Notes under the pieces: generated by a model
The model's database searches: none
Told to the model about the DNA's origin: nothing
The model's input: only the letters and a program-made list of their open reading frames with translations
Made by a program: the position numbers and the translations under genes
Source of the DNA: Candidatus Bipolaricaulota bacterium
GTDB taxonomy: Bacteria > Bipolaricaulota > Bipolaricaulia > UBA7950 > UBA9294
Assembly (NCBI GenBank): GCA_026390345.1
Contig: JAPLGD010000068.1
Span: forward strand, 24,078 to 88,077
Length of the DNA: 64,000 nucleotides
Direction of reading: 5' to 3'
In this document: one piece after another, positions 1 to 64,000 of the stretch
Layout of the letters: each line of letters starts with the position of its first letter
Position numbering within the stretch: the first letter of the stretch is position 1

Positions 1-582
1 CCGACGGCCGAACTCGGTCCCGATTTCGCTCTCGATGAGGGAACCACGGTTCGCCTGACCCCCGTCGTCGCCGATCCCGAGTGCGACAACCTGACCTACT
101 GCTGGACCGTGACGGCCGGCACGCTCGTCGGAGCGAACGACGCGACCCCGACGTTCACGGCCCCCATGACGAACGACTGCGCGGGGACTTCGCTGGTCAT
201 CACGCTGACAGTGACGGACCCGTGCGGGCTCCAGGCCAAGGACTCGGTCACCGTCCACGTGCGCAACGTCAACGGCGCGCCGACGGTTGAGTTGGGAGAT
301 CCGGTCTGCCTGATGGAAGGAGCGCCGCTCCATCTCATCCCCACGGTCTCCGATCCGGATGGCGACCCGCTCATCTACGCGTGGTGCGTCTCGGCGGGTA
401 AGCTTGACAGCTCCTGCGCCGGGGCACCGGTCTTCATCGCCCCCGTCGTCAAGGACTGCACGGGCATGGACGTCACCGTGACCCTCGTGGTCACCGATCC
501 TTGCGGGCTCACGGCCACGGACACGCTCGTTCTGCACATCGGCAACGTCAACACGCCGCCCACGGTGACGGCGGATCCGTAG
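1..582 (+). CDS. Partial (5' end cut by the window edge) secreted repeat protein with two ~95-aa PKD/Ig-like repeat units
   Basis: The frame is open from nt 1 to a TAG at 580-582. The internal repeat shares DPxGDxLxYxW ... TVTDPCGL ... NVNxxPTV motifs. GC3-rich codon usage. Confidence 0.6.
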   Translation, partial: PTAELGPDFALDEGTTVRLTPVVADPECDNLTYCWTVTAGTLVGANDATPTFTAPMTNDCAGTSLVITLTVTDPCGLQAKDSVTVHVRNVNGAPTVELGDPVCLMEGAPLHLIPTVSDPDGDPLIYAWCVSAGKLDSSCAGAPVFIAPVVKDCTGMDVTVTLVVTDPCGLTATDTLVLHIGNVNTPPTVTADP

Positions 583-615
583 CCAAGAACGCGCCATCCT
601 TAGAGCGGACCTAAC

Positions 616-660
616 GATCTGCTCCGCCCCTCACAAAGGGGCGGAGCAGATCCTCTTTCT
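616..660 (+). terminator. Intrinsic-terminator-like hairpin with a 15-bp perfect stem, loop tcacaaa, followed by CTCTTTCT
   Basis: GATCTGCTCCGCCCC-tcacaaa-GGGGCGGAGCAGATC lies 34 nt after the TAG of the upstream + gene. The right arm and loop overlap the stop codon and last codons of the convergent minus-strand gene. Confidence 0.45.
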
Positions 661-1164
661 CGCCTCGCACTCGAGCGCCCCAAGATCCGCAAGAACACGC
701 GCCCCGATCGGGTTCTCGCCCGCGAGGGCATGGGCGACGTGAAGGTGGAGGCACTTGACGCACCGGAGGTCGGCGACGCCGCCGATCCCTCGGTCGAGAA
801 GCCCGCGCAGCATCCCGCGCGCTGCCAGGGTCGCCCGGTCCTCAGCTGACAGGCGTGCCGCTCGGAGCTCGATGTAGACGCGGTGCGCCCTCTCGAAGTC
901 CGCGCGAAGCCGGTCGTCCCGCCGCACGTCGTCCTCCAGGCGGGCCACCCATCCGGCGGACTCCACAGCAGACACTGCGCGCCGCAGGTGTGGGCACGTG
1001 AGCCAGTAGAGGGTTGGGAACGGAGCCCCGTCGACCACGGGGTGAACCACGACGACCTGAGGACAACCGAACCGACAGCGGCGAGCGATCCCATCGACGC
1101 CGCGCGGAGCACGGCCGATCTGGCGCCGGACGACGAGGAGGTCGTCTACTCTCGCCAGGTCCAC
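631..1164 (-). CDS. Conserved hypothetical protein, DUF501-like (GAPFPTLYWLTCPHL and CVKCLH motifs)
   Basis: The C-terminal 177 aa of ORF 631..1902 have protein-like composition. A GTG at 1164 is preceded by GAGGA. The ORF overlaps the upstream gene's stop by 19 nt. The N-terminal part of the tracked ORF is Arg-rich read-through. Confidence 0.55.
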   Translation of the reverse strand: MDLARVDDLLVVRRQIGRAPRGVDGIARRCRFGCPQVVVVHPVVDGAPFPTLYWLTCPHLRRAVSAVESAGWVARLEDDVRRDDRLRADFERAHRVYIELRAARLSAEDRATLAARGMLRGLLDRGIGGVADLRCVKCLHLHVAHALAGENPIGARVLADLGALECEARKRICSAPL

Positions 1165-1886
1165 GTCGGATCCTCGTACCGCCCCAGGCGGAGGGTCTCC
1201 GCCCGCTCGACTTCCTCCGCGGTCAGTCCATCTCCGCCGTCCGGATCGCCGAGGACGCGAGTCAGAGCCGAACCCAGCGCGGCCGCGGCCTCTTGCGGAC
1301 CGACTCGACGACCCAGGAGCTCCGAGAGCGTCGTCGTGGGCCTCGGCCGCGAAGGGATCTGCGTCGGAGCGTAGCCTGCCCGCAGCGCGCGCAGGTAGCG
1401 CTCCATCGGGACGGCGTCCGGCTCGAGGAGCAACGTGCAGTGGTAGAGGACCGCGCGGCCTCGCCTCGCTTGGGCCGCGCCGGACAGCTTGCCGAGACGG
1501 CTCACGACCGCGGTCCCCTCCGCGCGCGCATCGGCTCCCATCCCGCAGACCGCACCGGCGACGCACGCGCCGAGGCGCTCGAACGCTTCTTCGACTCCTC
1601 CGGCGGCCTCGCTCGGGACGACCACGGAAACGTTCAGGTTGCCGGGGTAGTGAAGGACGGCGCCCCCGCCCGAGGCGCGTCGCACGACAGGGACGCCCGC
1701 TCGCTCGACGGCCGCGAGATCGACCTCGTCCGCAACCCGCTGGGACCGCCCAATCACGACGGCTCGATCCCCGATCCAGAAGCGGAGGATCGGCTCGCCG
1801 CCGCCGCGCACTGATTCTAGGAGGGCCTCGTCCAACGCCAGCCCGCGGCTTGCGGGCTCCGGCAAGAGGTCTATCCGCCGCCTCAT
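1146..1886 (-). CDS. Lipoate-protein ligase family protein, catalytic BPL/LPL domain only (LipL/LipM/LplA-N-like, 246 aa)
   Basis: The internal ATG at 1886 forms an ATGA overlap with the lipA stop (tcat at 1883-1886 on +). Motifs RFWIGDRAVVIGRSQ and GGGAVLHYPGNLNVSVVVP match the family. There is no C-terminal LplA accessory domain. Confidence 0.75.
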   Translation of the reverse strand: MRRRIDLLPEPASRGLALDEALLESVRGGGEPILRFWIGDRAVVIGRSQRVADEVDLAAVERAGVPVVRRASGGGAVLHYPGNLNVSVVVPSEAAGGVEEAFERLGACVAGAVCGMGADARAEGTAVVSRLGKLSGAAQARRGRAVLYHCTLLLEPDAVPMERYLRALRAGYAPTQIPSRPRPTTTLSELLGRRVGPQEAAAALGSALTRVLGDPDGGDGLTAEEVERAETLRLGRYEDPTWTWRE

Positions 1887-2824
1887 CGGGCTCCGTACAC
1901 AACCTGGGCGTGGTACGAGCTTCGAACCAGGGGTCCCGCGATGACCCACGAGAACCCGATCTCCCTCGCCTCGCCCTCGATCTCTCGGAACTCCTCCGGC
2001 GGCACGTACCGACGAAGCGGCGCCGACGACGAGGTCGGGGGAAGGTACTGGCCGATCGTCACCCAGCTGGTCCCCGCTTCGTGCAGGTCCCCGAGCGCTT
2101 CGCGGATCTCGCTGCGCCGCTCTCCCAGTCCCAGCATGAGACCGCTCTTGATCGCCCTCCCCCTCGCCCCCGTGCGAAGGAACTGAAGGACGTCGAGCGA
2201 TTGCTGGTACGACGCCCGGCGGTCGCGGAGCGCGGGCGTCAACCGCGCCACGGTCTCGAGGTTGTGCCCCAGGATGTCGGCTTCGCACGCCATCACGCGA
2301 AGCAGCCATCGCGGGTCGCCGGAGAAGTCCGGAAGCAGGAGCTCGACCACGCTTCCCGGCGATGCCCGCTTGATTTCGAGCACCGTCTCGACGAACGCGG
2401 CGGCTCCTCCGTCGGGGAGGTCGTCCCGATCCACCGACGTGAGAACGACGTGCTGCAGTTTGAGGTCCCGCACCGCCGCGCCGACTCGCGCCGGCTCGCC
2501 TCGGTCGAGGGCGCCTTCCGGACTCCCCGTCTTGACCGCGCAGAACCTGCACCCGCGCGTACAGATGTCGCCCAGGATCATGAACGTCGCCGTCCCCGCG
2601 CTCCAACACTCAACCGCGTTCGGGCACAGGGCGCCCTGGCAGATCGTCCTGAGTCGGTGTTGGGCCAGGACCTGCCGCACGACGCGCATCCTCTCGGCCG
2701 CCGCCGGCGTTGGAACGTGGACCTTCAGCCACTCCGGTCGTTCAGGCACAGACCCGCTCCTCAAGATCCGCGAGCGCGCGGCGTTCGAGTCGCCAGTCGA
2801 GCAGGCGAGCGAGGTTGGCCGCAA
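1883..2824 (-). CDS. lipA: Lipoyl synthase (radical SAM)
   Basis: RPEWLK, CPNAVECW...GTATFMILGDICTRGCRFCAV and other LipA signature stretches. The TTG start at 2824 overlaps lipB by 83 nt; a later in-frame GTG at 2749 is an alternative start. Confidence 0.85.
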   Translation of the reverse strand: MRPTSLACSTGDSNAARSRILRSGSVPERPEWLKVHVPTPAAAERMRVVRQVLAQHRLRTICQGALCPNAVECWSAGTATFMILGDICTRGCRFCAVKTGSPEGALDRGEPARVGAAVRDLKLQHVVLTSVDRDDLPDGGAAAFVETVLEIKRASPGSVVELLLPDFSGDPRWLLRVMACEADILGHNLETVARLTPALRDRRASYQQSLDVLQFLRTGARGRAIKSGLMLGLGERRSEIREALGDLHEAGTSWVTIGQYLPPTSSSAPLRRYVPPEEFREIEGEAREIGFSWVIAGPLVRSSYHAQVVYGAR

Positions 2825-3389
2825 AGGCCTCCTCGACCTCTCCCACGCCGATCGGCCGCGCCAGGAGCTCGCTCATCGACACCGTCTTCACCGGAAGACC
2901 GCACGGGTTGATCATCCCGAAGTGAGCTGGGTCGACGTTCACGTTCAGCGCGAGACCGTGGCGCGTCACCCATTCCTTCACGTAGATGCCGACCGAGGCG
3001 ATCTTCCCCTCCTGTACCCACACGCCCGGGAATCCCGCACGTGGTCCGGCGTCGATGCCAAACCCGCGAAGCGTGTCGATCGCCGCGCCCTCCAGCGTCC
3101 CCACGTAGCGCTTCACGTCTCGCCCGTGGCACCGCAAATCGACGATCGGGTAGGCGACCAGCTGCCCGGGGCCGTGGTACGTCATGTCCCCGCCGCGCTC
3201 CACGTCAATCACGGGGATCGCCGCGCGGTCGACGTCCTCGGCCGAGACGAGGTACTCCACTGGCCCGGCGCTGCGCCCCCGCGTGAAGACCGGGTCGTGC
3301 TCGACCGTAAGAAGGACGTCGGGGAGTCCTCCCTCGACGCGGAGGGCATGCACGCGACGCTGAATCCCGAGAGCCCGGCCGTACTCCAT
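2742..3389 (-). CDS. lipB: Octanoyltransferase (lipoyl(octanoyl) transferase)
   Basis: MEYGRALGIQRRVHALRVEGGLPDVLLTVEHDPVFTRG ... ERGGDMTYHGPGQLVAYPIVDL ... KIASVGIYVKEWVTRHGLALNVNVD matches LipB. ATG at 3389; a GTG at 3404 is an alternative. The longer tracked ORF would overlap the upstream gene. Confidence 0.8.
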   Translation of the reverse strand: MEYGRALGIQRRVHALRVEGGLPDVLLTVEHDPVFTRGRSAGPVEYLVSAEDVDRAAIPVIDVERGGDMTYHGPGQLVAYPIVDLRCHGRDVKRYVGTLEGAAIDTLRGFGIDAGPRAGFPGVWVQEGKIASVGIYVKEWVTRHGLALNVNVDPAHFGMINPCGLPVKTVSMSELLARPIGVGEVEEAFAANLARLLDWRLERRALADLEERVCA

Positions 3390-3417
3390 TCGCCCGAGCG
3401 GCACATGGAACGCGGTC

Positions 3418-3663
3418 TCACTCTGTCGTGATGTCGCCGAGTCGGTCACCGACCTGCACCCGCTTCCCTTCCTCCGCCGCGATGCTCGCCAAGCGCCCCG
3501 ACGCGGGAGCCGGCACCACGAACGTCGTCTTCTCGGTCTCGACCTCGAGGAGGTCATCGCCCTCCTGCACCGCGTCGCCGACACCTCGGAGCCACCCGAC
3601 CACGACCGCGCCCTCGATCTCGCCGAGATCGGGAAGGAGAACCTCCGTCGTCGCCCGCTTCAT
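3418..3663 (-). CDS. Stand-alone lipoyl/biotinyl-attachment domain protein (81 aa) with an EVETEK lipoyl-lysine motif
   Basis: LPDLGEIEGAVVVGWL...GDDLLEVETEKTTFVVPAPASGRL is a canonical E2-type lipoyl domain. It is the first gene of the lipB-lipA-ligase operon. Confidence 0.7.
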   Translation of the reverse strand: MKRATTEVLLPDLGEIEGAVVVGWLRGVGDAVQEGDDLLEVETEKTTFVVPAPASGRLASIAAEEGKRVQVGDRLGDITTE

Positions 3664-3759
3664 GTCGCCGTCCTTTCGCGCGGAGTCTAGCCGATCCTCC
3701 TCCCACGGTCATCTTGTCATCCCGCGGCCTCGCTCCTATAGTTGCCGCGAGGTGATCGC

Positions 3760-4848
3760 ATGGGCTTCGCGTGTGGTCTGGTCGGGCTTCCCAACGCAGG
3801 GAAGTCGACGATCTTCAACGCGCTGGCCAACGCCGGCGCACGCGTCGAGTGCTACCCCTTCTGCACCATCGAAGCCAACGTCGGTTCGGCCGCCGTCCCC
3901 GACACGCGCCTCGATCGGCTCGCCACGCTCTTCCCGGAGAAGAAGAAGGTGCCGACCCACCTCGACGTCATCGACATCGCGGGCCTCGTCCAAGGGGCCA
4001 GCGAGGGAGAGGGAATGGGAAACCAGTTCCTCTCCGAGATCCGAGTCGTCGACGCGATCCTTCACATCGTTCGTTGCTTCGAAGATCCGAACGTCGCCCA
4101 CGTGACGGGATCGATCGACCCTCTGCGGGACATCGGGATCGTCGAGACGGAGCTCCTGCTCAAGGATCACGAGACCCTGAGCCGTGTCGCCGCGCGTCTC
4201 CACGGGGAGTCCCGAGGCCCCGATCGACACGCGCCCGCCCGCGAGGCGGCCTGGAACGTGCTCGTCGAACAGGTCGCCAGGGGACATCCCGTGCGATCCG
4301 TCCCCATCGCACACGAGATTGCCGACCTCGTCCGGGAAACGTCGCCTCTCACGGCAAAGCCGTGCTTGTTCGTCGCCAACGTTGACGACGGCGGAGAGAA
4401 CGAGTACTCCCGGGCCGTGTTCGCCGCCGCGCGCGAACGAGGGGCCGAGGCCGTCATGCTGCGAGGGCGCCTCGAGGCCGAGATCGGCGAGGCCTGCTCG
4501 ACGCCCGAGGAGCGCGCCGCGTACCTAGGCGAGTACGGTCTCTCCGAGACCGGACTCACCGCCCTTGTCCGCGCCGGGTACCGTCTCCTCAACCTCATCA
4601 CGTTCTTCACCGTCGAGGGCCCCGAGGTCCGCGCCTGGACCGTTCCGGTCGGAACGACCGCGCGTGCCGCGGGCGGCAAGATCCACTCCGACTTCGCCGA
4701 TCGGTTCGTCGTGGCCGAAGTGATGACCCTCGACGACCTTCTCCGCACCGGCTCCGAGAAGGTGCTCCGAGACGCAGGGAAGATCCGACGTGCAGGGCAC
4801 GACGCGCTCATCGCCGATGGGGAAGTCGTCCACTTCGTGTGCGCATGA
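3760..4848 (+). CDS. ychF: Ribosome-binding ATPase YchF (Obg family)
   Basis: MGFACGLVGLPNAGKSTIFNAL ... DIAGLV ... and a C-terminal TGS-like region. ATG at 3760 is preceded by GAGGTGA. Confidence 0.9.
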   Translation: MGFACGLVGLPNAGKSTIFNALANAGARVECYPFCTIEANVGSAAVPDTRLDRLATLFPEKKKVPTHLDVIDIAGLVQGASEGEGMGNQFLSEIRVVDAILHIVRCFEDPNVAHVTGSIDPLRDIGIVETELLLKDHETLSRVAARLHGESRGPDRHAPAREAAWNVLVEQVARGHPVRSVPIAHEIADLVRETSPLTAKPCLFVANVDDGGENEYSRAVFAAARERGAEAVMLRGRLEAEIGEACSTPEERAAYLGEYGLSETGLTALVRAGYRLLNLITFFTVEGPEVRAWTVPVGTTARAAGGKIHSDFADRFVVAEVMTLDDLLRTGSEKVLRDAGKIRRAGHDALIADGEVVHFVCA

Positions 4849-5462
4849 TTCCCACGGTGCTTGCGTACGACGACCCGCGCGTTCCCGGTCTCGTGGTCGA
4901 GGCCCTCGAGACCGGGCTCACGCTCGTCTTCCCGACGGACACGATCTACGGAATCGGGGGAAACCCGTGGGATGAGGCTGTGCTGCAACAGGTGCGCCGC
5001 CTCAAGGGGCGTGATTCCGAACAGCCGTTCACGCTTCACCTCGGCTCAGTAGACGCCGTGGAGGCATTCGCCGTCCTCACCGATCGTCAACGGGCGTCCG
5101 TCCGATCGCTCGTCCCCGGACCCTACACCCTTCTCCTCGCGGCTCGGTCCGACGCCCCAACCTCGGCCGTCCAGAACGGCACCGTTGGAATCCGAGTCCC
5201 CGACCATCCGTTCTTCGCGCGCATCATGGCGACGCTCGGCCGTCCGCTCTTCGGGACGAGCGTGAACCCGCACGGCCTTCCGCCACTCTCGGACGTGAAC
5301 GAGATCATCGACCGGTTCCCGTCGATCGACATCATCTTGACGGGGCCCATCGGCGGCCGTCCCTCCGACATCATCGACATGACCGCCGACCCGCCGCGCG
5401 CTGTTCGCGGAACCCTCCCGCCCCAGCTCGCCGCGTCGGGCGACAAGTCCGGCACGGGCTAG
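4845..5462 (+). CDS. tsaC: L-threonylcarbamoyladenylate synthase (YrdC/Sua5 domain)
   Basis: ATG at 4845 overlaps the ychF TGA (ATGA). Motifs FPTDTIYGIGGNP and RLKGR match the YrdC family. Confidence 0.8.
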   Translation: MIPTVLAYDDPRVPGLVVEALETGLTLVFPTDTIYGIGGNPWDEAVLQQVRRLKGRDSEQPFTLHLGSVDAVEAFAVLTDRQRASVRSLVPGPYTLLLAARSDAPTSAVQNGTVGIRVPDHPFFARIMATLGRPLFGTSVNPHGLPPLSDVNEIIDRFPSIDIILTGPIGGRPSDIIDMTADPPRAVRGTLPPQLAASGDKSGTG

Positions 5463-6367
5463 ACGAGGAACAACGCCGCCACTCCGGCCACCGTCAGCGC
5501 CGTTCCCACGTAGGCTCGCCATGTCGGCCGTTCGCCGAACGCAAGGGGCGACACCGGGAGGAGGAAGACGGGGGTGACGGCCATCAGGGTTGACGCCACG
5601 CCGACGGAGGCGTTGGCCAGTGCCACGAGGGAGAAGGTTACGCCGAGGAACGGCCCGAACACCGAGCCCACGCCCGTCGCAACCGCCGCCCGCCGATCGC
5701 GGAGCGCTTCGAAGGTTCTTGCCCAGCCGCGATTCCGGCCCGCGACGGCCCAGGCGGCGACCGTTGCCGCCAGGATCTGGATGAGATTCGTGGACACGGG
5801 CGGGAACCCGCCACGCATCCCTTCGACGGACAGCAGGTACCGGGTCGCCTGAGCGACGACCGCTCCAAGAGCGAACAGGAGGCCGAGCTTGAGGCTCCCC
5901 TTGGCTGTGCCGGGCTTGGCGTCGGTCCGTCGCCCCGCCAAGACGAGGAGAGTCCCGCCCACGACTCCCGCGCTCGCCACGACCTCCGTCCAGCCCAAGC
6001 GTTCGCCGAACGCGGCCCAGGCGAGGAGCGTGCTCACGACGGGGACGAGCGCCGCAAGCATCGAAGTCCGGTGGGCGCCAAGATGGAACAGGGCGCGGTA
6101 CAGAAACGCGTCGCCGATCGCGAACCCGATCACCCCGGAGAGCGACAGCCACAGCCAGCGGCTCGGCTCGGCCTCCAGCGGGATGAGTGTCCCTGTGAGG
6201 ATGAGGTGTGTAGCGACGAGGAGAACGAGGGCGAACAACAGCCGCAGCCGGTTCAGCGCGTCGGCGCCGATTCGGCGCACGGCGAGCGTGAACGCCGTGT
6301 AGCTCCCGGTCCACAGCGCCGCGGTCCCGAGCGCCGCGAGCGCACCCAAGCGGTCAGGCGAGATCAT
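5459..6367 (-). CDS. EamA/DMT-family transporter (drug/metabolite exporter), 10 predicted TM helices
   Basis: Hydrophobic protein with a duplicated EamA-like architecture. ATG at 6367 lies 3 nt after the stop of the upstream lyase gene. Confidence 0.8.
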   Translation of the reverse strand: MISPDRLGALAALGTAALWTGSYTAFTLAVRRIGADALNRLRLLFALVLLVATHLILTGTLIPLEAEPSRWLWLSLSGVIGFAIGDAFLYRALFHLGAHRTSMLAALVPVVSTLLAWAAFGERLGWTEVVASAGVVGGTLLVLAGRRTDAKPGTAKGSLKLGLLFALGAVVAQATRYLLSVEGMRGGFPPVSTNLIQILAATVAAWAVAGRNRGWARTFEALRDRRAAVATGVGSVFGPFLGVTFSLVALANASVGVASTLMAVTPVFLLPVSPLAFGERPTWRAYVGTALTVAGVAALFLV

Positions 6368-6370
6368 GAC

Positions 6371-7753
6371 CTACTTCCGGGGAACGATCTCGAATCGAGC
6401 GACGAAGTGGCGGAGCGGGCCTTCCCCCTCAACGATCTTGTACCCCGGGAGCGACTTCGCCTTGCGGGCGACTGCCTCGCCCCCTCGGATCACGGCGTCG
6501 AAGTGCGTCCTGGTGTACATCCGCCGCGGGATGGCGAGGCGCACCATCTCGAGGCGCGGATACACGGTGCGCCCCTCCGCATCGGGATGAGCGAACATCA
6601 CGCTCCCGATCTCGACGCCTCGCACGCCGGCCTCGAGGTAGAACGCGTTCGTCACGGCAAGAGCGGGGAACGCCGCCTGCGGGAATCCCGGAAGCAGTCC
6701 CAGGGCGTCGATGTAGACCGCGTGGCCGCCGATCGGCTCGATGATTGGAACTCCTCGGTCCTTGAGGCCCTCACCCAAGTAGCGGGCCTGTCCGACCCGG
6801 TCGGCGAGGTACGCCGGATCGAGCGCCTCGCGGAGACCGACGGCGATCGATTCCAGATCCCGCCCCGCAAGGCCCCCGTACGTCGGGAACCCTTCCATCA
6901 GGATGAGCCGCTCCCGCGCCGCCTCGAACAGGTCGCGATCGTTCATCGCGAGGATCCCACCGATGTTCGCCAGCCCATCTTTCTTGGCGCTCATCGTCAT
7001 GCCGTCGGCAAGCGAGAAGATCTCCCGCGCGATCTCGAGCGGCGTCTTGTCCGCGTACCCCGGCTCCCGCTCGCGGATGAAGAAGATGTTCTCTGCGAAT
7101 CGGCACGCGTCGATGAAGAGAAGCAGCCCGTGTCGGTGGGCGATTTGGCTCACCTCGCGCAGGTTCTCGAGCGACACGGGTTGGCCGCCGGCGCTGTTGT
7201 TCGTGATGGTCATCATCACGAACGGGATGCGCTCCGTGCCCACCTCAGCGATCAGCTTCTCCAGTTTCGCCGGATCGAGATTCCCCTTGAACGGGTGCAG
7301 CGTGCGCGGCTCGTAGGCAACGTCGATCGGCAGGTCCACCGGATCGCCGCCGTTCGCGAGGAGGTTCGCCCGCGTCGTGTCGAAGTGCATGTTGTTCGGA
7401 ACGACGTGCCCGGGCCTCACGACGGCCGAGAAGAGCACGTTCTCCGCCGCTCGTCCCTGGTGCGTGGGAAGGACGTAGCGGAAGCCGAAGATGTCGTCGA
7501 CGGCGGCGCGGAATCGGTCGTAGCTCCGGCTGCCGGCGTACGACTCGTCCCCGCGCATCATCGCCGCCCATTGGTCCTGACTGAGCGCCCCCGTCCCGGA
7601 GTCGGTCAGGAGGTCGACGTACACGTCGTCGGCACGCAGGTTGAACACGTTGTAGCCCGCCTCCACGAGGCGCGCTTCCCTCTCTCGAGGGGAAAGCAGG
7701 GTGATCGGTTCGACCACCTTGATGCGGTACGGCTGGTAGATCGCTTCGTCCAT
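6371..7753 (-). CDS. Tryptophanase / tyrosine phenol-lyase family beta-eliminating lyase (PLP-dependent)
   Basis: Near-complete motif match to TnaA/TPL ([58 protein letters not shown]). ATG at 7753 is preceded by GAAAGG. A GTG at 7783 is a longer alternative start. Confidence 0.85.
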
Positions 7754-7993
7754 CAGACTCGCCTTTCTTAGGGACCACTTCACAAAGAACCCGTTCGTTC
7801 TGCGTCGGCGTTCTGTTCAGGCGCCACGGAACCGCGGACAGGGGATGTTCCGGCGCACGACCTCGAGAGGGTTCGACTTCCGCGTCACCCACCGTGGATT
7901 CGTCCGCATCGACACGGCCAACGTGAACCACCCCCGCGCGAAGAAGAGTCACAGAATGGTAGATGGGTGCCCCCGTCGCGGCAAGGCGATCGG

Positions 7994-8023
7994 TTGACTC
8001 TTCGCGCGTCCGCTTCGTAGAGT
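7994..8023 (+). promoter_or_regulatory. Candidate sigma-70-type promoter (TTGACT, 18 nt spacer, TAGAGT) for the HEAT-repeat gene
   Basis: Hexamers were read directly from the sequence. They lie 22 nt upstream of the GTG at 8045, with GAGGGGGG in between. Confidence 0.3.
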
Positions 8024-8044
8024 ACGGAAGACGAGGGGGGCGGC

Positions 8045-8887
8045 GTGCGGGCGGAGATCGACAGGGCCATTGCGGCAGGTGAAGTCGAGGGACTCGTTCG
8101 TGCGCTCGCGGGTGAGCGCTCTTCCGGGATTCGTTTCGCGGCACGACGAGTCGTCGAGACGACGTCCCAGGACGGCGCGCTGCTCCAACGCACGGCGGAG
8201 CTGGCGCAGAGGCCCGAGGCGCCGGCGCGCCAGCTGGCCTCGATTCTCTGTGTGCACGCCCACGCCGACGCACCCGGTCCGGCGCTCGACCTCTTGTCTC
8301 GCCTCGTCGACGACGGGGAAGCTTCCGTGCGCGACATGGCCGCAGAGTCGGCCGGCCGACTCCTCGAGGCAGAGTTCGTTCACGTCTTGGCTCGAATCGA
8401 GCGGTGGCGAGACGATCCCTCTCCCAGCGTTCGACACGCCGTTCTTGTCGCCGTCACCGGCGCCGCACGTCGAGAGCGTCCCGAGCGGGCCGAGCCGCTC
8501 CTCCGCTTGATCGCCCCTCTCCTCACCGATCGTGATCCCCTCGTCCGCCGCGCGCTCGGCCCTTCGGCCGTCGCCGCCCTCCTGCAGCATTACCCGAGCC
8601 TCGCGTTCGAGCACCTGGTCCAGTGGTCGACGTCGAACGACGAGCAGGTGTTGTGGAACGTCGCCATGGCGTTCACGTCCCCCGCCGCGGCCGACGTCGC
8701 CAAGAAGGCGCTCATCGTGCTGCGGAAGCTGTCCCTCGACGAGCGCCGCTACGTCTGGCGCGCGGTGGCCACCGCCATGTGGAAGCTTGGACGGAAGAGG
8801 CCCGACGTCGTTCGTCCCGAGCTCGCACGTTGGCTCGAGGACGAGGAACGCGTCGACATCGCGCGAGCGGCGCTGACGTACCTCTAG
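8045..8887 (+). CDS. HEAT-repeat protein, possibly of the DNA-alkylation-repair (AlkD-like) type
   Basis: Helical repeats of the type SPSVRHAVL, DRDPLVRRAL and NDEQVLWNVAMA. GTG start after GAGGGGGG. Confidence 0.5.
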   Translation: MRAEIDRAIAAGEVEGLVRALAGERSSGIRFAARRVVETTSQDGALLQRTAELAQRPEAPARQLASILCVHAHADAPGPALDLLSRLVDDGEASVRDMAAESAGRLLEAEFVHVLARIERWRDDPSPSVRHAVLVAVTGAARRERPERAEPLLRLIAPLLTDRDPLVRRALGPSAVAALLQHYPSLAFEHLVQWSTSNDEQVLWNVAMAFTSPAAADVAKKALIVLRKLSLDERRYVWRAVATAMWKLGRKRPDVVRPELARWLEDEERVDIARAALTYL

Positions 8888-8891
8888 TCCT

Positions 8892-8918
8892 GCGCCGGCC
8901 TACGCCGGCGCCTATAAT
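8892..8918 (+). terminator. Hairpin GCGCCGGC-ctac-GCCGGCGC followed by CTATAAT
   Basis: An 8-bp perfect GC stem lies 5 nt after the stop of the HEAT-repeat gene. The TATAAT-like hexamer ends 9 nt before the ATG of the next gene. Confidence 0.35.
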
Positions 8919-8927
8919 GCCGGCGCC

Positions 8928-9677
8928 ATGACCCAGAAGGACCGCAAACCCGGCGCGCTCGTGACCGGCAGCTCACGCGGCATCGGCGCCGCCATCGCGC
9001 GGCGCCTCGCCGAGCTCGGATACGGAGTGTGCATCAACTACGTCGCGTCGGAGGCCGCAGCCCACGACCAGGTACGCACGATCGAAGCGAAAGGCGGCCG
9101 CGCGGTCGCTGTCCAGGGCGACGTCGCGTCGTTCTCCGACGTGGAGCAGATGGTCAGGAAGACGGCCGAAGCCTTCGGCGGAATCCGCATTGTCGTCAAC
9201 AACGCCGGTTTTTCCGAGCACGCCACCGTCGAGGGGACAACGATCGACGCGTGGAATCGCGCCGTCGCCGTGAACCTGTCCTCCGCGTTCTACGCGGTGA
9301 AGGCAGCACTACCGTACCTGCGAAGCGAGCCGTGGGGGCGAATTGTCAACATCTGTTCGCTCCGCGCGATGACCGGCTCCGACCACGGCGCCCACTACGC
9401 CACGGCGAAGGCCGGGCTGATCGGGCTGACCAAGTCGCTCGCTCTGGAGCTGGCGCCCGCCATCACCGTCAACGCGGTCTCGCCGGGCTACACGCGAACG
9501 GACATGACGAGGGATTCCCTCGCTCGCCACGGCGAGGCAATCCTGGCGCGCATTCCGGCGCACCGCGCGGCGGAGCCGGAGGAAATCGCCGCCCTCGTCG
9601 CGTTCCTCGCCTCGGAAGATGCGGCCTATATCACCGGGGAAACGGTCAACGCCAACGGCGGCATCTACATGAGATAG
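8928..9677 (+). CDS. SDR-family oxidoreductase (FabG-like 3-oxoacyl reductase fold)
   Basis: TGSSRGIG, NNAG and YxxxK (YATAK) motifs. Confidence 0.85.
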   Translation: MTQKDRKPGALVTGSSRGIGAAIARRLAELGYGVCINYVASEAAAHDQVRTIEAKGGRAVAVQGDVASFSDVEQMVRKTAEAFGGIRIVVNNAGFSEHATVEGTTIDAWNRAVAVNLSSAFYAVKAALPYLRSEPWGRIVNICSLRAMTGSDHGAHYATAKAGLIGLTKSLALELAPAITVNAVSPGYTRTDMTRDSLARHGEAILARIPAHRAAEPEEIAALVAFLASEDAAYITGETVNANGGIYMR

Positions 9678-9690
9678 GTGGTGAAGGCGC

Positions 9691-10932
9691 ATGAAACCCG
9701 CAGTGGAGATCCGCGAGTACCGACCGAGCGAGGACGCCGACGCCTGCCGCCGCACGTGGAACGAGAGCGGCTGGGTGGACGGCGCGAAGAACGAGGAAGC
9801 CTTCCGCCTGTTCGCCGAGAGCGCCCGGTCCGTCGTCGGCGTGGTGGACGGATCGGCCGAGTGCCTGGTCAACGTCCATTCGGGGTCGCTCCGCTACCTC
9901 GACCTCGACATCCCGCTCGCCTGCGTGACCGGAGTCACGACGAGCCGCATCGTGCGTCGGCAGGGTCTGGCCGGCCGCAGCACCGCGTGGGCGCTCGCCG
10001 CGGAGGCGATCGCGGGGACTCCCGTCGCGGCGCTCGGCGTCTTCGAACAGGGGTTCTACAACCGGCTCGGATTCGGCAACGGTCCCTACGAGACCTGGTG
10101 CACGTTCGACCCGGCGCAGCTCGTGGTGCACTCGACGCCCAGGATCCCGGCGCGCCTCACATCAGCAGATTGGGAGGCCGTCCATGCGAGCCGCCTCCGG
10201 CGCCGCCGCTGGCACGGCGCCGCCACCATCCTGTCCGGCGAGCTGACTCGCGCCGACATGCTGTGGGGCGAGAAGTCGTTCGGTCTCGGATACCGCGATG
10301 AGACCGGCGCCCTCACGCACCACATCTGGTGCTCGACTGAGAAACCACGCCGTGGTCCGTACTCCGTCGACTGGATGGCCTTCCGCACGCGCGAGGAATT
10401 CCACGAGCTCCTCGCCCTGATCCACAGCCTCGCCGACCAGATCCACTCGATCGAGATCCATGAACCTCCGGGCCTGCAACTGCAGGACCTGCTCCGGCAG
10501 CCGTTCAAGGGCCGCCGGATGACCGAGGCGTCGCCCCACGTCCAGCGCATGTCATCAAGCGCCTATTGGCAACTGCGAATCCTCGACCTCCATCGCACGC
10601 TCGCCGTGACGCACCTGCCTGCCGGACCGGTGCGCTTCAACCTCGAGCTCTCCGATCCGATCGAGAGTGCGCTTCCTGCGCGCTCGCCGTGGCGAGGCGT
10701 TGCAGGCTCGTACGTCGTCACGTTGGGTCCCGAGAGCGGCGCCGAGCGCGGCGCGAATCCAGCGCTCGCGACACTGCGAGCGTCTGTCAACGCGTTCTCA
10801 CGCACATGGCTCGGCGTTCGGTCACCGACCAGCCTCTCCTGGACGGACGACCTCGAAGCGCCGCCCGCTCTCCTTGGGAGCCTCGATCGAGCCCTCTGCC
10901 TGCCGGCGCCGGCGTGCGACTGGGATTACTGA
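9691..10932 (+). CDS. GNAT-family N-acetyltransferase with Eis-like three-domain architecture
   Basis: 413 aa with an N-terminal GNAT fold (RQGLAGRSTAWAL) and a C-terminal SCP2-like tail. ATG is preceded by GGTGGTGAAGG. Confidence 0.7.
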   Translation: MKPAVEIREYRPSEDADACRRTWNESGWVDGAKNEEAFRLFAESARSVVGVVDGSAECLVNVHSGSLRYLDLDIPLACVTGVTTSRIVRRQGLAGRSTAWALAAEAIAGTPVAALGVFEQGFYNRLGFGNGPYETWCTFDPAQLVVHSTPRIPARLTSADWEAVHASRLRRRRWHGAATILSGELTRADMLWGEKSFGLGYRDETGALTHHIWCSTEKPRRGPYSVDWMAFRTREEFHELLALIHSLADQIHSIEIHEPPGLQLQDLLRQPFKGRRMTEASPHVQRMSSSAYWQLRILDLHRTLAVTHLPAGPVRFNLELSDPIESALPARSPWRGVAGSYVVTLGPESGAERGANPALATLRASVNAFSRTWLGVRSPTSLSWTDDLEAPPALLGSLDRALCLPAPACDWDY

Positions 10933-10977
10933 CCGGGCACGACGGTGAACCGCTGGCTCTGACGCTGCGACTCACCT

Positions 10978-11118
10978 ATGATGATGGGCCGAGGTTTCCA
11001 TCTTGTGAATGAGAAGAGAGATTTCGCCGATGGAGGTCTCCATCTCGTGGACGAGAAGAGAAGGTTCGTCGATGGCGGGCTCCACCTCTTCGACGCAGAA
11101 GGGAGGGTTCACTCATGA
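10978..11118 (+). CDS. Candidate 46-aa tandem-repeat peptide MMMGRGFHLVNEKRDFADGGLHLVDEKRRFVDGGLHLFDAEGRVHS (not in the ORF track)
   Basis: The open frame begins after a TGA at 10960-62. Three consecutive ATGs, no stop for 46 codons, and a TGA that overlaps the ATG of the next gene (ATGA at 11115-11118). The frame encodes 14-aa repeats matching the 42-bp DNA repeats. There is no clear SD. Confidence 0.3.
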   Translation: MMMGRGFHLVNEKRDFADGGLHLVDEKRRFVDGGLHLFDAEGRVHS

Positions 11119-11121
11119 GGG
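10996..11121. repeat. Three tandem copies of an imperfect 42-bp repeat (units 10996-11037, 11038-11079, 11080-11121)
   Basis: Units A and B are about 33/42 identical. All share the core TCCAyCTCkTGrAyGAGAAGAGA..TTCG.CGATGG.GG. Confidence 0.7.
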
Positions 11122-11345
11122 TATTGCGAGGAGTTATCTCCGGAGGCGGCATTGCGGCGTTCTTCTTCTTCAGCTGGGTCATCGAGGCGCTCTGGAACAG
11201 CATCTTGGTCGACCAGCTCGGCCTCGTCGCGGTGAAGGTGAACTACTGGCAAGCGGCCGCGTTGTGGTTCCTGTCGATCATCTTCTTCGCCGGAGCCGGA
11301 ATCGTCGCGTCGCCGCGCGTACGAAGGTGGTGGAGGAGCGACTAG
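11115..11345 (+). CDS. Small two-TM membrane protein (76 aa) with a basic C-terminal tail
   Basis: ATG at 11115 is preceded by GGGAGG at 8 nt spacing. Two hydrophobic helices (GIAAFFFFSWVIEALW and AALWFLSIIFFAGAGIVA) precede a PRVRRWWRSD tail. Confidence 0.55.
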   Translation: MRVLRGVISGGGIAAFFFFSWVIEALWNSILVDQLGLVAVKVNYWQAAALWFLSIIFFAGAGIVASPRVRRWWRSD

Positions 11346-11478
11346 CGTCCCGCTCGGATCCAAACGGCAGCTCGAAGGGCACGGCCCGGCCGTCGACCCG
11401 GCCGCGTCATGCGCCAAGAGGAGCCTGACTCTGAACTCCAACTCCGCACACAGCGCCTGGGCCGAGCTTCGTCCCCTG

Positions 11479-12024
11479 ATGGACGAACGCTTCGTCATTC
11501 TCGACACCGAGACCACGGGCCTCCTTGCGCCGGAACTCGTCTCGGTCGCCGTCGTCGACTGCCGCGGGCGAACGGTGCTGTCCGAGACGGTTCGCCCGGC
11601 GAAGCCGATCGAACCGGAGGCGAGCCGCATTTCCGGAATCACGATGGAATCGGTTGCGGACCGACCGGAGTTCCCGGCCGTCGCCGCCGACGTCTCTCAA
11701 GCCCTTGACGGCCGGCTCGTGGTCATCTACAACGCCGCCTACGACACGCAGGTGCTCCGCAATACGTGTGCTCGTTACGGGATCGAGGTTCCCGCCTTTC
11801 GCCCCTGGTGTGCAATGGAGTGGTTTGCGCGCCTGTACGGCGAATGGGACGAAGGTCGCGGCGCCTACATTTGGCAGTCGCTGTCGAAGGCAGCTACGTA
11901 CTTCGGCGTCGTCCAAGAATCGGCGCACAGTGCCGTCGCGGACTGCCTCACGACGTGGAAGATCCTCGAGGAGGCCTTCCGGCGCTCCGGCCTGCGGGTT
12001 CCCGGCATGGAGCCGCTTCTCTAG
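11479..12024 (+). CDS. DEDDh 3'-5' exonuclease (DnaQ / DNA polymerase III epsilon-like)
   Basis: FVILDTETTGL, YNAAYD and H..AVADC motifs. Confidence 0.85.
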   Translation: MDERFVILDTETTGLLAPELVSVAVVDCRGRTVLSETVRPAKPIEPEASRISGITMESVADRPEFPAVAADVSQALDGRLVVIYNAAYDTQVLRNTCARYGIEVPAFRPWCAMEWFARLYGEWDEGRGAYIWQSLSKAATYFGVVQESAHSAVADCLTTWKILEEAFRRSGLRVPGMEPLL

Positions 12025-12099
12025 GCCTGCGGCTCGTCGCGGCGGCGGTGATCGGCGCCCGCACTGCTCGTATACTCGGATTCTCAAGGAGGAGCGACC

Positions 12100-12570
12100 A
12101 TGGAGAAGAGGCTCTACAGGAGTCGAGCCGACTCGATGCTCGGAGGGGTCTGCGGCGGGCTCGCCGCGTACTTCAGCGTGGACGTCACCCTCATCCGCCT
12201 CTTGTTCGTCCTCTTCGCCGTTGCCACGGGAGTCGGGATCCTCGCGTACTTCATCCTTTGGCTCGTCGTCCCCGTCGAAGGGCAGTCGTCCACGGACCTC
12301 GGAGAGCGGATCCACGAAGGGGCCGAGGAGATCGCCAACCGCGCCCGGACGATGAGCGAGGACCTGCGGTCGCCCGACGGGTCGCGCCACTCGGGGGCCA
12401 CCGTCGTGATTGCCCTCGTGCTGATTCTGATCGGCGTCGTCTTCCTGTTGCGCAACGTGGGCGTATCGTGGGCCCGATGGATCAGACTGGGAATCCTGTG
12501 GCCGATCCTTCCGATCGGCCTCGGCGTAGCCCTCTTGTGGCGGCGTCTGCAAGGAGGAGGATCGAAGTGA
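12100..12570 (+). CDS. PspC-domain membrane protein (phage-shock/envelope stress)
   Basis: [32 protein letters not shown] is a PspC domain, followed by TM helices. ATG is preceded by AAGGAGGAG. Confidence 0.85.
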
Positions 12571-12758
12571 GCCCTCGACGCCTTAGCGAGTTTGTCCTTC
12601 CGCTTCTCGTCCTTGGAGCGGGGATTGTGCTTCTCTTGAACACGCTCGACGTCGTCTCGTGGGCCGTGTGGGAGGACATCGCCCGGTTCTGGCCCGTCCT
12701 CCTGATCGCCATCGGATTGGGCGCGCTCCTCCGCGGAGTGAGAGGAGGCTCGCCGTGA
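12567..12758 (+). CDS. Small two-TM membrane protein (63 aa, DUF5668/LiaF-TM-like)
   Basis: GTG at 12567 forms a GTGA overlap with the pspC stop and is preceded by AAGGAGGAGG. The sequence is hydrophobic. Confidence 0.5.
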
Positions 12759-13675
12759 CAGGTCGAGCGCTTCGAGGATCGCTCCTCATCCCTCTCGTTC
12801 TCATCGCGTTCGGGGTCGTCGTCCTCCTCGTCAACTTCGGGGTGCTCGACGCGCGAGAGACCTGGCACGTTGTCCTGCGAGGTTGGCCGATTGTGATCAT
12901 CCTGCTCGGGCTGGATCTCGTCCTGTCCAGGGCATCGGCGGGGCACGCGTTCGGCGTGCTCGTTCTCGTGTGTGTCATCGCGGCCGCCGCGTTCGCCGCC
13001 GTGAACTTCGCCGCTCCCGCACACTGGATCACGCAGACCGTTCAGGTCCACGAGCCGCTCCCGACGGCATCCGCCGTGGAGATCACGGCGGCGTGCCCCG
13101 AGTGCTCGATGACCCTGAGCGGAGGGGCTTCCCGCGACCGCCTTGTCGAGGGATCCGCGGAGGTCCGTTGGCTGGACCGCTTCGCGCGGACGTCGGAAGC
13201 GGACGGAACGACGTTCCGCCTCGAGCTTCAGGGCAAATCCCGCCTTCCGTTCACGGTTCGCTCCTTGCGCGACCGACCCGTCTGGAACCTTCGCGTCGCG
13301 GACGAGGTGGCGATGACGGTCTCGGTCTCCGGAGCCCGGTGCGACGTCGACCTCACGAAGTCAAACGTCGCCACGCTCTACGTCCGGGCCGACGGGGAGG
13401 CCTCGATCCGCTTGTCCAAGGTTCGAGCGAGCACCGTCTACGTCACCGCGGAATCCGTGCGCATCGAGGTTCCCGGGGACGTCGGGCTTGTCGTCGAGGG
13501 AACCGACGCCGTCGGTCAGCTTCTCGTCCCGGACGACTACACACGCGGCGCGACCTCCGTGGCCTCGCCGCAGGCAGACGCGGCGCGCGTTCGCACGCGC
13601 ATCGTCATCCTCCCGGGAGCCGAGCGCGTGGAGATCGTGCCGGCCGGCACGGACGCGACAACGCCGAAGACGTAG
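12755..13675 (+). CDS. LiaF-like / DUF4097 cell-envelope stress protein (N-terminal TM segment plus beta-rich C-terminal domain)
   Basis: GTG at 12755 forms a GTGA overlap with the preceding gene and is preceded by GAGAGGAGG. Two TM helices are followed by a repetitive beta-strand domain. The tracked ORF start at 12659 would overlap the upstream genes. Confidence 0.7.
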   Translation: MTGRALRGSLLIPLVLIAFGVVVLLVNFGVLDARETWHVVLRGWPIVIILLGLDLVLSRASAGHAFGVLVLVCVIAAAAFAAVNFAAPAHWITQTVQVHEPLPTASAVEITAACPECSMTLSGGASRDRLVEGSAEVRWLDRFARTSEADGTTFRLELQGKSRLPFTVRSLRDRPVWNLRVADEVAMTVSVSGARCDVDLTKSNVATLYVRADGEASIRLSKVRASTVYVTAESVRIEVPGDVGLVVEGTDAVGQLLVPDDYTRGATSVASPQADAARVRTRIVILPGAERVEIVPAGTDATTPKT

Positions 13676-13688
13676 CTGCGCCCTCACT

Positions 13689-14138
13689 CTACGGCTGAGG
13701 CTTCCAGAACTGCCAGAACTTCCGTGCGACGAGGTCGGCGCGGACTTCGCCCTTCGCCACGACGACGCGGAAGTCCATGATGTAGCTTCGTCCCGTCCGC
13801 ACATCGGCGATCCGGCAGACCGCGGAGGCCCGTCCGCTGATGTCCCCGCTTGTGAGGTTCAACTCTACGTTGCCGAGGCTCAGCCGCGCGGCGGTCAGTG
13901 CGAGGACCACGTCCGCTGAGCCCTCGTCCGAGACGATGCGGATGTCGCGTTCCCCTAGCTTGACGCGCAGCGCGGCCTCGAGGTCCAGAGCCCCGGTTGG
14001 AGCCGGCTCGTTCCCCACCCTGAGGGCGACGGTGCGCACGCCGGCGAGCGGATCCGGCGCCGGCCAGAGGAGTACAACCGCGACGATCGCCGCAACAGCG
14101 ACCACAGCACCTACAACCTGCCATCCCCGCTTCGTCAT
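13689..14138 (-). CDS. Hypothetical membrane-anchored protein (149 aa)
   Basis: The internal ATG at 14138 is preceded by AGGAGG. An N-terminal TM anchor (WQVVGAVVAVAAIVAVVLLW) is present. The upstream part of the tracked ORF is Arg/Gly-rich junk. Confidence 0.5.
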   Translation of the reverse strand: MTKRGWQVVGAVVAVAAIVAVVLLWPAPDPLAGVRTVALRVGNEPAPTGALDLEAALRVKLGERDIRIVSDEGSADVVLALTAARLSLGNVELNLTSGDISGRASAVCRIADVRTGRSYIMDFRVVVAKGEVRADLVARKFWQFWKPQP

Positions 14139-14300
14139 GCGCCCTCCTGCGTTTCCGTGAATCTCCTTCGATCGTACCGCGCGCGGCCGAGAGACGAAAG
14201 GCACCTGCACTCGGAGCTCGCTTGATCGCCCGCCGGTCTTCGCGTAAGGTCCCCAAACCAACGCTGGGGATGCAAGCAGGCGTCGTTCGAAAGGGGAGCC

Positions 14301-15032
14301 GTGGCCAACCGGCAGGATCGATCGAAGTCCCGCCGACGATGGCTCGCCATTCTCCTCGCCACGGGAGTCGCCGCGGTCGGAGCCCTCGTCTACCTCTTCG
14401 CCTTCAGTCCCCTCGCGCCGAACCCCCCGGCTGTCTACCAGGAGCCGACGAGCGCTCACGCGCTCTCACCGGAGACAGTGCCTATCGAAGAAGAGGCGCA
14501 CCGGGCCACGGTCGCAGATGCGCCGACGGCTCAAACACCCTCGACGTCGACCCCCGTTGCTGACACTCCTTCCGCGCCTTCGCCCGCAACCGTCGAGGAG
14601 CCTCCCGTCGGGTACGCACGTGGAAGCCGCGCGCCCGACTTCACGCTGCGCTCCTTGGACGGTGAGTCGATCACGCTGTCCAATTACCGAGGACACATCG
14701 TGATTCTCGACTTCTGGGCAAGCTGGTGCGGGCCGTGCCGCACCTCGATGCCCGCTCTGCATGCCCTGTGGGAAGGCTACCGCGACCGCGGCGTGGTCCT
14801 CATCGGGATCAGCCTCGACCGCATCGAGAGCGACGCACGAACGTACCTACGAGCAAACAACTTCGACGGGATGATCGCCCTGTGGGAGTCCGTCACGGCG
14901 TCGCAGGCCGTGGCCCGGGCCTACGGCGTCGCCGGGATCCCCAGGACGCTTGTGATCGACGCCGACGGGATCGTCCGATTTGCTGGGCACCCCGCCACGC
15001 TCTCCGTCGACCTCATTGACCTGTATCTGTAG
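14301..15032 (+). CDS. TlpA/ResA-like thiol-disulfide oxidoreductase (thioredoxin fold) with an N-terminal TM anchor and a Pro/Thr-rich linker
   Basis: WASWCGPC active site. GTG start after GGGGAG. Confidence 0.8.
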   Translation: MANRQDRSKSRRRWLAILLATGVAAVGALVYLFAFSPLAPNPPAVYQEPTSAHALSPETVPIEEEAHRATVADAPTAQTPSTSTPVADTPSAPSPATVEEPPVGYARGSRAPDFTLRSLDGESITLSNYRGHIVILDFWASWCGPCRTSMPALHALWEGYRDRGVVLIGISLDRIESDARTYLRANNFDGMIALWESVTASQAVARAYGVAGIPRTLVIDADGIVRFAGHPATLSVDLIDLYL

Positions 15033-15111
15033 CCATAGGCCGCCCCCGGGGTCGGGTATACTCCGCCCATCTTGGTTCCGTCGCCCATTCTCGGCGACGC
15101 AAGGGGGCACG

Positions 15112-16602
15112 TTGGACACGCTGACCACGTATCGAAGCATCGTGGGCGACATGGGCAAGCTCGCCTCCGCCCTGAGTCTCCTCGGATGGGACCAGCAGAC
15201 GCACATGCCGACCAAGGGCGTCGCGATCCGTTCTCAGGTCACGGGAAAGCTCAGCAAGATGCAGTTTGAGCTCCTCACCTCCGACGAGCTCGGGACATGC
15301 CTCGCGGAGCTCCGGACCGCCAACGGACTCAGCGAGCTCGAGCGGGCGAGCGTCCGCCGCGTCGGGAAGGACCACGATCGGAACCGCGCGATCCCCGCGG
15401 AGCTGATCGAGGAGCAGAGCATCGCGCAGACCCAAGCGCAGACCGCGTGGATCGCGGCCCGGCAGGCCTCCGACTTCGGAGCCTTCCGGCCGCACCTCGA
15501 GAAAATGGTGGGCTACGCGCGCAAGTTCGCCGAGTACTACGGCTACGAAGAACACCCCTACGACGCCCTGCTGGAGGACTATGAGCCTGGCATGACGTGC
15601 CGGAAGCTCAAGGCCATCATCGAGCCCCTACGCGCCGAACTCGTCCCGTTCCTCCGACAACTGATGGAGAAGGGAACGCGACCGGACGCGTCGCTCCTCG
15701 ACGGCACGTTCGACGCAGAAACGCAGCGCCGTCTCTGCCGACGCGCCCTCGAGGTCATTCGCTACGATTTCGAGGCTGGGGGTCTCGCCGACGTCGCTCA
15801 CCCGTTCACGACGACGATCGGTCCGGGCGACGTCCGCATCACGAACCGCTACCTCGAGGCGCACCTCCTGTCGAGCGTGTTTGGTGCCCTCCACGAGGGC
15901 GGGCACGCGCTCTACAACCAGGGAATGCCAGAGGAGTTGTACGCCCTCGGCATCGCTCGCGGGTCGTCGAACGGGATCCACGAATCCCAGTCGCGGATGA
16001 TCGAGAATCAGGTCGGACGGAGCCTGCCGTTCTGGACCTTCTTCCAGCCCGTTCTCGCCGAGTTCTTCCCCCAGTTCAAGAAGGCGAAAGCGAAGGACCT
16101 GTACGCCGCCGCGAACGTCGTTTCCCCGTCGCTCATCCGCGTTGAAGCGGACGAGGTTACGTATAACTTCCACATCATGGTGCGGTTCGAGATTGAGGCG
16201 GGACTCCTCGACGGCTCGATCGACGTCGCCGACCTGCCACGGCTGTGGAATGACGCGATGAAGCGCTACCTCGGCGTGGTTCCCCCGAACGACGCACAGG
16301 GAGTCCTCCAGGACGTGCACTGGTCGATGGGCTACTTCGGCTACTTCCCGTCGTACATGCTCGGGAACCTCTACGCGGCCCAGATGTTCCGCACCCTCCG
16401 CAAGGAACTCCCGACGCTCGACAAGTCGATCCAGGCCGGCAACTTCGAGCCGCTCCTCGGATGGCTACGCGAGAAGGTCCACCGGTACGGCGCAGCGTAC
16501 GAGCCCCAGGAACTCATGAAGCGGATCACCGGCCACGAACTCGACGGTTCGCACTTCGTCAGCTACGTGACCGAGAAGTACGGGGCGATCTACAGACTCT
16601 AG
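15112..16602 (+). CDS. Carboxypeptidase Taq-like (M32) metallopeptidase
   Basis: HEGGHALY and HESQS zinc motifs, plus DQQTHMP near the N-terminus. A TTG at 15112 is preceded by GGGGG. The upstream part of the tracked ORF overlaps the previous gene. Confidence 0.85.
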   Translation: MDTLTTYRSIVGDMGKLASALSLLGWDQQTHMPTKGVAIRSQVTGKLSKMQFELLTSDELGTCLAELRTANGLSELERASVRRVGKDHDRNRAIPAELIEEQSIAQTQAQTAWIAARQASDFGAFRPHLEKMVGYARKFAEYYGYEEHPYDALLEDYEPGMTCRKLKAIIEPLRAELVPFLRQLMEKGTRPDASLLDGTFDAETQRRLCRRALEVIRYDFEAGGLADVAHPFTTTIGPGDVRITNRYLEAHLLSSVFGALHEGGHALYNQGMPEELYALGIARGSSNGIHESQSRMIENQVGRSLPFWTFFQPVLAEFFPQFKKAKAKDLYAAANVVSPSLIRVEADEVTYNFHIMVRFEIEAGLLDGSIDVADLPRLWNDAMKRYLGVVPPNDAQGVLQDVHWSMGYFGYFPSYMLGNLYAAQMFRTLRKELPTLDKSIQAGNFEPLLGWLREKVHRYGAAYEPQELMKRITGHELDGSHFVSYVTEKYGAIYRL

Positions 16603-16613
16603 CGGAGGAACCC

Positions 16614-16640
16614 GGGCCGGGCCCGCTCGGTGCCCGACCC
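16614..16640. terminator. Candidate bidirectional hairpin between convergent genes (GGGCCGGGC-ccgctcggt-GCCCGaCCC)
   Basis: A 9-bp stem with one mismatch, located between the stops at 16602 (+) and 16655 (-). Confidence 0.3.
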
Positions 16641-16654
16641 GGCTCCCTCTGCCT

Positions 16655-17326
16655 CTACTCGTCGTCTTCGCGGGGTGTGCCCCGTCGATGCCCGCGGCGG
16701 TCGGGCCGCCCGCGCGGCGCTCTCTGCGCCTTGCGCGCCGAGATCGGCAACTCCTGCTTCCGCGTCGTCTTCGCCTTCTCTGTGCAGAGCGCCACGAGCG
16801 CGTCGTGAATCGTTTCAAGCTGGTACTCGCGCGTCCTCTGAGTCACGGGGATGAGGTCGACCGTCGCCGCGCCGAGCTGCCTCGCCAGCCGCTCCATCGT
16901 GGCAAGGCATGACACCGCTCCGTTCCCGGAGCCGCCCGCCGCGGCTACACAGATCGTCGGCTTCTCCGCGAGCGCGCTCGCCGCACTCTCCGACTTCGTC
17001 GCTTCGCAGCGACGCAGCCGATCGAAGAACGCCTTGAACGCCTCGCTCGGCTCGCCGAAGTACACCGGGGTGACCCACACGAACGCCTCCGCCTCACCGA
17101 ACATCGCGTGCAGCTCTTCGAAGTCGTCCTCCAATCGGCATTCGTGCTTCGTCTTGCACGGTCCCCAACCGTCGGCGCACACAGCGCACCGCTCGATCAT
17201 GTAGCTCGGCAGGTTGACCACGCGCGCCGGACACCGGCCGTCCACAACCCCCTGCCGTGCCGCTTCTCCGCACGCAGCGGTCAGGCCAGCCTCGTTCGGG
17301 CTAGACGTGATGACAAGAACCTTCAT
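16655..17326 (-). CDS. Iron-sulfur flavoprotein-like / NADPH-dependent FMN reductase family (flavodoxin fold with a compact Cys cluster)
   Basis: MKVLVITSSP ... CAVCADGWGPCKTKHEC (CX2CX6CX5C). An ATGA overlap with the molybdopterin subunit stop at 17323-17326. Confidence 0.7.
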   Translation of the reverse strand: MKVLVITSSPNEAGLTAACGEAARQGVVDGRCPARVVNLPSYMIERCAVCADGWGPCKTKHECRLEDDFEELHAMFGEAEAFVWVTPVYFGEPSEAFKAFFDRLRRCEATKSESAASALAEKPTICVAAAGGSGNGAVSCLATMERLARQLGAATVDLIPVTQRTREYQLETIHDALVALCTEKAKTTRKQELPISARKAQRAPRGRPDRRGHRRGTPREDDE

Positions 17327-19656
17327 CGCTCTCCTTTCGGCCGTCGCTCACACACGAGCGCCTCAAGCACTCGTTCCGGCGTGAACGGCGTCCGCCGCAG
17401 GCGGATGCCTACGGCGTCGTAGATCGCGTTCGCGATCGTAGGGATGGGCCCGTTGATCCCGATCTCACCCACCGACTTGGCGCCCATCGGTCCCGTCGGC
17501 TCGTACGATCCCACCAGGATCACGTCAAGGTTCGGAACGTCGAGGGCCCCGGGAATCTTGTAGTCGAAGAGAGACGGGTTTCGCACCCGCCCCGTCGAGC
17601 TGAACAGCATCTCCTCGCTGAGAGCGTAGCCGATCCCGTTGACGATCGCCCCCTCCATCTGACCCTCCGCCATGAGGGGGTTGATCGCGACTCCGCAGTC
17701 CACGGCGGCCACGTAGTGTACGACCTTCACCCGCCCCGTCTCCACGTCCACGGCGACCTCAGCAAAGTTGGCCAGGAACGGCGGCGGGGACTCACTGGGG
17801 ACGCACGACGCCGTCGCCGCGATCTGGAACTGGTCCGACGAGTACATCGCTCGCCGACACACCTCGGCCAGCGAAACCCGCGCCCCCGCAGGGCCGACGG
17901 CGTGCTCGCCGACCAGCCGCAGGCTCTCGACGGACGCCTTCAGCATTGGCGCGGCCACCGACAGGATCTGGCCGCGCACTCCTTCCGCGGCCCGCTGGAC
18001 GGCCATCCCCGACACGTACGTCGTCGACGACGCGTACGCGCCGACGTCGAACGGGGTCAAGTCCGTGTCGGAGGACGTCACGATCATGCGCGACGCGGGA
18101 ACGCCGAGCACCTCGGCGGCAATCTGCGCGAGGATCGTGTCCGACCCGGTTCCGATATCGGTCGCCCCGACAAGCAGGTTGAACGACCCATCCTCGTTCA
18201 TCTTGATCGTCGCCGCGGCCATGTCGATCTGCGGGATTCCCGAGCCCTGCATCATGATCGACATTCCGACGCCGTGAACCCACGGCCCCTCGCGGCGCCG
18301 GGCTCCGCGCTTCTCACGCCAGCCGATTCGCTCGGCGCCGACCGCGATGCACCGCTCGAGCTCGCAGCTCTTGACCGTCTGCGAAACGCCCTCGCGTCCC
18401 TCTCCGAGCTTTTCGAAAATCGGCGATGTCTCTCCTACCCGGATGTGGTTTCGACGCCGCAACTCGATCGGGTCGAGGCCGAGGCGTTCCGAGAGCTCGT
18501 CCATCGCCGTCTCGAGCGGGAAGTACCCTTGCGTCGCACCGTAGCCGCGGTAGGCTCCCGGAACCGGGAGGTTCGTGTACACCGCCTGCCCGTAGAAGTG
18601 GGCGTTCTTCGCCTTGTTGTAGAGCGGCAGTGTCTTCGAACCGGTGTTGGCGAGCACGGTCAAGCCGTGCGCTCCGTATGCCCCCGTGTTCGACGTCGCC
18701 TCCATCTCGATCGCGTGGAGCACGCCGTCCTTGTTCGCACCAAGCTTCACGCGAACGCGCATCGGATGGCGGGTCCGCGCCGCGACGAACTCCTCCGCGC
18801 GCGACAGGCTGAGGAACGCGGCGCGTCCCGTCCGGAGCGTCACCCAGCCCGCGATGTCCTCGAGCAGGACCTCTTGCTTCGTGCCGAATCCCCCGCCGAC
18901 GCGCGGCTTGATCACCCGGATCCGTTGGATCGGGATCCCTAGCGTCTGTGCGACGATGCGCCGAACGTGGAACGGGACCTGCGTGCTCGTCCGTAGAACA
19001 AGCCGATCGTCGCTGTCGAGGTAGCTGTGGACGACGTGGGTCTCGATCGGCGTGTGTTGGGCGTACTGCGTCTCGCACGTCGTCTCCACGACCACGTCCG
19101 ACTCTACGAATCCACGCTCGACGTCGCCCACGTCAATGTCCACATCGGCGACGATGTTTCGTGCGGCTTCGTAAATCCCCGTCGAGTCCCCCTCGTCGTG
19201 AATGACGGGGGCCCCCTCGGCTCTCGCCTCGTCGATCGAGAGCACCGCCGGCAGTTCTTCGTACGTGACCCGGATCGCCCGCAAGGCCTCCTCCGCCGCC
19301 TCCTCTGTCTCCGCCGCCACCGCCGCGACGCGATCACCAACGAAGCGCACCTTCGTGTCGAACATCCGCGCGTCGTAGGGCGACGGTTCCGGATAGCCCT
19401 GGCCCGCCGTCGTGTGCCTTGTCGAAGGCGTGTTCTCGTACGTCAGGATCGCGATCACACCGGGGATCTGCGCCGCCGCGGAGCTGTCGATTCGGACGAT
19501 GCGGGCGTGCGCGTGAGGGCTCCCAAGGATCTTGACGTAGAGCACGTCCGACAGGTCAACGTCAGCGACGAATTTCGGTTTCCCTTTGACGAGACCGACG
19601 CCGTCGACCTTGCGGACGCTTTGCCCGACGACGACAAACGACTCTCGCTCAGCCAT
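17323..19656 (-). CDS. Xanthine dehydrogenase/aldehyde oxidase family molybdopterin-binding large subunit (CoxL-like, 777 aa)
   Basis: Typical N-terminal a/b-hammerhead (VRKVDGVGLVKGKPKFVADV) and molybdopterin-binding domains. It overlaps the 2Fe-2S gene. Confidence 0.9.
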   Translation of the reverse strand: MAERESFVVVGQSVRKVDGVGLVKGKPKFVADVDLSDVLYVKILGSPHAHARIVRIDSSAAAQIPGVIAILTYENTPSTRHTTAGQGYPEPSPYDARMFDTKVRFVGDRVAAVAAETEEAAEEALRAIRVTYEELPAVLSIDEARAEGAPVIHDEGDSTGIYEAARNIVADVDIDVGDVERGFVESDVVVETTCETQYAQHTPIETHVVHSYLDSDDRLVLRTSTQVPFHVRRIVAQTLGIPIQRIRVIKPRVGGGFGTKQEVLLEDIAGWVTLRTGRAAFLSLSRAEEFVAARTRHPMRVRVKLGANKDGVLHAIEMEATSNTGAYGAHGLTVLANTGSKTLPLYNKAKNAHFYGQAVYTNLPVPGAYRGYGATQGYFPLETAMDELSERLGLDPIELRRRNHIRVGETSPIFEKLGEGREGVSQTVKSCELERCIAVGAERIGWREKRGARRREGPWVHGVGMSIMMQGSGIPQIDMAAATIKMNEDGSFNLLVGATDIGTGSDTILAQIAAEVLGVPASRMIVTSSDTDLTPFDVGAYASSTTYVSGMAVQRAAEGVRGQILSVAAPMLKASVESLRLVGEHAVGPAGARVSLAEVCRRAMYSSDQFQIAATASCVPSESPPPFLANFAEVAVDVETGRVKVVHYVAAVDCGVAINPLMAEGQMEGAIVNGIGYALSEEMLFSSTGRVRNPSLFDYKIPGALDVPNLDVILVGSYEPTGPMGAKSVGEIGINGPIPTIANAIYDAVGIRLRRTPFTPERVLEALVCERRPKGER

Positions 19657-20125
19657 TCCGTCCGCTCCTCATCCGCTCGGCCGCCGTTTGGACCGCCCGG
19701 ATCTGCTTCACGTATCCGGTGCAGCGACACAGATTGCCCGAGATCGCCTCGCGGATCTCCCCCTCGCTCGGGGTCGGGTTCCGAGACAGGAGGTCGTACG
19801 CGGAGAGAACCATGCCCGGCGTGCAGTACCCGCACTGCACCGCGCCTTCGTCGAGGAACGCCTCCTGGATCGGGTGGAGCGCGTCGCCGTTCGCAAGCCC
19901 TTCGATCGTCAGGATCGCTCTCTTCTCCGCCTTCGCCGCCAGGACGAGGCACGCGTTGACCGCGCGGCCGTCGAGGAGCACGGTGCACGCTCCGCAATCC
20001 CCCGACCCGCACCCCTTCTTGACGCCTACGTGCCCCGCGCGGCGTAGGACCTCGAGCAGCGTGTCTCCCGGGTTCGCATCGACGACGCGGCGCGCGCCGT
20101 TGATCGTCAGTTCGAGGCTCGTCAT
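19649..20125 (-). CDS. (2Fe-2S)-binding small subunit of a molybdenum hydroxylase (CoxS-like)
   Basis: CGSGDCGACTV and QCGYCTPG, CRCTGY motifs. Confidence 0.9.
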   Translation of the reverse strand: MTSLELTINGARRVVDANPGDTLLEVLRRAGHVGVKKGCGSGDCGACTVLLDGRAVNACLVLAAKAEKRAILTIEGLANGDALHPIQEAFLDEGAVQCGYCTPGMVLSAYDLLSRNPTPSEGEIREAISGNLCRCTGYVKQIRAVQTAAERMRSGRNG

Positions 20126-20988
20126 AGCGCCCCCTCCATCCCGTCACGCGTCAGCCGCTCAAAGCAACGCCGCACGCCGACCTCGGTCAACGTCCTGCGG
20201 TACAACTCCGACGCGCGGCGGTCGTCGCGAGCGTCGACGCCGCGCGCCGCGAGCGACGCCGCGTCGCCGATCGTCGCCGACGACGGACGCTTCCCCTCGA
20301 GGGCAGCTTCCACGTCTGGGAGCCTCCGCGCCAGGGCCGGTGTTCCGCCCACGGCGACTCGCACGCGGCTGCAGGTGCCCTTCGCAACCTCCACAACGCA
20401 GGCGCAATTCAGAAGCCCGACGTCGAACCCTGTTCGCGCGAACTTCTCGAACGCGCCTCGTGTTGAGGGCGCCCGCTTGGGCAGCCGGATCCCCGTGACG
20501 AGCGGAGCGACGTTCTGCGATCGTGAGGCGTAGAAGTCCGCGGCCGGAACCGAGCGCGCCGCACCGTCGAAGACCTCAACGTCCGCGTCGAGGACCAAGA
20601 GAGCAAGAACCACGTCCGACCAGGGATGGGCGCGCGCCACCGCGCCGCCGATCGTCGCCACGTTCCGCTGCAGCGGAGACGCGACCTGCCGAAGCACGTC
20701 ACGGAGGAAGCCGCCTGCATAGGCGGCGATCTCCGGGGCCTCAAGAATCCGCGAGAGGGTCGTCCCGGCACTGATCGCGAGTCCCGCGCGGCCTGCGCTA
20801 ACCCCTGCTCGCCCGAGCCGCGAGACGTCGATCAGCGTCGTCACCGTCTCCGGCGTGTACAGAATGAGATCGATTCCTCCGCCGAGGAATCGCGTCGTCT
20901 CCGGGTCGGCCGTCCGAAGCCTCCACGCCTCGTCCGCCGTGGTCGGCCGGGCGATCGACTGGATGCGGTGAAGTCCCACGTCTTCCAC
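20122..20988 (-). CDS. FAD-binding subunit of a molybdenum hydroxylase (CoxM-like)
   Basis: LGGGIDLIL, ATIGGAV and related motifs. The start is GTG at 20988 or 20979. The tracked ORF extends into upstream Arg-rich read-through. Overlaps the next gene by 4 nt. Confidence 0.8.
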   Translation of the reverse strand: MEDVGLHRIQSIARPTTADEAWRLRTADPETTRFLGGGIDLILYTPETVTTLIDVSRLGRAGVSAGRAGLAISAGTTLSRILEAPEIAAYAGGFLRDVLRQVASPLQRNVATIGGAVARAHPWSDVVLALLVLDADVEVFDGAARSVPAADFYASRSQNVAPLVTGIRLPKRAPSTRGAFEKFARTGFDVGLLNCACVVEVAKGTCSRVRVAVGGTPALARRLPDVEAALEGKRPSSATIGDAASLAARGVDARDDRRASELYRRTLTEVGVRRCFERLTRDGMEGAL

Positions 20989-21303
20989 GTCTCCTTCGCG
21001 TTCTTCGCGTCGATTATTGCCATCGCCTCGGGCCGAAACAAGCGGACCCGGCTTCCCGTGTTTGCACGCCGTGGTGCCTCGCATCGCCCATCTTGTCGTA
21101 TCCTCCATGTGATGCTATCCTGTGACTACGCATAGCGGCCTCCTGTCCGGAACGCCGTGCCTCATCCGGCGGGCGGAGCAAGGCTACAGAAGCTGCGGCT
21201 CCGCCCGCCCTCCGTTTCCCGGCCGTATCGTTGTCTGACCGTCCGACAGCCGCTATCCTCTCCCCCGCAGGTTGCAGAAAGCGCCGACCGGAACGGAGGT
21301 CCG

Positions 21304-22629
21304 ATGAAACAAGCGATCGAGAACGCTGTCGTGTGGGACGGGGAGCGGGTGATCGAGCGCGGATCAATCCGGATCGAGGACGGTCTGATCGCCGCGGTCG
21401 GCCCGACCGCAGGCAGTCGTTTCGCCGCAGACGAGACGATCGACGCCGAGGGAAGGCTCGCAATCCCCGGGTTCATCAACGCCCACACCCACCTCTACAG
21501 CAGCCTGGCGCGAGGGCTGTCCCTCCCCGGCTACGCGCCGCAGTCGTTTACCCAGATCCTAGAGCAGCTCTGGTGGCGACTCGACAAGGCTTTCGACGAC
21601 TCCGCCGTAACGACGAGCGCCCTCGTCGGCGCGATGGAGGCGGCCCGCTGCGGGGTGACAACCCTCGTCGACCACCACGCGAGCCCGAACGCGATTCCCG
21701 GCTCGCTCGACCGCGTGCGCGACGCGGTGTGCCGCCGAGTCGGCCTTCGCGCCGCTCTGTGCTACGAGACGTCCGATCGGGACGGAGACGAGCGTGCCCT
21801 CCTCGGGATCCAAGAGAACGCCCGTTTCCTCGCGACCCTCGACCCGCAGGATTCGCTCTGCTCGGGGCTCTTCGGGCTTCATGCCTCGCTGACGCTCGGC
21901 GACGGAACGCTCCGAGCCGTCGCGGCGAAGTTCCCGGACGGCGCGGGGATCCACATCCACGTCGCCGAGGGTCCGGAGGACGAGCCGCAGTGCGTGAAGC
22001 GCCACGGCGTCCGCATCGTTCCGCGGCTCGACGGGTTCGGCCTTCTCCGCCCGCGCTCGATCCTGGCCCACTGCCTGCACGTGGACGCCGACGAGAAGGA
22101 CTTGATCGCCAAGCGGGACGCGATCGTCGTCCACAACCCGCGCTCCAACATGAACAACGCCGTGGGCACCTTCGACCTTGACGGATTCCTCGACCGCGGC
22201 ATCCTGGCGGGGCTCGGGACGGACGGACTCGGCGCGAACATGCTCGCTGAGCTCTTCACGGCCGGACTCGCCCAGCGCCAGGCGAGGCAGGACGCTCTCG
22301 CCGGAGCATTCCCGCAGCTCGACCGGCTTCTCTTCGAGAATAACCCTGCGATCGCCGAGCGCGTCTTCGGAGTCCGGACCGGGCGGCTCGTTCCCGGGGC
22401 TCCCGCCGACATTGCCGTCCTCGACTACGCGGCCCCGACGCCGCTTGCCGAAGGCAACGTTCTCGGGCACCTCCTCTTCGGGGTTGCCGTGCACGCGCTC
22501 CGCGTGAGCGACCTGTTCGTAGGGGGCCATCCGATCCTGCGGAAGGGCCTGTTCGTCGACCTCGACGAGCGCGAGGAGTACGCGCACGCTCGAGAGGAAG
22601 CGCGCCGCCTGTGGAAGCGAATCGCATGA
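21304..22629 (+). CDS. ssnA: SsnA-like putative aminohydrolase (amidohydrolase superfamily)
   Basis: GFINAHTHLYSSLARG ... LWWRLDKAFD ... VDHHASP ... HNPRSNMNNAVG ... GLGTDG are collinear with E. coli SsnA. ATG at 21304 is preceded by GGAGG. Confidence 0.85.
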   Translation: MKQAIENAVVWDGERVIERGSIRIEDGLIAAVGPTAGSRFAADETIDAEGRLAIPGFINAHTHLYSSLARGLSLPGYAPQSFTQILEQLWWRLDKAFDDSAVTTSALVGAMEAARCGVTTLVDHHASPNAIPGSLDRVRDAVCRRVGLRAALCYETSDRDGDERALLGIQENARFLATLDPQDSLCSGLFGLHASLTLGDGTLRAVAAKFPDGAGIHIHVAEGPEDEPQCVKRHGVRIVPRLDGFGLLRPRSILAHCLHVDADEKDLIAKRDAIVVHNPRSNMNNAVGTFDLDGFLDRGILAGLGTDGLGANMLAELFTAGLAQRQARQDALAGAFPQLDRLLFENNPAIAERVFGVRTGRLVPGAPADIAVLDYAAPTPLAEGNVLGHLLFGVAVHALRVSDLFVGGHPILRKGLFVDLDEREEYAHAREEARRLWKRIA

Positions 22630-22639
22630 GGAGGCGACC

Positions 22640-25600
22640 GTGAGCCACGCCATGCGTCCGACGCCCTTCGAGCCGCTCCTTCGCCGAGTTCTCGACGAGT
22701 ACCGCGAGCGAGGGAGCATCCTTGGGATCCCCGGCGGCCTCTTCTACCGACCGCAGGAGTCCGCCCCGTATGCGACGAAGATCTTCGGCTCTCCGCTCGC
22801 GACCCCGATCGGTCCGGCCGCCGGTCCGCACACCCAGCTCGCGGGGAACATCGTCTCGGCGTGGCTGTGCGGCGGACGGTTCATCGAGCTGAAGACAGTC
22901 CAGATCATGGACGAGCTCGATATCCCGCGCCCGTGCATCGACGCCGCCGACGAGGGGTACAACGTCGAGTGGTCGCAGGAGCTCCGCCTGGAGGAGTCCG
23001 CCCGCGAATACGCGTCGGCGTGGGCCCTCGTCCACATCCTCCACCGGCTCCTCGGCCTCGAAAGGCGGGTCCCCCTCGGCACAGTCTTCAACATGAGCGT
23101 TGGCTACAACCTGGAGGGAATCCGCAGCTCCCGCATGCAACGGTTCATGGACTCCCTCGAGGACGCTTCGGAACTCCTCGACCCGATCCGCAAGAGGCTT
23201 CGGACCCGCTTCCCACGCTTCGCTGACGTCGACATTCCGAACCGCATCGCGAACAGCGTCACGCTCTCGACGATGCACGGCTGCCCGCCCGACGAGATCG
23301 AGCGGATCGCGACCCATCTCCTCGCAGAGCGCGGCCTGCACACGACCGTCAAGCTGAACCCAACGCTCCTCGGTAAGGAGCGCCTGGCCCAGATCCTCCA
23401 CAGCCATCTTGGGTTTGTGGAGATCGAGGTTCCCGACGCCGCCTTCGCCCACGACCTCCCCTACGACCGAGCCCGCGAGCTGATCGCGTCGCTCCGGCGC
23501 GCCGCCGATCGATGCGGCCGGACGTTCGGCGTAAAGCTGTCGAACACCCTTGAGGTGAGAAACCATCGCGGCGTCCTCGCGGGAACCGAGATGTACCTGT
23601 CGGGCCGGCCCCTCTACCCAATCACGCTCGACCTCTTCCTACGGTTGCGGCGTGAGTTCCCAGGCCTTCCCGTGTCGTACTCCGCCGGCGCCAACGCCGA
23701 CAACGTCGCGTCGCTCCTCGCCGCCGGCGTATGCCCCGTGACGGTCGCCTCCGACCTTCTGAAGCCCGGAGGCTACGGCCGACTCGCCCAGTATTTGGAA
23801 CGCATCTCCGACGCCATGGCCGCGGCAGGCGCCGCGTCGCTCGCGGCGTTTGCCGCCGACGCCGATCGCACCCTGGAGCGCGTCGCGGCCGAGGCTCTCT
23901 TCGACCCTCGCCACACGAAGGGCTACGTCCCGGCGGAGCTTCCCAAAGTGGCATCGCCGCTGACGGCGTTCGATTGCATCGCGGCCCCGTGCGTCGAGGC
24001 GTGCGCGGTCTGCCAAGATGTGCCCGAGTACGTTGGCTACCTCGAGGACGGCGACGCGGACGCCGCGCTCACGGCGATTCTCCGCCGGAACCCGCTCCCC
24101 GGCATCACCGGTCACATCTGCACGCACCGTTGCCAGACCCGCTGCACGAGGACGAACGTCGACCGCGCTGTCGGGATTCGCGACCTAAAGCGGTTCGCCC
24201 TCGAGCGCGGACAAGCCCGGCTCACTCCCGCTGCATCCACGGGGCACCGGGTCGCGGTGATCGGCGCCGGACCCTCCGGCCTCGCCGCCGCCTTCCACCT
24301 CGCGCTCGCGGGCGTCGCCGTTACGGTCTTCGAGGCAAAGGATCGAGCCGGCGGAATGCCGGCACTCGCCCCGGCGTTCCGACTCCCACCGAACATCGTC
24401 ACCGCCGACGTGGCACGCATCGAGGCGCTCGGCGTCGAGATCCGCACGAGCGCGCCGATCAAGGCGCCGCCGAGCGACCTCCTCGCGCAGGGCTTCGCCG
24501 CCGTCTACGTCGCCACCGGCTTCCCAAGAGACTCGATGCCCGAGGACGTCGCTGGGATCGATGCCGAGGGAGTGTACGGGGCCGTCGACTTCCTTGACCG
24601 CGTCGCCCACGAGCGGCCGCCGGCCCTCGGCACCTCGATCGTCGTCATTGGCGGCGGGAACACGGCGATGGACGCTGCGCGAACGGCATCTCGCCTCACC
24701 CACCACCCGTGCACCGTCGCCTACCGCCGGACGCGGGCCGAGATGCCGGCCGACGCCGAAGAGGTCGCCCTCCTGCTCGAGGAGGGCAACGTCCTCCTCG
24801 AACTCGTCTCTCCTGTGAAGGTCGTCGCCGAACGCGGTCGCGTCGTGTCCGTCGAGTGCGTTCGCAACCACCTCGGCGAGCCCGGAGCCGACGGGCGTCG
24901 CCGCCCCGAACCGACCCCGGGGAGCAATCTGCGGTTGTCGGCCGACGCCGTCATCGTCGCCACCGGCCAGCGCTCCGACCGCGATCTCCTGCGCTCCTGG
25001 AGGCTCGAGACCCGACCGGACGGAGGCGTCGTCGTGCACGAGGCAACCGGCCGGGCGGCACCGGACGCGATCTACGCCGGCGGCGATCTGGCCCGCGGGC
25101 CGGCGATCGCCGTGGCAGCGGCCGCCGACGGGCGGCGCGCTGCGGAGGCGATCCTGGCCGAGCTTGGAATCCCGCTCCGCGCCCCGGCAGATCGCGCGAC
25201 GCCGAGCGCGTCCCGCGATGTCGAGGAGATCCGCCGCCGCAGAGCCCGGAGAGACAATCGCCAGGAGCCGTCTCGGCTTCCCATCGGACGACGCGGCGGG
25301 TTTGAGCTTGTGACGTCCGGCTTCACCGAGGCCCAAGCCTCCTCGGAAGCGTCGCGCTGCCTCCAGTGCGCGACCATCTGTGAGAAGTGCGTCCAGGTCT
25401 GCCCCAACCGCGCCAACGTCCCGTACGAGATCGAGCCGGTCGACGTCGAGGTCCCCGTCGTGTCCCTCGCGGACGGCGCGGTCGCAGGCCACGAGCGCGT
25501 CTCGATCCATCAGCCACGTCAGATCCTTCACATCGACGACTTGTGCAACGAGTGCGGCAACTGCACGACGTTCTGCGTCCACGAGGGGAAGCCGCACGCC

Positions 25601-25924
25601 GAGAAGCCCCGGCTCTTCTGGGACCGCGCCGCGTTCGACGCCACCGGACAGAACGCCCTGTTCGTCGACGGCACGGCGCTCTACGCGAAGACCGCGGACG
25701 GTGAGTCGATTCGCGTGCTCCTGACGGAAGACGGATACGCGTACGAGGACGCGAACCTCACGGCCCGGCTGACCCCGGCACTCGCCGTCACCGAGGTCCA
25801 CTCGCGCAGAAGGGGGAAGGGGAACCGCTCTCTGCGCGCCGCCGTCGAGGCTGCGGCTCTATTCCGCGCCTTACGGAAGTCCGCGCCTTTCGTCCTCCCG
25901 GACCAAGAAGAAGGAGCCTCCTGA
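22640..25924 (+). CDS. ygfK: YgfK-like Fe-S/FAD oxidoreductase (putative selenate-reductase subunit family), 1094 aa
   Basis: Motif-by-motif match to E. coli YgfK (MRPTPFEPLL, GPAAGPHTQLA, GGRFIELKTVQI, CIDAADEGYNVEWS, NMSVGYNLEGI, LSTMHGCPP, VKLNPTLLG, LLKPGGY). Also a GltD-like NAD(P)/FAD domain and a C-terminal Cys cluster. GTG start after GAGGAGG. Confidence 0.9.
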   Translation: MSHAMRPTPFEPLLRRVLDEYRERGSILGIPGGLFYRPQESAPYATKIFGSPLATPIGPAAGPHTQLAGNIVSAWLCGGRFIELKTVQIMDELDIPRPCIDAADEGYNVEWSQELRLEESAREYASAWALVHILHRLLGLERRVPLGTVFNMSVGYNLEGIRSSRMQRFMDSLEDASELLDPIRKRLRTRFPRFADVDIPNRIANSVTLSTMHGCPPDEIERIATHLLAERGLHTTVKLNPTLLGKERLAQILHSHLGFVEIEVPDAAFAHDLPYDRARELIASLRRAADRCGRTFGVKLSNTLEVRNHRGVLAGTEMYLSGRPLYPITLDLFLRLRREFPGLPVSYSAGANADNVASLLAAGVCPVTVASDLLKPGGYGRLAQYLERISDAMAAAGAASLAAFAADADRTLERVAAEALFDPRHTKGYVPAELPKVASPLTAFDCIAAPCVEACAVCQDVPEYVGYLEDGDADAALTAILRRNPLPGITGHICTHRCQTRCTRTNVDRAVGIRDLKRFALERGQARLTPAASTGHRVAVIGAGPSGLAAAFHLALAGVAVTVFEAKDRAGGMPALAPAFRLPPNIVTADVARIEALGVEIRTSAPIKAPPSDLLAQGFAAVYVATGFPRDSMPEDVAGIDAEGVYGAVDFLDRVAHERPPALGTSIVVIGGGNTAMDAARTASRLTHHPCTVAYRRTRAEMPADAEEVALLLEEGNVLLELVSPVKVVAERGRVVSVECVRNHLGEPGADGRRRPEPTPGSNLRLSADAVIVATGQRSDRDLLRSWRLETRPDGGVVVHEATGRAAPDAIYAGGDLARGPAIAVAAAADGRRAAEAILAELGIPLRAPADRATPSASRDVEEIRRRRARRDNRQEPSRLPIGRRGGFELVTSGFTEAQASSEASRCLQCATICEKCVQVCPNRANVPYEIEPVDVEVPVVSLADGAVAGHERVSIHQPRQILHIDDLCNECGNCTTFCVHEGKPHAEKPRLFWDRAAFDATGQNALFVDGTALYAKTADGESIRVLLTEDGYAYEDANLTARLTPALAVTEVHSRRRGKGNRSLRAAVEAAALFRALRKSAPFVLPDQEEGAS

Positions 25925-27162
25925 TGGGCCGAATCGCCGCTCTGCGCTGCATCAGCTGCGGGGTCGAGTACAACCCCGCGCGTGTGGACTACACCTGTCC
26001 GTCCTGTGGGCCGCGGCGCGGCACGCTCGAGGTCCTCTACGACTACGACCGGTTGCGCCGAACCCTGAAACCTTCGTCGTTCTCCGAGACCGGGTTCGCC
26101 TCGATGTGGCGCTACGAGGCGCTCCTTCCGATCGAGGACCGCCGGTTCATTCAGCCGCTGCGTGTCGGATGGACGCCCCTCTACGCTTTTCCGGGCCTCG
26201 CGAAGGAGCTTCGGCTGGCCGCATTCTACGTGAAGGACGACGGACAAAACCCCACGGCCTCCTACAAAGACCGCGCGAGCTCGGTCGTCGTCATCAAGGC
26301 CCAGGAGAAGGGGAGGCCGGTCGTCACGTGCGCATCCACGGGGAACGCCGCGTCCTCCCTCTCCGGTTTTGCGGCGTCGACCGACCTCCGGACGATCATC
26401 TTCGTCCCCGAACGCGCCCCGGAAGCCAAGGTGGCCCAGCTTCTGATCTACGGCGCCAAGGTCTTCCTCGTCCGCGGATCCTACGACGTGGCCTATGACC
26501 TTGCCGCGGAGGCGGCCGAGGCGTTCGGGTGGTATAACCGGTCCGCCGCCGTGAACCCGTACCTGGTCGAGGGTAAGAAGACGGGGGCGCTCGAGATCGC
26601 CGAACAGCTCGGGTGGAACCCGCCGGACGTTGTCTTCATCGGCGTCGGGGACGGCTCGGTGATCAGCGGCCTTTGCAAGGGGTTCGACGAGCTCGTTCGC
26701 CTCGGGCTGATCGCCCGTGCCCCGCGCGTGATCGGCGTCCAGGCGGAGGGCTCGGCGCCGATCGCCCGCGCATTCGCCGCGTACCGGGGACGCACCGTCC
26801 CCATCGAGGATGGGGACGCCCACACCGTCGCTGACAGCATCTGCGTCGGCAAGCCTCGGGACATCGTCAAGGCCGTCACCTACGTCGCGCGAAACGGCGG
26901 CGAGTTCGTGACGGTGAGCGACGCCGAGATCCTCGACGCGATCGTGACGTTGGCCCGCAGGACTGGCGTGTTCGCCGAGCCGGCGGGAGCGGCCTCGTAC
27001 GCCGGGCTTCGCAAGCTCGCCGCCGCGGGTACACTGGAGGGGAAGACGGCGGCCGTCGTGGTTTCCGGGAACGGGCTGAAAGACGTGGCCTCGCCGAGGA
27101 CGATCGTCGAATCTCCCATTCCCGTCGAGCCGTCGTTGAAGGAGATCGAGCGGCACCTATGA
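25924..27162 (+). CDS. Threonine-synthase-like fold-type-II PLP enzyme with an N-terminal zinc ribbon
   Basis: CISCG...CPSCG ribbon, and TASYKDRAS, which contains the PLP lysine. ATG overlaps the ygfK TGA by 1 nt (TGATG) and is preceded by AAGGAG. Confidence 0.8.
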   Translation: MGRIAALRCISCGVEYNPARVDYTCPSCGPRRGTLEVLYDYDRLRRTLKPSSFSETGFASMWRYEALLPIEDRRFIQPLRVGWTPLYAFPGLAKELRLAAFYVKDDGQNPTASYKDRASSVVVIKAQEKGRPVVTCASTGNAASSLSGFAASTDLRTIIFVPERAPEAKVAQLLIYGAKVFLVRGSYDVAYDLAAEAAEAFGWYNRSAAVNPYLVEGKKTGALEIAEQLGWNPPDVVFIGVGDGSVISGLCKGFDELVRLGLIARAPRVIGVQAEGSAPIARAFAAYRGRTVPIEDGDAHTVADSICVGKPRDIVKAVTYVARNGGEFVTVSDAEILDAIVTLARRTGVFAEPAGAASYAGLRKLAAAGTLEGKTAAVVVSGNGLKDVASPRTIVESPIPVEPSLKEIERHL

Positions 27163-27665
27163 AGGTCCGATTCACCGTGAACGGTCATGCCGCAACTGTC
27201 GAGGGAGACGCCGAGATGAGGCTCCTCGACGCGCTTCGCGACGTGCTCCATCTCACGGGAACGAAGGAGGGGTGCGGCGAGGGGGAGTGCGGAGCCTGCA
27301 CCGTCCTCCTCGACGGCCTCCCCGTTAACTCGTGCCTCGTCCTCGCCGCTCAGGCGGAGGGACGCGAGGTGCTGACGATCGAGGGGCTCGCCGACGGCCC
27401 GCGGCTGCACCCGATCCAGCAGGCGTTCGTCGACGCCGGCGCGGTACAGTGCGGCTTCTGCACCCCGGGGTTCGTCATGTCGACCTACGCGCTGCTCCGC
27501 GACCACCCGGCGCCGTCCGAAGAGGAGATCCTCACAGCGCTCGAGGGAAACCTGTGCCGCTGCACGGGGTACGTGAGAATCGTCGATGCGGTCAAGCGGG
27601 CGGCCGTGCAGCTGGCCGAGACGCGCCTCGGTGAGGCGCGAGCACGAGCGCGGGAGACCGCATGA
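27159..27665 (+). CDS. (2Fe-2S)-binding molybdenum-hydroxylase small subunit
   Basis: [11 protein letters not shown] and [14 protein letters not shown] motifs. ATGA overlap with the upstream gene. Confidence 0.9.
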
Positions 27666-28261
27666 TCGCAGGCCTCGTCCTCGCCGCTGGACTCGGTCAA
27701 CGGATGGGGGCGATCAAGCCGCTCGTCGACGTGGATGGCGTCCCTTCCCTCGGCCGCGTGCTGGCGACCCTCGACGAGTCAGGAATGCAATTCGTCGCCG
27801 TCGTTCTGGGAAACGATGCCGAGCGAATCCGAAGCGAGGTCGACCTCAGAGGGCGGCTGGTCGTCGTGAACCCGTCGCCCGAGCGCGGGATGGCATCCTC
27901 GCTCGCCCTCGGCCTCGCGGCGCTCCCTGCGGACGCGGAGGGAGTCCTCGTCTTCCACGCCGACATGCCGTTCCTTCGATCCACGACCGTCCGCGCCGTC
28001 CTTCTCGCCGCCGCGGAAGCAGAGATCGCGGCTCCGTCTTGGAACGGGGTTCGCGGGTTCCCGGTGTTCTTCCACCGCCGTCAGTGGGAGGAACTGCGTT
28101 CGACCCTCCACGGCGACGCCGGGGGAAAGAGCTTCATCCGCCGGCATCCCGACCGCCTGCAAACAGTCGAGGTCGAGGATCCGGGTTGCGTTCGGGACAT
28201 CGACCGTCCCGACGATCTCACGCCGCAGAAGGAGACCCCGTGCTGCGCTACGTCCGAGTAG
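27662..28261 (+). CDS. mocA: MobA-like NTP transferase, probably molybdenum cofactor cytidylyltransferase (MocA/YgfJ-like)
   Basis: LVLAAGLGQRMG..KPL N-terminal motif. ATGA overlap with the upstream gene. The gene context is the same as E. coli ygfJ-ygfK. Confidence 0.75.
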   Translation: MIAGLVLAAGLGQRMGAIKPLVDVDGVPSLGRVLATLDESGMQFVAVVLGNDAERIRSEVDLRGRLVVVNPSPERGMASSLALGLAALPADAEGVLVFHADMPFLRSTTVRAVLLAAAEAEIAAPSWNGVRGFPVFFHRRQWEELRSTLHGDAGGKSFIRRHPDRLQTVEVEDPGCVRDIDRPDDLTPQKETPCCATSE

Positions 28262-29082
28262 ACACAGAGGCCGAGCTTCTCGACGCCCTCCGCAAGGACG
28301 GCGCCCAGCTTCTGTCCGGGGGAACGGACCTCCTGGTGAAGATGCGCTCCGGGCTCGTCCGGCCAAAGAGCCTCGTCGACCCCGCTGCCGTTGCCGAGCT
28401 TCGCGGGATCGAAACGGCCGGAGGGGCTTTGCGTATCGGCACCGCAACGCCGCTGAGCGAGATCCTGGCCTCGAAGGAGGTTCGAGAGAGAGCTCCACTG
28501 CTCGTCGACGTCCTCCGCGTCCTCGGATGCGTCCAGATCCGCAACCGCGGCACCCTCGGAGGAAACCTTGCGAATGCGTCGCCGGCCGCCGACAGCGCGA
28601 TCCCTCTCTTGCTCTACGAGGCGAACCTCGAGCTGGCCGGAGGTGACGGCGCACGCAACGTCCCCGTCGGTGGATTCTTCCTCGGACCCGGACGCACGGT
28701 CCTCCAGCACGGCGAGTACATCCGCGCCGTCCGCATCCCCGCCTCGCGGCAGAACTGGATCCCGTTCTTCCACAAGGTGGGCCGCCGGCGCGCTTTGACG
28801 ATCGCCATCGCCAGCATCGGGGGTCTCGCCGCCGTCTCGCAGGGAAGAGCCACCGAAGTCCGCCTCGCGGCCGGGTCGGTGGCACCGATTCCGCTCCGCC
28901 TCAAGTCCGCCGAGGAGTGGCTCGCCGGGCGCGCTCTCGACCGGGAGACGATCCAACACGCCGGGGCGCTAGCCGCCGGCGAGGTCTCCCCGATCGACGA
29001 CGTCCGGGCCACTGCCGCCTACCGACGCGCCGTCACCGGCGACCTCGTCGTGCGCTTCCTCGAGGGCGCCGCAGCCGCCTAG
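28240..29082 (+). CDS. FAD-binding molybdopterin dehydrogenase subunit (YgfM/XdhB-like)
   Basis: LLSGGTDLLVKM and TLGGNLANASPAAD motifs. A GTG at 28240 is preceded by AGGAG and overlaps mocA by 22 nt. The tracked ORF start is upstream read-through. Confidence 0.8.
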   Translation: MLRYVRVDTEAELLDALRKDGAQLLSGGTDLLVKMRSGLVRPKSLVDPAAVAELRGIETAGGALRIGTATPLSEILASKEVRERAPLLVDVLRVLGCVQIRNRGTLGGNLANASPAADSAIPLLLYEANLELAGGDGARNVPVGGFFLGPGRTVLQHGEYIRAVRIPASRQNWIPFFHKVGRRRALTIAIASIGGLAAVSQGRATEVRLAAGSVAPIPLRLKSAEEWLAGRALDRETIQHAGALAAGEVSPIDDVRATAAYRRAVTGDLVVRFLEGAAAA

Positions 29083-29149
29083 ACGCGGGCTCCCCCCTTC
29101 TCTTCCCGTCGCCTCCCGGCTATCCTGGCAGGAAGAAAGGGAGGTCGCC

Positions 29150-29527
29150 ATGTTCAAGCGCCGGCTCGGTCTTGCGCTCGGAGTCCTGAGCTGTCTTCTG
29201 CTCGCCGGATGCGAGTTCTTCCAGCAGCCGCCCGTCGCGTCGTTCGTCGTCCACTACAGCGTTGTCAGCACCGACCCGATGGTCGTCGACCTCGACGCGT
29301 CCGCCTCGTCTGATCCGAACGGAGATGTGATCACGGCGTACATGTGGACGTTCGGAGACGACGTCACGATCCTGACTCCGCTGGATACGACGAAAACCGT
29401 GACGGTCCCTGTGCTACGCGTGCGCTATCCTCTCGAGGGTGCGTACCCCGTCCAACTCTTAGTACGGAACGAGTTGGGCGAGACGTCAGCGATCGTCTCA
29501 GGAACCGTAACGCTCCCGCACGAGTGA
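29150..29527 (+). CDS. Lipoprotein with a single PKD domain
   Basis: Signal peptide with an LLAGC lipobox. LDASASSDPNGDVITAYMWTFGD PKD signature. ATG after GGGAGG. Confidence 0.7.
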   Translation: MFKRRLGLALGVLSCLLLAGCEFFQQPPVASFVVHYSVVSTDPMVVDLDASASSDPNGDVITAYMWTFGDDVTILTPLDTTKTVTVPVLRVRYPLEGAYPVQLLVRNELGETSAIVSGTVTLPHE

Positions 29528-29552
29528 CCCGGCCGAGCAACCTGCGCGGGCG

Positions 29553-29981
29553 TTAGGCATCCGGAATGAACCGCTTCGCGTGGTAGATGATGTCGGGGCA
29601 GCGCTTGTAGCCAAGCCCGACGAACGCGGCCTGGGAGATCTCGTTCTCCTCTTCGATCAGGCAGGCGACGATGACGATGCCGAGCTGGCGGAGGCGCGCC
29701 TCAACCTCTCCGACGAGCGCTTTGGCAAGGCCCCGTCGACGGCAATCGGGAGCGACGGCAAGGCGGTTGATCCAGCCTTTTCGGCCGTCGTGGGTGCCGA
29801 AGACGACGCCCGCGATCCGCCCCTCCTCTTCCGCGACGAGGAAGAGCGCCCGGTTGTCTTCAATCTCCCGGGCGACCGACTCCCGTCGGTCCCTCCCCTC
29901 GGCGCGGACGGGGAGCCCCGCCTCGATCCAGAGAGCAATCACGGCGTCGTAGTCCTCGATCTGGAAGTCACGAATGCGCAC
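29553..29981 (-). CDS. GNAT-family N-acetyltransferase
   Basis: RIAGVVFG...RRRGLAKAL acetyl-CoA-binding motif. Confidence 0.85.
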   Translation of the reverse strand: MRIRDFQIEDYDAVIALWIEAGLPVRAEGRDRRESVAREIEDNRALFLVAEEEGRIAGVVFGTHDGRKGWINRLAVAPDCRRRGLAKALVGEVEARLRQLGIVIVACLIEEENEISQAAFVGLGYKRCPDIIYHAKRFIPDA

Positions 29982-30124
29982 GGATCCTCCTTGCGTGGCG
30001 CAGAGCGTACCGCGGGTGCGGCCTCCGTCAACCCCCGCGTCCGGCCGCGAGCGGACACGCCTCCCCGCGAAGCGGGCCGTTCGCCGCCCTTCCCTCGCCG
30101 GGGGAGCATACGATCCGGGCGAGA

Positions 30125-30727
30125 ATGATGAACAGGGGATCTGTCTGCAGTGTGCTCTTGATCGGCCTCGTGGTCGCGTGCGCGAGTAGCGCTGCCGGCG
30201 CGCTCGGACCTGCGCTCGCGTCGATCGGGTTCGGCGTCAGCGTTCCGTACGAACTCCCCGTCGACTGGGCCGCGTCGTTCTCGTTCGTCACGCTCGAGCT
30301 CCTGCTGTCCCCGCACCTCACAACGATGTTCGACCTCGGCACGTACCCGGCAACCTTCCCCGACATCTTCGAGGTCGGTGCGTCCCTCCTCGTCAAGGGC
30401 TGGGTAGGGCCGACGGACGTGTTCGGCGGAGGCGGCATCACGACCCAGTGGACCCGGGTCGGCTCGGCGTGGTCGATTCGGCCGCTCTGGAACCTACGGG
30501 CCGGCTACCAGATCTGGCTCGCGGAGGCCGCGGCGATCCAGCTTCAGTTTCGGGCACTCGAACCCCTCTACCTGAGCGACTGGACGTTCTCCCCGGAGAT
30601 CGCGCTCGGGTTCTGCGTTGGGCTGGGCAGCGCCCGTCCGGCGTCACCCCAGTTCGATCTGGCCTACCTCTGGCTCATCGTCGGACTCGGCGTCGCCGCG
30701 CTCCTTGCCTTTCTGCCGCGACAGTAG
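30125..30727 (+). CDS. Hypothetical secreted protein with a signal peptide (possible lipobox VVAC), alternating beta-strand patterns and a C-terminal hydrophobic helix
   Basis: ATG at 30125. GC3-rich. No recognisable family. Confidence 0.5.
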   Translation: MMNRGSVCSVLLIGLVVACASSAAGALGPALASIGFGVSVPYELPVDWAASFSFVTLELLLSPHLTTMFDLGTYPATFPDIFEVGASLLVKGWVGPTDVFGGGGITTQWTRVGSAWSIRPLWNLRAGYQIWLAEAAAIQLQFRALEPLYLSDWTFSPEIALGFCVGLGSARPASPQFDLAYLWLIVGLGVAALLAFLPRQ

Positions 30728-30765
30728 GGCGCGGCCGCGGACCGTGAGCGGGAGAACCACTCGCC

Positions 30766-30794
30766 TTCACTGACTGGGACTGTTGTGCTATACT
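30766..30794 (+). promoter_or_regulatory. Candidate promoter (TTCACT, 17 nt spacer, TATACT) upstream of the sigma factor gene
   Basis: Hexamers were read from the sequence. They would give a 5' UTR of about 135 nt. Confidence 0.3.
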
Positions 30795-30936
30795 TGGGCA
30801 CGAGATTGACCCTTACTGAGGGGAAGAAGAAGCATCGCAGGTAGGAGCGCATACGCGAAGCCTGATCGGAGGCCGTTGGGGCCGTCCGGTTTCATTTCGA
30901 TAGCACCCCCACTTGGCATGCTGGCCAGGAGGAGCC

Positions 30937-31881
30937 ATGAAAGAGCCAAGGGCAACGATCAGCTTGAGCAAGAACTTGAGCACGAAGGCCAATGACGATC
31001 ACGACATTGACCTGATGGAAGATCGTCCCTCTCATGCAGACAACCCGATTCGCACCTACTTCGGAGAGATCAGCCGAGTCCCGCTGCTCACGCGCGAGGA
31101 CGAGGTACGGCTCGCGAAGCGCATCGAGGCCGGAGACCAGCGGGCCCGCGAGGAGCTCGCCGAGGCCAACCTCCGCCTCGTCGTGTCCATTGCCAAGAAG
31201 TACCGCGGCTGCGGGCTTCCGTTCCTCGACTTAATCCAGGAGGGAAACCTCGGCCTGATGAAGGCGATCGAGAAGTTCGACTACACCAAGGGGTATAAGT
31301 TCTCGACCTACGCCACGTGGTGGATCCGGCAAGCAATCCTGCGTGCGATCACGAACCGATCGCGCACGATCCGCGTGCCAACCCACATCAACGAGCTGAT
31401 CCGCAAGATCTACCAAGTGGAGCGGAACTTCCTCAAGGAGAACGGCGAACTGCCGACTCCGGAGAACCTCGCGCGCGCCCTCGAGACCACGGTCGACAAC
31501 ATCATCAAGGCCAAAAAGACGGCGCAGAGCATGACGTCGCTCGACACCCCGATTGGGTACGACGACGACGGGTCCGTGCTCGGCGACTTCATTGAGGATG
31601 CGACCGTCGAGTCCCCCGAGCGCGAGACTTTCGAGCACCTCTTGGTTGAGGAGCTCGAGCGGGCCCTCGACGAGCGGCTTACCGACCGCGAGAAGAGGAT
31701 CCTGGAACTGCGCTACGGGCTCAACGACTACCAGCCGAAGACGCTCGATGAGGTGGGGATCGAGTTCGGAATCAGCCGCGAGCGCGTGCGTCAGATCCAG
31801 AAGGAAGCCCTGGCGAAGCTTCAGGACTCGGACCTCAAGCAGCGTCTCGAGTGGTTCAAGCTTCTGTCGGAGGCGGCGTAG
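30937..31881 (+). CDS. RNA polymerase sigma-70 family factor (RpoD/SigA-like regions 1.2-4, 314 aa)
   Basis: [26 protein letters not shown] and a region 4 HTH. ATG at 30937 is preceded by AGGAGGAG. Confidence 0.85.
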
Positions 31882-34147
31882 CGGACGACGCGCCGTCTCC
31901 GAGTTCTTCCCGGTAGTCGCATTCCTTCGACGTGCAGCGAAGCTCCCCCTGTTTCTCGACGACAAGGCCGGTCCCACACGACGGACACGCCCTGACCGGG
32001 CGGTCGCTCACCGCAAAGCGGCACTTCGGGTAGCGGTTGCAGCTGTAGAACGCCCTCCGCCGCTTCGTCGAGTATTTCTCGATGAGCGTTCCTTCTCCGC
32101 ACTCCGGACACGCCACGCCCGTGGACACCGGCGCCGTCTCGGCGCAGTCGGCGCTCGTGCACCGGTAGTACCGCCCGTAGCGACCGGAGCGGAGCTCCAT
32201 ATCGCCACCGCACTTCGGGCACTCGACCGTCTCGATCACCGTGGCCGCGGCCTTCTCGAGTGCGTCCTTGGCCTTCACGCCGCTTGAGGTGTAGACGACC
32301 TCGAGGTTCGGGGGAACGTTGACGGTGCTCTTGCACTCGGGGTACCGCGAGCAGCCGAGGAAGTGGGTCCCCTTCCAGTAGCGAAGCTCCATCGGCGCGC
32401 CGCAGATGTCGCACAAGACGTCGGACGGGACCTGGAACGGGCGCTCTTCGCCGTCCTCGAGCTGCTTCTCAAGCGCCCCGAGGCGGGTTGAGAAAGGCCC
32501 GTAGAACTCATTCAGGGCGTCGACCCGCGACATCTGCCCTTCCTCGATCCGGTCGAGGTCCTCCTCCAAGTGGGCGGTGAAGTGGGGCTCCACGGTCTCG
32601 GCGAAGAAGCGATTCAGGAAATCCACGACCATCTGCCCGAGGAGCGTAGGGCGGAGGCTGCCGCCGTCCTTGATCGCGTACCCGCGCTCTTGGATCACGG
32701 AGACGATCGACGCGTAGGTACTCGGTCGGCCGATCCCCTCCTTCTCCAACAGATTCACGAGCCCGGCCTCGCTGTACCGCCGCGGTGGCTCCGTGTGCTT
32801 TTGCCGCTTCGCCACGGAAAGCAACTCAAGGGCCTTCCCCTTCCGAAGGTCCGGCGGGTATGGGGTCTCCTTGTCGCGCCGGTCGGGGAGGACGCGCAGG
32901 AATCCGTCGAACTCAAGCCGGCTCGCCGTCGCCTGCAGGGTAAACTCCCCCGCCGTGACGGTCAGCGTGCGCTGGCGGAACACCGACGGAGTCATCTGCG
33001 TAGCGAGGAACCTCCCGTAAATCAGTCGGTACAGCTTCAGCTGGTCCGCCGTGAGGTACGACGAGATCGCCTCGGGGGATCGCCCCACGTCGGTCGGGCG
33101 GATCGCCTCGTGCGCGTCCTGAGACCGCCGCTTGTTCTCGAACGTACGCACCTTGGGGGCGAGGTACTTCGGGCCGAACGTCTTCTCGATCTCCTCGCGC
33201 GCCGCCGTGACCGCCTCGTCGGAGAGGCGAACCGAGTCGGTTCGCATGTACGTAATCAGTCCCTCGTTCCCCTCAGGCAGGCTGATTCCCTCGTACAGCT
33301 CCTGGGCCACGCTCATCGTCCGCTTCGGCGAGAACCCGAGGAACGAGGACGCCGCCTGCTGAAGCGAGCTCGTGATAAACGGCGCAGCGGGGTTGCGGAG
33401 TCGGTCCTTCTCCTCGACGGAGGCGACGACCGCCTTGGCCTTCTTGAGTGCCTTCTCGACCGCGTCCGCCTCGGCCTGCGACCGCACCGTCAGCTTCTCG
33501 TCCCCGCGGTGCGTCACCGACGCGGTAAACATCTCGCCGTTCCCGAGCTCCGCGTCGATCTCCCAATACTCCTCCGGCACGAACTCGGCGATCTCGGCCT
33601 CGCGGTCGCAGAGGAATCTCAGCGCCACCGACTGGACGCGCCCGGCCGACAGCCCGGCGAACCGACTTCCCGCGAGGATCCTCGAAAGCAGCGGGCTCAC
33701 CATGTACCCCATGAGCCGATCGAGAATGCGCCGAGTGCGTTGGGCCTCGACCTTGTCGAGGTCGATCGCCTCCGGCTTGGCGAGTGCCGCCTGGATCACC
33801 GGCTTCGTGATCTCGTTGAAGATGGGTCGGGAGAACGCCTTCTCATCCTTCACGACCCGGTTCAGGATCGTGAACAGGTCGTAGGCGATCGCCTCTCCCT
33901 CCCGGTCGTGGTCGGTTGCGAGGTACACCTTGTCGACGCCCTCGGCCGCCTTGCGCAGCTCCGTCAGAAGCTTCGTCCGTTTCGTCTCGAACTTCGGCTC
34001 GAATCCGTTCTCGATGTCGACGCCGAGGTCGTTCTGCGGGAGGTCTCGCACGTGACCCTGCGACGACAGCACGCGGTACTCCTTCCCAAGGTACTGGCCG
34101 ATCGTGCGTGCTTTGGTCGGCGATTCGACGATGATCAGCTTCTTCAA
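31856..34147 (-). CDS. topA: DNA topoisomerase I with four C-terminal zinc ribbons
   Basis: [15 protein letters not shown] Toprim start, and repeated CxxC...CxxC zinc ribbons. A TTG at 34147 is preceded by AAGGAG. The upstream 305 codons of the tracked ORF are read-through. Confidence 0.85.
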
Positions 34148-34255
34148 TTCCCCAGGCTCCTTTCGAGTCGGCCCATTATACCGGCCGCCCCCGCCGTGTC
34201 GAGGGTCACGCGGCCCGAGCCTGTCGCCCTCTCCGGCGCGTTGTATCATGCGGTC

Positions 34256-35581
34256 GTGAGCGAGAGGAGCATTCGGCACGTCGTCGTTGAGGGACTTCCG
34301 GCCGTCGGCAAGACGGAAATCCTCGCTCTTTTGGCGCGCTTCTACCCCCAGTCGGTGCGCGTCCTCCCTGAGCTCGTGAAGGAGGTCGTCGAAGCGGAGG
34401 GAATTGACCTCTTCCGCGAGCGCGAACGGCTGACGGATGCTCTGCGCCGCGCGGGCCCCGAACGCGCGCGCCGCATTCGCGAGATCCTGTCGGCCGACCA
34501 CCTGTGCTTGGAGGAGTCTCACCTGGGCGTGCACTGCGCGTACTCTCAGGCGCTCGGAGACTCCTCGTTCCTGCGCGCCTACGAAGATCTCGCGGCGCGC
34601 CTTCCCGAGCCGGACCTCTACCTCCGCCTGGATCTTCCAATCGCGGAGTCGATCGCGCGGCAGGCCGCGCGCGGTACGCCCCAGTACGCGATCGACGCTT
34701 CGAGGCTCAGGCAATTCCTGGACGAGCTGACGGCCTGGCATGACGCGCGCCGCACGCGGCTCGTCACGATCGACGCGGATCGCCCCGCTGCCGTCGTCGT
34801 CGAAGCCGTCGAGCGCGCCCTCGGCCTCGACTACGCCCTGGACTGCGCTTCCGGCGAGCCGACCTTCGGCGTCCTCCTTCTCTTGGGCCGCCCCGCGAGC
34901 GGGAAGAGCGAATTCATCGACTTCATGTCCCGACTCCCGGCCGACGAGCGGGCCGCGTGCCACCACCTTGGACCCCTCGAGGTCATCGACGACTTCCCCA
35001 TTCTGTGGCGGAAGTTCGAAGAGGACGACGCGTGGGAGCGGCTCGGCCGCCCGCGACTCCACTCGAGGCGCGCGGACGACAACTACGCCGTCACCGACGA
35101 CGCCATCTGGGAGTTCCTAATCGACCGAATCGACGCAGCCGCCCGGGAAAGGCTAGCGCGCGGAGCCGGCTCGGCCGGAACCCTCCTGATCGAGTTCTCG
35201 CGCGGCGGGGCGCGAGGCTACGCGGACGCCTTCGCCGCGCTGTCGGACGACCTCCTGTCGAGGGCCGCCGTGCTCTACGTCTCGGTGTCCTTCGAGGAGT
35301 CGTGGCGACGGAACCTCGCCCGCTACGATGAGAACCGGCGGAGCGGCATCCTGACCCATTCCGTCCCGCGAGAGGAAATGGAGCGTACATACGGCGCCGA
35401 CGACTGGACGCGCCTCGCTCCCCACGAGTCCGGCCTCCTCGACGTCCGGGGTCTCCGGATCCCCTACGTGACCATGGGAAACGAGCCTGAGTCCACCGAT
35501 CCCCGCGTCCTCGGCCCCCGCTACGGACGCGCGCTCGGGCTTCTTTTCGCCCTCTGGGAGCGTCGACGAGCGCCGCGCTAG
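34256..35581 (+). CDS. Fusion of two P-loop kinase-like domains (N-terminal deoxynucleoside-kinase-like; C-terminal AAA_33/polynucleotide-kinase-like)
   Basis: GLPAVGKTE Walker A with a DLYLRLDLPIAESIARQAARG lid-like segment, then a second Walker A LLLGRPASGKSE. The GTG start at 34256 is uncertain; a TTG at 34241 is an alternative. The 5' part of the tracked ORF is antisense to topA. Confidence 0.6.
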   Translation: MSERSIRHVVVEGLPAVGKTEILALLARFYPQSVRVLPELVKEVVEAEGIDLFRERERLTDALRRAGPERARRIREILSADHLCLEESHLGVHCAYSQALGDSSFLRAYEDLAARLPEPDLYLRLDLPIAESIARQAARGTPQYAIDASRLRQFLDELTAWHDARRTRLVTIDADRPAAVVVEAVERALGLDYALDCASGEPTFGVLLLLGRPASGKSEFIDFMSRLPADERAACHHLGPLEVIDDFPILWRKFEEDDAWERLGRPRLHSRRADDNYAVTDDAIWEFLIDRIDAAARERLARGAGSAGTLLIEFSRGGARGYADAFAALSDDLLSRAAVLYVSVSFEESWRRNLARYDENRRSGILTHSVPREEMERTYGADDWTRLAPHESGLLDVRGLRIPYVTMGNEPESTDPRVLGPRYGRALGLLFALWERRRAPR

Positions 35582-36651
35582 GGAAGCACGTCGGTGAAGA
35601 CGCGCAGGAAGTTGCCGTGACAGACCTTGTCGATCTGCCGGTCGGAGAGCCCGGCGGCTCGGAAGAGCGGCACGAGCTTCGGGTAGTCGGCGACCGTCTC
35701 GATGCCGACGGGTAGCTGCTCGATCCCGTCGAGATCTCCTCCCAGCCCCACAACATCCTCTCCGCCGACTCGCATCGCGTGCAGAACGTGCGCCACAACC
35801 GAATCGAGGCCAGGGGCGGGAATCGCCGCTCTCTTGGCGGCGTAGTCGGCCGTCTCGGCGGGCGAGAGCGGCCGCGGCGTGCCTCCGCCCCGCACCGAAG
35901 CCCACGCCGCGGCGTACCCGGCGTCGAGGAAGTGCGGCGCAAGGTTGATTCCCATCACGCCGCCGCGGTTGGCAAGTCTCCGAATCATCGGGTCAGTTAG
36001 GTTTCGCGGGTGTAGGCACACGGCGCGGCAGTTCGAGTGGCTCGCGATGAACGGGCGGCGGCTCCTCTCACAGACATCGTCGAAGGCGCGGTCGGAGAGG
36101 TGGGAGACGTCGACCATGACCCGAAGCTCCTCGGAGAGCCCCAGGAGGCGCTCGCCCTCACGAGAGAGCGGCGCGTTCGAGCCAAACGCCGTGCCGCTGA
36201 ACGCATTGTCCTTCCACGCGAAGATGACCTGCCGAACTCCGCGATCGACGAACCTCCGCAGATTCTCCGCGCGGCCCTCGAGCGGGTCTGCGCCCTCGAG
36301 CCCCATGACAGCGGAGATCGGCCCCCCGTCGAGCGATCGTTTGAGGTCGGCGGCCGTGCGTGCGACCGTCATCCGGCCACCGGACTCCGCCGCCATGGCC
36401 GCGACTGCCTCGACCATGGCCCAGCCGCGCTCGACGTACACCCCGCTCGGCCAATTGGGGTAGACCACGCAGCAGGCGAATGCCTGCACGCGGACGTTCG
36501 CCGAGACAAGCCTCGGAAGCGAGACGTGCGCCGGGCTCGCCGCGGACTGGAAGTCAGCCCCCTCGTCGATCGACTTCATCACGGCGTCGCAGTGCGCGTC
36601 GAAGAAGGCCTGAGCAAGCACGTCGCGCGGCGCGGCCGTCGCGCGCGTCAT
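35578..36651 (-). CDS. Membrane dipeptidase (peptidase M19 family)
   Basis: FFDAHCD start motif. The internal ATG at 36651 forms an ATGA overlap with the ridA stop. Confidence 0.85.
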   Translation of the reverse strand: MTRATAAPRDVLAQAFFDAHCDAVMKSIDEGADFQSAASPAHVSLPRLVSANVRVQAFACCVVYPNWPSGVYVERGWAMVEAVAAMAAESGGRMTVARTAADLKRSLDGGPISAVMGLEGADPLEGRAENLRRFVDRGVRQVIFAWKDNAFSGTAFGSNAPLSREGERLLGLSEELRVMVDVSHLSDRAFDDVCERSRRPFIASHSNCRAVCLHPRNLTDPMIRRLANRGGVMGINLAPHFLDAGYAAAWASVRGGGTPRPLSPAETADYAAKRAAIPAPGLDSVVAHVLHAMRVGGEDVVGLGGDLDGIEQLPVGIETVADYPKLVPLFRAAGLSDRQIDKVCHGNFLRVFTDVLP

Positions 36652-37028
36652 GGGACGAGGGCGACCGCCTCGATCTCGAGCGGAGCGTCGAGCGGAAGCC
36701 GGACGACCTGGATGGCCGACCGAGCGGGGAACGGCTCCTTGAACCGCTCCGCGTAGACCTGGTTCACGGCTGCGAAGTCGCCCATGTTCGTGAGGAACAC
36801 CGTCACCTTGACGACGTCGGCCATCGACGCGCCTCCGGCGACCAGAATGCTCTCTACGTTTGAGAGCGCCTGTCGGGCCGCGCTCTCGATGTCGCCCCGA
36901 ACCATCTCTCCGGCCGGCGTGAGCGGGATCTGACCCGACGTGAACAGGAACTGGCCGGCTCGGATCCCCTGCGAGTACGGTCCGACGGCGCCGGGCGCCT
37001 TGTCGGTGCGAATCACCTGCTTCTTCAC
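36648..37028 (-). CDS. ridA: RidA/YjgF-family reactive intermediate deaminase
   Basis: [12 protein letters not shown]...GQIPL and a C-terminal [12 protein letters not shown]. The GTG at 37028 forms a GTGA overlap with the kbl stop. Confidence 0.85.
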
Positions 37029-38206
37029 GCTCGGATCGCCCCCAGCTCCCGCCCGACCTGCGCAAACGCGTCGATGGCGAACTCCAGATCCTTTCGGCTG
37101 TGGCCAGCGGACATCATAACGCGGATTCGCGCCTTCCCCTGAGGCACCGTCGGGAAAGCGATCGCCGTCGCGAACACGCCGCGGGCGAACAGCGCCTTCG
37201 AGAACGACCACGCCGTCTCCGCTTCGCCAAGCATCACCGGCACGATCGGCGTCTCGCTCTTCCCTGTGTCGAACCCCAGCTTCTTGAGGGAGCTCTTGAA
37301 GAACTGGGCGTTCTCCCACAGGCGGCGCACCGGCTCGTCGCTCTTCTCGAGGATGTCGATCGCCTCGATGCATGCGGCCACGTCCGGCGGCGTCGCCGCG
37401 GACGAGAAGAGGAAGGGTCGCGCCCGCTGGCGGAGGTACTCGATAACCTTCGCGCTTCCCGCCACGTATCCCCCCATCACGCCGAATGCCTTCGACATCG
37501 TCCCACACTCAATGTCCACCCGTCCGTGGAGATTGAAGTGGTCGACGATGCCCCGTCCGTGGCTTCCCAGGACGCCTTCCCCGTGCGCGTCGTCGACCAT
37601 CACGATCGCCTCGTACGCGTCGGCCAAATCGACGATCTTCGGAAGCGGTGCGATGTCTCCGTCCATCGAGAACACCCCGTCCGTCACGATCAGCTTCTTC
37701 GCGGCCGCGCGCTTCTCCTCGAGCAGCTTCGCGAGCGTCTCCGTGTCGCGGTGCGGGTAGATCACGCGCGTCGCCTTCGTCAGACGCACGCCGTCGATAA
37801 TCGACGCGTGGTTGAGCTCGTCGGTGAACACGATGTCATCCTTGTCCAACAGAAGCGGAAGCACGGAGAGGTTCGTGTTCAGGCCGGACTGCACGGAGAG
37901 CGCGGCCTCGGTTCCCTTGAACCGCGCGATTCGCCGCTCCAGCTCGACGTGAAGGCTCATCGTCCCGGCAATCGAGCGCACGGCGGCCGGCCCGACGCCG
38001 TACTCGTCAATCGCTCGCTTCGCCGCGTCTCGCAACCGTTGGTCGTCAGCGAAGCCAAGGTAGTTGTTCGAGCACAGGTTCAAGACCCGCCGACCTTCGA
38101 TCTGCACCCACGCGCCGACCGAACTCTCGATCGTGCGAATCGTGTTGTAGAGCCCCTTCTCGCGCAGGTCCGCGAGGGCTTCGTCGACGAACGTCAGCTT
38201 CCCCAT
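37025..38206 (-). CDS. kbl: Glycine C-acetyltransferase (2-amino-3-ketobutyrate CoA ligase)
   Basis: [26 protein letters not shown] and MVDDAHG are collinear with E. coli Kbl. ATG at 38206 is preceded by GGAGGTG. Confidence 0.85.
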
Positions 38207-38261
38207 CGAAGACACCTCCACACTCCGGCGTGCGAACTCACACTCCGAGCTTGAACCGTTC

Positions 38262-38615
38262 TCACTTCCCCGCACTCTCGAGATCGTCGAGGAAGGCGAA
38301 CGCGCGGCGCAGGTGCGGAATGGCGGTGGAGCCCCCCGCAACGAGTGCCACGGAGAGCGCTTCCACCACTTCCTCCCGTGAGGCTCCAACGTCGTGGAGC
38401 TGCTGCAGGTGGTAGTGGATACAGTCGTCGCAGCGAAGGACGGCTGAGGCGACGAGGCCGAGAAGCTCCTTGTCCTTGCGAGAGAGTGCTCCGTCGGCGT
38501 ACACATCGCCGTCCAGCGCAAGGAAGCGTCGCATGGGAAGGTTCGCCGCCTTGAGCAACCGCTCCTGTCCCTCCGCCCGACGCTCCACAAATCCCCGGAC
38601 CGACTCGTCCAGCAT
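38262..38615 (-). CDS. Carboxymuconolactone decarboxylase / AhpD-like family protein
   Basis: CDDCIHYH motif. Confidence 0.75.
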
Positions 38616-38618
38616 GGC

Positions 38619-39104
38619 CTACTCCTCCGCCTCGTGCGCTCCAGAGCCTTCGGGCCGCCTCGCCTCGAGGAACGCGTCGGCCTCGTCGAGGACCCGACGG
38701 CTCTCTGCGTGGGTGAGCTTCGCGCGGGCCCGATCGAGGTCAAGCCACTCGGCCTCATCGTGCTCGTTCGAAAGCCGCACCAAGGTCACATCGGTTTGCC
38801 CGAGGAAGTAGTCGACGGTCTTCTCAAGTCTCCGCCCTCCGCGGACCACGCGGTAGCGGCTGCGCACCGCGAACCCGGGCACCGAAGTCACGTCGGAGAT
38901 CCCCGTCTCTTCGCCGATCTCGCGCAGCGCGGCCTCCAACTGGCTCTCGCCAGCTTCGATCCGCCCTTTCGGGAAGCCCCAGTGGCCTCCGTCCCGGTGG
39001 AGGAGGATCAGGTAGACCCGTCCGCCGCCCGCCTCGCGGAAGACGACGAATCCCGCCGCCCGCTCCTCCCCGTCCGGACTATGGGATGTCGACTTCGTAT
39101 CCAC
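38619..39104 (-). CDS. NUDIX hydrolase
   Basis: Nudix box [27 protein letters not shown]. The start is uncertain. A GTG at 39104 or a TTG at 39134 overlaps the rpoB 3' end by 26-56 nt. No in-frame start exists downstream of the rpoB stop before the Nudix box. Confidence 0.65.
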
Positions 39105-42100
39105 TGCGGTCGTACACGCGCGGGTAGAGACCAAGGCTCCGCAGCTCGCGCAACAGGACCTTGAACGATTCCGGAAGTCCCGGCTTCGGGAACTCCTCGC
39201 CCTTCAGGATCGCCTTGTACAACTGGATTCGCCCGCGCGTGTCGTCGGACTTCACGGTCAGCATCTCCTGAAGCAACGCCGACGCCCCGTACGCCTCCAG
39301 CGCCCAGACCTCCATCTCGCCGAGGCGCTGGCCGCCAAACTGCGCCTTCCCGCCCAGCGGCTGCTGGGTAATCAGCGCGTACGGCCCCGTCGATCGGGCG
39401 TGGATCTTTTCGTCGGCAATGTGCTCCAACTTCAGGATGTACATGTGCCCAACGGTAATCGGCCGCGCGAACGGCTCTCCCGTCCGGCCGTCCCGCAGGG
39501 TGACTTTTCCGTCGTGGTCGTCGCCGTCGGCAAGACCCGCCTTCTCCCGTTCCTCGCGAAGCGCGTCGAGGATCTCGTCTTCCTTCGCTCCGTCGAAGAT
39601 CGGGCTCGCGACGAGCTCGCCCCTCAGGTGCGCGAGCCAGCCGAGGTTCGCCTCGAAGATCTGCCCGAGATTCATGCGTGACGGCACGCCCATCGGATTG
39701 AGCACAAGATCGACCGGGGTTCCATCCGGCAGGAACGGCATCTCGGCCATCGGGCGAACCGTCGAAATGACGCCCTTGTTGCCGTGGCGGCCGGCGAGCT
39801 TGTCGCCAATGGAGATCGTCTTCCGTTGTGCGACGAACACCTTCACCAACTCGTTGACCCCCGCGTCGAGCTCGTCGCCCTGGTCGCGCGAGAACTTCTT
39901 GACCTTGATGACCTTCGCCGTGCCCGACACGGGCCGCATGCGCAGCGACGTGTTCCTCACGTTGCGAGCGCGCTCGCCGAAGATCGAGCGGAAGATCTTC
40001 TCCTCCGGCGTCGGCTCCGACTCCCCGCGCGGCGTGATCTTCCCAACGAGGATGTCACCCGTCCGCACGACAGTTCCCTCGCGGACGATGCCGTCCTCGT
40101 CGAGGTTCTTGAGGTCTTCCTTCGAGATGTTGGGGATGTCGGCCGTGATCTCCTCGGGGCCGAGCTTCGTCTCCTCCGCCTTCACCTCGAACTCCTCGAT
40201 GTGGATCGAGTCGAGCAGGTTCTCGCGAACAAGACGGTCGCTGACAACGATCGCGTCCTCGTAGTTGTACCCCTCGAACGGCATGATCGCGACGAGCAGG
40301 TTCCGCCCGAGCGCCAACTCCCCGAAGTCGCTCGAAGGCCCGTCGGCGAGGAGGTCGCCGACCTTGATCGTGTCGCCCTCTTCCACGACGGGGCGCTGGT
40401 GCAAGATGGTGTCCTGGTTCGACCGCTCGAAGCTGACGAGCGTGTACGTCCGCTTCTTCGCTGCCTTCCCCGTCTTCCCCTTCTTCCCCACCACGATGTG
40501 GTCCGCATCCACTTCCGAGACGACGCCGTCCTCGTCCGCCACGAGCAGCATTCCCGAGTCCATGGCCGCCTGGCGCTCGAGGCCCGTCCCAACGAGCGGG
40601 GCCTCCGGTCCCAGGAGCGGCACGGCCTGCCGCTGCATGTTCGCACCCATCAGGGCGCGGTTCGAGTCGTCGTGCTCGAGGAACGGAATCAGCGCAGCTG
40701 AGATTCCCACGAGGGCGCGCGGCGATACGCCGATGTAGTCCACCTCGTCAGGACGGACGAGGATCACGTCTTCCCGCCCTGTCCGGACTTCGATCCGTTC
40801 GCCGAGAAGCTTGCCGGCCGCGCTGACCGCTGCCGTCGCGGGCGCGATCTTCAGGCCCTCCTCGTCGTCGGCCATCAGGTAGTCGATCTGATCGGTGACC
40901 TTCCCCTTCACAACCTTCCGGTACGGAGCCACAAGGAATCCGAACTTGTTCACCCCCGCGTAGCAGGCGAGCGACGTGATGAGTCCAATGTTCTGCCCTT
41001 CCGGCGTCTCGATCGGGCAGATCCGGGCGTAGTGCGACGAGTGGACGTCGCGGACCTCGATCTTCGCCCGCCGCTTCGTGAGCCCTCCGCCCAGCGCGTT
41101 CAGGCGCCGCTTGTGCGTAAGCTCCGTGAGCGGGTTCGTCTGCTCAAGGAACTGCGAGAACCGTCCCGTGTAGAAGAGCTGGTTGATCGACCCCTGAACC
41201 GTGCGCGTCGAGATCAGGCGCCGGATTGTGTCCTTCTCCTCCAGCGCGTACTTCGACAGCTTGTCGCGAGCGATCCGGGCCATGCGCACGAGTCCCGTCC
41301 GCAGGGCGCTCTCCGCCAACTCGCCCGGCAAGCGCACGCGCTTGTTCGCAAGGTGGTCCTTCTCGTCCAGGAGCTCCGGATGGTTCGGGACGTCGATCAA
41401 CACGCGGATCGTCCGCACGATGTCGGCGAGGTACAGGACCGGCTCCTTCAAGCCCATTCCGAGCTTCCGGTTCACCTTGAACCGCCCCACCTCGGACAGG
41501 TGGTAGCTCGTCGGGTGGAAGTACAGGGTCTCGATGTACTCGCCCATCTGCGCTGGCGACGACCGATCCGACGGCCGCAGCTTGCGGTAGACGGCGCGCA
41601 GCGCTTCCTCCTGGCTCGTCGTCTGATCCTCTTCCAGAGCACGCTGGATGTAGCGATTGACGAAGCGGACCGACTTGACGCCCGCCGCCTCAAGCTTCGG
41701 CAGATGGTTCTTCTGCAGCGTCTCTCCCGACGTGAGGATCGACTCCTTCTTGCCCTTGCCGACATCCTCCGCAACGCGGTACCCCACGTAGGGGGCCAGC
41801 TTCTCCGTGCTCACCGGAGAGACGGTGAAACTGAAGTACCGACAGATACGCGGCTCGTCGAATCCGAGGGCCTTGAGGAGCACCGTGACGACGACGCGCC
41901 CCTTCCGGTCGAGGTTCGCGCGGAGCGTGCCTCGCTTCGTGTCGAGGAGAATCTCAAGCCACGCCCCAAGCTCGGGGAGGATGTGACCCTTGTACTGGTT
42001 CGTGTCCTCTTGGGTGAAGTACACACCGGGAGCGCGGGTCAGCTCATTGACGAGCGCGTTCTCGGACCCGTTGATGATGAACGTGCCGCGGTTCGTCATC

Positions 42101-42429
42101 ATCGGGAAGTCGCCGATGTAGAGCTCGGTTTCCTGTAGGAGCTTCCCCTCCTGGTAAAGTCTCGCACCTACGCGAAGCGGGCGAGAGAACGTCAGATCCT
42201 TGTCTTTGCACTCGGCCTCGCTGTTCCGGGGATCCCCGAGGTACGGGTCGACGAACTCCATCCGCAGCCCGTCCTTGCCGTGCCCTTCGATGGGCGTGAC
42301 GTCCGCGAATGCGCGCTTGATCCCCTTCTCGACGAACTCCTCGAACGACGAACGCACATCGGCCAACAGGTAGGGCGGGGGAAGGATTTCCTGAATCCGT
42401 CCGTAGGATCTTCGCTCTCGGTACTTCAT
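39079..42429 (-). CDS. rpoB: DNA-directed RNA polymerase beta subunit
   Basis: Full-length collinear RpoB, about 1116 aa. ATG at 42429 is preceded by GGGGAG. Confidence 0.95.
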   Translation of the reverse strand: MKYRERRSYGRIQEILPPPYLLADVRSSFEEFVEKGIKRAFADVTPIEGHGKDGLRMEFVDPYLGDPRNSEAECKDKDLTFSRPLRVGARLYQEGKLLQETELYIGDFPMMTNRGTFIINGSENALVNELTRAPGVYFTQEDTNQYKGHILPELGAWLEILLDTKRGTLRANLDRKGRVVVTVLLKALGFDEPRICRYFSFTVSPVSTEKLAPYVGYRVAEDVGKGKKESILTSGETLQKNHLPKLEAAGVKSVRFVNRYIQRALEEDQTTSQEEALRAVYRKLRPSDRSSPAQMGEYIETLYFHPTSYHLSEVGRFKVNRKLGMGLKEPVLYLADIVRTIRVLIDVPNHPELLDEKDHLANKRVRLPGELAESALRTGLVRMARIARDKLSKYALEEKDTIRRLISTRTVQGSINQLFYTGRFSQFLEQTNPLTELTHKRRLNALGGGLTKRRAKIEVRDVHSSHYARICPIETPEGQNIGLITSLACYAGVNKFGFLVAPYRKVVKGKVTDQIDYLMADDEEGLKIAPATAAVSAAGKLLGERIEVRTGREDVILVRPDEVDYIGVSPRALVGISAALIPFLEHDDSNRALMGANMQRQAVPLLGPEAPLVGTGLERQAAMDSGMLLVADEDGVVSEVDADHIVVGKKGKTGKAAKKRTYTLVSFERSNQDTILHQRPVVEEGDTIKVGDLLADGPSSDFGELALGRNLLVAIMPFEGYNYEDAIVVSDRLVRENLLDSIHIEEFEVKAEETKLGPEEITADIPNISKEDLKNLDEDGIVREGTVVRTGDILVGKITPRGESEPTPEEKIFRSIFGERARNVRNTSLRMRPVSGTAKVIKVKKFSRDQGDELDAGVNELVKVFVAQRKTISIGDKLAGRHGNKGVISTVRPMAEMPFLPDGTPVDLVLNPMGVPSRMNLGQIFEANLGWLAHLRGELVASPIFDGAKEDEILDALREEREKAGLADGDDHDGKVTLRDGRTGEPFARPITVGHMYILKLEHIADEKIHARSTGPYALITQQPLGGKAQFGGQRLGEMEVWALEAYGASALLQEMLTVKSDDTRGRIQLYKAILKGEEFPKPGLPESFKVLLRELRSLGLYPRVYDRSGYEVDIP

Positions 42430-42455
42430 CTTCTCCCCTTGCAAAGAACGCTCTG

Positions 42456-42480
42456 CCCTAAGGCCTCACGGGCCTTAAGG
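42456..42480 (-). terminator. Hairpin in the rplL-rpoB intergenic region (possible attenuator)
   Basis: CCTTAAGGCC-cgtga-GGCCTTAGGG on the minus strand (one bulge), followed by GTTCTTTGC. Confidence 0.35.
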
Positions 42481-42519
42481 CAGGCGCGTACAGATCCCAG
42501 ATTGCTCTGGTGCGTGAGG

Positions 42520-42897
42520 TTACTCCAATGCGATCTCAGCCCCGGCCGCCTCCAGCTTCTCCTTGATGCTTGTCGCTTCGTCCGGGCCGACGTTCTCTTT
42601 GATCGTGGCCGGGATCTTGTCGGCCAGCTCTTTGCACTCCTTCAGTCCCAGGCCGGTGATGTCCTTGATCTCCTTGATGACCTGGATCTTCTTCTGCCCG
42701 GCGCTCTTCATGATAACCTTGTAGGTCTCGGCCTTCGGCGCCGCGGCATCTCCGCCGGCGGAAGGAGCTACCGCCACGGCTACGGGGGCTGCCATCGCGG
42801 CCGAGACTCCGAAGCGCTCCTCGATCATCTCGACGAGCTCGGCCAGATCCTTGACCGACATCTCCTCTATCTGCTGGAGGATGTCCTGGTTCGCCAT
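42520..42897 (-). CDS. rplL: 50S ribosomal protein L7/L12
   Basis: Canonical sequence. Confidence 0.95.
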   Translation of the reverse strand: MANQDILQQIEEMSVKDLAELVEMIEERFGVSAAMAAPVAVAVAPSAGGDAAAPKAETYKVIMKSAGQKKIQVIKEIKDITGLGLKECKELADKIPATIKENVGPDEATSIKEKLEAAGAEIALE

Positions 42898-42900
42898 CGC

Positions 42901-43437
42901 TTATGCCTCCTCTTTCTGTTCTTCACGCTGCTTCTTCACTTCGTTCAGGACGATCGCCATCTCGCGGATCTTAGCCTGCAGCACCACGGCGAGCGCGCGC
43001 ATTGGGCTCTGGAGGAGCATCGCCAGCTTCGCCAGCAGCTGCTCTCTCGAGGGCATCGTCGCGTACTTCGCGACGTCCTTCTCCGCCACGACGACCCCTT
43101 CGAACAGGCCGCCCTTGAGTTGGTACTTCGGCGCGTACGTCCGCCGGCACTCGTCGGAGATCTTGAAGGCGACGGCCGGGTCGTCATATCCCATCGCGAC
43201 ACCGACCGGGCCGGAGAAGAGATCGGAGAGACCTTCGATCCCCGCCTCCTTCGCCGCGATCTTCGCGAGCGTGTCCTTGACGACGCGGTAGTCCAGCCCC
43301 CGCTTCGTGAACTTGGCACGAAGCTCAACCATCTCATTGGCCGTCAGGCCGCGGTAGTCGGCAAGGACCAACGAGACTGCCTTCTCGAACTGCTCTTTCA
43401 GTCGAGCGACTTCCTCGATCTTTGCTTGGGTCGGCAT
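42901..43437 (-). CDS. rplJ: 50S ribosomal protein L10
   Basis: Canonical sequence. Confidence 0.95.
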   Translation of the reverse strand: MPTQAKIEEVARLKEQFEKAVSLVLADYRGLTANEMVELRAKFTKRGLDYRVVKDTLAKIAAKEAGIEGLSDLFSGPVGVAMGYDDPAVAFKISDECRRTYAPKYQLKGGLFEGVVVAEKDVAKYATMPSREQLLAKLAMLLQSPMRALAVVLQAKIREMAIVLNEVKKQREEQKEEA

Positions 43438-43446
43438 CTCGCGCTC

Positions 43447-44154
43447 CTACTCGACAGATTCCGCGACCGCGGTCACTTCGTTCAGGTCGATCGTGATTCC
43501 GGGGCCCATGGTCGAGGCAACGCTGACCTTCTTGATATAGCGTCCCTTGATCCCCTCATCGGGCTTCCGCTCCGCCACGCCGCGGATCACGGCGATGAGG
43601 TTCTCCTTCAGCGCCGTCGCCTCGAACGAGGCCTTCCCGAACACGGAGTGCACGACACCCGTTCGGTCCGAGCGGAACTCGACCATTCCCTTCTTCAGCT
43701 CCCCGATGACCTGCCCGATGTCTTTCGTCACCGTGCCGGTCTTCGGGCTCGGCATCAGTCCTCGCGGACCGAGGATCTTTCCCAGCTTTCCCACGACGGG
43801 CATCATGTCGGGAGTCGCGACGACCTTGTCGAACTCAAACCACCCCTCCTGGATCTTCTTCGCCATATCGTCGCCGCCGACGTAATCGGCCCCGGCCTTC
43901 TGGGCCTCCGCGATCGACTCGCCCTTGGCGAACGCCAGGATACGGACCGTCTTTCCGGTCCCGTGGGGCAGGTTGCACGTCCCGCGGACGATCGTCTGGC
44001 TCGACTTGATGCCGAGCACCACCGAAACCTCCGCGGTCTCGTCGAACTTGGCCGTCGCCGACGCCTTCAGTTTTGCCATGGCGTCATCGAACCCGTACGT
44101 GGCGCGAGGCTCGACGAGTGTGGCCACTCCGGTGTAGCGTTTGCTTCGTTTCAC
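43447..44154 (-). CDS. rplA: 50S ribosomal protein L1
   Basis: Canonical sequence. Confidence 0.95.
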
Positions 44155-44582
44155 CCGTCCACCACCTCGACTCCCATGTTCCGGGCTGTGCCCTCGATGA
44201 TCCTCATCGCGGACTCCAGTTTGTACGTGTTCAGATCCGGAAGCTTGCGCTCGGCGATCCGGCGGACCTGTTCCCGCGTGATGCGGGCCACCTTGTTCAG
44301 GTTCGGTTGACCGGATCCCGTCTGAATCCCGGCCGCCATCTTGATCAGCTCCGCGGCCGGCGGCTGCTTCAGCACGAAGTCGAACTTGTTCCCCATGTAG
44401 ACGGAGATGATGACCGGGATGATCACCCCGGGCGTTTCGCCCTTCGTGGCATCGTTGAACTTCTTGCAGAAGTCCATGATGTTGAGCTTGTGCTCGCCGA
44501 GCGCGGGTCCGACCGGAGGTGCCGGCGTGGCCTGGCCAGCCGGGATCTGCAACGTGATCTTCGCAATGGCAGTTCGTGCCAT
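44151..44582 (-). CDS. rplK: 50S ribosomal protein L11
   Basis: Canonical sequence. Overlaps rplA by 4 nt. Confidence 0.95.
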
Positions 44583-44615
44583 ACGACCTCCTCCCCTTTC
44601 CTTCTCGTTTCTCGA

Positions 44616-45746
44616 CTACAGCTTCTCGATCCCCTCGAACCCGAGGCGCACCGGCGTCTCGCGTCCGAAGATCTTGACCATAACCGTGATCTCTTCGGCG
44701 TCCTTGTCGATCTCTTTGATCTCCCCGGTGAAGTCCGCGAACGGGCCGTCGACGATCTCGACGACTTCGCCCACGGTGAAGTCGACCTCGATCTTCGGCT
44801 CACCGGACGCCGTGGCCGACGTACCGGCCGTCGCACTCGCAGCGACCGGCACGGCCAGGAGGCCGGCCTTTCGCTTGATCAGCTTCATCTCCGGGCCCTC
44901 GATCGGCATCGGCTTGAACTTCGAGCCGACGTAGCGGACTGCGCCCTTAATCCCGTCGATGAGCTCCATCATCTGCTCCTCTTCGAGCCCCAGTCGCCCG
45001 AAGACGTAGCCCGGGAACAGCCGCCGCTTCTCGATTCGCTGGATCATCACAACGCGCTTGTCCTTGTACTCCTTGACCTTCAGGAGTCCCGACGCGCGGC
45101 TGGGAATCACGTCCTCGTCTTCGATCTTGTCGCCCTGTTCCAGCGTCTGGCCCTTGCGGATGCGCGCCACGTATTTCTCCGGGATCAGCCGCTTCTTCTC
45201 TTTTCCGTCGGCCTGTTCGAACGTCACCCGGCGCACCTTGTCTCGCTGCACCACGGAACCGCGGTTGGCGATGACGAACCGCTCGTCGCCGTCGGTCGTC
45301 AGCGGGACTCCGTTGCGGATCTTCTCCCCAACACGGATGTCGCGACGAACGTGCTTGTCGGCCGGGACAAGGTAGGTCTCCTCGTTCCGGTTTGTGAGCT
45401 CGATGATGACACGCTGCAGCAGCTCGACGTCGATGATCTTCGCACCCTCTTCCATGTGCCGCTCGGATTTCCGAGCGAGGTGCTCACCGCGCTGGATGCG
45501 CTCGTTCGGCTTCGCGACGAGGTCATAGTCGTACGGGATCCGGTACTCCGTGGCCGACCCGCGCCGGCTCCGCGACGTGATGACCTCTTCCACCGGAACG
45601 AGGAAGAACGTCTCCTCCCCCTCCACGGTGAAGGACTCCGCCGCTCTCTCCCAAGCGCGCTTGTGGATCCGCTCGTTGAGGTCTTCCTTGACCTTTAACT
45701 CGGACCCCGCGTAGGTCTGGATCGCGTACCACTTCTTCAGTCGCAT
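44616..45746 (-). CDS. nusG: Transcription termination/antitermination factor NusG with a large (~190 aa) insertion inside the NGN domain
   Basis: An N-terminal NGN segment (KKWYAIQTYAGSE), an inserted region, the rest of NGN (RLFPGYVFGRLGLEE) and a C-terminal KOW (GEVVEIVDGPFADFTGEI). 376 aa, against about 180 for a typical NusG. Confidence 0.9.
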   Translation of the reverse strand: MRLKKWYAIQTYAGSELKVKEDLNERIHKRAWERAAESFTVEGEETFFLVPVEEVITSRSRRGSATEYRIPYDYDLVAKPNERIQRGEHLARKSERHMEEGAKIIDVELLQRVIIELTNRNEETYLVPADKHVRRDIRVGEKIRNGVPLTTDGDERFVIANRGSVVQRDKVRRVTFEQADGKEKKRLIPEKYVARIRKGQTLEQGDKIEDEDVIPSRASGLLKVKEYKDKRVVMIQRIEKRRLFPGYVFGRLGLEEEQMMELIDGIKGAVRYVGSKFKPMPIEGPEMKLIKRKAGLLAVPVAASATAGTSATASGEPKIEVDFTVGEVVEIVDGPFADFTGEIKEIDKDAEEITVMVKIFGRETPVRLGFEGIEKL

Positions 45747-45761
45747 AGTAGTTGGGACCCG

Positions 45762-45950
45762 CTAGGCCCGGAAGACGTACCGTAGAATCAGGCCGATGAC
45801 TCCGTCGACACCCCAGATGTAGAGCGTGAGGACCACGGTCAACAACAGGATCAACGCCGTCAGCGAAACGACCTCGTTGCGCGTCGGCCAACTGACGCGC
45901 GCGACTTCCTGCCGCACTCCTTTGAGATAGTTCACCATCCGCTCGATCAT
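45762..45950 (-). CDS. secE: Preprotein translocase subunit SecE
   Basis: 62 aa with a single TM helix. Located in the conserved secE-nusG position. Confidence 0.85.
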   Translation of the reverse strand: MIERMVNYLKGVRQEVARVSWPTRNEVVSLTALILLLTVVLTLYIWGVDGVIGLILRYVFRA

Positions 45951-45980
45951 CTGCGTCTCCTCGCCTAGGGGTCGCCCTTG

Positions 45981-46053
45981 CAGGCCCGGAGGGGCTCGAA
46001 CCCCCGACCTTCCGATTTGGAGTCGGATGCTCTGCCAATTGAGCTACGGGCCT
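45981..46053 (-). tRNA. tRNA-Trp (anticodon CCA)
   Basis: Cloverleaf AGGCCCGTAGCTCAATTGGCAGAGCATCCGACTCCAAATCGGAAGGTCGGGGGTTCGAGCCCCTCCGGGCCTG. Located in the conserved rpmG-tRNATrp-secE position. Confidence 0.9.
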
Positions 46054-46125
46054 GTATCACGCCTTCGGCCCGACACGGGCCTGTATCACCTCGGCCCGCC
46101 GCGGGCCTGTGCTCGTCGGCCCGAC
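46054..46125. repeat. Degenerate duplications of the tRNA-Trp 5' leader plus first 9 nt (GTGATACAGGCCCGT x2, plus a third partial copy)
   Basis: The direct repeats gggcctgtatcac at 46047-46059 and 46075-46087, and gggcctgtgctc near 46102, lie between tRNA-Trp and rpmG. Confidence 0.5.
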
Positions 46126-46130
46126 GGGGG

Positions 46131-46295
46131 TCAGACCTCCTTGTGAAGCGTGTGCCTGCGGTCCCACTTGCAGTACTTGTTCAGCTCAAGCTTGCCATGA
46201 GCGGTGGCCTTGTTCTTCTTCGTGTGGTAGTTCCGCCGCCCGCACTCGCTGCACGCGAGTGTGACGTGGACGACCGCTTCGCCCTTCTTTGCCAT
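46131..46295 (-). CDS. rpmG: 50S ribosomal protein L33 (54 aa, not in the ORF track)
   Basis: Hand translation gives MAKKGEAVVHVTLACSECGRRNYHTKKNKATAHGKLELNKYCKWDRRHTLHKEV. ATG is preceded by GGAGAGAGGGA. Located in the conserved tuf-rpmG position. Confidence 0.9.
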   Translation of the reverse strand: MAKKGEAVVHVTLACSECGRRNYHTKKNKATAHGKLELNKYCKWDRRHTLHKEV

Positions 46296-46314
46296 GAGCC
46301 AGTCCCTCTCTCCG

Positions 46315-47526
<1,212 letters not shown>

Positions 47527-47602
47527 TCCTTAGACCTCCTCAGCGACAGTAGGTTCGACGATCTTCCGTCCCATCAAACAAAAAACGTCCGCCGCGAGCA
47601 TA

Positions 47603-47675
47603 AGCCCGCGGCCGGAGTCGAACCGGCGACCTCCCCCTTACCAAGGGGGTGCTCTACCTCCTGAGCCACACGGGC
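47603..47675 (-). tRNA. tRNA-Thr (anticodon GGT)
   Basis: GCCCGTGTGGCTCAGGAGGTAGAGCACCCCCTTGGTAAGGGGGAGGTCGCCGGTTCGACTCCGGCCGCGGGCT. Confidence 0.9.
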
Positions 47676-47734
47676 ACGTCCAACTCCGCCGGGTTCGGAG
47701 TGTACCCGAAACCCGCGGGGGCTTCCAACTCAAG

Positions 47735-47816
47735 TGGAGGGGGAGGGATTTGAACCCCCGTAGGCATCGCCAACGGATTTACAGTCCGCCCCGTTTGGCC
47801 ACTTCGGTACCCCTCC
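47735..47816 (-). tRNA. tRNA-Tyr (anticodon GTA, long variable arm)
   Basis: GGAGGGGTACCGAAGTGGCCAAACGGGGCGGACTGTAAATCCGTTGGCGATGCCTACGGGGGTTCAAATCCCTCCCCCTCCA. Confidence 0.9.
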
Positions 47817-47830
47817 GAGCCAGCGACAAG

Positions 47831-47903
47831 AGCCAGCGGCCAGAATTGAACTGGCAACCTACTGATTACAAATCAGTTGCTCTGCCGGTTGAGCTACGCT
47901 GGC
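47831..47903 (-). tRNA. tRNA-Thr (anticodon TGT)
   Basis: GCCAGCGTAGCTCAACCGGCAGAGCAACTGATTTGTAATCAGTAGGTTGCCAGTTCAATTCTGGCCGCTGGCT. Confidence 0.9.
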
Positions 47904-47923
47904 AGCTTGCTCGAGTCCGCGGA

Positions 47924-47952
47924 ATTGTACGGAACCCGTTTCGCCCGGTCAA
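47924..47952 (-). promoter_or_regulatory. Near-consensus sigma-70 promoter (TTGACC, 17 nt spacer, TACAAT) for the tRNA-Thr/Tyr/Thr-tuf operon
   Basis: The reverse complement reads gagacgtcTTGACCgggcgaaacgggttccgTACAATtccgcgg, ending about 20 nt before the first tRNA. Confidence 0.5.
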
Positions 47953-48023
47953 GACGTCTCGCTTAGCGGAGCTCCGTCGCGCACTCGTTCGGCGCGGGCT
48001 CGCGCGCTGTGTGAGACAGCGCC

Positions 48024-48608
48024 TCACTCCTTGCGATCGAGGCGCCGCTCGAGCTCCGCCCGCAGCTCCTCGCGGTCGCCGATCCCCTGCACCCGCAGGA
48101 TCACGTCACGCCGCTCGCCGTTCCCAGCCCCGTTCGTCATGCTGACGATGTGGACGTTGTGCGCGTGGAGCACATCGAGGACGCTGTACAACTCCTCAGA
48201 CCCCGCACGGAGCCGAAGCTCCATCCGTGTCCCCTCGAGTCCGATGCCGAGCCCGTCTGCGAGCCCGCGCAGCACCGCACTCTGCGTGATCACGCCGACC
48301 AGCAGGTCCCCCTCCGTCACCGGCAGGACAACCAGGCGGTTCTCCAGCATGATCAGGGTCGCCTTCTCGAGCGTATCCGTCGGCGAGACCGAGAACCTCA
48401 CAGGGTGAGCGATCGCCTCTATCGGAGACTCCCAATCGACGATCCCCTTGAGCGATCCGCGGGTAACAAACCCCCGCAGCCGACCGTCCTCCGAAGTCAC
48501 CAGAAGGACCCCAAACCCGTGCTCTTCCATCAGCTTGCGAACCGTCCCGGCCGTCGTGGATGGAAGAGCGGTCACGGCATCCCGCTGCATGTGTTGCGCG
48601 ACGTTCAT
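48024..48608 (-). CDS. CBS-pair plus ACT domain protein
   Basis: Two CBS motifs (GFGVLLVTSEDGRLRGFVT and RLVVLPVTEGDLLVGVIT) and a C-terminal ACT-like fold. ATGA overlap with the upstream EF-G2-like gene. Confidence 0.8.
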   Translation of the reverse strand: MNVAQHMQRDAVTALPSTTAGTVRKLMEEHGFGVLLVTSEDGRLRGFVTRGSLKGIVDWESPIEAIAHPVRFSVSPTDTLEKATLIMLENRLVVLPVTEGDLLVGVITQSAVLRGLADGLGIGLEGTRMELRLRAGSEELYSVLDVLHAHNVHIVSMTNGAGNGERRDVILRVQGIGDREELRAELERRLDRKE

Positions 48609-50575
48609 TCCTGCTCGGCTTGGGCCTGTGCGACGACTTTCTCCTGGATGTTTCCAGGAACCTGTTGGTATCTCGCGAAATCCATCCGGAACGTAGCTCG
48701 CCCTTGGGTGCGTGACTTGAGATCGAGCGCGTAGTTCAACAGCTCGGCGAGCGGCGCCTCGGCGACAACAACCGTGGTCTTCCCCGCCGGCTCCATCCCA
48801 AGGATGCGCCCGCGGCGCCCGTTCATGTCGCTGATGATGTCCCCCATGTGATCCTCAGGCACGCGCACCCTCACGGACATGATCGGCTCGAGGAGGCACG
48901 GCTCCGCGTTGTCGAACGCCTCACGGAACGCGCCCCTCGCAGCGAGCTTGAACGCAAGCTCGGAGGAGTCCACCGGGTGGAAGCTTCCGTCGAACACCGC
49001 GACGAGGACCTCCGTGACCGGGAACTTGGCCAGGCTGCCCTGCTCCAGCGCCTCGAGGATGCCCTTCTCGACGCCGGGCACGTACTGGTTGGGAATCGAC
49101 GCGCCCTTGATCTCGTCGACGAACTTGAACCCGCCCTCGCCCTTGTACGGCTCGATGCGCAGCCACACCTCGCCGAACTGGCCACGGCCGCCGGTCTGCT
49201 TCTTGTGACGGTACTTGGCCTCCGCCTTCTTCCGAATCGTCTCCTTGTACGGGATCCGCGGCTGTCGGGTTTCGAGCGAGACGTTGTATCGGTTTTTGAG
49301 CCTCTCGATGAACACGGACACGTGCACGTCTCCCATCCCGTGCAGCGTGAGCTCCTTCGTGACCGGATCGCGTTCCACGACGATCGTGGCCTTGGTCGCC
49401 GCGATCTCCTTCAGCGCCGCGCCCATCTTGTCGACGTCCGCCTGGCTCTTCGGAACGATCGTCCGCGAGAAGACCGGCCTCGGGAACTCCAGCATCGGGA
49501 ACGCCTCTCCGCCTTGGCTGACCCCGAGCGTCGCTCCAAGGGCGATGTGCTCCGCCTTGGCGATCGCGACGATCTCGCCGGGTCCTGCTTGGGGAACGCG
49601 CTTCTGCTTCGTGCCTTCGAGAGCGTAAAGGTCACGCACGTCGACCTTCGCTCCGGACACGACGTCCACGAGACCCTTCCCCTCCTGAATCGTGCCCTCG
49701 AGGACCCGCACGAAGGAGAGACGTCCGAGGTACGGGTCGCTCGCCAGGTTGAACGCCACGACGCGACACGGTGCGCCCGCATCACCGGCTCGCGGCGCAA
49801 CGTAGCCCACGAACGCCTTCAGCAGCTGATCGAGTCCCTTCCCCTCCGTCACCGAAGAGCAGAGGACTGGGACGATGGCTCCGGCCGCGATCCCCTTCAC
49901 GAGCGCCCGGGCGACCTCGCTTTCGCTGATCGGTGCCTCATCGAGGAACTTCATCATCAATTCGTCGTCCGCCGTCGCGACCTCTTCAAGAAGAGCGCCA
50001 CGCGCCATCTCGACTTCGTCGGTGATGTCGGCCGGGATCTCCTTCTTTGCCTTGTCGGCGAAGTCCACGAGTCGGTTCGAGACGAGGTCGACCATGCCCG
50101 TGAACGCTCCGCCGGCGCGGATTGGCATCTGGACCGGAACCAGCTTCCCTTCGAAGTGGTTACGCAGGTCAGCCACGGCCTTGTCGAAGTTCGCGTTCTC
50201 CTTGTCCATCAGGTTGACGAGAACGATCGTCGGGCGCTTCGCGCCCCCGGAGATCTCCCACGCCCGCTCCGTGACGACCTCCACGGCCTTCTCCGCGTTC
50301 ACCACGAGGACCGTCAGATCCGCAACGGGAATCCCTTTGTACATCTCCTCGATGAACTCATCGCCGCCCGGCGTGTCGAGGAGAGTAATCGAGACACCGT
50401 CCGCCTGGAACGCGCCGAAGCCCATGTCGAGCGTGTGCCCACGTTCCTTCTCCTCCTGCGACGCGTCCAGCGTGATCTGCTCTTTGGTGCCCGCGCGCGC
50501 TAGGAGCGCGGCGGTAAGGGCCGTCTTCCCAGTACCGGAGTGCCCCACCAAGCAGATGGTCCGAGCCTGCCCCAT
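48605..50575 (-). CDS. Elongation factor G paralog (EF-G2/FusA2-like) with non-canonical G motifs
   Basis: Full five-domain EF-G architecture. G1 is GHSGTGKT, G3 is DTPGGDEF (the switch II His is replaced by Gly), G4 is NLMD. ATG at 50575 is preceded by AAGGGGG. Confidence 0.85.
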   Translation of the reverse strand: MGQARTICLVGHSGTGKTALTAALLARAGTKEQITLDASQEEKERGHTLDMGFGAFQADGVSITLLDTPGGDEFIEEMYKGIPVADLTVLVVNAEKAVEVVTERAWEISGGAKRPTIVLVNLMDKENANFDKAVADLRNHFEGKLVPVQMPIRAGGAFTGMVDLVSNRLVDFADKAKKEIPADITDEVEMARGALLEEVATADDELMMKFLDEAPISESEVARALVKGIAAGAIVPVLCSSVTEGKGLDQLLKAFVGYVAPRAGDAGAPCRVVAFNLASDPYLGRLSFVRVLEGTIQEGKGLVDVVSGAKVDVRDLYALEGTKQKRVPQAGPGEIVAIAKAEHIALGATLGVSQGGEAFPMLEFPRPVFSRTIVPKSQADVDKMGAALKEIAATKATIVVERDPVTKELTLHGMGDVHVSVFIERLKNRYNVSLETRQPRIPYKETIRKKAEAKYRHKKQTGGRGQFGEVWLRIEPYKGEGGFKFVDEIKGASIPNQYVPGVEKGILEALEQGSLAKFPVTEVLVAVFDGSFHPVDSSELAFKLAARGAFREAFDNAEPCLLEPIMSVRVRVPEDHMGDIISDMNGRRGRILGMEPAGKTTVVVAEAPLAELLNYALDLKSRTQGRATFRMDFARYQQVPGNIQEKVVAQAQAEQE

Positions 50576-50657
50576 GTCGATGTCCCCCTTGGGTGAACGA
50601 TAAGTGGTCTTGCGGAGTATATCGACCCCTCGCGGAGGGAGCAAGAATCGCCGCTAC

Positions 50658-50850
50658 GGTTGCGGTTCCGCCCTCCGTACACGGTTGCGGCTCCGCCCTC
50701 CGTACACGGTTGCGGCTCCGCCCTCCGTGCACGCTTGCGGCCCCGCCCTCCGTGCACGCTTGCCGCCCCGCCCTCTCATCAAGCTTGCGGCTCGGCCACG
50801 GCACGCCGTCCGCTTGCCGCTCCGTCCGCGTTTGCGGCCCCGCCCGGCGC
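50658..50850. repeat. Array of 7-8 tandem copies of a GC-rich 25-bp repeat (consensus GCTTGCGGCYCCGCCCTCCGTRCAC) in a divergent intergenic region
   Basis: Units at 50658-82, 50683-707, 50708-32, 50733-57 and 50758-82, plus longer and shorter degenerate units out to about 50850. No spacers of unique sequence, so this is not a CRISPR array. Confidence 0.85.
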
Positions 50851-50917
50851 CGCGTATCCTCTTCGTCCTTCCTCTGCGTCGAAGCCGGGGAAATACCACG
50901 GAACGCGGGAGGTTCAC

Positions 50918-52531
50918 ATGGCGACGCAGCTCTTGCTCGGAGATGAGGCGCTCGCTCAGGGTGCGATCGACGCCGGACTTTCCGCAGCGTACGCGTACCC
51001 CGGCACTCCGTCCACGGAGATCACCGAGCACATCCTTCGCAGCCCGGAGGCCCGAGCCGGCGAGATCGTCTGCCGCTGGGCCGCAAACGAGAAGACCGCG
51101 CTCGAGGCGGCGCTTGGCGCAAGCTACGCCGGGAAGCGCGCGATGGCGAGCATGAAGCACGTCGGGTTGAACGTCGCCGCCGATCCGTTCGTGAACGCTG
51201 CGATCTCCGGCGCCCACGGCGGACTCCTCGTCAACGTCGCCGACGACCCGTCCATGCACTCGTCCCAGAACGAGCAGGACTCGCGGCTCTATGCCGAGCT
51301 CGCGCTCGTTCCGTGCTTCGAGCCCTCCGACCAGCAGGAGGCCTACGCCGTTCCGGCGCGCGCCTTCGAGCTGTCGGAGACTTACCGCGTCCCGGTTCTC
51401 GTCCGCCTGACGACGCGGCTCGCCCACTCCCGCGCCACGGTCGAGGTCGGCGGACAACGTCCGCAGAACCCGCTCTCGCGACCCGAGCAGCCCGAGCGAT
51501 TCATCCTCCTCCCCGCGATCGCGAAGCGAAGCTACGAGCGCCTCGTCGGTCATCAGCCCGACTTCGTTCGCGAAAGCGAGGCGAGTCCGTTCAATCGCCT
51601 GTCGCAGGACGGCGACCGCGCGCTCGGAATCGTGGCGTGCGGCATCGCCTACAATTACCTCCTCGAGGTGACAGACGGCGCGCCGCGGCACCCGGTCCTC
51701 AAGGTCGGCCAGTATCCGCTTCCTGCGCGTGACGTCGAGTGGCTCGTCGAGCACTGCGGCAGGATCCTCATCCTCGAAGAGGGATACCCCTACGTAGAAG
51801 GCAAGCTTCGGGGCCTCCCGCCGCGCTCGGCGCCGGCAATCCACGGCCGCCTCACGGGCGACGTCCCGCGGACCGGCGAGTTGTCACCCGACATTGTCGC
51901 CGCGGCGCTCGGACTCAGTGCGCTCGCCCGCCGAGCGGCGTCTTCGGTCCCGGCACCGCGTCCGCCTGCCTTCTGTCCCGGGTGCCCGCACGCCGACACG
52001 TGCAAGGTGCTTGCCGAGGTCCTCGTGTCCCGCCGCGACTCTGCCCGCGTCTTCTCCGACATTGGGTGCTACACGCTTGGCGCGCTCCCGCCGCACGGCG
52101 TCATCGACACGTGCGTCGAGATGGGTGCGTCGATCACCATGGCCCACGGCGCGTCCGAGGCCGGGCTTCGCCCGGCCGTCGCCCTGATCGGCGACTCGAC
52201 GTTCACCCACTCGGGCATGACGGGGCTCCTCGACTGCGTCAACGCCAACGCCGACGTCACGGTCATCATCGTCGACAACCTCACCGTGGCGATGACCGGC
52301 GGCCAACGCTCGGCGGCGGAGAACCGGCTCGTCTCCATCTGCCGCGGGCTCGGCGTGGACGAAGCCCACATCCGCGTCATCGAACCCCATCCACGCAACC
52401 ACAAGCAGAACGTCGCCGTTCTCGACCAGGAGATTCAGTACCCGGGAACCTCCGTCATCATCGCGCAGCGCGAATGTATCCAGACGGCCAAACGGTCCGC
52501 GCGCCGGGGAGCGCGGGGAGGCCAGGAATGA
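50918..52531 (+). CDS. iorA: Indolepyruvate/2-oxoacid:ferredoxin oxidoreductase alpha subunit (TPP-binding)
   Basis: N-terminal POR domain, and a TPP domain with FCPGCPH. ATG at 50918 is preceded by GGGAGG. The upstream part of the tracked ORF runs through the repeat array. Confidence 0.85.
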   Translation: MATQLLLGDEALAQGAIDAGLSAAYAYPGTPSTEITEHILRSPEARAGEIVCRWAANEKTALEAALGASYAGKRAMASMKHVGLNVAADPFVNAAISGAHGGLLVNVADDPSMHSSQNEQDSRLYAELALVPCFEPSDQQEAYAVPARAFELSETYRVPVLVRLTTRLAHSRATVEVGGQRPQNPLSRPEQPERFILLPAIAKRSYERLVGHQPDFVRESEASPFNRLSQDGDRALGIVACGIAYNYLLEVTDGAPRHPVLKVGQYPLPARDVEWLVEHCGRILILEEGYPYVEGKLRGLPPRSAPAIHGRLTGDVPRTGELSPDIVAAALGLSALARRAASSVPAPRPPAFCPGCPHADTCKVLAEVLVSRRDSARVFSDIGCYTLGALPPHGVIDTCVEMGASITMAHGASEAGLRPAVALIGDSTFTHSGMTGLLDCVNANADVTVIIVDNLTVAMTGGQRSAAENRLVSICRGLGVDEAHIRVIEPHPRNHKQNVAVLDQEIQYPGTSVIIAQRECIQTAKRSARRGARGGQE

Positions 52532-53109
52532 GGCGCGACATCATCCTCGCCGGCGTCGGCGGCCAGGGCCTGTTGGCTCTCGCGGCCGTGCTCGGTCAGG
52601 CCGCCCGCGGGCTTGGCCTTCACCTCAAGCAGGCCGAAGTCCACGGCATGGCCCAACGCGGCGGCGTCGTGCAAAGCCACGTCCGCTTCGGCGACCGCCC
52701 CGTCCACTCTGACCTTGTCCGCGAAGGAACGGCAGACCTCGTTCTCGCGCTCGAGCCGATGGAGGCGCTCCGCTACCTTCCGTACCTGAAGCTCGACGGC
52801 GCCCTCGTCTCCGATACGCGGCCGGTGCGCAACATCCCGGAGTACCCGGACGTCGACCGCATTCTCGCCGAGCTGCGGGTGATCACGCCCCATCGCCTCG
52901 TCGACGCCGCGGCCCTCGCCGAGCAAGCCGGATCGCCGCAGGCGAGCAACCTGGTTGTCCTCGGCGCGGGGCTTCCGTTCCTCGGCCTCCCCGTGGAGGC
53001 TCTCGAGGACGGGATCCGCGCCGCCTTCGCGGGCAAGGCGGAGGCCGTCGTCGCCGCGAACCTTCGCGGATTCAAGCTCGGCGTCGAGTGGACGCAGGTG
53101 CCATCGTAG
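52528..53109 (+). CDS. iorB: Indolepyruvate oxidoreductase beta subunit (POR gamma-type)
   Basis: DIILAGVGGQG start. ATGA overlap with iorA. Confidence 0.85.
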   Translation: MRRDIILAGVGGQGLLALAAVLGQAARGLGLHLKQAEVHGMAQRGGVVQSHVRFGDRPVHSDLVREGTADLVLALEPMEALRYLPYLKLDGALVSDTRPVRNIPEYPDVDRILAELRVITPHRLVDAAALAEQAGSPQASNLVVLGAGLPFLGLPVEALEDGIRAAFAGKAEAVVAANLRGFKLGVEWTQVPS

Positions 53110-53197
53110 AGCCCCTCGCACCTCCCACACGCCCTCGGCTTGCCGGCTGGGAATCGTCCCGGTAGGCTATCCGCGTTCAGGATTCCGGGAGGTCAAG

Positions 53198-54094
53198 ATG
53201 CGAAAGCTCGTTGGGGTCCCTGTTGTCCTCGTCCTTCTCCTCATCGTCGGTTCGTGCTTCGTCGCGTCGGATTCGACGGGCGTCGTGCGCATCGGCGTCT
53301 TCACCGACATCCACGTCCACGACACCAACTCGCCCAACGAACACAAGGTGATGGCGAACTACGAGCCGCGGCTCACGGCGTTCGTCGAGGCGATGACGGC
53401 GTGGCCGGCCGACGCCGTCGTCTCGCTCGGCGACCTCGTGAACGGCGTCTTCGTCATGGGCGCCGATCTCGGCGACTCCGCGCGCATCCCTGCGCTCCTC
53501 GACCGTGCCGTCGGGATCCTCCACGGCTACTCGGGGCCGATCAGCTACGTCTTGGGGAACCACGACGTGTACAACCTGACCAAAGCGCAGTTCCTCGCAG
53601 CCACCGGATCGCCCGCCGCGTACCGGAGCTTCGACCTCGGCGCCTACCACGTCGCGATCCTCGACGCCCAGTTCAACAAGGCAGGCCAGGACTACGGGAA
53701 CGTGAGTTGGATGGTCCAAGGGACGATCCCCACCGCGGAGCTCGAGTGGCTGCGCGCCGACCTCGCCGCAACCCAGAAGCCGACAATCGTCTGCGTCCAC
53801 CAGCCGCTTGACCTGGCGTTCGAGCTTCTCGCCGGCGGACCGTCGGTCTCGAACGCCCCCGAGGTGCGCGCCGTTCTTGCCGCCTCCGGCCGCGTCATCA
53901 CCGTCTTCCAAGGACACACGCACGACTCGGCCCACACCGTCATCGACGGGATTCACTACGTCACCTTCGCCGGCATGGTCGATGCCGATGTGCCGACGCC
54001 CGCGTCGTGGGCCGCGGTGACCCTGGACCCGACCGCGCGGACGATCCACATCGAGGGTGTCGGACTCCAAGAGACCCTCGACATCGTCTACTAA
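53198..54094 (+). CDS. Secreted calcineurin-like metallophosphoesterase
   Basis: Signal peptide (VGSC lipobox-like). GDLVNG, GNHD and GHTH motifs. ATG after GGGAGG. Confidence 0.8.
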   Translation: MRKLVGVPVVLVLLLIVGSCFVASDSTGVVRIGVFTDIHVHDTNSPNEHKVMANYEPRLTAFVEAMTAWPADAVVSLGDLVNGVFVMGADLGDSARIPALLDRAVGILHGYSGPISYVLGNHDVYNLTKAQFLAATGSPAAYRSFDLGAYHVAILDAQFNKAGQDYGNVSWMVQGTIPTAELEWLRADLAATQKPTIVCVHQPLDLAFELLAGGPSVSNAPEVRAVLAASGRVITVFQGHTHDSAHTVIDGIHYVTFAGMVDADVPTPASWAAVTLDPTARTIHIEGVGLQETLDIVY

Positions 54095-54124
54095 CTAGCA
54101 GGAAGAAGGGAAGGAGGACCGCCG

Positions 54125-55096
54125 GTGAGTCGGCTGTCGAAGCTTGGCATGGCATGGGCGGCGGCAGTTCTCGTAGTGCTCCTCGCCGTCCTCGAGGGAG
54201 GCGCGGACCCCGCCGCGGATGCCGCGAGCAGCGTCAGCGCCAGTGACGCTGCCCCCGTTCGCTTTGGCCTCTTCACCGATCTGCACGCCGATGACCGAGA
54301 CTCGCCGGCCGAGCGAAAGCGGATGACCCACACGGCCGAGCGCCTCGGCGCCTTCTGCGCGGCGATGAATGCCGAGGCCGTCGACTTCACGATCGAGCTC
54401 GGCGACTTCGTCAATGGCTGGCTCGTCCTGGGTGCCGATCCCGGGGACCCAGGCAGGATTCCCGAGATCCTCGCGTGGGCAGACTCGCTCTACGCCGCGT
54501 TCACGGGACCTCGCTACCACGTCCTCGGGAACCACGACCTCTTCAATCTCGACAAGGTGGCGATCCGCGAGATCCTGGGGCTCGAGCGGACCTACTACAG
54601 CTTCGACGTCCGGGGCGTTCACTTCGTCGTTCTCGACGCGGAGTTTGCCGAAAACGGAAGCGACCTCGCGCGGACGTACACCGGCGTCGCCGGGTTCATC
54701 CCGCCCGCGGAGCTGGTTTGGCTGAGCGAGGACCTCGCCGGGTCCGACCGTCCGACGATCGTCTTCGTCCATCAGATGCTCGACGAGTACATCGAGGAGT
54801 GGGGCCGTTCCCTCATTGCCAACCAGCGCGAGGTGCAGGCCGTTCTCTCCGCGGACCCCGAGGTTGTCGCCGTGCTCCAGGGACACGCCCACGCGTTCCG
54901 CCACAGCGAGGTCGGCGGCGTTCACTACCTCACGTTTGCAGCGCTCGTCGATCAGGAGACGCCGCCCTCGTGGGCCCTCGTGACCGTCGATCCTGCGGCG
55001 CGAACCGTCATGATCGATGGCACGGGAGAGCAGCCGAACCTTGGGTTCTCGTACGAGATCTCGCGCCCCGGCGCGAGCAAGGGAGGAACCGAATGA
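54125..55096 (+). CDS. Secreted calcineurin-like metallophosphoesterase (paralog of the previous gene)
   Basis: GDFVNG, GNHD and GHAH motifs. GTG after AAGGAGG. Confidence 0.8.
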   Translation: MSRLSKLGMAWAAAVLVVLLAVLEGGADPAADAASSVSASDAAPVRFGLFTDLHADDRDSPAERKRMTHTAERLGAFCAAMNAEAVDFTIELGDFVNGWLVLGADPGDPGRIPEILAWADSLYAAFTGPRYHVLGNHDLFNLDKVAIREILGLERTYYSFDVRGVHFVVLDAEFAENGSDLARTYTGVAGFIPPAELVWLSEDLAGSDRPTIVFVHQMLDEYIEEWGRSLIANQREVQAVLSADPEVVAVLQGHAHAFRHSEVGGVHYLTFAALVDQETPPSWALVTVDPAARTVMIDGTGEQPNLGFSYEISRPGASKGGTE

Positions 55097-55386
55097 TCGT
55101 CGACTTCAGCATCGCTCCGATCGGTCGCGGCGAGAGCCTAAGCCGCTACGTCGCTGAGGCGTACCGGATCATCGAGGCGTCCGGCGTCCGGCACGAGTTC
55201 CACGCGATGGGCACGAACCTCGAAGGCGACTGGGGCGAGGTCATGACCGTCGTCAATGCCTGTCGCTTGCGCTTGCTCGAGACGTGCGGGCGCGTGTCGA
55301 TCTCGCTCCGCATCGACGACCGCAAAGGGGCATCCGACCGCCTCGGCCACAAGGTCGCGTCGGCACAGGAGAAAGCGGGGCTCTAG
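55093..55386 (+). CDS. MTH1187/YkoF-family protein (thiamine-binding-like, 97 aa)
   Basis: MIVDFSIAPIG...MGTNLEG. ATGA overlap with the upstream gene. Preceded by GGGAGG. Confidence 0.75.
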   Translation: MIVDFSIAPIGRGESLSRYVAEAYRIIEASGVRHEFHAMGTNLEGDWGEVMTVVNACRLRLLETCGRVSISLRIDDRKGASDRLGHKVASAQEKAGL

Positions 55387-56996
55387 TCCGCCGCCGGGTG
55401 AATGACGAGCACGTCGCCGGCGATGTTCGCGGCGTGATCGCCGATCCGCTCTAGGTTATGGAGGATCTCCACGAACAGGATCCCTGCCTCCGGATCGCAC
55501 TCGTCTGACTCCAGGCGCTCGACGTGGTGGCTCTTGTACCGCGTTTCAAGCTCGTCCAAGTGCTTCTCCAAATCCAGGGCCCGCTTGGCTTCGCCGATGT
55601 TCTCTGTGTCAAGCGCGGCAAGCGATAGCTGGTAGAGCTCGATCGCCCGGTCGAACATGTCGCCAAGCTCGCCGGCCGCCACCGCGGAGAGGCTGCGGCC
55701 CTTCGCCATCAGCTTTTCGGCACGCACGGTGATGTTGACGGCCTGGTCGCCCACCCGTTCGACATCGGCGACGATGTGGCGGAGGACGTGGAGGCGGCGC
55801 TCGTCCTTCCCGCTGAGCGCACTGCCGTCAATTCGGTCGAGGAACTCGTCGACCGAGTCCTTGAGCCCGTCGACCGCCTCCTCCACCTCGCCAACCGACG
55901 CGATCTCCGTGGAATCGCGCTTCAGGATCCCTTCCTTGCACGCGCGGATCATCGCCGCCGTCATCCCACCCATCCGCAGGAGCTCGCGCTGTGCCTGGCG
56001 CACGGCGAACGCAGGCGTCGCCAGGAATTGCTCCCCGAGGAACTGCGCTCGCCCCCCGGTGCCCTCCTCGCGCCCCCGCACGAGCATCCGAGCAACCCAA
56101 ACCAGCCCGCCGACGCAAGGAATAAGGGCGAGCGTTACGGCCACGTTAAAGATCGAGTGGGCGTTCGCGATCTGTCGCGGCAGAGAAGACGACGTCATCT
56201 GCACCAATCGCGTGAACCACGGCAGAAAGGGCAGGAACACGCCAACTCCGACCACGTTGACGACCAGCTGGGTCACCGCGAGTCGCCGCGACGAAAGCGA
56301 CGTCCCGATCGATGCGATCTGGGCCGTGACCGTCGTACCGATGTTCGCACCGAGGACGATGGCGATGGCGGCGGGCAGGGAAATCAGCCCCGAGCTGCCC
56401 AGTCCGATGACGAGCGCCGTCATCGCCGCCGAGCTGTGGATGGCCGCCGTCACCCCAGCGCCGACAAGGACGCCGAGAAGCACGTTGTCGCCGCACGCCT
56501 GGAGGACACGCAAGATCGTGGGGCTCTGCGCGAGCCCTACAAGTCCTCCGGTGAAGATGCCCATCCCGAGGAAGACGAGGCCGAGTCCGAGGACGATGCG
56601 GCCGACGTCGCCCACCTTCCTCCCGCGGAACGTCTCCGCCAGGATGTAGCCGACGGCGAGGACCGGCATGTAGTAGATGCCGATCTTGAACGCGATGATC
56701 TGCGCGGTCAGCGTCGTCCCGATCTCCGCCCCGAGCATGACGCCGATTCCCTGCGCCAGGGTGAGGATGCCGGCGTTGATCATCCCGATCAGAAGCACCA
56801 TCGTCATCGTGCTCGACTGAAGGGTCGCCGAGGTGACCATGCCGACGAGGACGCCGCGGTAGGCCTTGCCGGTCAGCCGCTCGACGATCACTCGCATGCG
56901 GTCGCCAACCGCACGTTTGAGCGCGTCGCTCATGATCCTTAGTCCGAACAGGAAGACCGCCAGACCGCCGGCAGCGCTGAAGAGAACCCCGACCAT
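55383..56996 (-). CDS. Na/Pi-cotransporter family protein with C-terminal PhoU-like domains
   Basis: Two NptA repeats (SATLQSSTMTMVLL and SSAAMTALVIG) and a cytoplasmic PhoU-like C-terminus. The ATG at 56996 is uncertain, since longer starts are possible. Confidence 0.8.
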   Translation of the reverse strand: MVGVLFSAAGGLAVFLFGLRIMSDALKRAVGDRMRVIVERLTGKAYRGVLVGMVTSATLQSSTMTMVLLIGMINAGILTLAQGIGVMLGAEIGTTLTAQIIAFKIGIYYMPVLAVGYILAETFRGRKVGDVGRIVLGLGLVFLGMGIFTGGLVGLAQSPTILRVLQACGDNVLLGVLVGAGVTAAIHSSAAMTALVIGLGSSGLISLPAAIAIVLGANIGTTVTAQIASIGTSLSSRRLAVTQLVVNVVGVGVFLPFLPWFTRLVQMTSSSLPRQIANAHSIFNVAVTLALIPCVGGLVWVARMLVRGREEGTGGRAQFLGEQFLATPAFAVRQAQRELLRMGGMTAAMIRACKEGILKRDSTEIASVGEVEEAVDGLKDSVDEFLDRIDGSALSGKDERRLHVLRHIVADVERVGDQAVNITVRAEKLMAKGRSLSAVAAGELGDMFDRAIELYQLSLAALDTENIGEAKRALDLEKHLDELETRYKSHHVERLESDECDPEAGILFVEILHNLERIGDHAANIAGDVLVIHPAAD

Positions 56997-57109
56997 TGCA
57001 CCCCCCGGGGCTGTGTTTCCCGGAAGCGAAGTATATACTCCGCCCGGCATGTTACAAGCCAGATGCCCGTTCGTTACTTGCGTATCCCGTCCAAAACCCG
57101 TAGATTGAG

Positions 57110-58147
57110 ATGACAATGACCGACTGGCTCCGGCGAATGCCGAAGATTGATCTTCACGTCCACCTGGACGGCTCCCTCAGGCTCGAGACGGTCCTGAAGT
57201 TGGCCCGTGCGCTCCCGCCCGAGCAAGCGTTTCCCGACTCGGTCAACCTGAAGAGTGCCGTCATCCCTGGGGCTCGCGGCTCGCTCGAGGAGTACCTCGT
57301 GGCGTTCGACTACACCGTCCCCCTGCTCCAGACATCCGCCGCCCTCGAGCGATCGGCGTACGAGCTGTGCGAGGATGCCGCGAGCGAGAACGTCATCTAC
57401 ATCGAGATCCGCTTCGCGCCGCTCCTCCACACCCGCGCGGATCTGAAGCCGCGAGACGTCGTTGCCGCCGTGCTCGCTGGAATGCATCGCGCCGAGGCCG
57501 ACTTCGGGATCGTCGCCGGGCTAATCCTCACGGCCCTGAAGCAGAACTCGACCGAGCAGTCGATCGAAACCGTCCAGCTGGCCGCGCAGTTCCGCCGCGA
57601 CGGCGTCGTCGGCGTCGACCTCGCTGGGCCGGAGCACCAGAACCCGCCGGTCAAGCACCGCAAGGCGATCGAGTTCGCACACGACGCGGGCATCCACGTC
57701 ACCATCCACGCCGGCGAAGGGTGCTGCCCGGAGCAGATCAAGGAAGCCCTCGACCTGGGAGCGGAGCGGATCGGCCACGGGGTCTACCTTTTCCAGGCGC
57801 CGCGAACCGAGAAGCGGGTCGCCGAGCTGGGCATCCCGCTCGAGATGTGCCCCACGAGCAACCTCCAGGTCGCCGGGTTCATGAAGAACTACCGCGACCA
57901 TCCGATTAAGCGCTACCTCGACGCCGGCATCGTCGCGACGGTCAACACCGACAACCGGCTGATGTCGCAGACCGATATGACGAGCGAGTTCGAGCATCTC
58001 GTGAAGGCGTTCCGCCTCACGAGGAAGAACGTCCAGCGACTGGTCTCAAACAGCGTCCGGGCCGCGTTCGCGTCCGACGACCGAAAACGCGAGCTGCAGG
58101 AGCGCGTCGACGCATTCTTCGCCCCCGCGAGGAAGCAGAAGCCCTGA
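57110..58147 (+). CDS. add: Adenosine deaminase
   Basis: KIDLHVHLDGS, HAGE and NTDN motifs. Confidence 0.9.
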   Translation: MTMTDWLRRMPKIDLHVHLDGSLRLETVLKLARALPPEQAFPDSVNLKSAVIPGARGSLEEYLVAFDYTVPLLQTSAALERSAYELCEDAASENVIYIEIRFAPLLHTRADLKPRDVVAAVLAGMHRAEADFGIVAGLILTALKQNSTEQSIETVQLAAQFRRDGVVGVDLAGPEHQNPPVKHRKAIEFAHDAGIHVTIHAGEGCCPEQIKEALDLGAERIGHGVYLFQAPRTEKRVAELGIPLEMCPTSNLQVAGFMKNYRDHPIKRYLDAGIVATVNTDNRLMSQTDMTSEFEHLVKAFRLTRKNVQRLVSNSVRAAFASDDRKRELQERVDAFFAPARKQKP

Positions 58148-58163
58148 GAAGCGCGATCGTACG

Positions 58164-58490
58164 TCAGCCGAAGAGGCCTCCCTCTTCGATTTCCTGCCAC
58201 CCAAAGCGCCGCAAGTCGATGCGCCCGTTCGCGTCGAAGGCGACGCCCTCTGCCTTCAAACACTCGATCTGCTCGCCGCCGATGCTCGACTCCCCCTTCG
58301 CGTTGACGACCCGATGCCACGGGACGTCGGGCCGCGGGGCTCCGCGGCCGAGGGCCGCCATCGCGTAGCCGACCTGCCGCGCCGCCTTCGGCATGCCCAC
58401 GAGCTGCGCGATCTGTCCGTACGTCGCAACCTGCCCGCGCGGGATGCGCTTCGTCACTTCGTAGATCCGCTCGTACAGCCCATCGCCCAT
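58164..58490 (-). CDS. Alkyltransferase-like (ATL) protein: an MGMT DNA-binding domain with Trp in place of the active-site Cys
   Basis: The motif PWHRVVNAKG appears in place of PCHRV. 108 aa. Confidence 0.8.
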   Translation of the reverse strand: MGDGLYERIYEVTKRIPRGQVATYGQIAQLVGMPKAARQVGYAMAALGRGAPRPDVPWHRVVNAKGESSIGGEQIECLKAEGVAFDANGRIDLRRFGWQEIEEGGLFG

Positions 58491-58584
58491 ACCCTCACTC
58501 CTTCCTTCTAGCCTGCCACGCTACGACAGCGCCAGGGCGCCGACAAGAAAAGGATCGCCGCCCGCCGTGTCCCCGCCGTCTCGC

Positions 58585-58805
58585 CTCACGGCACGCCGTC
58601 CACTTGCCGCTCCGTTCGCGCTTGCCGCCCCGCCCACGGCACGCCGTCCACTTGCCGCTCCGTTCGCGTTTGCCGCCCGGCACCCCGTCCGTTTGCCGCT
58701 CGGCCCTCCGTGCACGCTTGCCGCTCGGCCCACCGTCCACGCTTGCCGCCCCGCCCGCCGTCCACGTTTGCGGTAGCGCCCTCCGTCCGCGTTTGCGCCC
58801 TTGCC
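58585..58805. repeat. Second array of about 9 tandem copies of the same 25-bp GC-rich repeat family, including a ~49-bp higher-order duplication
   Basis: cacggcacgccgtccacttgccgctccgttcgcg is repeated at 58587 and 58635. Later units such as gcttgccgctcggccctccgtgcac are 22/25 identical to units of the 50658 array, in the same orientation. Confidence 0.85.
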
Positions 58806-58835
58806 AGACCGCGAGCGGGCCTGTACGGTGATCGC

Positions 58836-59609
58836 ATGGGCCTCCTCAAGCGCCACCGCCGCGAGCGGATCCGACGCCGTCCGTTTCCTCCCGCCTGGCA
58901 GGCGATCCTCGAGCGCACGTTCCCCCGCCACCTGCGCCTCTCCCCCGAGGATCGAAAGGAACTCGAGGGGCACATCCAGGTCTTCCTCGCCGAGAAGCGA
59001 TTTGAGGGCGCCGCAGGGCTTGCGATCACCGACGAAATCCGCGTGACCATCGCCGCGCAGGCCTGCTTCCTTCTCCTGCACCGAGACACGGACTTCTACC
59101 CGGGTCTCTACTCGATCATCGTCTACCCCGAGGAGTACGTGGCCAGCTACCATCTCCGGGACGAGAGAGGATTCGTCGAGGAAGGACCGCAAGTCCGGCT
59201 CGGAGAGGCGAGCGGCCGGGGCGCGGTGGTCTTGTCGTGGGACGGCGCGCTGCGCGGCGCGTCGGACGTTGAGGACTGCCACAACGTCGTCTTCCACGAG
59301 TTCGCCCACCAACTCGACGCCGAGAGCGGTAGCTTCGACGGTGCACCGCTGCTCCCCGAGCGGTCGATGTACCTCGCCTGGGCCCGCACCCTGAGCGAGG
59401 AGTGGCACGCGCTTCGAGCCCGCGCGAGCCGCCATGAGCCCACCGACCTCGACCCGTACGGGGCCACGAACCCGGCCGAGTTCTTCGCCGTCGTCACCGA
59501 GTGCTTTTTCCAGCGTCCGCACCAACTCCGGGAAACCCACCCGAAGCTCTACGAAGAGCTCGAGCGTTTCTATCGCCAGGATCCGACGTCCTCGATGCCG
59601 TCGACGTGA
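58836..59609 (+). CDS. MtfA-like zinc-dependent peptidase (M90 family)
   Basis: HEFAHQLD zinc motif. The internal ATG at 58836 follows the repeat array. Confidence 0.75.
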   Translation: MGLLKRHRRERIRRRPFPPAWQAILERTFPRHLRLSPEDRKELEGHIQVFLAEKRFEGAAGLAITDEIRVTIAAQACFLLLHRDTDFYPGLYSIIVYPEEYVASYHLRDERGFVEEGPQVRLGEASGRGAVVLSWDGALRGASDVEDCHNVVFHEFAHQLDAESGSFDGAPLLPERSMYLAWARTLSEEWHALRARASRHEPTDLDPYGATNPAEFFAVVTECFFQRPHQLRETHPKLYEELERFYRQDPTSSMPST

Positions 59610-59655
59610 TTCCGGCAGCGCCGGGAGCTTGTCGCTCGAGTCTTCATTCGCTAGA

Positions 59656-59925
59656 ATGAACAGCGTGTGGATCGACGCGGAAGTTGACGCAATGGCGCAG
59701 TTCCGAGCCGGGCTCACGTACCCGATCTTGCGAGCGATTCGCTGGGACGGGCGCCGGATCGACTTCATCTCCCGCGCCCGGGTGGAGAGGACGACGCGCT
59801 CGCTTCTCTACCGCTTCGACGAGGGCACCACACGCTACGCGATTCGGTTCGAGCCCGATTGCCAGAAGTGGTTCCTCGAGGCGATCGACGACTCCGGCCT
59901 CGTGAACGACGTTCCCTCGTCGTAG
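59656..59925 (+). CDS. Hypothetical small protein (89 aa)
   Basis: Internal ATG of a longer tracked ORF with ordinary composition. No family recognised. Confidence 0.4.
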   Translation: MNSVWIDAEVDAMAQFRAGLTYPILRAIRWDGRRIDFISRARVERTTRSLLYRFDEGTTRYAIRFEPDCQKWFLEAIDDSGLVNDVPSS

Positions 59926-60199
59926 GCCGGCTCCGGCCTCGTGGAGGAACTCCCCCCCCTGTAGATCGCGCTTGCCCCTCCAAGAACGAGGGGCCCGGGC
60001 GCATCGTGAAACCACCCGGACCCCCTCGTCTGTTGGCGGTGTGCTGTCCTTCTCGGACTCTGCGAGCCTAGACCGCATCCGTGAGCGGCGTGTGAACGCT
60101 CGCGGTCAGGGGTGTGTCGGCCGCGCACGGGGCACCGACCAGGAAGCGTGCACGCGGAGAGGCCAGCAACTGTGCGCGAGCCCCGGAGAAGTCAGACGC

Positions 60200-61306
60200 T
60201 CAGGCGAGAAGTTCGATGAGCTTCGACCGCGGAAGCCGGTTCAAGACTTCACAACCGGTCTCCGTCGCGACGGCCGTGTCCTCGATACGCACGCCGCCGT
60301 ACCCCGGAATGTAGATGCCCGGCTCCATGGTGACGACGGCCCCGCGCGGGACACCGGCACTCATCTGCGGGCCCATCTTCGGCTGCTCGTGAACTTCAAG
60401 GCCGACGCCGTGGCCGACGGGAGACAAGAAGACGTATTCCGCGTACGGCGACTGCTCGATGACCCGGCTGGCCGCGGCATGGACGTCGCGACCCGGGACG
60501 CCTGCCCGCAGCGCCGCCAGTCCGGCGTTGACCGCGCGGTCGACGTACGCGTAGATGTCTCGCTGCTTCTCCGTCGCCCGCCCGACGACGAACGTGCGAG
60601 TCATGTCGGAGACGTACCCATCGACGACGGCGCCGAAGTCGATGAGCAAGAAGTCGCCTTCGCGGAGGATCCTCCTTCCCAGCGCAGGGACGTAGTGCGG
60701 AAGCGCGCTGTTGGATCCTGAAGCGACAGTGGGTCCGAGCACGCCGTCGGCGCCGAGGGCCCGCATCCGAGCCGTGAGCTCCGACGCCAGATCTACCTCG
60801 CCCGCGCCGGGCCGCACCGCCGGGAGCAGCTCACCGAGCGCCCGTTCCGCGATGTCAATGGCGCGGCGCAACACCGCAAGCTCCTCCGCGTCCTTCTCGG
60901 TACGCAGCTCGCTCACGGGGTCTCCGTGCGTGATCCATTCGACCTGGGTTCGGCGGCGAAGCTCGGAGATCACGTGGTCCGTCGTCCGCCACGCGGAGTA
61001 CCCCATCCGCTCAATCTTCCGCCGGCTGAGGAGACGCGCGAGGTCGTCCAAGTAGTCCCCCTCGGCGTGCACGATCTCGACGTCCGGGACCTCGATCTTC
61101 GCCTGCTCAAGGTAGCGGGAGTCGGTCACGAGCGTCGTCTCCGCCTCCGTGACAACGAGAGCGCCCTCTCCCGTGTACCCCGTCAAGTAGCGCAAGCCGA
61201 CAAGGTCCATCCCCGCGGGCATGGTGCGGTCGAGGGAGAAGACGAGATAGGCGTCGACGCCGGCTCTCTCTAGGAGTCTCGCGCGCCGCCGTTCGTGGCT
61301 ATTCAT
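60200..61306 (-). CDS. M24-family Xaa-Pro aminopeptidase/dipeptidase
   Basis: HGVGLEVHE and VTMEPGIY motifs, with an N-terminal creatinase-like domain. Confidence 0.85.
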   Translation of the reverse strand: MNSHERRRARLLERAGVDAYLVFSLDRTMPAGMDLVGLRYLTGYTGEGALVVTEAETTLVTDSRYLEQAKIEVPDVEIVHAEGDYLDDLARLLSRRKIERMGYSAWRTTDHVISELRRRTQVEWITHGDPVSELRTEKDAEELAVLRRAIDIAERALGELLPAVRPGAGEVDLASELTARMRALGADGVLGPTVASGSNSALPHYVPALGRRILREGDFLLIDFGAVVDGYVSDMTRTFVVGRATEKQRDIYAYVDRAVNAGLAALRAGVPGRDVHAAASRVIEQSPYAEYVFLSPVGHGVGLEVHEQPKMGPQMSAGVPRGAVVTMEPGIYIPGYGGVRIEDTAVATETGCEVLNRLPRSKLIELLA

Positions 61307-61491
61307 GGATGTGCCTCCTGGCTTCCGGCAAGCCTGCCGCTTGCACTCGAGGTTCGGACTCGAGCCGCCGCCTGTGAGGAGACGGACGTGATCCTGCCGC
61401 GCCGCCGTGATGCGGTCGGCGCGGCAGGATCACTTCGTCTTGGCGGCGGTGCTGCTTCCTCGTCCCGCCGAGGAAGTCGTTCGTTCTTCCC

Positions 61492-62184
61492 CTACGGCGA
61501 GACGTTCGCCCCCGGAGGCGAGCCCGCGGCCGCGAGGTAATCGGAAATGCCCTGGAGGATTCCCCGCGCGACGAGCTCCTGGTAGGCGGAGGTGACGAGC
61601 TTCGCCCGCTCCTCGGGCGCCGTGATGAACCCGACGTAGACCGCCGCCGCCGGGACTGTGAGGCCCGTGAACGCTGTCCCCTGCGCGCGAACTCCGCGCT
61701 CCTTCGCCGACGTGGATTTCACCGTCGCCTTCTCCACAGCGAGGGCCAGCGACCAAGAGGAATCCCCCGAGGCGTGTCCGGCATCGACGATCGTTTCGAT
61801 CCCAACCGCCGTCGGGCTGTCGAACGCATTCGCGTGGATCGACACGTAGAGGGTCGCGCCCTCCCTCGCCGCTGCCCCGATTCGGTTCGACGCCGTGACG
61901 TCCGTGTCCGAACTTCGCGCCAGCACCACTCGCAACCCGGCGTACTCGCTCGCGAGCGCGATCATCTTGTTCGCGATCGCAAGCGTCACGTCCTTCTCGA
62001 GGACGCTGTCGCCCTTTGACCCCGCATCGCTTCCCCCGTGCGCCGCGTCCACGATCACGATCGCCGCGGCCGCCTTCTGATTCACCGACAGGTCGCCGGA
62101 GTCATGGTGCAGCGCCCTGACTGCAATGATGACGACGACCGCCACCGCCGCCAGAATGACCGCCACCAACAAGAGTCGTTTCAT
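61492..62184 (-). CDS. N-acetylmuramoyl-L-alanine amidase (Amidase_3) with an N-terminal membrane anchor
   Basis: IVIVDAAHGGSDAG and LYVSIHANAF motifs. Confidence 0.8.
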   Translation of the reverse strand: MKRLLLVAVILAAVAVVVIIAVRALHHDSGDLSVNQKAAAAIVIVDAAHGGSDAGSKGDSVLEKDVTLAIANKMIALASEYAGLRVVLARSSDTDVTASNRIGAAAREGATLYVSIHANAFDSPTAVGIETIVDAGHASGDSSWSLALAVEKATVKSTSAKERGVRAQGTAFTGLTVPAAAVYVGFITAPEERAKLVTSAYQELVARGILQGISDYLAAAGSPPGANVSP

Positions 62185-62459
62185 GCCGCGAGCCTACTCC
62201 CTCTCCCTGGCGAAAGGCTAGTCGCAAGTCCTGCCAACCTCGTCCAACGGCAAGCCCGAGGACACGAGCGCTTGGGACTGGGTCGAAGGTGACGGCTGTC
62301 TCTTGCAGGAAACCCGTGCAGCCCTTCGAGGCTCAGGAAGAATGGCCGTCGGCCACGGTAGCCACAAGTCCCCGTCCCGCACAGATACGGCCCCGCGACA
62401 CGGAGAGGACGACGTGTCGTACTGCTCTCGGCCGCGTCGACGGCTTCGCGGCCTTCATA

Positions 62460-63257
62460 TCACGTCGCGACCCTGGGATAGAGGCGCCCGGCAATGAGAA
62501 CGAAGATCCCGGTGACTCCAACGAGAACGAGCACGTCGAGCCCGAGGCCGTGGGCACTCGTCTGGCCGGGGAGCATCAGGGCGCGCAGCGCGTCGACCTC
62601 GTACGTGAGCGGGTTGCCGCGCGCGACGACCCGCAGCCACGCCGGCATGATCGCGATCGGGTAGATCGCGTTGCTCGCGAAGAAGAGCGGCATCGTCATC
62701 ACCTGGCCGATTCCCATGAACCGCTCGCGCGTCTTCACGAGGCAGGCAATGATGAGGGAGAAGGTGGAAAAGACCGCGGCTCCAAGGGTGACGACGAGCG
62801 CGACGCCAAGGAGAGCGGCAGGGCTCCAATTGATCTTGACCCCCAGCACGGCGGCGAGGGCGTACACGATCACCGCCTGGGACAGGCCGCGCACGCCGGC
62901 CGAGAGGCCCTTCCCGAGGACGATCGCCTCGCGCGGCGTCGGCGTTACGAGGAACTTGTGGACGATCCCGAGGTCGCGCTCCCAGATGATCGAGATCCCG
63001 TAGAAGATCGAGATGAACAGCACACTCTGTGCGAGGATCCCCGGGGCCATGAAGTCGAGATAGCGCAGGTCGCCGGTCGGAATGGCGCGGATCTGAGTGA
63101 ACACCTGGCCGAAGATGAGGAGCCACAGCGCAGGCTGGATGGCCCGAGTCAGGAGCTCCGTCGGATCGTGGCGCAGCTTGCGCGCCTCGAGCTCGGCGAT
63201 CACGAGCGCTTTCCGAATGAACTCGCCCGTCGCCCGAAGGGCACCCTCCCTCCGCAC
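62460..63257 (-). CDS. ABC-2-type exporter permease
   Basis: Six TM helices with ABC-2 topology. A GTG at 63257 lies 9 nt after the ATPase stop. A later GTG with a GGAAAG SD is an alternative start. Confidence 0.7.
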   Translation of the reverse strand: MRREGALRATGEFIRKALVIAELEARKLRHDPTELLTRAIQPALWLLIFGQVFTQIRAIPTGDLRYLDFMAPGILAQSVLFISIFYGISIIWERDLGIVHKFLVTPTPREAIVLGKGLSAGVRGLSQAVIVYALAAVLGVKINWSPAALLGVALVVTLGAAVFSTFSLIIACLVKTRERFMGIGQVMTMPLFFASNAIYPIAIMPAWLRVVARGNPLTYEVDALRALMLPGQTSAHGLGLDVLVLVGVTGIFVLIAGRLYPRVAT

Positions 63258-63267
63258 GGGACCTGGA

Positions 63268-64000
63268 TCAGCCGAGTCGGCGTGCGGTACGACGTGTCCG
63301 TCGTGTGTCACCGTAATTCCCTCCCGATTCGAGCACATCTCCGGTGTAGTGAGCGAAGACCTCGTCCAGGGTCGCACCATTCCCGCCGATCGACTGCTTG
63401 AGCTCTGCCGGGCTTCCGGCCGCAACGACCCGTCCCCGGTGCATGATCGCGACCCGCTCGCACAGGGCGTCCGCCTCTTCCATGTAGTGGGTGGTGAGGA
63501 AGACCGTCGTCCCGTAGTCGGCGCGGAAGGGGATGATGCGCTCCCAGACGGCCTGGCGCGCCACGGGGTCGAGGCCGACCGTCGGCTCATCAAGGAAGAG
63601 AACGCGGGGCTCGTGGACCATGGCCTCGGCGATCTCGAGCCGCCGAATCATCCCGCCGGAGTACTGACGGACGAGCTTGTCCTCCGCCTCGTCGAGTCCC
63701 ATGAACGCGAGCGCATCGCACACGCGCTTCGTGCGCTGCGCACGTGAGACACCGTACAGCTTCGCGAAGATGAGCAAGTTCTCGTAGCCGGTCAGAGTTC
63801 CATCCGCCGAGAGCATCTGCGGAACGTAACCAATCGCCCGCCGCACGGCGACCGGGTGTCGGACGATGTCTGCGCCGGCCACCGTTGCGGTGCCGCTCGT
63901 CGGCGGCAGGAGCGTCGTCAGCATCTTGATCGCCGTCGTCTTCCCGGCCCCGTTGGGGCCGAGAAGTCCGAACACGGAGCCCGACTCGACCAACAGGGTG
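63268..64000 (-). CDS. ABC transporter ATP-binding protein, N-terminus beyond the window edge
   Basis: Walker A GPNGAGKTT, signature YSGGMIRRLEIA, Walker B LFLDEPT. The frame is open to nt 64000. Confidence 0.85.
   Translation of the reverse strand, partial: TLLVESGSVFGLLGPNGAGKTTAIKMLTTLLPPTSGTATVAGADIVRHPVAVRRAIGYVPQMLSADGTLTGYENLLIFAKLYGVSRAQRTKRVCDALAFMGLDEAEDKLVRQYSGGMIRRLEIAEAMVHEPRVLFLDEPTVGLDPVARQAVWERIIPFRADYGTTVFLTTHYMEEADALCERVAIMHRGRVVAAGSPAELKQSIGGNGATLDEVFAHYTGDVLESGGNYGDTRRTRRTARRLG

Follow-up and report, generated by a model that had tools for sequence, protein, structure and literature searches.

Which catalytic subunit serves the 2Fe-2S subunit S' and the FAD subunit M' of a plus-strand operon that carries no molybdopterin-binding large subunit? 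The operon was analyzed within a window of 64 kb (the whole stretch of DNA examined) from an uncultured Bipolaricaulota bacterium, at a locus that, as judged by profile matches and homology, carries the genes for the upper half of the reductive (anaerobic) uric-acid pathway. A sequence-only reading had offered two answers, that the large subunit of the divergent operon, here called L(A), is shared between two sets of small subunits, or that YgfK itself replaces the catalytic subunit. A third, that S' and M' are partnered by an unlinked large subunit whose gene lies in another part of the genome, beyond the 64 kb, is at least as likely as either of these, and we adopt it tentatively at somewhat less than an even chance.

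The plus-strand operon was found to run from SsnA through YgfK, a ThrC-like PLP enzyme, S' and a MocA-like protein to M', and the minus operon from the FAD subunit M through the 2Fe-2S subunit S and L(A) to an FMN reductase-like flavoprotein (Table 1). No match to the sigma-70 consensus was found in the intergenic region from which both diverge. The plus-strand operon had been taken to begin at YgfK; its true start was placed one gene upstream, at SsnA, with GGAGG 4 nt upstream of the ATG at 21304. SsnA scored just under the cut-off of TIGR03314 (428.5 against 455.5 bits). The gene between YgfK and S' was re-identified as a threonine-synthase-like PLP enzyme, which adjoins a 2Fe-2S gene or domain across phyla and is not an orthologue of YgeX. 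The plus-operon arrangement was identical in three independent Logan assemblies, and that of S' and M' was conserved in ~20 related loci, which come from a single, vertically inherited lineage. Because the three assemblies and the relatives carry the same operon, the arrangement is not an accident of assembly. The gene for a PKD-domain lipoprotein always lies directly 3' of M' and was syntenic in 15 related loci, and its membership of the operon is uncertain.

Table 1. Features of the locus in window coordinates, with the sequence evidence for each.
Feature	Coordinates	Strand	Evidence and remarks
FMN reductase-like flavoprotein	16655..17326	-	Pfam FMN_red; Cys-rich motif CxxCx6Cx6C; last gene of minus operon
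Molybdopterin large subunit L(A), XdhD-type	17323..19656	-	hammerhead + MoCoBD_1/2 (PF01315, PF02738, PF20256)
2Fe-2S subunit S	19649..20125	-	Fer2 + Fer2_2
FAD subunit M	20122..20979	-	FAD_binding_5 + CO_deh_flav_C; ORF open to 21108
Divergent intergenic region	20980..21303		324 bp between both operons, read from sequence
SsnA amidohydrolase	21304..22629	+	NF005540, 457.5 bits (above cut-off 444); first gene of plus operon
YgfK, DPD-like Fe-S flavoprotein reductase	22640..25924	+	TIGR03315, 913.6 bits (above cut-off 835.3)
Threonine-synthase-like (ThrC-like) PLP enzyme, N-terminal zinc ribbon	25924..27162	+	PALP; PRK08197, 294.9 bits (just below cut-off 303)
2Fe-2S subunit S', XdhC-like	27159..27665	+	Fer2 + Fer2_2; no cognate large-subunit gene in locus
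MocA-like cytidylyltransferase (MobA-like NTP transferase)	27662..28261	+	PF12804 (NTP_transf_3), 126 bits
FAD subunit M', XdhB-like	28240..29082	+	FAD_binding_5 (152 bits) + CO_deh_flav_C; no cognate large-subunit gene in locus
Small PKD-domain lipoprotein	29150..29527	+	PKD_4; signal peptide with LAGC lipobox

The reductive uric-acid pathway was described in 2025 for E. coli XdhD-YgfM, YgfK and SsnA (Li et al., PMC12507026; commentary PMC12990295). Its upper module (an XdhD-type enzyme, YgfK or UacX, and SsnA) was present in full, with YgfK and SsnA above the NCBIfam equivalog cut-offs and, as in E. coli, a FAD subunit gene adjacent to the large-subunit gene and a MocA-like gene in the cluster. 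The lower module (HyuA, YgeW or UacY, YgeY and YgeX) was not in the window, where tblastn with hyuA, ygeW, ygeX, ygeY, yqeA and yqeB/yqeC gave no match at E<1e-4; just the ThrC-like enzyme stands in the position of YgeX. The locus further differs from the E. coli cluster in its divergent operons, in the added FMN reductase-like gene, in the encoding of the 2Fe-2S and molybdenum parts of the XdhD-type enzyme as separate genes, and in the extra S'-MocA-M' set without a large subunit.

L(A) was the only protein in the 64 kb with both hammerhead and MoCoBD_1/2 domains. Its identity to E. coli XdhD was 42%, against 35% to E. coli XdhA, and it contained the XdhD-specific loop with the equivalent of Glu606 (LGEGREG, aligned with IGEGKAP of XdhD), which was missing from XdhA and from large-subunit clades B, C and E in the alignment. 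Glu606 of this active-site loop has been proposed to orient urate (Li et al., PMC12507026). On TIGR03313 (XdhD), L(A) scored 708 bits, below the cut-off of 1101.9, with a match confined to profile positions 350-949; the cut-off implies a fused N-terminal 2Fe-2S-like domain, and the 2Fe-2S part of L(A) is a separate gene. The separate subunit, S, retained 8 of 8 cysteine ligands for two [2Fe-2S] clusters in every orthologue examined, whereas the 2Fe-2S domain of E. coli XdhD is without cysteines. M carried the GG(T)D and T(L/I)GG motifs and likely starts at the GTG at 20979, as indicated by the profile match and an upstream GGAG. M scored 34.9 bits on TIGR03312 (YgfM), below the cut-off of 241.5 (E. 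coli YgfM, 489.7), clustered with E. coli YgfM in the tree (63.5% bootstrap) and adjoins L(A); as judged from the tree and its position, it is probably the YgfM counterpart. The FMN reductase-like gene has a 4-base overlap with the stop of the L(A) gene and was co-operonic in loci L005, L028, L036 and L038. Values of dN/dS were 0.07 for L(A), 0.09 for S, 0.26 for M and 0.12 for the FMN reductase-like gene. The minus operon encodes a complete XdhD-type enzyme in split form which, by homology, would reduce urate to 2,8-dioxopurine; dearomatisation and ring opening by SsnA and YgfK would follow.

E. coli XdhABC and B. subtilis PucCDE are three-gene (L, M, S) xanthine dehydrogenases. S' and M' resemble their small subunits in cofactor motifs and have their highest scores with XdhC, XdhB and related models, although below the equivalog cut-offs (S', 190.3 bits on NF043084 for XdhC, cut-off 217; M', 204.5 bits on NF043083 for XdhB, cut-off 310); they differ in having no XdhA/PucD-type large subunit alongside and a mocA gene inserted between them. 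E. coli XdhB matched M' alone in the window (34% identity). M' had been called YgfM-like, a label that is not supported: it scored 34.2 bits on TIGR03312 (cut-off 241.5) and did not group with YgfM in the tree, where YgfM joins M. S' was 57% identical to S. The MocA family acts in MCD cofactor synthesis, and the MocA-like protein between S' and M' (121.9 bits on TIGR03310, cut-off 186.45; dN/dS 0.21) is encoded by the sole such gene of the locus. All 8 cysteine ligands of S' were invariant in 10 orthologues, and M' retained GGTD and TLGGN; these cysteines and FAD motifs were invariant throughout orthologues of 43-82% identity. S' and M' are under purifying selection (dN/dS 0.18 and 0.25) and, given these values with the retained ligands and motifs, are considered functional.

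Pfam and tblastn agreed with the earlier observation that the plus-strand operon holds no molybdopterin large subunit, and Pfam confirmed that the only one lies in the divergent operon, which already holds its own FAD and 2Fe-2S subunits. With L(A), large subunits from four further clades, and E. coli XdhA and XdhD as queries, tblastn at E<1 matched no second large subunit in the whole 64 kb (16 kb upstream and 35 kb downstream). Such a gene did turn up in the clusters of Marinimicrobia-like relatives. In close relatives none was found within 7-10 kb, nor was one found in the 14 tabulated relatives, whose sequence extends 0.4-10 kb downstream of M'.

The Marinimicrobia-like clusters (L045, L046, L047 and L083) resemble the locus in holding SsnA, the ThrC-like enzyme, S', M' and YgfK, then M-S-L of the XdhD-type clade and mocA, and differ in that all genes lie on a single strand and each small-subunit set has a large subunit. 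L045, L047 and L083 carried both sets with two large subunits in one cluster, the second being of clade C and upstream of ssnA. As these are the closest lineages having both sets, one large subunit per set is taken to be ancestral or normal, which argues for an unlinked partner here, as does the presence beside L(A) of its own intact, selected S and M. In the S'/M' family, moreover, the large-subunit gene is habitually non-adjacent. It lay 5 kb from S' and M' in the Marinimicrobia-like loci and, in the E-type loci (L088, L096, L165-L168, L171 and L172), 4.5 kb off on the opposite strand, beside an AFOR gene. The E-type operon is without YgfK, SsnA or mocA; its single unfused large subunit, of clade E, was 31% identical to L(A), and its M' was 52-55% identical to that of the window, nested within its clade and in the same S'-M' orthologous group. 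S'/M' orthologues have thus served clades C and E, and the module is portable. In L100 and L121, a DPD-like/SsnA cluster with the order S-mocA-M-preT-like-preA-like-M2-S2, two small-subunit sets and mocA were found, and the 10 kb flanking them to each side contained no large subunit, which indicates that unlinked large subunits occur in such a pathway context.

Against an unlinked partner, no candidate gene was seen: profile and sequence searches returned no unfused Bipolaricaulota homologue of clades C or E, the partners of S'/M' relatives. Clade C matches with a taxon name were from Marinimicrobia, FCB or Lentisphaeria, and unfused clade E clusters adjoined their own S' and M' in all four (of eight) whose context was examined. 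An unlinked gene would also be an exception, since the large subunit was adjacent in nearly all of ~50 informative generic M' homologues, and its absence from the window and the 14 relatives weighs on the same side. If the partner is nevertheless encoded elsewhere, S', the MocA-like protein and M' would make up the small-subunit half of another enzyme of the xanthine dehydrogenase family, most plausibly a dehydrogenase that oxidises purines and supplies urate to the pathway, with electrons passing from molybdenum to the two 2Fe-2S clusters of S', the FAD of M' and NAD+. Gene content, intact cofactor motifs, purifying selection, the conserved arrangement and the XdhD-type identity of L(A) are observations; every enzyme activity is an inference, and this unlinked large subunit is one most of all.

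Sharing of L(A) is possible, if on the unlikely side. L(A) would assemble either with S and the YgfM-like M, a module that the FMN reductase-like protein may feed, or with S' and the XdhB-like, NAD(H)-linked M', which would give two isoenzymes differing in redox partners or directions. Neither the window nor any relative with flanking sequence has another large subunit in the locus, and the failure to find an unlinked candidate and the same-locus large subunit of nearly all M' homologues point the same way. The two operons share one divergent region, the portable S'/M' module has already served two other clades, and the only mocA-like gene of the locus lies between S' and M'; in the Marinimicrobia-like loci, mocA comes after the clade A large subunit. 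On the other side stand the adjacent S and M of L(A), the second large subunit of the two-set relatives, and the orphan sets of L100 and L121, which sharing cannot explain, there being no large subunit nearby at all. No case in which one large subunit is shared by two small-subunit sets is known to us.

YgfK as the partner is disfavored and, in our estimate, improbable. S' and M' would then work without a molybdenum subunit, as an independent 2Fe-2S/FAD module, either docked on YgfK or joining it to the XdhD-type urate reductase within a single electron-transfer complex. Such a module would explain why the orphan sets found all lie in YgfK/SsnA-type clusters, in two unrelated lineages (this one and L100/L121). 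Small-subunit genes also adjoin YgfK or DPD-like genes in several phyla, and in the Marinimicrobia-like loci stops and starts overlap along S'-M'-ygfK. To our knowledge, no S'/M'-type module is known to work on YgfK in this manner. YgfK is self-sufficient, which is why it is disfavored: its glycine motifs for FAD and NAD(P)H and every cluster cysteine were invariant in a 17-sequence alignment, 38 of 80 YgfK loci had no S, M or L nearby, and E. coli YgfK needs only NAD(P)H and SsnA to work (PMC12507026). The MocA-like gene between S' and M' points instead to a molybdenum (MCD) enzyme, and the E-type orthologues of S' and M' occur beside a large subunit in the absence of any YgfK.

That S' and M' are relics, now in decay, of a second enzyme that has been lost, as the absence here of the cognate large subunit of the Marinimicrobia-like relatives might suggest, is already contradicted and highly improbable: their dN/dS is similar to that of YgfK (0.23), their cofactor motifs are invariant, their genes are translationally coupled in the operon, and the arrangement is preserved in the ~20 loci.

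Electron supply to the molybdenum enzyme of the pathway is an acknowledged open point (PMC12990295). The lineage offers a natural experiment on it: a single XdhD-type catalytic subunit, a flavoprotein reductase and two intact electron-transfer modules that differ in type come together in one co-regulated locus. The contrast between S, intact and separately encoded, and the corresponding domain of E. coli XdhD, which is free of cysteines, also prompts the question of how electrons travel in E. coli XdhD-YgfM. If the partner of S' and M' lies elsewhere, the split of the gene set is ordinary and chiefly calls for care when such clusters are annotated; if L(A) is shared, no earlier enzyme of the xanthine dehydrogenase family with exchangeable redox modules would be known to us.

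Two divergent operons separated by 324 bp were mapped in the window (G+C 62-71%) by codon-position G+C and Pfam matches. Within operons, adjoining genes overlapped by 1-22 bases or sat 10-67 bases apart; promoter and terminator scans gave no match above chance. The first gene of the plus operon was SsnA rather than YgfK, with which the sequence-only reading had started it, and the gene for a PLP enzyme, also to be added to that reading, was located between YgfK and S'.

Gene coordinates of the two divergent operons and of the lipoprotein gene downstream of M' (positions within the window)
Feature	Position	Strand
FMN reductase-like protein	16655-17326	minus
Molybdopterin large subunit (L)	17323-19656	minus
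2Fe-2S subunit (S)	19649-20125	minus
FAD subunit (M)	20122-20979 (ORF open to 21108)	minus
SsnA	21304-22629	plus
YgfK	22640-25924	plus
Threonine-synthase-like PLP enzyme	25924-27162	plus
Second 2Fe-2S subunit (S')	27159-27665	plus
MocA-like transferase	27662-28261	plus
Second FAD subunit (M')	28240-29082	plus
Small PKD lipoprotein	29150-29527	plus

In E. coli, XdhD-YgfM reduces urate to 2,8-dioxopurine, after which YgfK and SsnA dearomatise and open the ring (Li et al., PMC12507026; commentary PMC12990295). NCBIfam equivalog cut-offs were passed by the window's YgfK (913.6 bits) and SsnA (457.5 bits). The large subunit was 42% identical to XdhD and 35% to XdhA, and had in common with XdhD an insertion absent from XdhA and from three other clades. 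This insertion holds the equivalent (LGEGREG in the window, IGEGKAP in XdhD) of Glu606, a residue of XdhD singled out by Li et al. (PMC12507026). Because of this identity and the XdhD-specific insertion, the minus operon is assigned an XdhD-type enzyme in split form, complete with a 2Fe-2S and an FAD subunit. No homologue of the lower-pathway genes hyuA, ygeW, ygeX, ygeY and yqeA, or of yqeB/yqeC, was found in the window.

The 2Fe-2S-like N-terminal domain of XdhD from E. coli K-12 (L004:31317-31890) was free of cysteine ahead of residue 190, with other residues (D, A, D, S, S, N, S, D) at all eight ligand positions of the clusters. Iron-sulfur clusters in XdhD are not addressed by Li et al. 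2025 (PMC12507026); the ligand replacement puts the electron path from the YgfM flavin to molybdenum in question. In two Marinimicrobia-like loci, the 2Fe-2S subunits adjoining the XdhD-type large subunit (L042:15449-15919 and L046:15570-16031) lacked all four cysteines of the N-terminal cluster, on the flavin side, and kept the four on the molybdenum side.

The FMN reductase-like protein, translationally coupled to the large subunit, carried a CxxCx6Cx6C motif that recalls iron-sulfur flavoproteins, and its gene was kept in relative loci L005, L028, L036 and L038; it may donate electrons to the XdhD-type enzyme. The PLP enzyme had an N-terminal CxxC...CxxC zinc ribbon and its gene overlapped the start of S'; in Bacteroidota, Marinimicrobia-like and Bipolaricaulota clusters such a gene lay directly 5' of a 2Fe-2S gene or of a fusion of 2Fe-2S and large subunits (S-L fusion). 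The enzyme, which is not orthologous to YgeX, may substitute for YgeX or have a role in cofactor maturation. The PKD lipoprotein (lipobox LAGC) followed M' directly in 15 related loci at 36-68% identity. Directly 3' of the cluster was a housekeeping block (30913-47526) comprising a sigma-70 factor (30913-31881; Pfam-checked, with 85-97% identity in relatives) followed by large ORFs along with small genes on the minus strand, whose order and sizes suggest rpoC, rpoB, genes for ribosomal proteins and one for an elongation factor.

The absence of a large subunit from the plus operon, as claimed by the sequence-only reading, was borne out by tblastn with the window's own large subunit, E. coli XdhA, E. 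coli XdhD and large subunits of four other clades: all queries matched L only, the product of the minus operon with its own S and M, and no second large subunit was detected in the 64 kb. The plus-strand genes were identical in three independent Logan assemblies. Description of M' as YgfM-like was not upheld, M' scoring 204.5 bits on the XdhB model versus 34 bits on the YgfM family model; it was the only match in the window to an E. coli XdhB query. In a neighbor-joining tree M' fell among XdhB-type subunits and minus-strand M grouped with E. coli YgfM (63.5% bootstrap), and the YgfM family cut-off was reached by neither FAD subunit.

By conservation and selection, S' and M' are real, functional genes. 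All eight cluster cysteines of S' were invariant across ten orthologues, and the GGTD and TLGGN motifs of M' across eight. Against the closest relative, L005, S' had a dN/dS of 0.18, M' one of 0.25 and the MocA-like gene one of 0.21; values for comparison were 0.23 (YgfK), 0.26 (minus-strand M) and 0.07 (large subunit). A pseudogene or relic was ruled out by dN/dS and ligand conservation. Recent duplication of S' from minus-strand S, hinted at by a first neighbor-joining tree, was not upheld, bootstrap values in the S-protein phylogeny (150 residues) being 0-9%. The C-terminal, large-subunit-contacting domain of S' was 60-65% identical to that of minus-strand S versus 49% to its Marinimicrobia counterpart, and was equally near (62%) to S' of the E-type loci described below, which serves a different large subunit.

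Relatives were collected by scanning with a YgfK alignment, one genome per species (80 loci), and by scanning metagenomes with an M' alignment (80 more loci), and the window proteins were mapped onto all loci by tblastn. The full divergent arrangement recurred in L005, L028 and L036, and in L038 until the contig end inside ygfK. In L011, L025 and L087 the minus set lay further from ssnA (2-7 kb), and shorter contigs carried the plus operon alone (L010, L013, L014, L019, L085, L086, L089-L095, L097). Because these loci have in common the downstream genes (PKD lipoprotein, acetyltransferase, an uncharacterised gene, sigma-70 factor and rpoC), they are one vertically inherited lineage, whatever the phylum labels of the MAGs. 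None of the 14 loci tabulated, which extend 0.4-10 kb downstream of M', had a second large subunit. The arrangement is one old state under selection and not many independent events.

In more distant Marinimicrobia-like loci (L045-L047, L083; affiliation inferred from named matches of the clade C profile search described below), all genes were on one strand in the order clade C large subunit, ssnA, two or three genes, PLP enzyme, S', M', ygfK, second amidohydrolase, M-S-L (XdhD-type clade), mocA, giving two small-subunit sets and two large subunits. In Bacteroidota, the PLP enzyme was followed by an S-L fusion passing the selenium-dependent XDH model; apart from this, an S-M fusion together with an XdhB-type large subunit adjoined ygfK. 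In the E-type loci (L088, L096, L165-L168, L171, L172), the S'-M' pair nested inside the window's M' clade, YgfK was absent, and a single unfused clade E large subunit was found 4.5 kb off on the other strand. M' homologues of at most 45% identity with informative flanks had a large subunit alongside in all but one case, L100 (8924-16270) and L121, which have the same order: S, mocA, M, split DPD-like reductase, M2, S2, ssnA, adenine deaminase. In this purine-type cluster the two sets (S-mocA-M and M2-S2) flank the reductase, and no molybdenum large subunit was found within 10 kb on either side.

Genes of the tungsten-enzyme family of aldehyde:ferredoxin oxidoreductases (AFOR) recurred (L096:2904-4787; L100:4644-6422; L165-L168, L171 and L172; L169:1-1877; L020; L142) next to clusters of the xanthine-dehydrogenase family or of purine type. 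Several lineages were involved, among them Bipolaricaulota sp. J31 (L169). AFOR was considered as a partner of S' and M' for this recurrence and rejected, no AFOR gene being present in the window. The J31 locus (L169:6316-14088) is a different, clostridial-type cluster with amidohydrolases, a UacX-like DHO_dh/Fe-S reductase, a molybdenum enzyme in which S and L are fused and which has no FAD subunit, and an aminotransferase.

Three readings of the partner of S' and M' were weighed, some probability being left to readings not considered. A large subunit encoded elsewhere in the genome is a tentative first choice, held at somewhat under even odds, and is at least as likely as either of the two mechanisms of the sequence-only reading, a shared large subunit or YgfK. 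Relatives with two sets have one large subunit per set as a rule, the large-subunit gene is habitually non-adjacent within the S'/M' family, and L100/L121 show unlinked large subunits in such a pathway context. Against it, searches with a clade C profile and with the clade E large subunit yielded no candidate: neither gave an unfused Bipolaricaulota protein among the best 120 matches listed, and since only these were covered this is weak evidence of absence. Named matches to clade C were from Marinimicrobia, FCB or Lentisphaeria. Among the clade E matches listed were eight unfused clusters, of which all four with context examined were E-type, followed by S-L fusions; the named Bipolaricaulota matches were such fusions, including that of J31, in a different UacX-type cluster.

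That the XdhD-type large subunit serves both S/M and S'/M' is held at slightly lower odds. No other large subunit is encoded at the locus, and elsewhere the genes are as a rule co-located; the divergent regulatory region is common to both operons, S' and M' flank a MocA-like gene, and the S'/M' module has demonstrably switched large-subunit partner in evolution. However, L already owns an intact S and M set, sharing leaves L100/L121 unexplained, and we know of no precedent for two small-subunit sets on one large subunit. Literature searches for orphan or shared small subunits turned up nothing relevant. YgfK as the partner is disfavoured as improbable: small-subunit genes recurrently adjoin YgfK-like genes, but YgfK has retained its two nucleotide motifs and every cluster cysteine, the E. 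coli enzyme functions in vitro with NAD(P)H (PMC12507026), YgfK is encoded without any S, M or L at 38 of 80 YgfK loci, and E-type S'/M' occur without it.

The orphan small-subunit arrangement is thus confirmed, and in a Bipolaricaulota lineage it is conserved and under selection; the locus represents a new form of the reductive urate cluster described recently.

What the first reader, a model, noticed from the sequence alone, without database searches (positions are those of the whole stretch)
50658..50850. GC-rich 25-bp tandem repeat array in a divergent promoter region (locus 1 of 2)
Seven to eight head-to-tail copies of GCTTGCGGCYCCGCCCTCCGTRCAC fill most of the 340-bp gap between the divergently transcribed EF-G2-like gene and iorA. 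The first three units are near-identical and later units degrade, which suggests expansion from one end. There are no unique spacers, so it is not a CRISPR array. It is not coding, because every frame through it is low-complexity. The same repeat family recurs 8 kb away in the same orientation, again between divergent genes. This could be an array of binding sites for a regulator, a recombination- or slippage-prone minisatellite giving phase-variable promoter spacing, or a genome-wide intergenic repeat family.
Basis: seen in the sequence. Interest (0 to 1): 0.65.

Follow-up and report, generated by a model that had tools for sequence, protein, structure and literature searches.

The report
Hypervariable intergenic minisatellite of Bipolaricaulota
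The 25-bp repeat is real and non-coding, and belongs to an apparently undescribed family of fast-changing intergenic repeat arrays found in one subgroup of the uncultured phylum Bipolaricaulota; it behaves like the VNTR/STAR-type repeats known in other bacteria, and no specific function could be shown.

Summary
Array 1 (50656-50850) has eight head-to-tail units: four clean 25-mers, then degenerate 25-, 29- and 18-bp units. It fills the space between the -35 hexamers of two divergent promoters, EF-G-like and iorA. Array 2 (58575-58798) has the same family and orientation.

The window comes from a Bipolaricaulis-like bacterium. The same modular units (consensus TTGC-S-GC-N-C-S-GCCC-D-CCGT-N-C-R-CG-Y) form arrays at 12 or more distinct intergenic loci in related genomes. 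These loci lie between divergent, co-directional and convergent genes.

Arrays keep their position across species whose flanks are 78-93% identical, but their interiors are completely reshuffled. Near-identical strains differ only by whole-unit indels. Arrays in one genome share more variants than orthologous arrays in different genomes.

Bipolaricaulota whose EF-G-like protein is only 65-77% identical keep both promoters but have no array. The array is therefore a clade-specific insertion that the promoters do not need.

It is not CRISPR, not REP-like, not coding, and matches no Rfam family. It is best read as a new member of the interspersed intergenic direct-repeat (VNTR) kind. Position-specific conservation within the units leaves protein recognition possible.

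The parts
50656..50850 (+). Array 1, the finding. Eight head-to-tail units, C-rich on the + strand.
   Evidence: TRF, the repeat finder and unit layout.
50660..50759 (+). Four canonical 25-bp units, TTGCGG(T/C)(T/C)CCGCCCTCCGT(A/G)CACG(G/C). The first three carry the window-specific 'ACACGG' junction, which marks a recent local amplification.
   Evidence: These units are absent from the 93.5%-identical relative L088.
50760..50831 (+). Degenerate or variable-length units of 25, 29 and 18 bp. Together they form a composite unit of about 48 bp that is shared with array 2.
   Evidence: shared segments CCACGGCACGCCGTCC and CTCCGTCCGCGTTTGCG.
50832..50860 (+). Terminal unit core TTGCGG (50832-50837), read as the inferred -35 of iorA. 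It is followed by a 17-nt spacer and TATCCT (50855-50860), the inferred -10.
   Evidence: The TTGCGG/TTGCGA/TTGCAG-17-TAYNCT arrangement is conserved in L031, L065, L088 and in array-less L082-L084, with variable spacer sequence. The tool's stricter consensus scan did not call it.
50616..50644 (-). Inferred promoter of the EF-G-like gene. The -35 TTGCTC is at 50644..50639, then a 17-nt spacer, then the -10 TATACT at 50621..50616. The -35 lies in an inverted partial unit at 50631-50645.
   Evidence: TTGC(T/C)N-17-TATACT is conserved in every orthologue from 65 to 96% protein identity. The inverted arm was found. The promoter scan did not call it.
48605..50575 (-). EF-G-like GTPase gene, 656 aa, the left flank.
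   Evidence: Pfam. Homologues are named elongation factor G of Ca. Bipolaricaulis/Bipolaricaulota.
50918..52531 (+). iorA-like gene (POR_N + TPP_enzyme_C), 537 aa, the right flank.
   Evidence: Pfam. Gene lengths are the same in relatives.
58575..58798 (+). Array 2, same family and orientation. It has two 48-bp composite units followed by 23-25-bp units.
58801..58838 (+). Inferred promoter of the M90 peptidase gene. TTGCCA (58801-58806), 17-nt spacer, TACGGT (58824-58829), 6 nt, then ATG at 58836. This suggests a leaderless mRNA.
   Evidence: Conserved in L011 and L074/L075. Inference only; the promoter scan called nothing here.
58518..58546 (-). Inferred promoter of the MGMT-like gene. TTGTCG (58546..58541), 17-nt spacer, TAGCGT (58523..58518).
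   Evidence: Read from the sequence. The hexamers and spacer length are kept in L074/L075. Inference only.
58164..58490 (-). MGMT-type DNA_binding_1 gene, 108 aa, the left flank of array 2.
   Evidence: Pfam. An identical protein is on Logan contigs that end inside array 2.
58836..59609 (+). Peptidase_M90 (MtfA-like) gene, the right flank of array 2.
   Evidence: Pfam.

Best explanation
The array is one locus of a clade-specific, dispersed family of non-coding GC-rich minisatellites (VNTR-type interspersed direct repeats) in Bipolaricaulis-like Bipolaricaulota.

Shown:
- Modular 16-30-bp units, with 25 bp the commonest, sit head to tail in intergenic DNA at many loci.
- Each array keeps its genomic position and orientation across species.
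- Units are gained, lost and reshuffled much faster than the flanks diverge.
- Arrays of one genome share unit variants, which indicates concerted evolution.
- At this locus the array sits between two ancestral divergent promoters that work without it in related lineages.

Inferred:
- Change occurs by replication slippage or unequal exchange between units.
- Variants spread between arrays by gene conversion.
- The effect on EF-G-like and iorA expression is secondary. The array lengthens and changes the DNA upstream of both -35 hexamers, and its last unit coincides with the iorA -35.
- The invariant unit positions are kept either by a protein that reads the unit or by genome-wide homogenisation.
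For: Family and taxonomy:
- Tandem hits in the genome collection fall only in Bipolaricaulota MAGs. One of them is labelled Thermotogae but is 100% identical to Bipolaricaulota-type contigs.
- EF-G-like homologues carry Bipolaricaulis names.
- A metagenome scan adds arrays of up to about 560 bp and about 21 units.

Positional conservation:
- Locus 1 has an array in L031, L065 and L088.
- Locus 2 has one in L011, L065 and L074/L075.
- The nitroreductase locus has one in L038 and L071.

Hypervariability:
- L074 and L075 are 99.43% identical over 8.6 kb, and their only indel is one 27-bp unit.
- L061 and L070 have 3 mismatches in about 5.9 kb outside the array. Inside it they differ by an 18-bp unit indel and a rearranged 120 bp.
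- L063 and L076 differ by 18+5 bp inside the array.
- L088 has flanks 93.5% identical to the window, but only 22 nt of array 1 are covered by 16-mers it shares with L088.

Concerted evolution:
- Of the 206 nt of array 1, 81 are covered by 16-mers shared with array 2. The figures for its own orthologues are 22, 18 and 56 nt.

Clade-specific insertion:
- L082-L087 and P0007 have EF-G-like proteins 65-77% identical and keep the iorA/EF-G divergent pair.
- Their gaps are 195-247 bp and hold both promoter hexamer pairs but no array. No profile hit occurs anywhere in the 13-22-kb loci whose DNA was available (L082-L087). For P0007 only the 238-bp gap length is known.

No restriction to one context: arrays occur in divergent, co-directional and convergent gaps.

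Non-coding:
- The period is not a multiple of 3.
- Orthologous gaps differ by lengths not divisible by 3 (342 vs 419 bp).
- iorA starts at the same ATG in array-less relatives.
Against: - Position-specific conservation is stronger than simple drift predicts. GCCC (positions 11-14), CCGT (16-19), C21 and G24 are at least 90% conserved even in 22 unique units that did not match my search patterns. Positions 8, 15 and 20 are random. This fits a sequence-reading protein at least as well as homogenisation.
- Within the window, both arrays lie in 2 of about 8 divergent gaps and in none of about 52 other junctions. This is a crude gene call, and the Fisher p of about 0.016 is my own calculation.
- The last unit coincides with a conserved -35.
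- Copy-number differences come from metagenome assemblies, which can mis-assemble tandem repeats.
- No complete genome could be scanned, so the number of arrays per genome is only extrapolated: 2 in 64 kb.
Confidence: 0.68

Rival explanations
1. The arrays are functional protein-binding platforms. A clade-specific DNA-binding protein, or RNA polymerase sigma region 4 through the -35-like TTGCSG, reads each unit. Unit number would then tune or insulate neighbouring promoters and give strain-level expression variation.
For: - Conserved and free positions alternate within the unit across loci and species.
- The GCSGCNCSGC dyad tends to stay complementary, 71 vs 28 units, Fisher p=6e-5. Units are not independent, however.
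- Both window arrays abut -35 hexamers, and the terminal unit coincides with the iorA -35.
- A precedent exists in promoter tandem-repeat copy-number variation in M. tuberculosis (PMC12817950).
Against: - Arrays also lie between convergent genes. Examples are L063, between thioesterase and amidohydrolase, and L078, between an I42 inhibitor gene and a 90-aa ORF. These are the longest arrays.
- Flanking genes have no common function.
- Periods of 16, 18, 22-25 and 30 bp give no constant helical phasing.
- Both promoters are conserved in relatives without arrays.
- Units contain no -10 element, so they are not whole promoters.
Confidence: 0.2
2. The arrays are the expandable part of a mobile REP/BIME-like mosaic. 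Hairpin elements (GTCGCAC-RCAAG-GTGCGAC and CGTCGGAG-CTTGC-CTCCGACG) would be mobilised, and the direct-repeat array would grow from the hairpin's 3' tail.
For: - Hairpin elements lie directly 5' of arrays, or inside them, in L011, L064, L065 (both loci), L066 and L069. The tail GCTACGTCCGT runs straight into units.
- Hairpin variants keep their base pairing.
Against: - There is no hairpin element anywhere in the window.
- None is seen in the arrays of L031, L088, L074, L023, L038/L071, L061 or L063.
- No gain or loss of an array was seen in the 6-14 kb of each relative (L011, L031, L065, L074/L075) that aligns with the window, so mobility would be rare.
- No transposase was examined.
Confidence: 0.1
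3. The array acts as RNA. It would be a structured or SD/anti-SD-rich untranslated region that affects mRNA stability or translation.
For: - The G-rich strand of array 1 folds better than shuffles as RNA, z=-4.2.
- Units carry GGAGG on the G-rich strand.
- In 5 of 6 co-directional loci the G-rich strand is the sense strand.
Against: - The conserved promoter hexamers lie between the array and each flanking gene at both window loci. The array is therefore upstream of the inferred transcription starts.
- The C-rich strand has z=-1.4.
- As DNA, array 1 has z=-2.1 and array 2 has z=+0.25, so structure is not a family property.
- No Rfam match was found.
- The orientation bias is not significant.
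Confidence: 0.04
4. The array is a replication- or recombination-related signal. It could be a DnaA-box cluster (T-N-CAC core in CCGTNCACG) or a polar Chi/KOPS-like G-rich element.
For: - The unit contains GTNCAC, which resembles the TTATNCACA core (my own recollection of the consensus).
- In the window the G-rich strand lies on the strand with positive GC skew.
Against: - Only 5 of 9 DnaA-box positions match.
- The strongly conserved TTGC and GCCC blocks are unexplained by this reading.
- Cumulative skew is monotonic with no origin-like switch.
- Three loci with significant skew are discordant.
- About one array per 32 kb is far too dense for such a signal.
Confidence: 0.03

Closest known systems
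STAR elements of Staphylococcus aureus, which are interspersed intergenic direct repeats (PMC3532100)
   Same: - GC-rich short direct repeats occurring in arrays in intergenic regions at many loci.
- Positions are stable within a lineage while loci expand and contract.
- Function and means of spread are unknown.
- Confined to some species of a genus or clade.
   Different: - No sequence relation.
- STAR is a 14-bp core separated by at least 40 bp of recurring spacer. Here the units are contiguous and 16-30 bp long, with no spacer.
- STAR sequences at each locus are stable and locus-specific. Here array interiors are reshuffled between genomes 6.5% apart, and arrays of one genome share variants.
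MIRU-VNTR loci and promoter tandem repeats of Mycobacterium tuberculosis (PMC3635867 abstract; PMC12817950)
   Same: - Minisatellites in intergenic DNA of a high-GC genome.
- Fixed loci with copy-number variation between strains.
- Some lie just upstream of leaderless promoters.
- Short-read assemblies collapse or break at them.
   Different: - M. tuberculosis units are 40-100 bp, and the promoter repeats (54-58 bp) duplicate whole promoters. Here the units are 25 bp with only a -35-like hexamer and no -10.
- There is no evidence here that copy number changes expression.
- The phylum and the sequence are different.
REP/BIME elements of enterobacteria (own knowledge)
   Same: Dispersed intergenic repeats built as mosaics of several short motifs. 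In relatives, the arrays adjoin hairpin elements that look REP-like.
   Different: REP units are imperfect palindromes that form stem-loops and occur in alternating orientation. These units are direct repeats in one orientation, with only a 4-bp dyad around a 2-nt gap and no consistent folding.
CRISPR arrays
   Same: Head-to-tail short repeats in non-coding DNA that break short-read assemblies.
   Different: There are no unique spacers, the repeats are contiguous and degenerate, the period is variable, and the loci lie between housekeeping genes.

Membership tests
CRISPR array | Near-identical repeats separated by unique spacers of similar length. | tested here: not met
   Units abut one another with start-to-start spacing equal to the unit length (25 bp), and no spacers are present.
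REP/BIME-type palindromic element | Each unit is an imperfect palindrome able to form a stable stem-loop. | tested here: not met
   The only dyad is GCSG-NN-CSGC, 4 bp around a 2-nt gap, complementary in 71 of 99 units. ssDNA folding gives z=-2.1 for array 1 and +0.25 for array 2.
VNTR / interspersed intergenic direct-repeat family (STAR-like, MIRU-like kind) | Tandem direct repeats in non-coding DNA at several dispersed loci of a genome. | tested here: met
   There are two loci in the window and at least 12 distinct loci in related genomes.
VNTR / interspersed intergenic direct-repeat family (STAR-like, MIRU-like kind) | Copy number varies between closely related strains while the locus position is stable. 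| tested here: met
   Whole-unit indels are the only indels between contig pairs 99.4%, about 99.9% and 98.9% identical. Orthologous positions are kept in relatives 78-93% identical. Caveat: these are metagenome assemblies, not long reads.
STAR element (S. aureus) sequence family | A 14-bp core T(G/A/T)TGTTG(G/T)GGCCC(C/A) recurring at intervals of at least 40 bp (PMC3532100). | tested here: not met
   The unit consensus is TTGCSGCNCSGCCCDCCGTNCRCGY, and units are contiguous. The two differ in both sequence and architecture.
Phase-variable contingency promoter repeat | The repeat lies between -35 and -10, or within the ORF, so that unit number switches expression on and off. | tested here: not met
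   The array lies upstream of both inferred -35 hexamers, and the 17-nt spacers lie outside the repeats. The promoters are inferred from conservation, not mapped.
Promoter tandem repeat as in M. tuberculosis (PMC12817950) | The repeated unit contains a whole promoter, so that copy number changes promoter dosage. | tested here: not met
   The 25-bp unit has a -35-like TTGCSG but nothing -10-like 16-18 nt downstream. Only the terminal unit is followed by TATCCT.
Iterons / plasmid origin or partition site | Direct repeats adjacent to a rep or par gene on a replicon. | tested here: not met
   The flanks are EF-G-like, iorA, MGMT-like and M90 genes in a conserved tuf-rpmG-secE-nusG-rplKAJL-rpoB neighbourhood. 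Many loci exist per genome.
DnaA-box cluster / oriC | Several matches to TTATNCACA, and a GC-skew switch. | tested here: not met
   The unit matches at most 5 of 9 positions, and cumulative skew is monotonic over the 64 kb.
Known structured RNA (Rfam) | A match to a covariance model. | tested here: not met
   No match up to E=1 in 50300-59100. Only four tRNAs reach gathering score in the whole window.
Sequence-specific protein-binding array | A protein that binds the unit. | not testable with these tools
   Only indirect evidence is available, namely position-specific conservation.

The most novel reading that the evidence does not exclude
The units are read by a clade-specific DNA-binding protein. 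The arrays would then be copy-number-tunable upstream platforms or insulators whose rapid expansion and contraction generates heritable strain-to-strain differences in expression of neighbouring housekeeping genes in an uncultured phylum. In this reading the invariant TTGC/GCCC/CCGT positions are the binding code.
Probability: 0.18. Interest if true: 0.6.

Novelty: new member of a known kind. Interest (0 to 1): 0.35.

Why it matters
The family gives Bipolaricaulota, a phylum known only from metagenomes, a set of hypervariable markers. They could be used for strain typing and for tracking populations by long reads.

It also explains why short-read assemblies of these genomes break at particular intergenic sites. 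Three Logan contigs end at window position 58616, inside array 2.

It is a clean natural example of several things together: invasion of an ancestral divergent promoter region by a minisatellite, concerted evolution between arrays, and a unit with a sharply position-specific conservation pattern that invites a binding-protein search. It does not by itself change understanding of any pathway.

Tried and rejected
- **CRISPR:** no spacers.
- **Coding or N-terminal extension of iorA:** the period is not divisible by 3. Orthologous gap lengths differ by 77 bp. Array-less relatives start iorA at the same ATG.
- **Assembly artefact:** the family is present in independent NCBI, JGI, ENA and Logan assemblies.
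- **Consensus promoter/terminator scan:** nothing was found at its threshold. The promoters were instead inferred from hexamers conserved across the phylum with constant 17-nt spacers of variable sequence.
- **Rfam:** no match.
- **Viral contigs:** no match.
- **Literature on Bipolaricaulota/Acetothermia repeats:** nothing relevant.
- **Array orientation against local GC skew:** mostly concordant but with three significant exceptions, so inconclusive.
- **Orientation against neighbouring gene direction:** 5 of 6 co-directional loci, which is not significant.
- **G-quadruplex:** by eye, G-tracts of 3 or more are about 17 nt apart, so no canonical motif. This was not computed.
- **False positives:** loci L059 and L072 from the metagenome scan turned out to be chance matches in coding DNA. 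Most single hits of the genome scan in Streptomyces and similar genomes are also chance.
- **Exact look-ups:** look-ups of the EF-G-like and adenosine deaminase proteins found nothing.
- **Scan limits:** one genome-collection scan and one metagenome scan were all that was allowed, so no whole-genome census could be made.

Full report
**1. Observation**

The sequence at 50656-50850 is a head-to-tail direct repeat. Tandem Repeats Finder gives a 25-bp period, 5.7 copies and 89% matches for 50656-50797. Degenerate units continue to about 50850.

Splitting at the core TTGCSGC gives unit starts at 50660, 50685, 50710, 50735, 50760, 50785, 50814 and 50832. That is four clean 25-mers, one decayed 25-mer, a 29-mer, an 18-mer and a terminal unit.

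A 23-nt unit pattern with up to 3 mismatches occurs 6 times, against 0.01 expected. A 15-nt core occurs 12 times against 0.32 expected. All hits lie in the two arrays and on the + strand.

A profile HMM of the 25-mer finds nothing else in the 64 kb, so there are no solitary units.

The second array is at 58575-58798 in the same orientation.

- Locus 1 lies between an EF-G-like gene (48605-50575, -) and an iorA-like gene (50918-52531, +), in a 342-bp gap.
- Locus 2 lies between an MGMT-type DNA_binding_1 gene (58164-58490, -) and a Peptidase_M90 gene (58836-59609, +).

**2. Whose genome, and is it a family**

A scan of one genome per species for a degenerate unit pattern gave mostly single chance hits in GC-rich genomes. 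Tandem or multiple hits occurred only in Candidatus Bipolaricaulis/Bipolaricaulota MAGs. One of these contigs is labelled Thermotogae but is 100% identical to Bipolaricaulota-type metagenome contigs.

The EF-G-like protein's homologues are 96% (unnamed Logan cluster), 89% and lower in identity. The named ones, from 89% downward, are elongation factor G of Ca. Bipolaricaulis or Bipolaricaulota.

A metagenome scan for two adjacent units gave 23 more stretches. About 16 hold real arrays, some 450-560 bp long with about 20 units. L059 and L072 were chance matches in coding DNA.

After collapsing near-identical contigs and orthologues, at least 12 distinct loci carry arrays. No match was found in viral contigs, none in Rfam, and no paper on such repeats in this phylum turned up.

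**3. Anatomy of the unit**

Distances between successive cores are 25 bp (66 cases), 18 (26), 24, 23, 16, 22 and 30.

The 25-mer consensus is TTGC-S-GC-N-C-S-GCCC-D-CCGT-N-C-R-CG-Y. The 18-mer is the same unit without the 7-nt CSGCCCN block.

Conservation is sharply position-specific. I took 22 unique 25-mers that did not match either of my search patterns, so they are free of ascertainment apart from the TTG anchor. In these, G11-C14, C16-T19, C21 and G24 are at least 90% conserved. Positions 8, 15 and 20 are random, and positions 5, 9/10 and 22 are two-state.

Positions 5 and 10 tend to be complementary, forming the dyad GCSG-NN-CSGC. The count is 71 vs 28 (p=6e-5), but units are related by duplication and so are not independent.

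Folding is not a family property:
- As RNA, array 1 gives z=-4.2 for the G-rich strand and z=-1.4 for the C-rich strand.
- As ssDNA, the G-rich strand of array 1 gives z=-2.1 and that of array 2 gives +0.25.

**4. Behaviour over evolutionary time**

(a) Position is stable.
- Locus 1 carries an array in L031 (Ca. Bipolaricaulis STB_77), L065 and L088.
- Locus 2 carries one in L011 (STA_74), L065 and L074/L075.
- A third locus, downstream of a nitroreductase gene, carries one in both L038 and L071.
- Flanks are 78-93% identical in these comparisons.
- Across the 6-14 kb of each relative that aligns with the window, arrays occur only at these two sites.

(b) Content is unstable.
- The EF-G/iorA gap is 342 bp in the window and 419 bp in L088 (93.5% identical flanks). 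It is about 490 bp in L031 and about 645 bp in L065.
- Only 22 nt of array 1 are covered by 16-mers shared with L088, and these lie at the left boundary.
- The window's three to four near-identical GGTTGCGGCTCCGCCCTCCGTACAC copies are therefore a recent amplification at the EF-G-proximal end.

(c) Copy number varies between strains.
- L074 and L075 are 99.43% identical over 8,634 bp, and their single indel is one 27-bp unit in the locus-2 array.
- L061 and L070 have three mismatches in about 5.9 kb outside the array. Inside it they differ by an 18-bp unit indel and a rearranged 120 bp.
- L063 and L076 differ by 18+5 bp inside the array.
- These are assemblies, so long reads are needed for certainty.
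- Three Logan contigs, 99.8-100% identical to the window, end at position 58616 inside array 2.

(d) Concerted evolution.
- Of the 206 nt of array 1, 81 are covered by 16-mers shared with array 2 of the same genome. This includes a composite unit of about 48 bp.
- The figures for its own orthologues are 22, 18 and 56 nt.
- L065's two arrays share a genome-specific CCGTACGCG variant.

(e) The family is young relative to the phylum.
- Bipolaricaulota with EF-G-like proteins 65-77% identical (L082-L087 and P0007) keep the same divergent iorA/EF-G pair and neighbourhood.
- Their gaps are 195-247 bp and contain no array. There is no profile hit anywhere in the 13-22-kb loci whose DNA was available (L082-L087). 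For P0007 only the 238-bp gap is known.

**5. Relation to the promoters (inferred)**

The tool's consensus scan called no promoter. Phylogenetic footprinting is nevertheless clear.

On the EF-G side, TTGC(T/C)N-17 nt-TATACT is present in every orthologue from 65 to 96% identity, and the spacer sequence varies. In the window this is 50644..50639 and 50621..50616 on the - strand.

On the iorA side, TTGCGG/TTGCGA/TTGCAG-17 nt-TAYNCT is conserved in the same way. In the window this is 50832-50837 and 50855-50860.

The array therefore fills almost exactly the interval between the two -35 hexamers. That interval is 187 nt here, against roughly 85-100 nt in array-less relatives. The last unit's core coincides with the ancestral iorA -35.

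At locus 2 the M90 gene has TTGCCA-17-TACGGT followed 6 nt later by ATG, which suggests a leaderless mRNA. The MGMT-like gene has TTGTCG-17-TAGCGT. Both are conserved in relatives.

Three things follow:
- The arrays are not inside the -35/-10 spacers, so unit changes cannot act as a spacing switch.
- The arrays are upstream of the inferred transcription starts, so they are probably not transcribed with these genes.
- The promoters predate the arrays and do not need them.

**6. Context across loci**

- Divergent: the two window loci.
- Co-directional: DUF2227 to efp, and Asp23 to folD (L079); nitroreductase to the next gene (L038/L071); methyltransferase to the next gene (L023); epimerase to UDP-glucose dehydrogenase (L045); biotin carboxylase to ffh (L066).
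- Convergent: thioesterase against amidohydrolase (L063), and an I42 inhibitor gene against a 90-aa ORF (L078/L061/L070). These hold the longest arrays.

This mix resembles the baseline of junction types in the window, by a crude gene call: 43 co-directional, 9 convergent and 8 divergent. Within the window, both arrays lie in divergent gaps. The flanking genes share no function.

The G-rich strand is the sense strand in 5 of 6 co-directional loci, which is not significant. The comparison with local GC skew is inconclusive.

**7. Interpretation**

The best-supported reading is a clade-specific family of hypervariable intergenic minisatellites. Arrays were seeded before the Bipolaricaulis-like species diverged and have stayed in place since. 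They turn over rapidly by slippage or unequal exchange between units, and they exchange variants within a genome.

This is the behaviour described for interspersed intergenic direct repeats such as STAR elements of S. aureus (PMC3532100). It also matches MIRU/VNTR loci and promoter tandem repeats of M. tuberculosis (PMC3635867 abstract; PMC12817950). There is no sequence relation to either.

Two architectural differences stand out. Units are contiguous, unlike STAR, which has spacers. Units do not contain a whole promoter, unlike the M. tuberculosis promoter repeats.

The feature that drift does not easily explain is the alternation of invariant and free positions within the unit. It keeps open a sequence-reading protein, acting either for function or for propagation. 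I give that rival about 0.2.

In relatives, REP-like hairpin elements adjoin or interrupt arrays, and their 3' tail runs straight into units. This suggests a possible seeding route, but the window has no such hairpin.

**8. Verdict**

The family, the minisatellite behaviour, the expansion from one end, and the not-CRISPR and not-coding calls are supported. The promoter-spacing switch and the divergent-gene specificity are not.

Novelty: a new member of a known kind. Interest is modest, at 0.35.

Noticed in passing
window 46046-46125: Three tandem copies of about 26-28 bp lie between rpmG (L33, - strand) and tRNA-Trp (45980-46053, -). Each copy repeats the first ~8 nt of the tRNA (AGGCCCGT) plus upstream leader, and contains a CGGGCC...GGCCCG dyad.
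   Followed up: no
window 10991-11088: A 42-bp tandem repeat (2.3 copies, 80% matches) lies in a gap of about 180 bp just upstream of an ATG near 11115. Each copy ends in ATG, and 42 bp equals 14 codons.
   Followed up: no
L011 5251 and 5483; L065 3372 and 11810; L064 ~5180; L069 4220-4438 and ~7990; L066 ~5150; L045 1629-2399; L079 9912-10060: A second, REP-like repeat family occurs in related genomes. It comprises the hairpins GAAC-GTCGCAC-RCAAG-GTGCGAC-GCTAC (the variant GTCGTAC..GTACGAC keeps pairing) and CGTCGGAG-CTTGC-CTCCGACG. These often lie directly 5' of the 25-bp arrays or inside them. Some copies carry a nested insertion GTGCGCTCTCGCG...GAGCGCATAGAC. None occurs in the window.
   Followed up: partly
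window 58801-58838: The Peptidase_M90 gene appears to be leaderless. The conserved arrangement TTGCCA-17 nt-TACGGT ends 6 nt before the ATG, and the same arrangement is seen in L011 and L074/L075.
   Followed up: partly
L001-L003 (Logan SRR20698646-8), aligning to window 56751-58616: Short-read contigs 99.8-100% identical to the window all end at 58616, inside array 2. The source organism is therefore present in those runs, and the arrays break short-read assemblies.
   Followed up: yes
L022 (CAZWQN010000013.1, labelled 'uncultured Thermotogae bacterium'): This 761-bp stretch is 100% identical to the Bipolaricaulota-type metagenome contigs L063 and L076 and carries the same array. The MAG's taxonomic label, or its binning, is probably wrong for this contig.
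   Followed up: partly
L063 989-1188: The first units of the 630-bp array overlap the stop-to-stop ORF of the thioesterase gene (Pfam domain ends near nt 955, ORF runs to 1188). The array may therefore have extended or replaced the C-terminal coding end.
   Followed up: no

Follow-up and report, generated by a model that had tools for sequence, protein, structure and literature searches.

In Bipolaricaulota, the tandem array that separates an alkyltransferase-like (ATL) gene from an mtfA-like gene belongs to a genus-level family of minisatellites that are non-coding, modular in build, and hypervariable. The array lies in a 64-kb window (the whole stretch of DNA that was analyzed, positions 1-64000), which contains two arrays of this family and no others; we refer to them as array 1 and array 2, the latter being the one beside the ATL gene, and to the family as the TTGC family. 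Dispersed bacterial minisatellites, such as MIRU and STRR, are a known kind of element. What appears not to have been described before is the TTGC family itself, along with the modular build of its variable-length units and its presence in Bipolaricaulota; we found no account in the full-text literature of repeats in Bipolaricaulota or of this family.

Array 2 is made up of units that run head to tail and each open with TTGCSGC (Table 1). Its left end is a partial unit and its right end a degenerate one, and the "about nine units" counted in a first-pass annotation of this DNA is thus a fair description. TTGCSSY starts fall at 58604, 58622, 58652, 58670, 58693, 58718, 58743, 58768, and 58793, giving unit spacings of 18, 30, 18, 23, 25, 25, 25, and 25 nt. 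Tandem Repeats Finder reports the array as a block at 58575-58678 with a period of 48 (2.1 copies, score 180) and a block at 58658-58796 with a period of 25 (5.6 copies, score 143). On the + strand, C makes up 50% of the array, G 26%, and A 5%. The motif TTGCSGCNCSGCCC, with at most one mismatch allowed, has 15 matches in the window where 1.3 are expected, 13 of them within the two arrays, and a two-unit pattern has five matches against 0 expected; a search of the window for single cores gave none outside the arrays beyond chance. In its head-to-tail units and its density above chance, array 2 has the makeup of a generic bacterial minisatellite, or VNTR.

Table 1. Genes, arrays, double units, and promoter-like sites in the window
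Feature	Position	Strand	Remarks
EF-G-like GTPase gene	48605..50575	-	Left of array 1
Promoter-like site, EF-G-like gene	50616..50644	-	TTGCTC-17-TATACT; faces away from array 1
Array 1	50656..50853	+	Same family as array 2; units of 25 (x5), 29, and 18 nt, then last unit
48-bp double unit in array 1	50797..50844	+	44/48 versus 58587-58634
Promoter-like site, iorA	50832..50860	+	TTGCGG-17-TATCCT; the −35-like hexamer is that of the last repeat unit
iorA-like gene (indolepyruvate/pyruvate:ferredoxin oxidoreductase alpha-like)	50918..52531	+	Right of array 1; POR_N, TPP_enzyme_C
ATL (alkyltransferase-like) gene	58164..58490	-	MGMT-type DNA_binding_1 domain
Promoter-like site, ATL gene	58518..58546	-	TTGTCG-17-TAGCGT; between array 2 and ATL, faces outward
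Array 2, TTGCSGC...CCGTNCRCGY minisatellite	58575..58800	+	8 full units and 2 partial
48-bp double unit, copy 1	58587..58634	+	Tail of 30-nt unit, 18-nt unit, head of next unit
48-bp double unit, copy 2	58635..58682	+	45/48 identical to copy 1
Promoter-like site, mtfA	58801..58829	+	TTGCCA-17-TACGGT; directly after last degenerate unit
mtfA-like Peptidase_M90 gene	58836..59609	+	

The higher-order structure of the array was described in the first-pass annotation as an exact duplication of a double unit of 48 to 49 bp. The duplication is present, but it is not exact, with unbroken identity between the copies confined to the first 34 nt. A similar correction applies to a unit that had been quoted as GCTTGCCGCTCGGCCCTCCGTGCAC, which does not occur verbatim, while the real unit at 58691 (GTTTGCC...GTGCAC) does match the array 1 unit at 50708 at 22 of 25 positions. 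The placement of the array between divergent genes, with ATL on the minus strand and a Peptidase_M90/MtfA gene on the plus strand, holds as proposed, and both identities agree with our own. In the ATL protein, PWHRV replaces the catalytic PCHRV, which marks it as a true ATL.

Array 2 does belong with the array at 50.6 kb, as had been suggested, since the two have a common unit motif, a common orientation, and the 48-bp double unit, a copy of which ends array 1, whose last unit runs into the promoter-like site of iorA. Both are direct, with the TTGC strand on the + strand, and the longest exact stretch common to them is 22 nt. The possibility had been raised that the pair mediates inversion or deletion of the 8-kb segment between them. 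As direct repeats, the arrays would through simple exchange delete or duplicate this segment rather than invert it, and we saw no sign of its rearrangement, with the contig L052 (~80% nucleotide identity) collinear between both arrays.

The units of the family differ in length in a manner that reveals how they are built. Among the matches listed, 361 units could be measured, the most frequent lengths being 25 nt (n = 91), 18 nt (n = 50), 24 nt (n = 45), and 22 nt (n = 27), with units of 17, 16, 30, 23, and 31 nt also common. CCGT stands at a constant distance from the TTGC that follows it, whereas 1 to 15 nt separate TTGCSGC from the next CCGT, so that the unit is most naturally divided into a 17-bp core, CCGTnCrCGyTTGCsGC, and a variable linker after it. 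A 15-bp short form of the core also occurs. Linkers are 1 to 15 bp long, typically nCsGCCCd, CCGCACw, or a single base, which yields units of 16 to 31 bp.

Conservation within the unit is specific to position. The consensus of the 25-mers is TTGCSGCNCSGCCCDCCGTNCRCGY, and across 63 distinct 25-mers among the matches listed, positions 11-13 and 21 are invariant, positions 14, 16-19, and 23-24 are nearly so, and positions 5, 8, 10, 15, 20, 22, and 25 are free. When the distinct units are joined in a minimum spanning tree, 110 changes result, mostly at positions 8, 15, 20, and 25, with zero at 11-13, 17, 18, and 21. That the same positions are free in every array, beyond what homogenization alone leaves, argues for position-by-position constraint on the units. 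Folding of the repeats gave no signal: neither window array contains an inverted repeat, folding of either strand is no better than that of shuffled controls (z = +1.0 and +0.6), and a scan of 50400-59000 on both strands against Rfam 15 returned zero matches at an E value of 1 or less. Two further regularities were considered and rejected, namely a GCSG..CSGC mini-palindrome or hairpin, for which positions 5 and 10 covary weakly (26/15/14/8) and are not among the significant pairs, and a regular 5-nt interval between free positions (5, 10, 15, 20, 25), which is broken by positions 8 and 22.

To delimit the family, one genome per bacterial or archaeal species was scanned with the pattern TTGCSGC-N8-CCGTNCRCGNTTGCSGC. 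Eleven stretches were found, nine of them from assemblies of Candidatus Bipolaricaulis/Bipolaricaulota (some labelled Thermotogae) and the remaining two being isolated single matches in Burkholderiales without arrays. Metagenomes contributed at least ~40 further arrays, on contigs of 64-69% GC, the largest having at least 22 to 25 units, and a scan of viral contigs gave one isolated match and zero arrays. After near-identical contigs were grouped, at least ~15 distinct genomic sites stood apart, two of them in the window and the rest from four species-level genome assemblies and many metagenome contigs; the compared contigs carry labels such as L001 and L004. The ATL, MtfA, EF-G-like, and adenosine deaminase proteins encoded on the contigs from the one-genome-per-species scan are 84-94% identical to those of the window, which places the window in the same genus-level group; an exact-protein look-up of MtfA found no match.

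Comparison with relatives shows arrays that stay in place while their contents turn over. L052 carries both arrays, 8 kb apart and in the same orientation, and matches the window collinearly at 72-88% nucleotide identity; orthologues of array 2 are also present in L004, L014, L098, and L114, and an orthologue of array 1 in L008. Beside array 1, on the iorA side, nucleotide identity to relatives is 82-84%. The spacer between ATL and mtfA, measured start to start with the mtfA ATG counted, is 345 bp in the window and 556 (L114), 583 (L098), 619 (L004), and ~755 bp (L052) in the orthologues. Units proximal to mtfA pair one to one between the window and L004, with differences almost confined to the free positions, and in general the promoter-proximal units are the best conserved between orthologues. 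On the ATL side, half of the array has been reshaped: the window acquired the 48-bp duplication, and L004 and L052 took up a different, hairpin repeat by insertion.

This hairpin belongs to a second repeat family in the relatives, REP-like and of the form GAACGTCG-stem-CAAG-stem-CGACGCTAC, which on the other strand reads as GTAG and then a palindrome. The stems covary (GCAC/GTGC, GGAG/CTCC, TAC/GTA). Carriers are L004, L052, L009, L011, L012, L027, L055, L066, and L093, with examples at 2957, 3155, 11244, and 11395 on the minus strand of L052 and at ~4600-5150 of L055. Clusters of the hairpin hold both orientations; within the TTGC arrays of L004 and L052 it occurs in one orientation, inserted between CC and GT. 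The window has no intact copy, and positions 50631-50658 may be a decayed one.

The recent slippage or unequal crossover read from the higher-order repeats by the first-pass annotation is supported by near-identical contigs that differ by whole units, besides the internal duplication. Length polymorphism between relatives, on which that proposal depended, is seen as whole-unit indels of 17-75 nt in five pairs of contigs that are at least 98.8% identical (0.1-1.2% substitutions), all of them short-read metagenome assemblies in which assembly collapse could be part of the cause. L098 and L114 differ by seven substitutions in 2600 nt and one 27-nt unit indel, L035 and L125 by two substitutions in 934 nt and indels of 43 and 18 nt, L125 and L068 by one substitution in 912 nt and indels of 75 and 35 nt, L045 and L115 by five substitutions in 1723 nt and an indel of 23 nt, and L048 and L123 by 10 substitutions in 849 nt and an indel of 17 nt. 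The family evolves as arrays gain and lose single units and pairs of units, in all likelihood by slipped-strand mispairing or unequal exchange, and the duplicated 30 + 18 = 48-bp double unit of array 2 is one such pair. The arrays persist at orthologous spacers while unit content changes.

The same repetition has practical consequences. The exact strain of the window is present in three sequencing runs (L001-L003; SRR20698646-8), and the contigs from these runs, on which the ATL and adenosine deaminase genes are identical to those of the window, break off precisely within the 34-nt exact repeat of array 2. An exact look-up of ATL returned only contigs of 1.7-1.9 kb, all stopping in the array. 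The arrays are thus systematic assembly breakpoints for Bipolaricaulis genomes and explain why short-read assemblies break at particular spacers. For Bipolaricaulota, which are uncultured, they also offer ready-made VNTR markers for strain tracking.

We classified the genomic context of the arrays with the TTGC strand taken as +. Arrays occupy divergent spacers at three sites (ATL/MtfA, EF-G-like/IorA, and a third), co-oriented tandem spacers at two (one of them upstream of ffh), anti-oriented tandem spacers (five sites, with EF-P, Asp23, DinB, sugar epimerase, and nitroreductase neighbours), and convergent spacers (ThiS/thioesterase and S8 peptidase/ABC permease). One contig, L100, has four in-frame 24-nt units (3297-3392) within a minus-strand ORF (2947-5619), where they lie in the MutS2 linker between the MutS_V and Smr domains and encode AASVNGGR three times and AASVDGGR once. 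The position of the arrays has no consistent relation to transcription, and the existence of convergent, antisense, and coding-region arrays means that a promoter role cannot be why the family exists. At two other sites, the thioesterase ORF of L045 (607-1191) and the nitroreductase ORF of L073 (2372-3400) run on into arrays, their C-terminal tails past the Pfam domain being repeat-encoded; the G-rich strand is poor in stop codons. A supposed tRNA 3' end abutting a related array was rejected, as ARAGORN found no tRNA and the sequence is the 3' end of a nitroreductase ORF.

At their edges, the arrays meet promoter-like sequences. The pattern TTGNNN-16..18-TANNNT has 19 matches in the window on both strands, and four of these lie at the four array edges, facing outward (Table 1). 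At the iorA site, the hexamers and the 17-nt spacing are kept in L008 and L052 while the sequence of the spacer diverges, and the site is followed by GGGAGG and then by the ATG of the iorA-like gene at 50918. The hexamers of the mtfA site are likewise kept in four orthologues with a varying spacer. Outside the window, the array upstream of ffh has TTGCGG-17-TACGCT (L009, L011, L055), and L133 and L076 have TTGCCG-18-TATGAT at the 3' end of the array. Among the matches listed, a TTGCSG-type hexamer at the array 3' end stands 17-18 nt before TAnnnT at four of the five sites with a co-oriented downstream gene, and the background rate of TTGSS[SA] hexamers in the family contigs is 0.9%. A consensus promoter tool called no promoter at a threshold of 9/12, as TTGCGG matches only three of the six positions of TTGACA; a terminator scan found nothing, and the interior units have no −10 partner at usable spacing.

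The mtfA site ends close to its gene, TACGGT stopping 6 nt ahead of the ATG at 58836, and this geometry suggests that the mtfA mRNA may be leaderless; alternatively, GGTGATC could be a Shine-Dalgarno site. A −10-like hexamer that ends 6 nt before the start codon was observed both here (TACGGT-GATCGC-ATG, 58824-58838) and downstream of the array in L035/L125 (GATAAT-AACGCC-ATG), which suggests that this lineage may use leaderless mRNAs. The array edges hint at the promoter architecture of the phylum, TTGNNN-17-TAnnnT, with a possibly leaderless mtfA.

The explanation that we favor, and regard as probable though far from certain, is that array 2 is a minisatellite that propagates itself and whose units mimic the portion of a promoter formed by the upstream region and the −35, with the terminal hexamer used as a −35 element and the array lying between back-to-back promoters. 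Given the position-specific constraint on the core, some sequence-specific factor would have to recognize it, and the TTGCSG part would correspond to a −35-type hexamer. The 3' terminal hexamer of this type, whether that of the last unit or one directly after it, would most likely serve as the −35 of the downstream gene, and array 2 would fill the space between the outward-facing core promoters P_ATL and P_mtfA. From these sequence features we infer use of the array-end hexamer as a −35, binding of the units by a protein, which may be RNA polymerase sigma region 4 or another factor, and an effect of array length on the expression of neighbouring genes. Against such a promoter or binding role, the units are spaced 16-31 bp apart without helical phasing, which argues against cooperative protein arrays.

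It is possible, though we consider it the less probable course, that the arrays are a selfish or neutral minisatellite, its core kept by its own copying or insertion process and any −35 use being opportunistic co-option. A recombinase or a transposase could drive this process, perhaps the one responsible for the mobility of the REP-like hairpins, which in L004 and L052 were inserted at the same point of the unit in one orientation. The presence of arrays in every kind of spacer without consistent orientation relative to genes, the units in the MutS2 linker, the thioesterase and nitroreductase ORFs that run into arrays, and the lack of single units outside the arrays in the window are all as expected of such an element. 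However, the analysis identified no candidate enzyme, transposase or otherwise, both arrays of the window are kept at orthologous spacers across ~80% nucleotide identity, it is the promoter-proximal units that are best conserved, and the terminal hexamer occupies the −35 position at most eligible sites. Retention at orthologous spacers and the −35 geometry thus favor promoter mimicry, and the coding-region and convergent cases favor selfish propagation; the two readings are not mutually exclusive.

A fully functional role for the arrays seems unlikely to us. Here the 17-bp core would be the site of a dedicated Bipolaricaulis protein, and the arrays would act as portable promoter modules (upstream site plus −35) that tune divergent promoters through their copy number, or else as replication-oriented polar signals on which the REP-like hairpin element also lands. 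If the constrained core is protein-bound, the arrays would provide a simple handle for finding a new DNA-binding factor. On a separate proposal, the core would be the site of one transcription factor, reiterated as an operator, and the genes adjoining the arrays would be its regulon. Conservation that is position-specific, like that of a protein-binding motif, and the location of the window arrays between divergent promoter-like sites fit this proposal, but the neighbours are functionally unrelated (ATL, MtfA, EF-G-like, IorA, Ffh, EF-P, DinB, sugar epimerase, ThiS, and others), arrays also occur between convergent genes and within a coding region, the spacing of units varies, and the largest arrays have at least 22 to 25 units, so that we hold a reiterated operator to be very improbable. 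We know of no operator consensus that matches the core. Readings of it as a sigma-54 site (GG-N10-GC), an ECF-sigma site, or a DnaA box were set aside by eye against consensus sequences, each conflicting in spacing or at the free positions.

The orientation of the arrays raises the question of a polar element of replication or recombination, akin to Chi or to FtsK-orienting sequences, with the G-rich strand on the leading strand. Arrays on one contig are always co-oriented (2/2 in the window, 4/4 in L052, 2/2 in L130, and 2/2 in L093), and GC skew taken in array orientation with the arrays masked is negative at ~11 of 14 sites among the matches listed, so that there the C-rich strand of the array coincides with the C-rich strand of the genome. 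Yet three sites have clearly positive skew, the bias reaches about p = 0.06 (two-sided), the skew was taken from contigs of only 3-15 kb, none of the known Chi or KOPS words occurs as such, and single-stranded mutational processes would yield the same bias without function. We therefore find little to recommend a polar element, and the link between array orientation and GC skew is suggestive only. In the window itself, GC skew is negative throughout on the + strand, as a polar element would also have it, and the four tRNA genes all lie on the minus strand.

The DnaA box is TTATCCACA, or TTGTCCACA in GC-rich genomes. We give next to no credence to a cluster of DnaA boxes, to an RNA locus, whether structured or CRISPR-like, or to a repeat that codes for protein: CCGTCCACG resembles the high-GC box at six of nine positions and long spurious ORFs cross array 2, but the box positions that DnaA recognizes are free here (N = A 21, C 19, G 15, T 8; R = A 38, G 25), the equivalents of box positions 5 and 7 being free and positions 1-2 and 9 differing from the box, the window shows neither a switch in skew nor the context of an origin, units follow one another without spacers, Rfam gave no match and folding no signal, and units of 25, 18, 30, and 23 nt break any reading frame.

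Among known repeat systems, the MIRU-VNTR loci of Mycobacterium tuberculosis resemble the TTGC family in being lineage-specific head-to-tail arrays at many intergenic sites of a GC-rich genome and in varying by whole units between close relatives. MIRUs are 40-100 bp long, mostly intra-operon and gene-oriented, and have small ORFs that overlap the stop and start codons of their neighbours. TTGC arrays have neither this unit size nor the intra-operon placement and gene orientation; their units are 16-31 bp, modular, with a fixed core and a variable linker, and found in both orientations at divergent, convergent, and tandem sites. Cyanobacterial STRRs are similar as clade-specific, non-coding tandem arrays of strand-asymmetric sequence. 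STRR units are homogeneous 7-nt heptamers, whereas TTGC units are three to four times longer, of mixed lengths, and composed of conserved and free positions.

The REP and BIME elements of enterobacteria and pseudomonads, like the TTGC family, form abundant intergenic mosaic clusters that expand in tandem. In contrast to these, with their GTAG and imperfect palindrome in alternating copies, the units of the window arrays are non-palindromic, all direct, and without GTAG plus hairpin, and the material examined yielded no RAYT transposase. Pneumococcal BOX elements (boxA-boxB(n)-boxC) contain a copy-variable module and can affect the expression of neighbouring genes. Both they and the TTGC arrays are modular intergenic repeats with a variable copy number of an internal module, but BOX elements have defined terminal modules and stable folds, and TTGC arrays have neither. 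The array ends also have a parallel in the hybrid promoters formed by outward-facing −35 hexamers of insertion sequences such as IS1, IS2, and IS10, in which repeated, mobile or expandable DNA lends a −35 to a resident −10 at 17 nt; unlike at those insertion sequences, there is here no transposase, terminal inverted repeat, or target duplication, and the donor would be the end unit of a minisatellite. The arrays also differ from CRISPR loci in that their units abut, the linkers of 1-15 nt being repeated motifs themselves.

Two other short tandem repeats were observed in the window. At 46046-46125, a 26-nt unit occurs ~3 times immediately upstream of the tRNA-Trp gene (45980-46053, minus strand), each copy including the first bases of the tRNA, AGGCCCGT, together with the preceding sequence GGTGATAC; this looks like a tandem duplication of the tRNA-Trp 5' end and its promoter-proximal region. 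At 10991-11088, a 42-nt unit is repeated 2.3 times at 80% identity just upstream of an ATG at ~11116, and its copies end in GATG.
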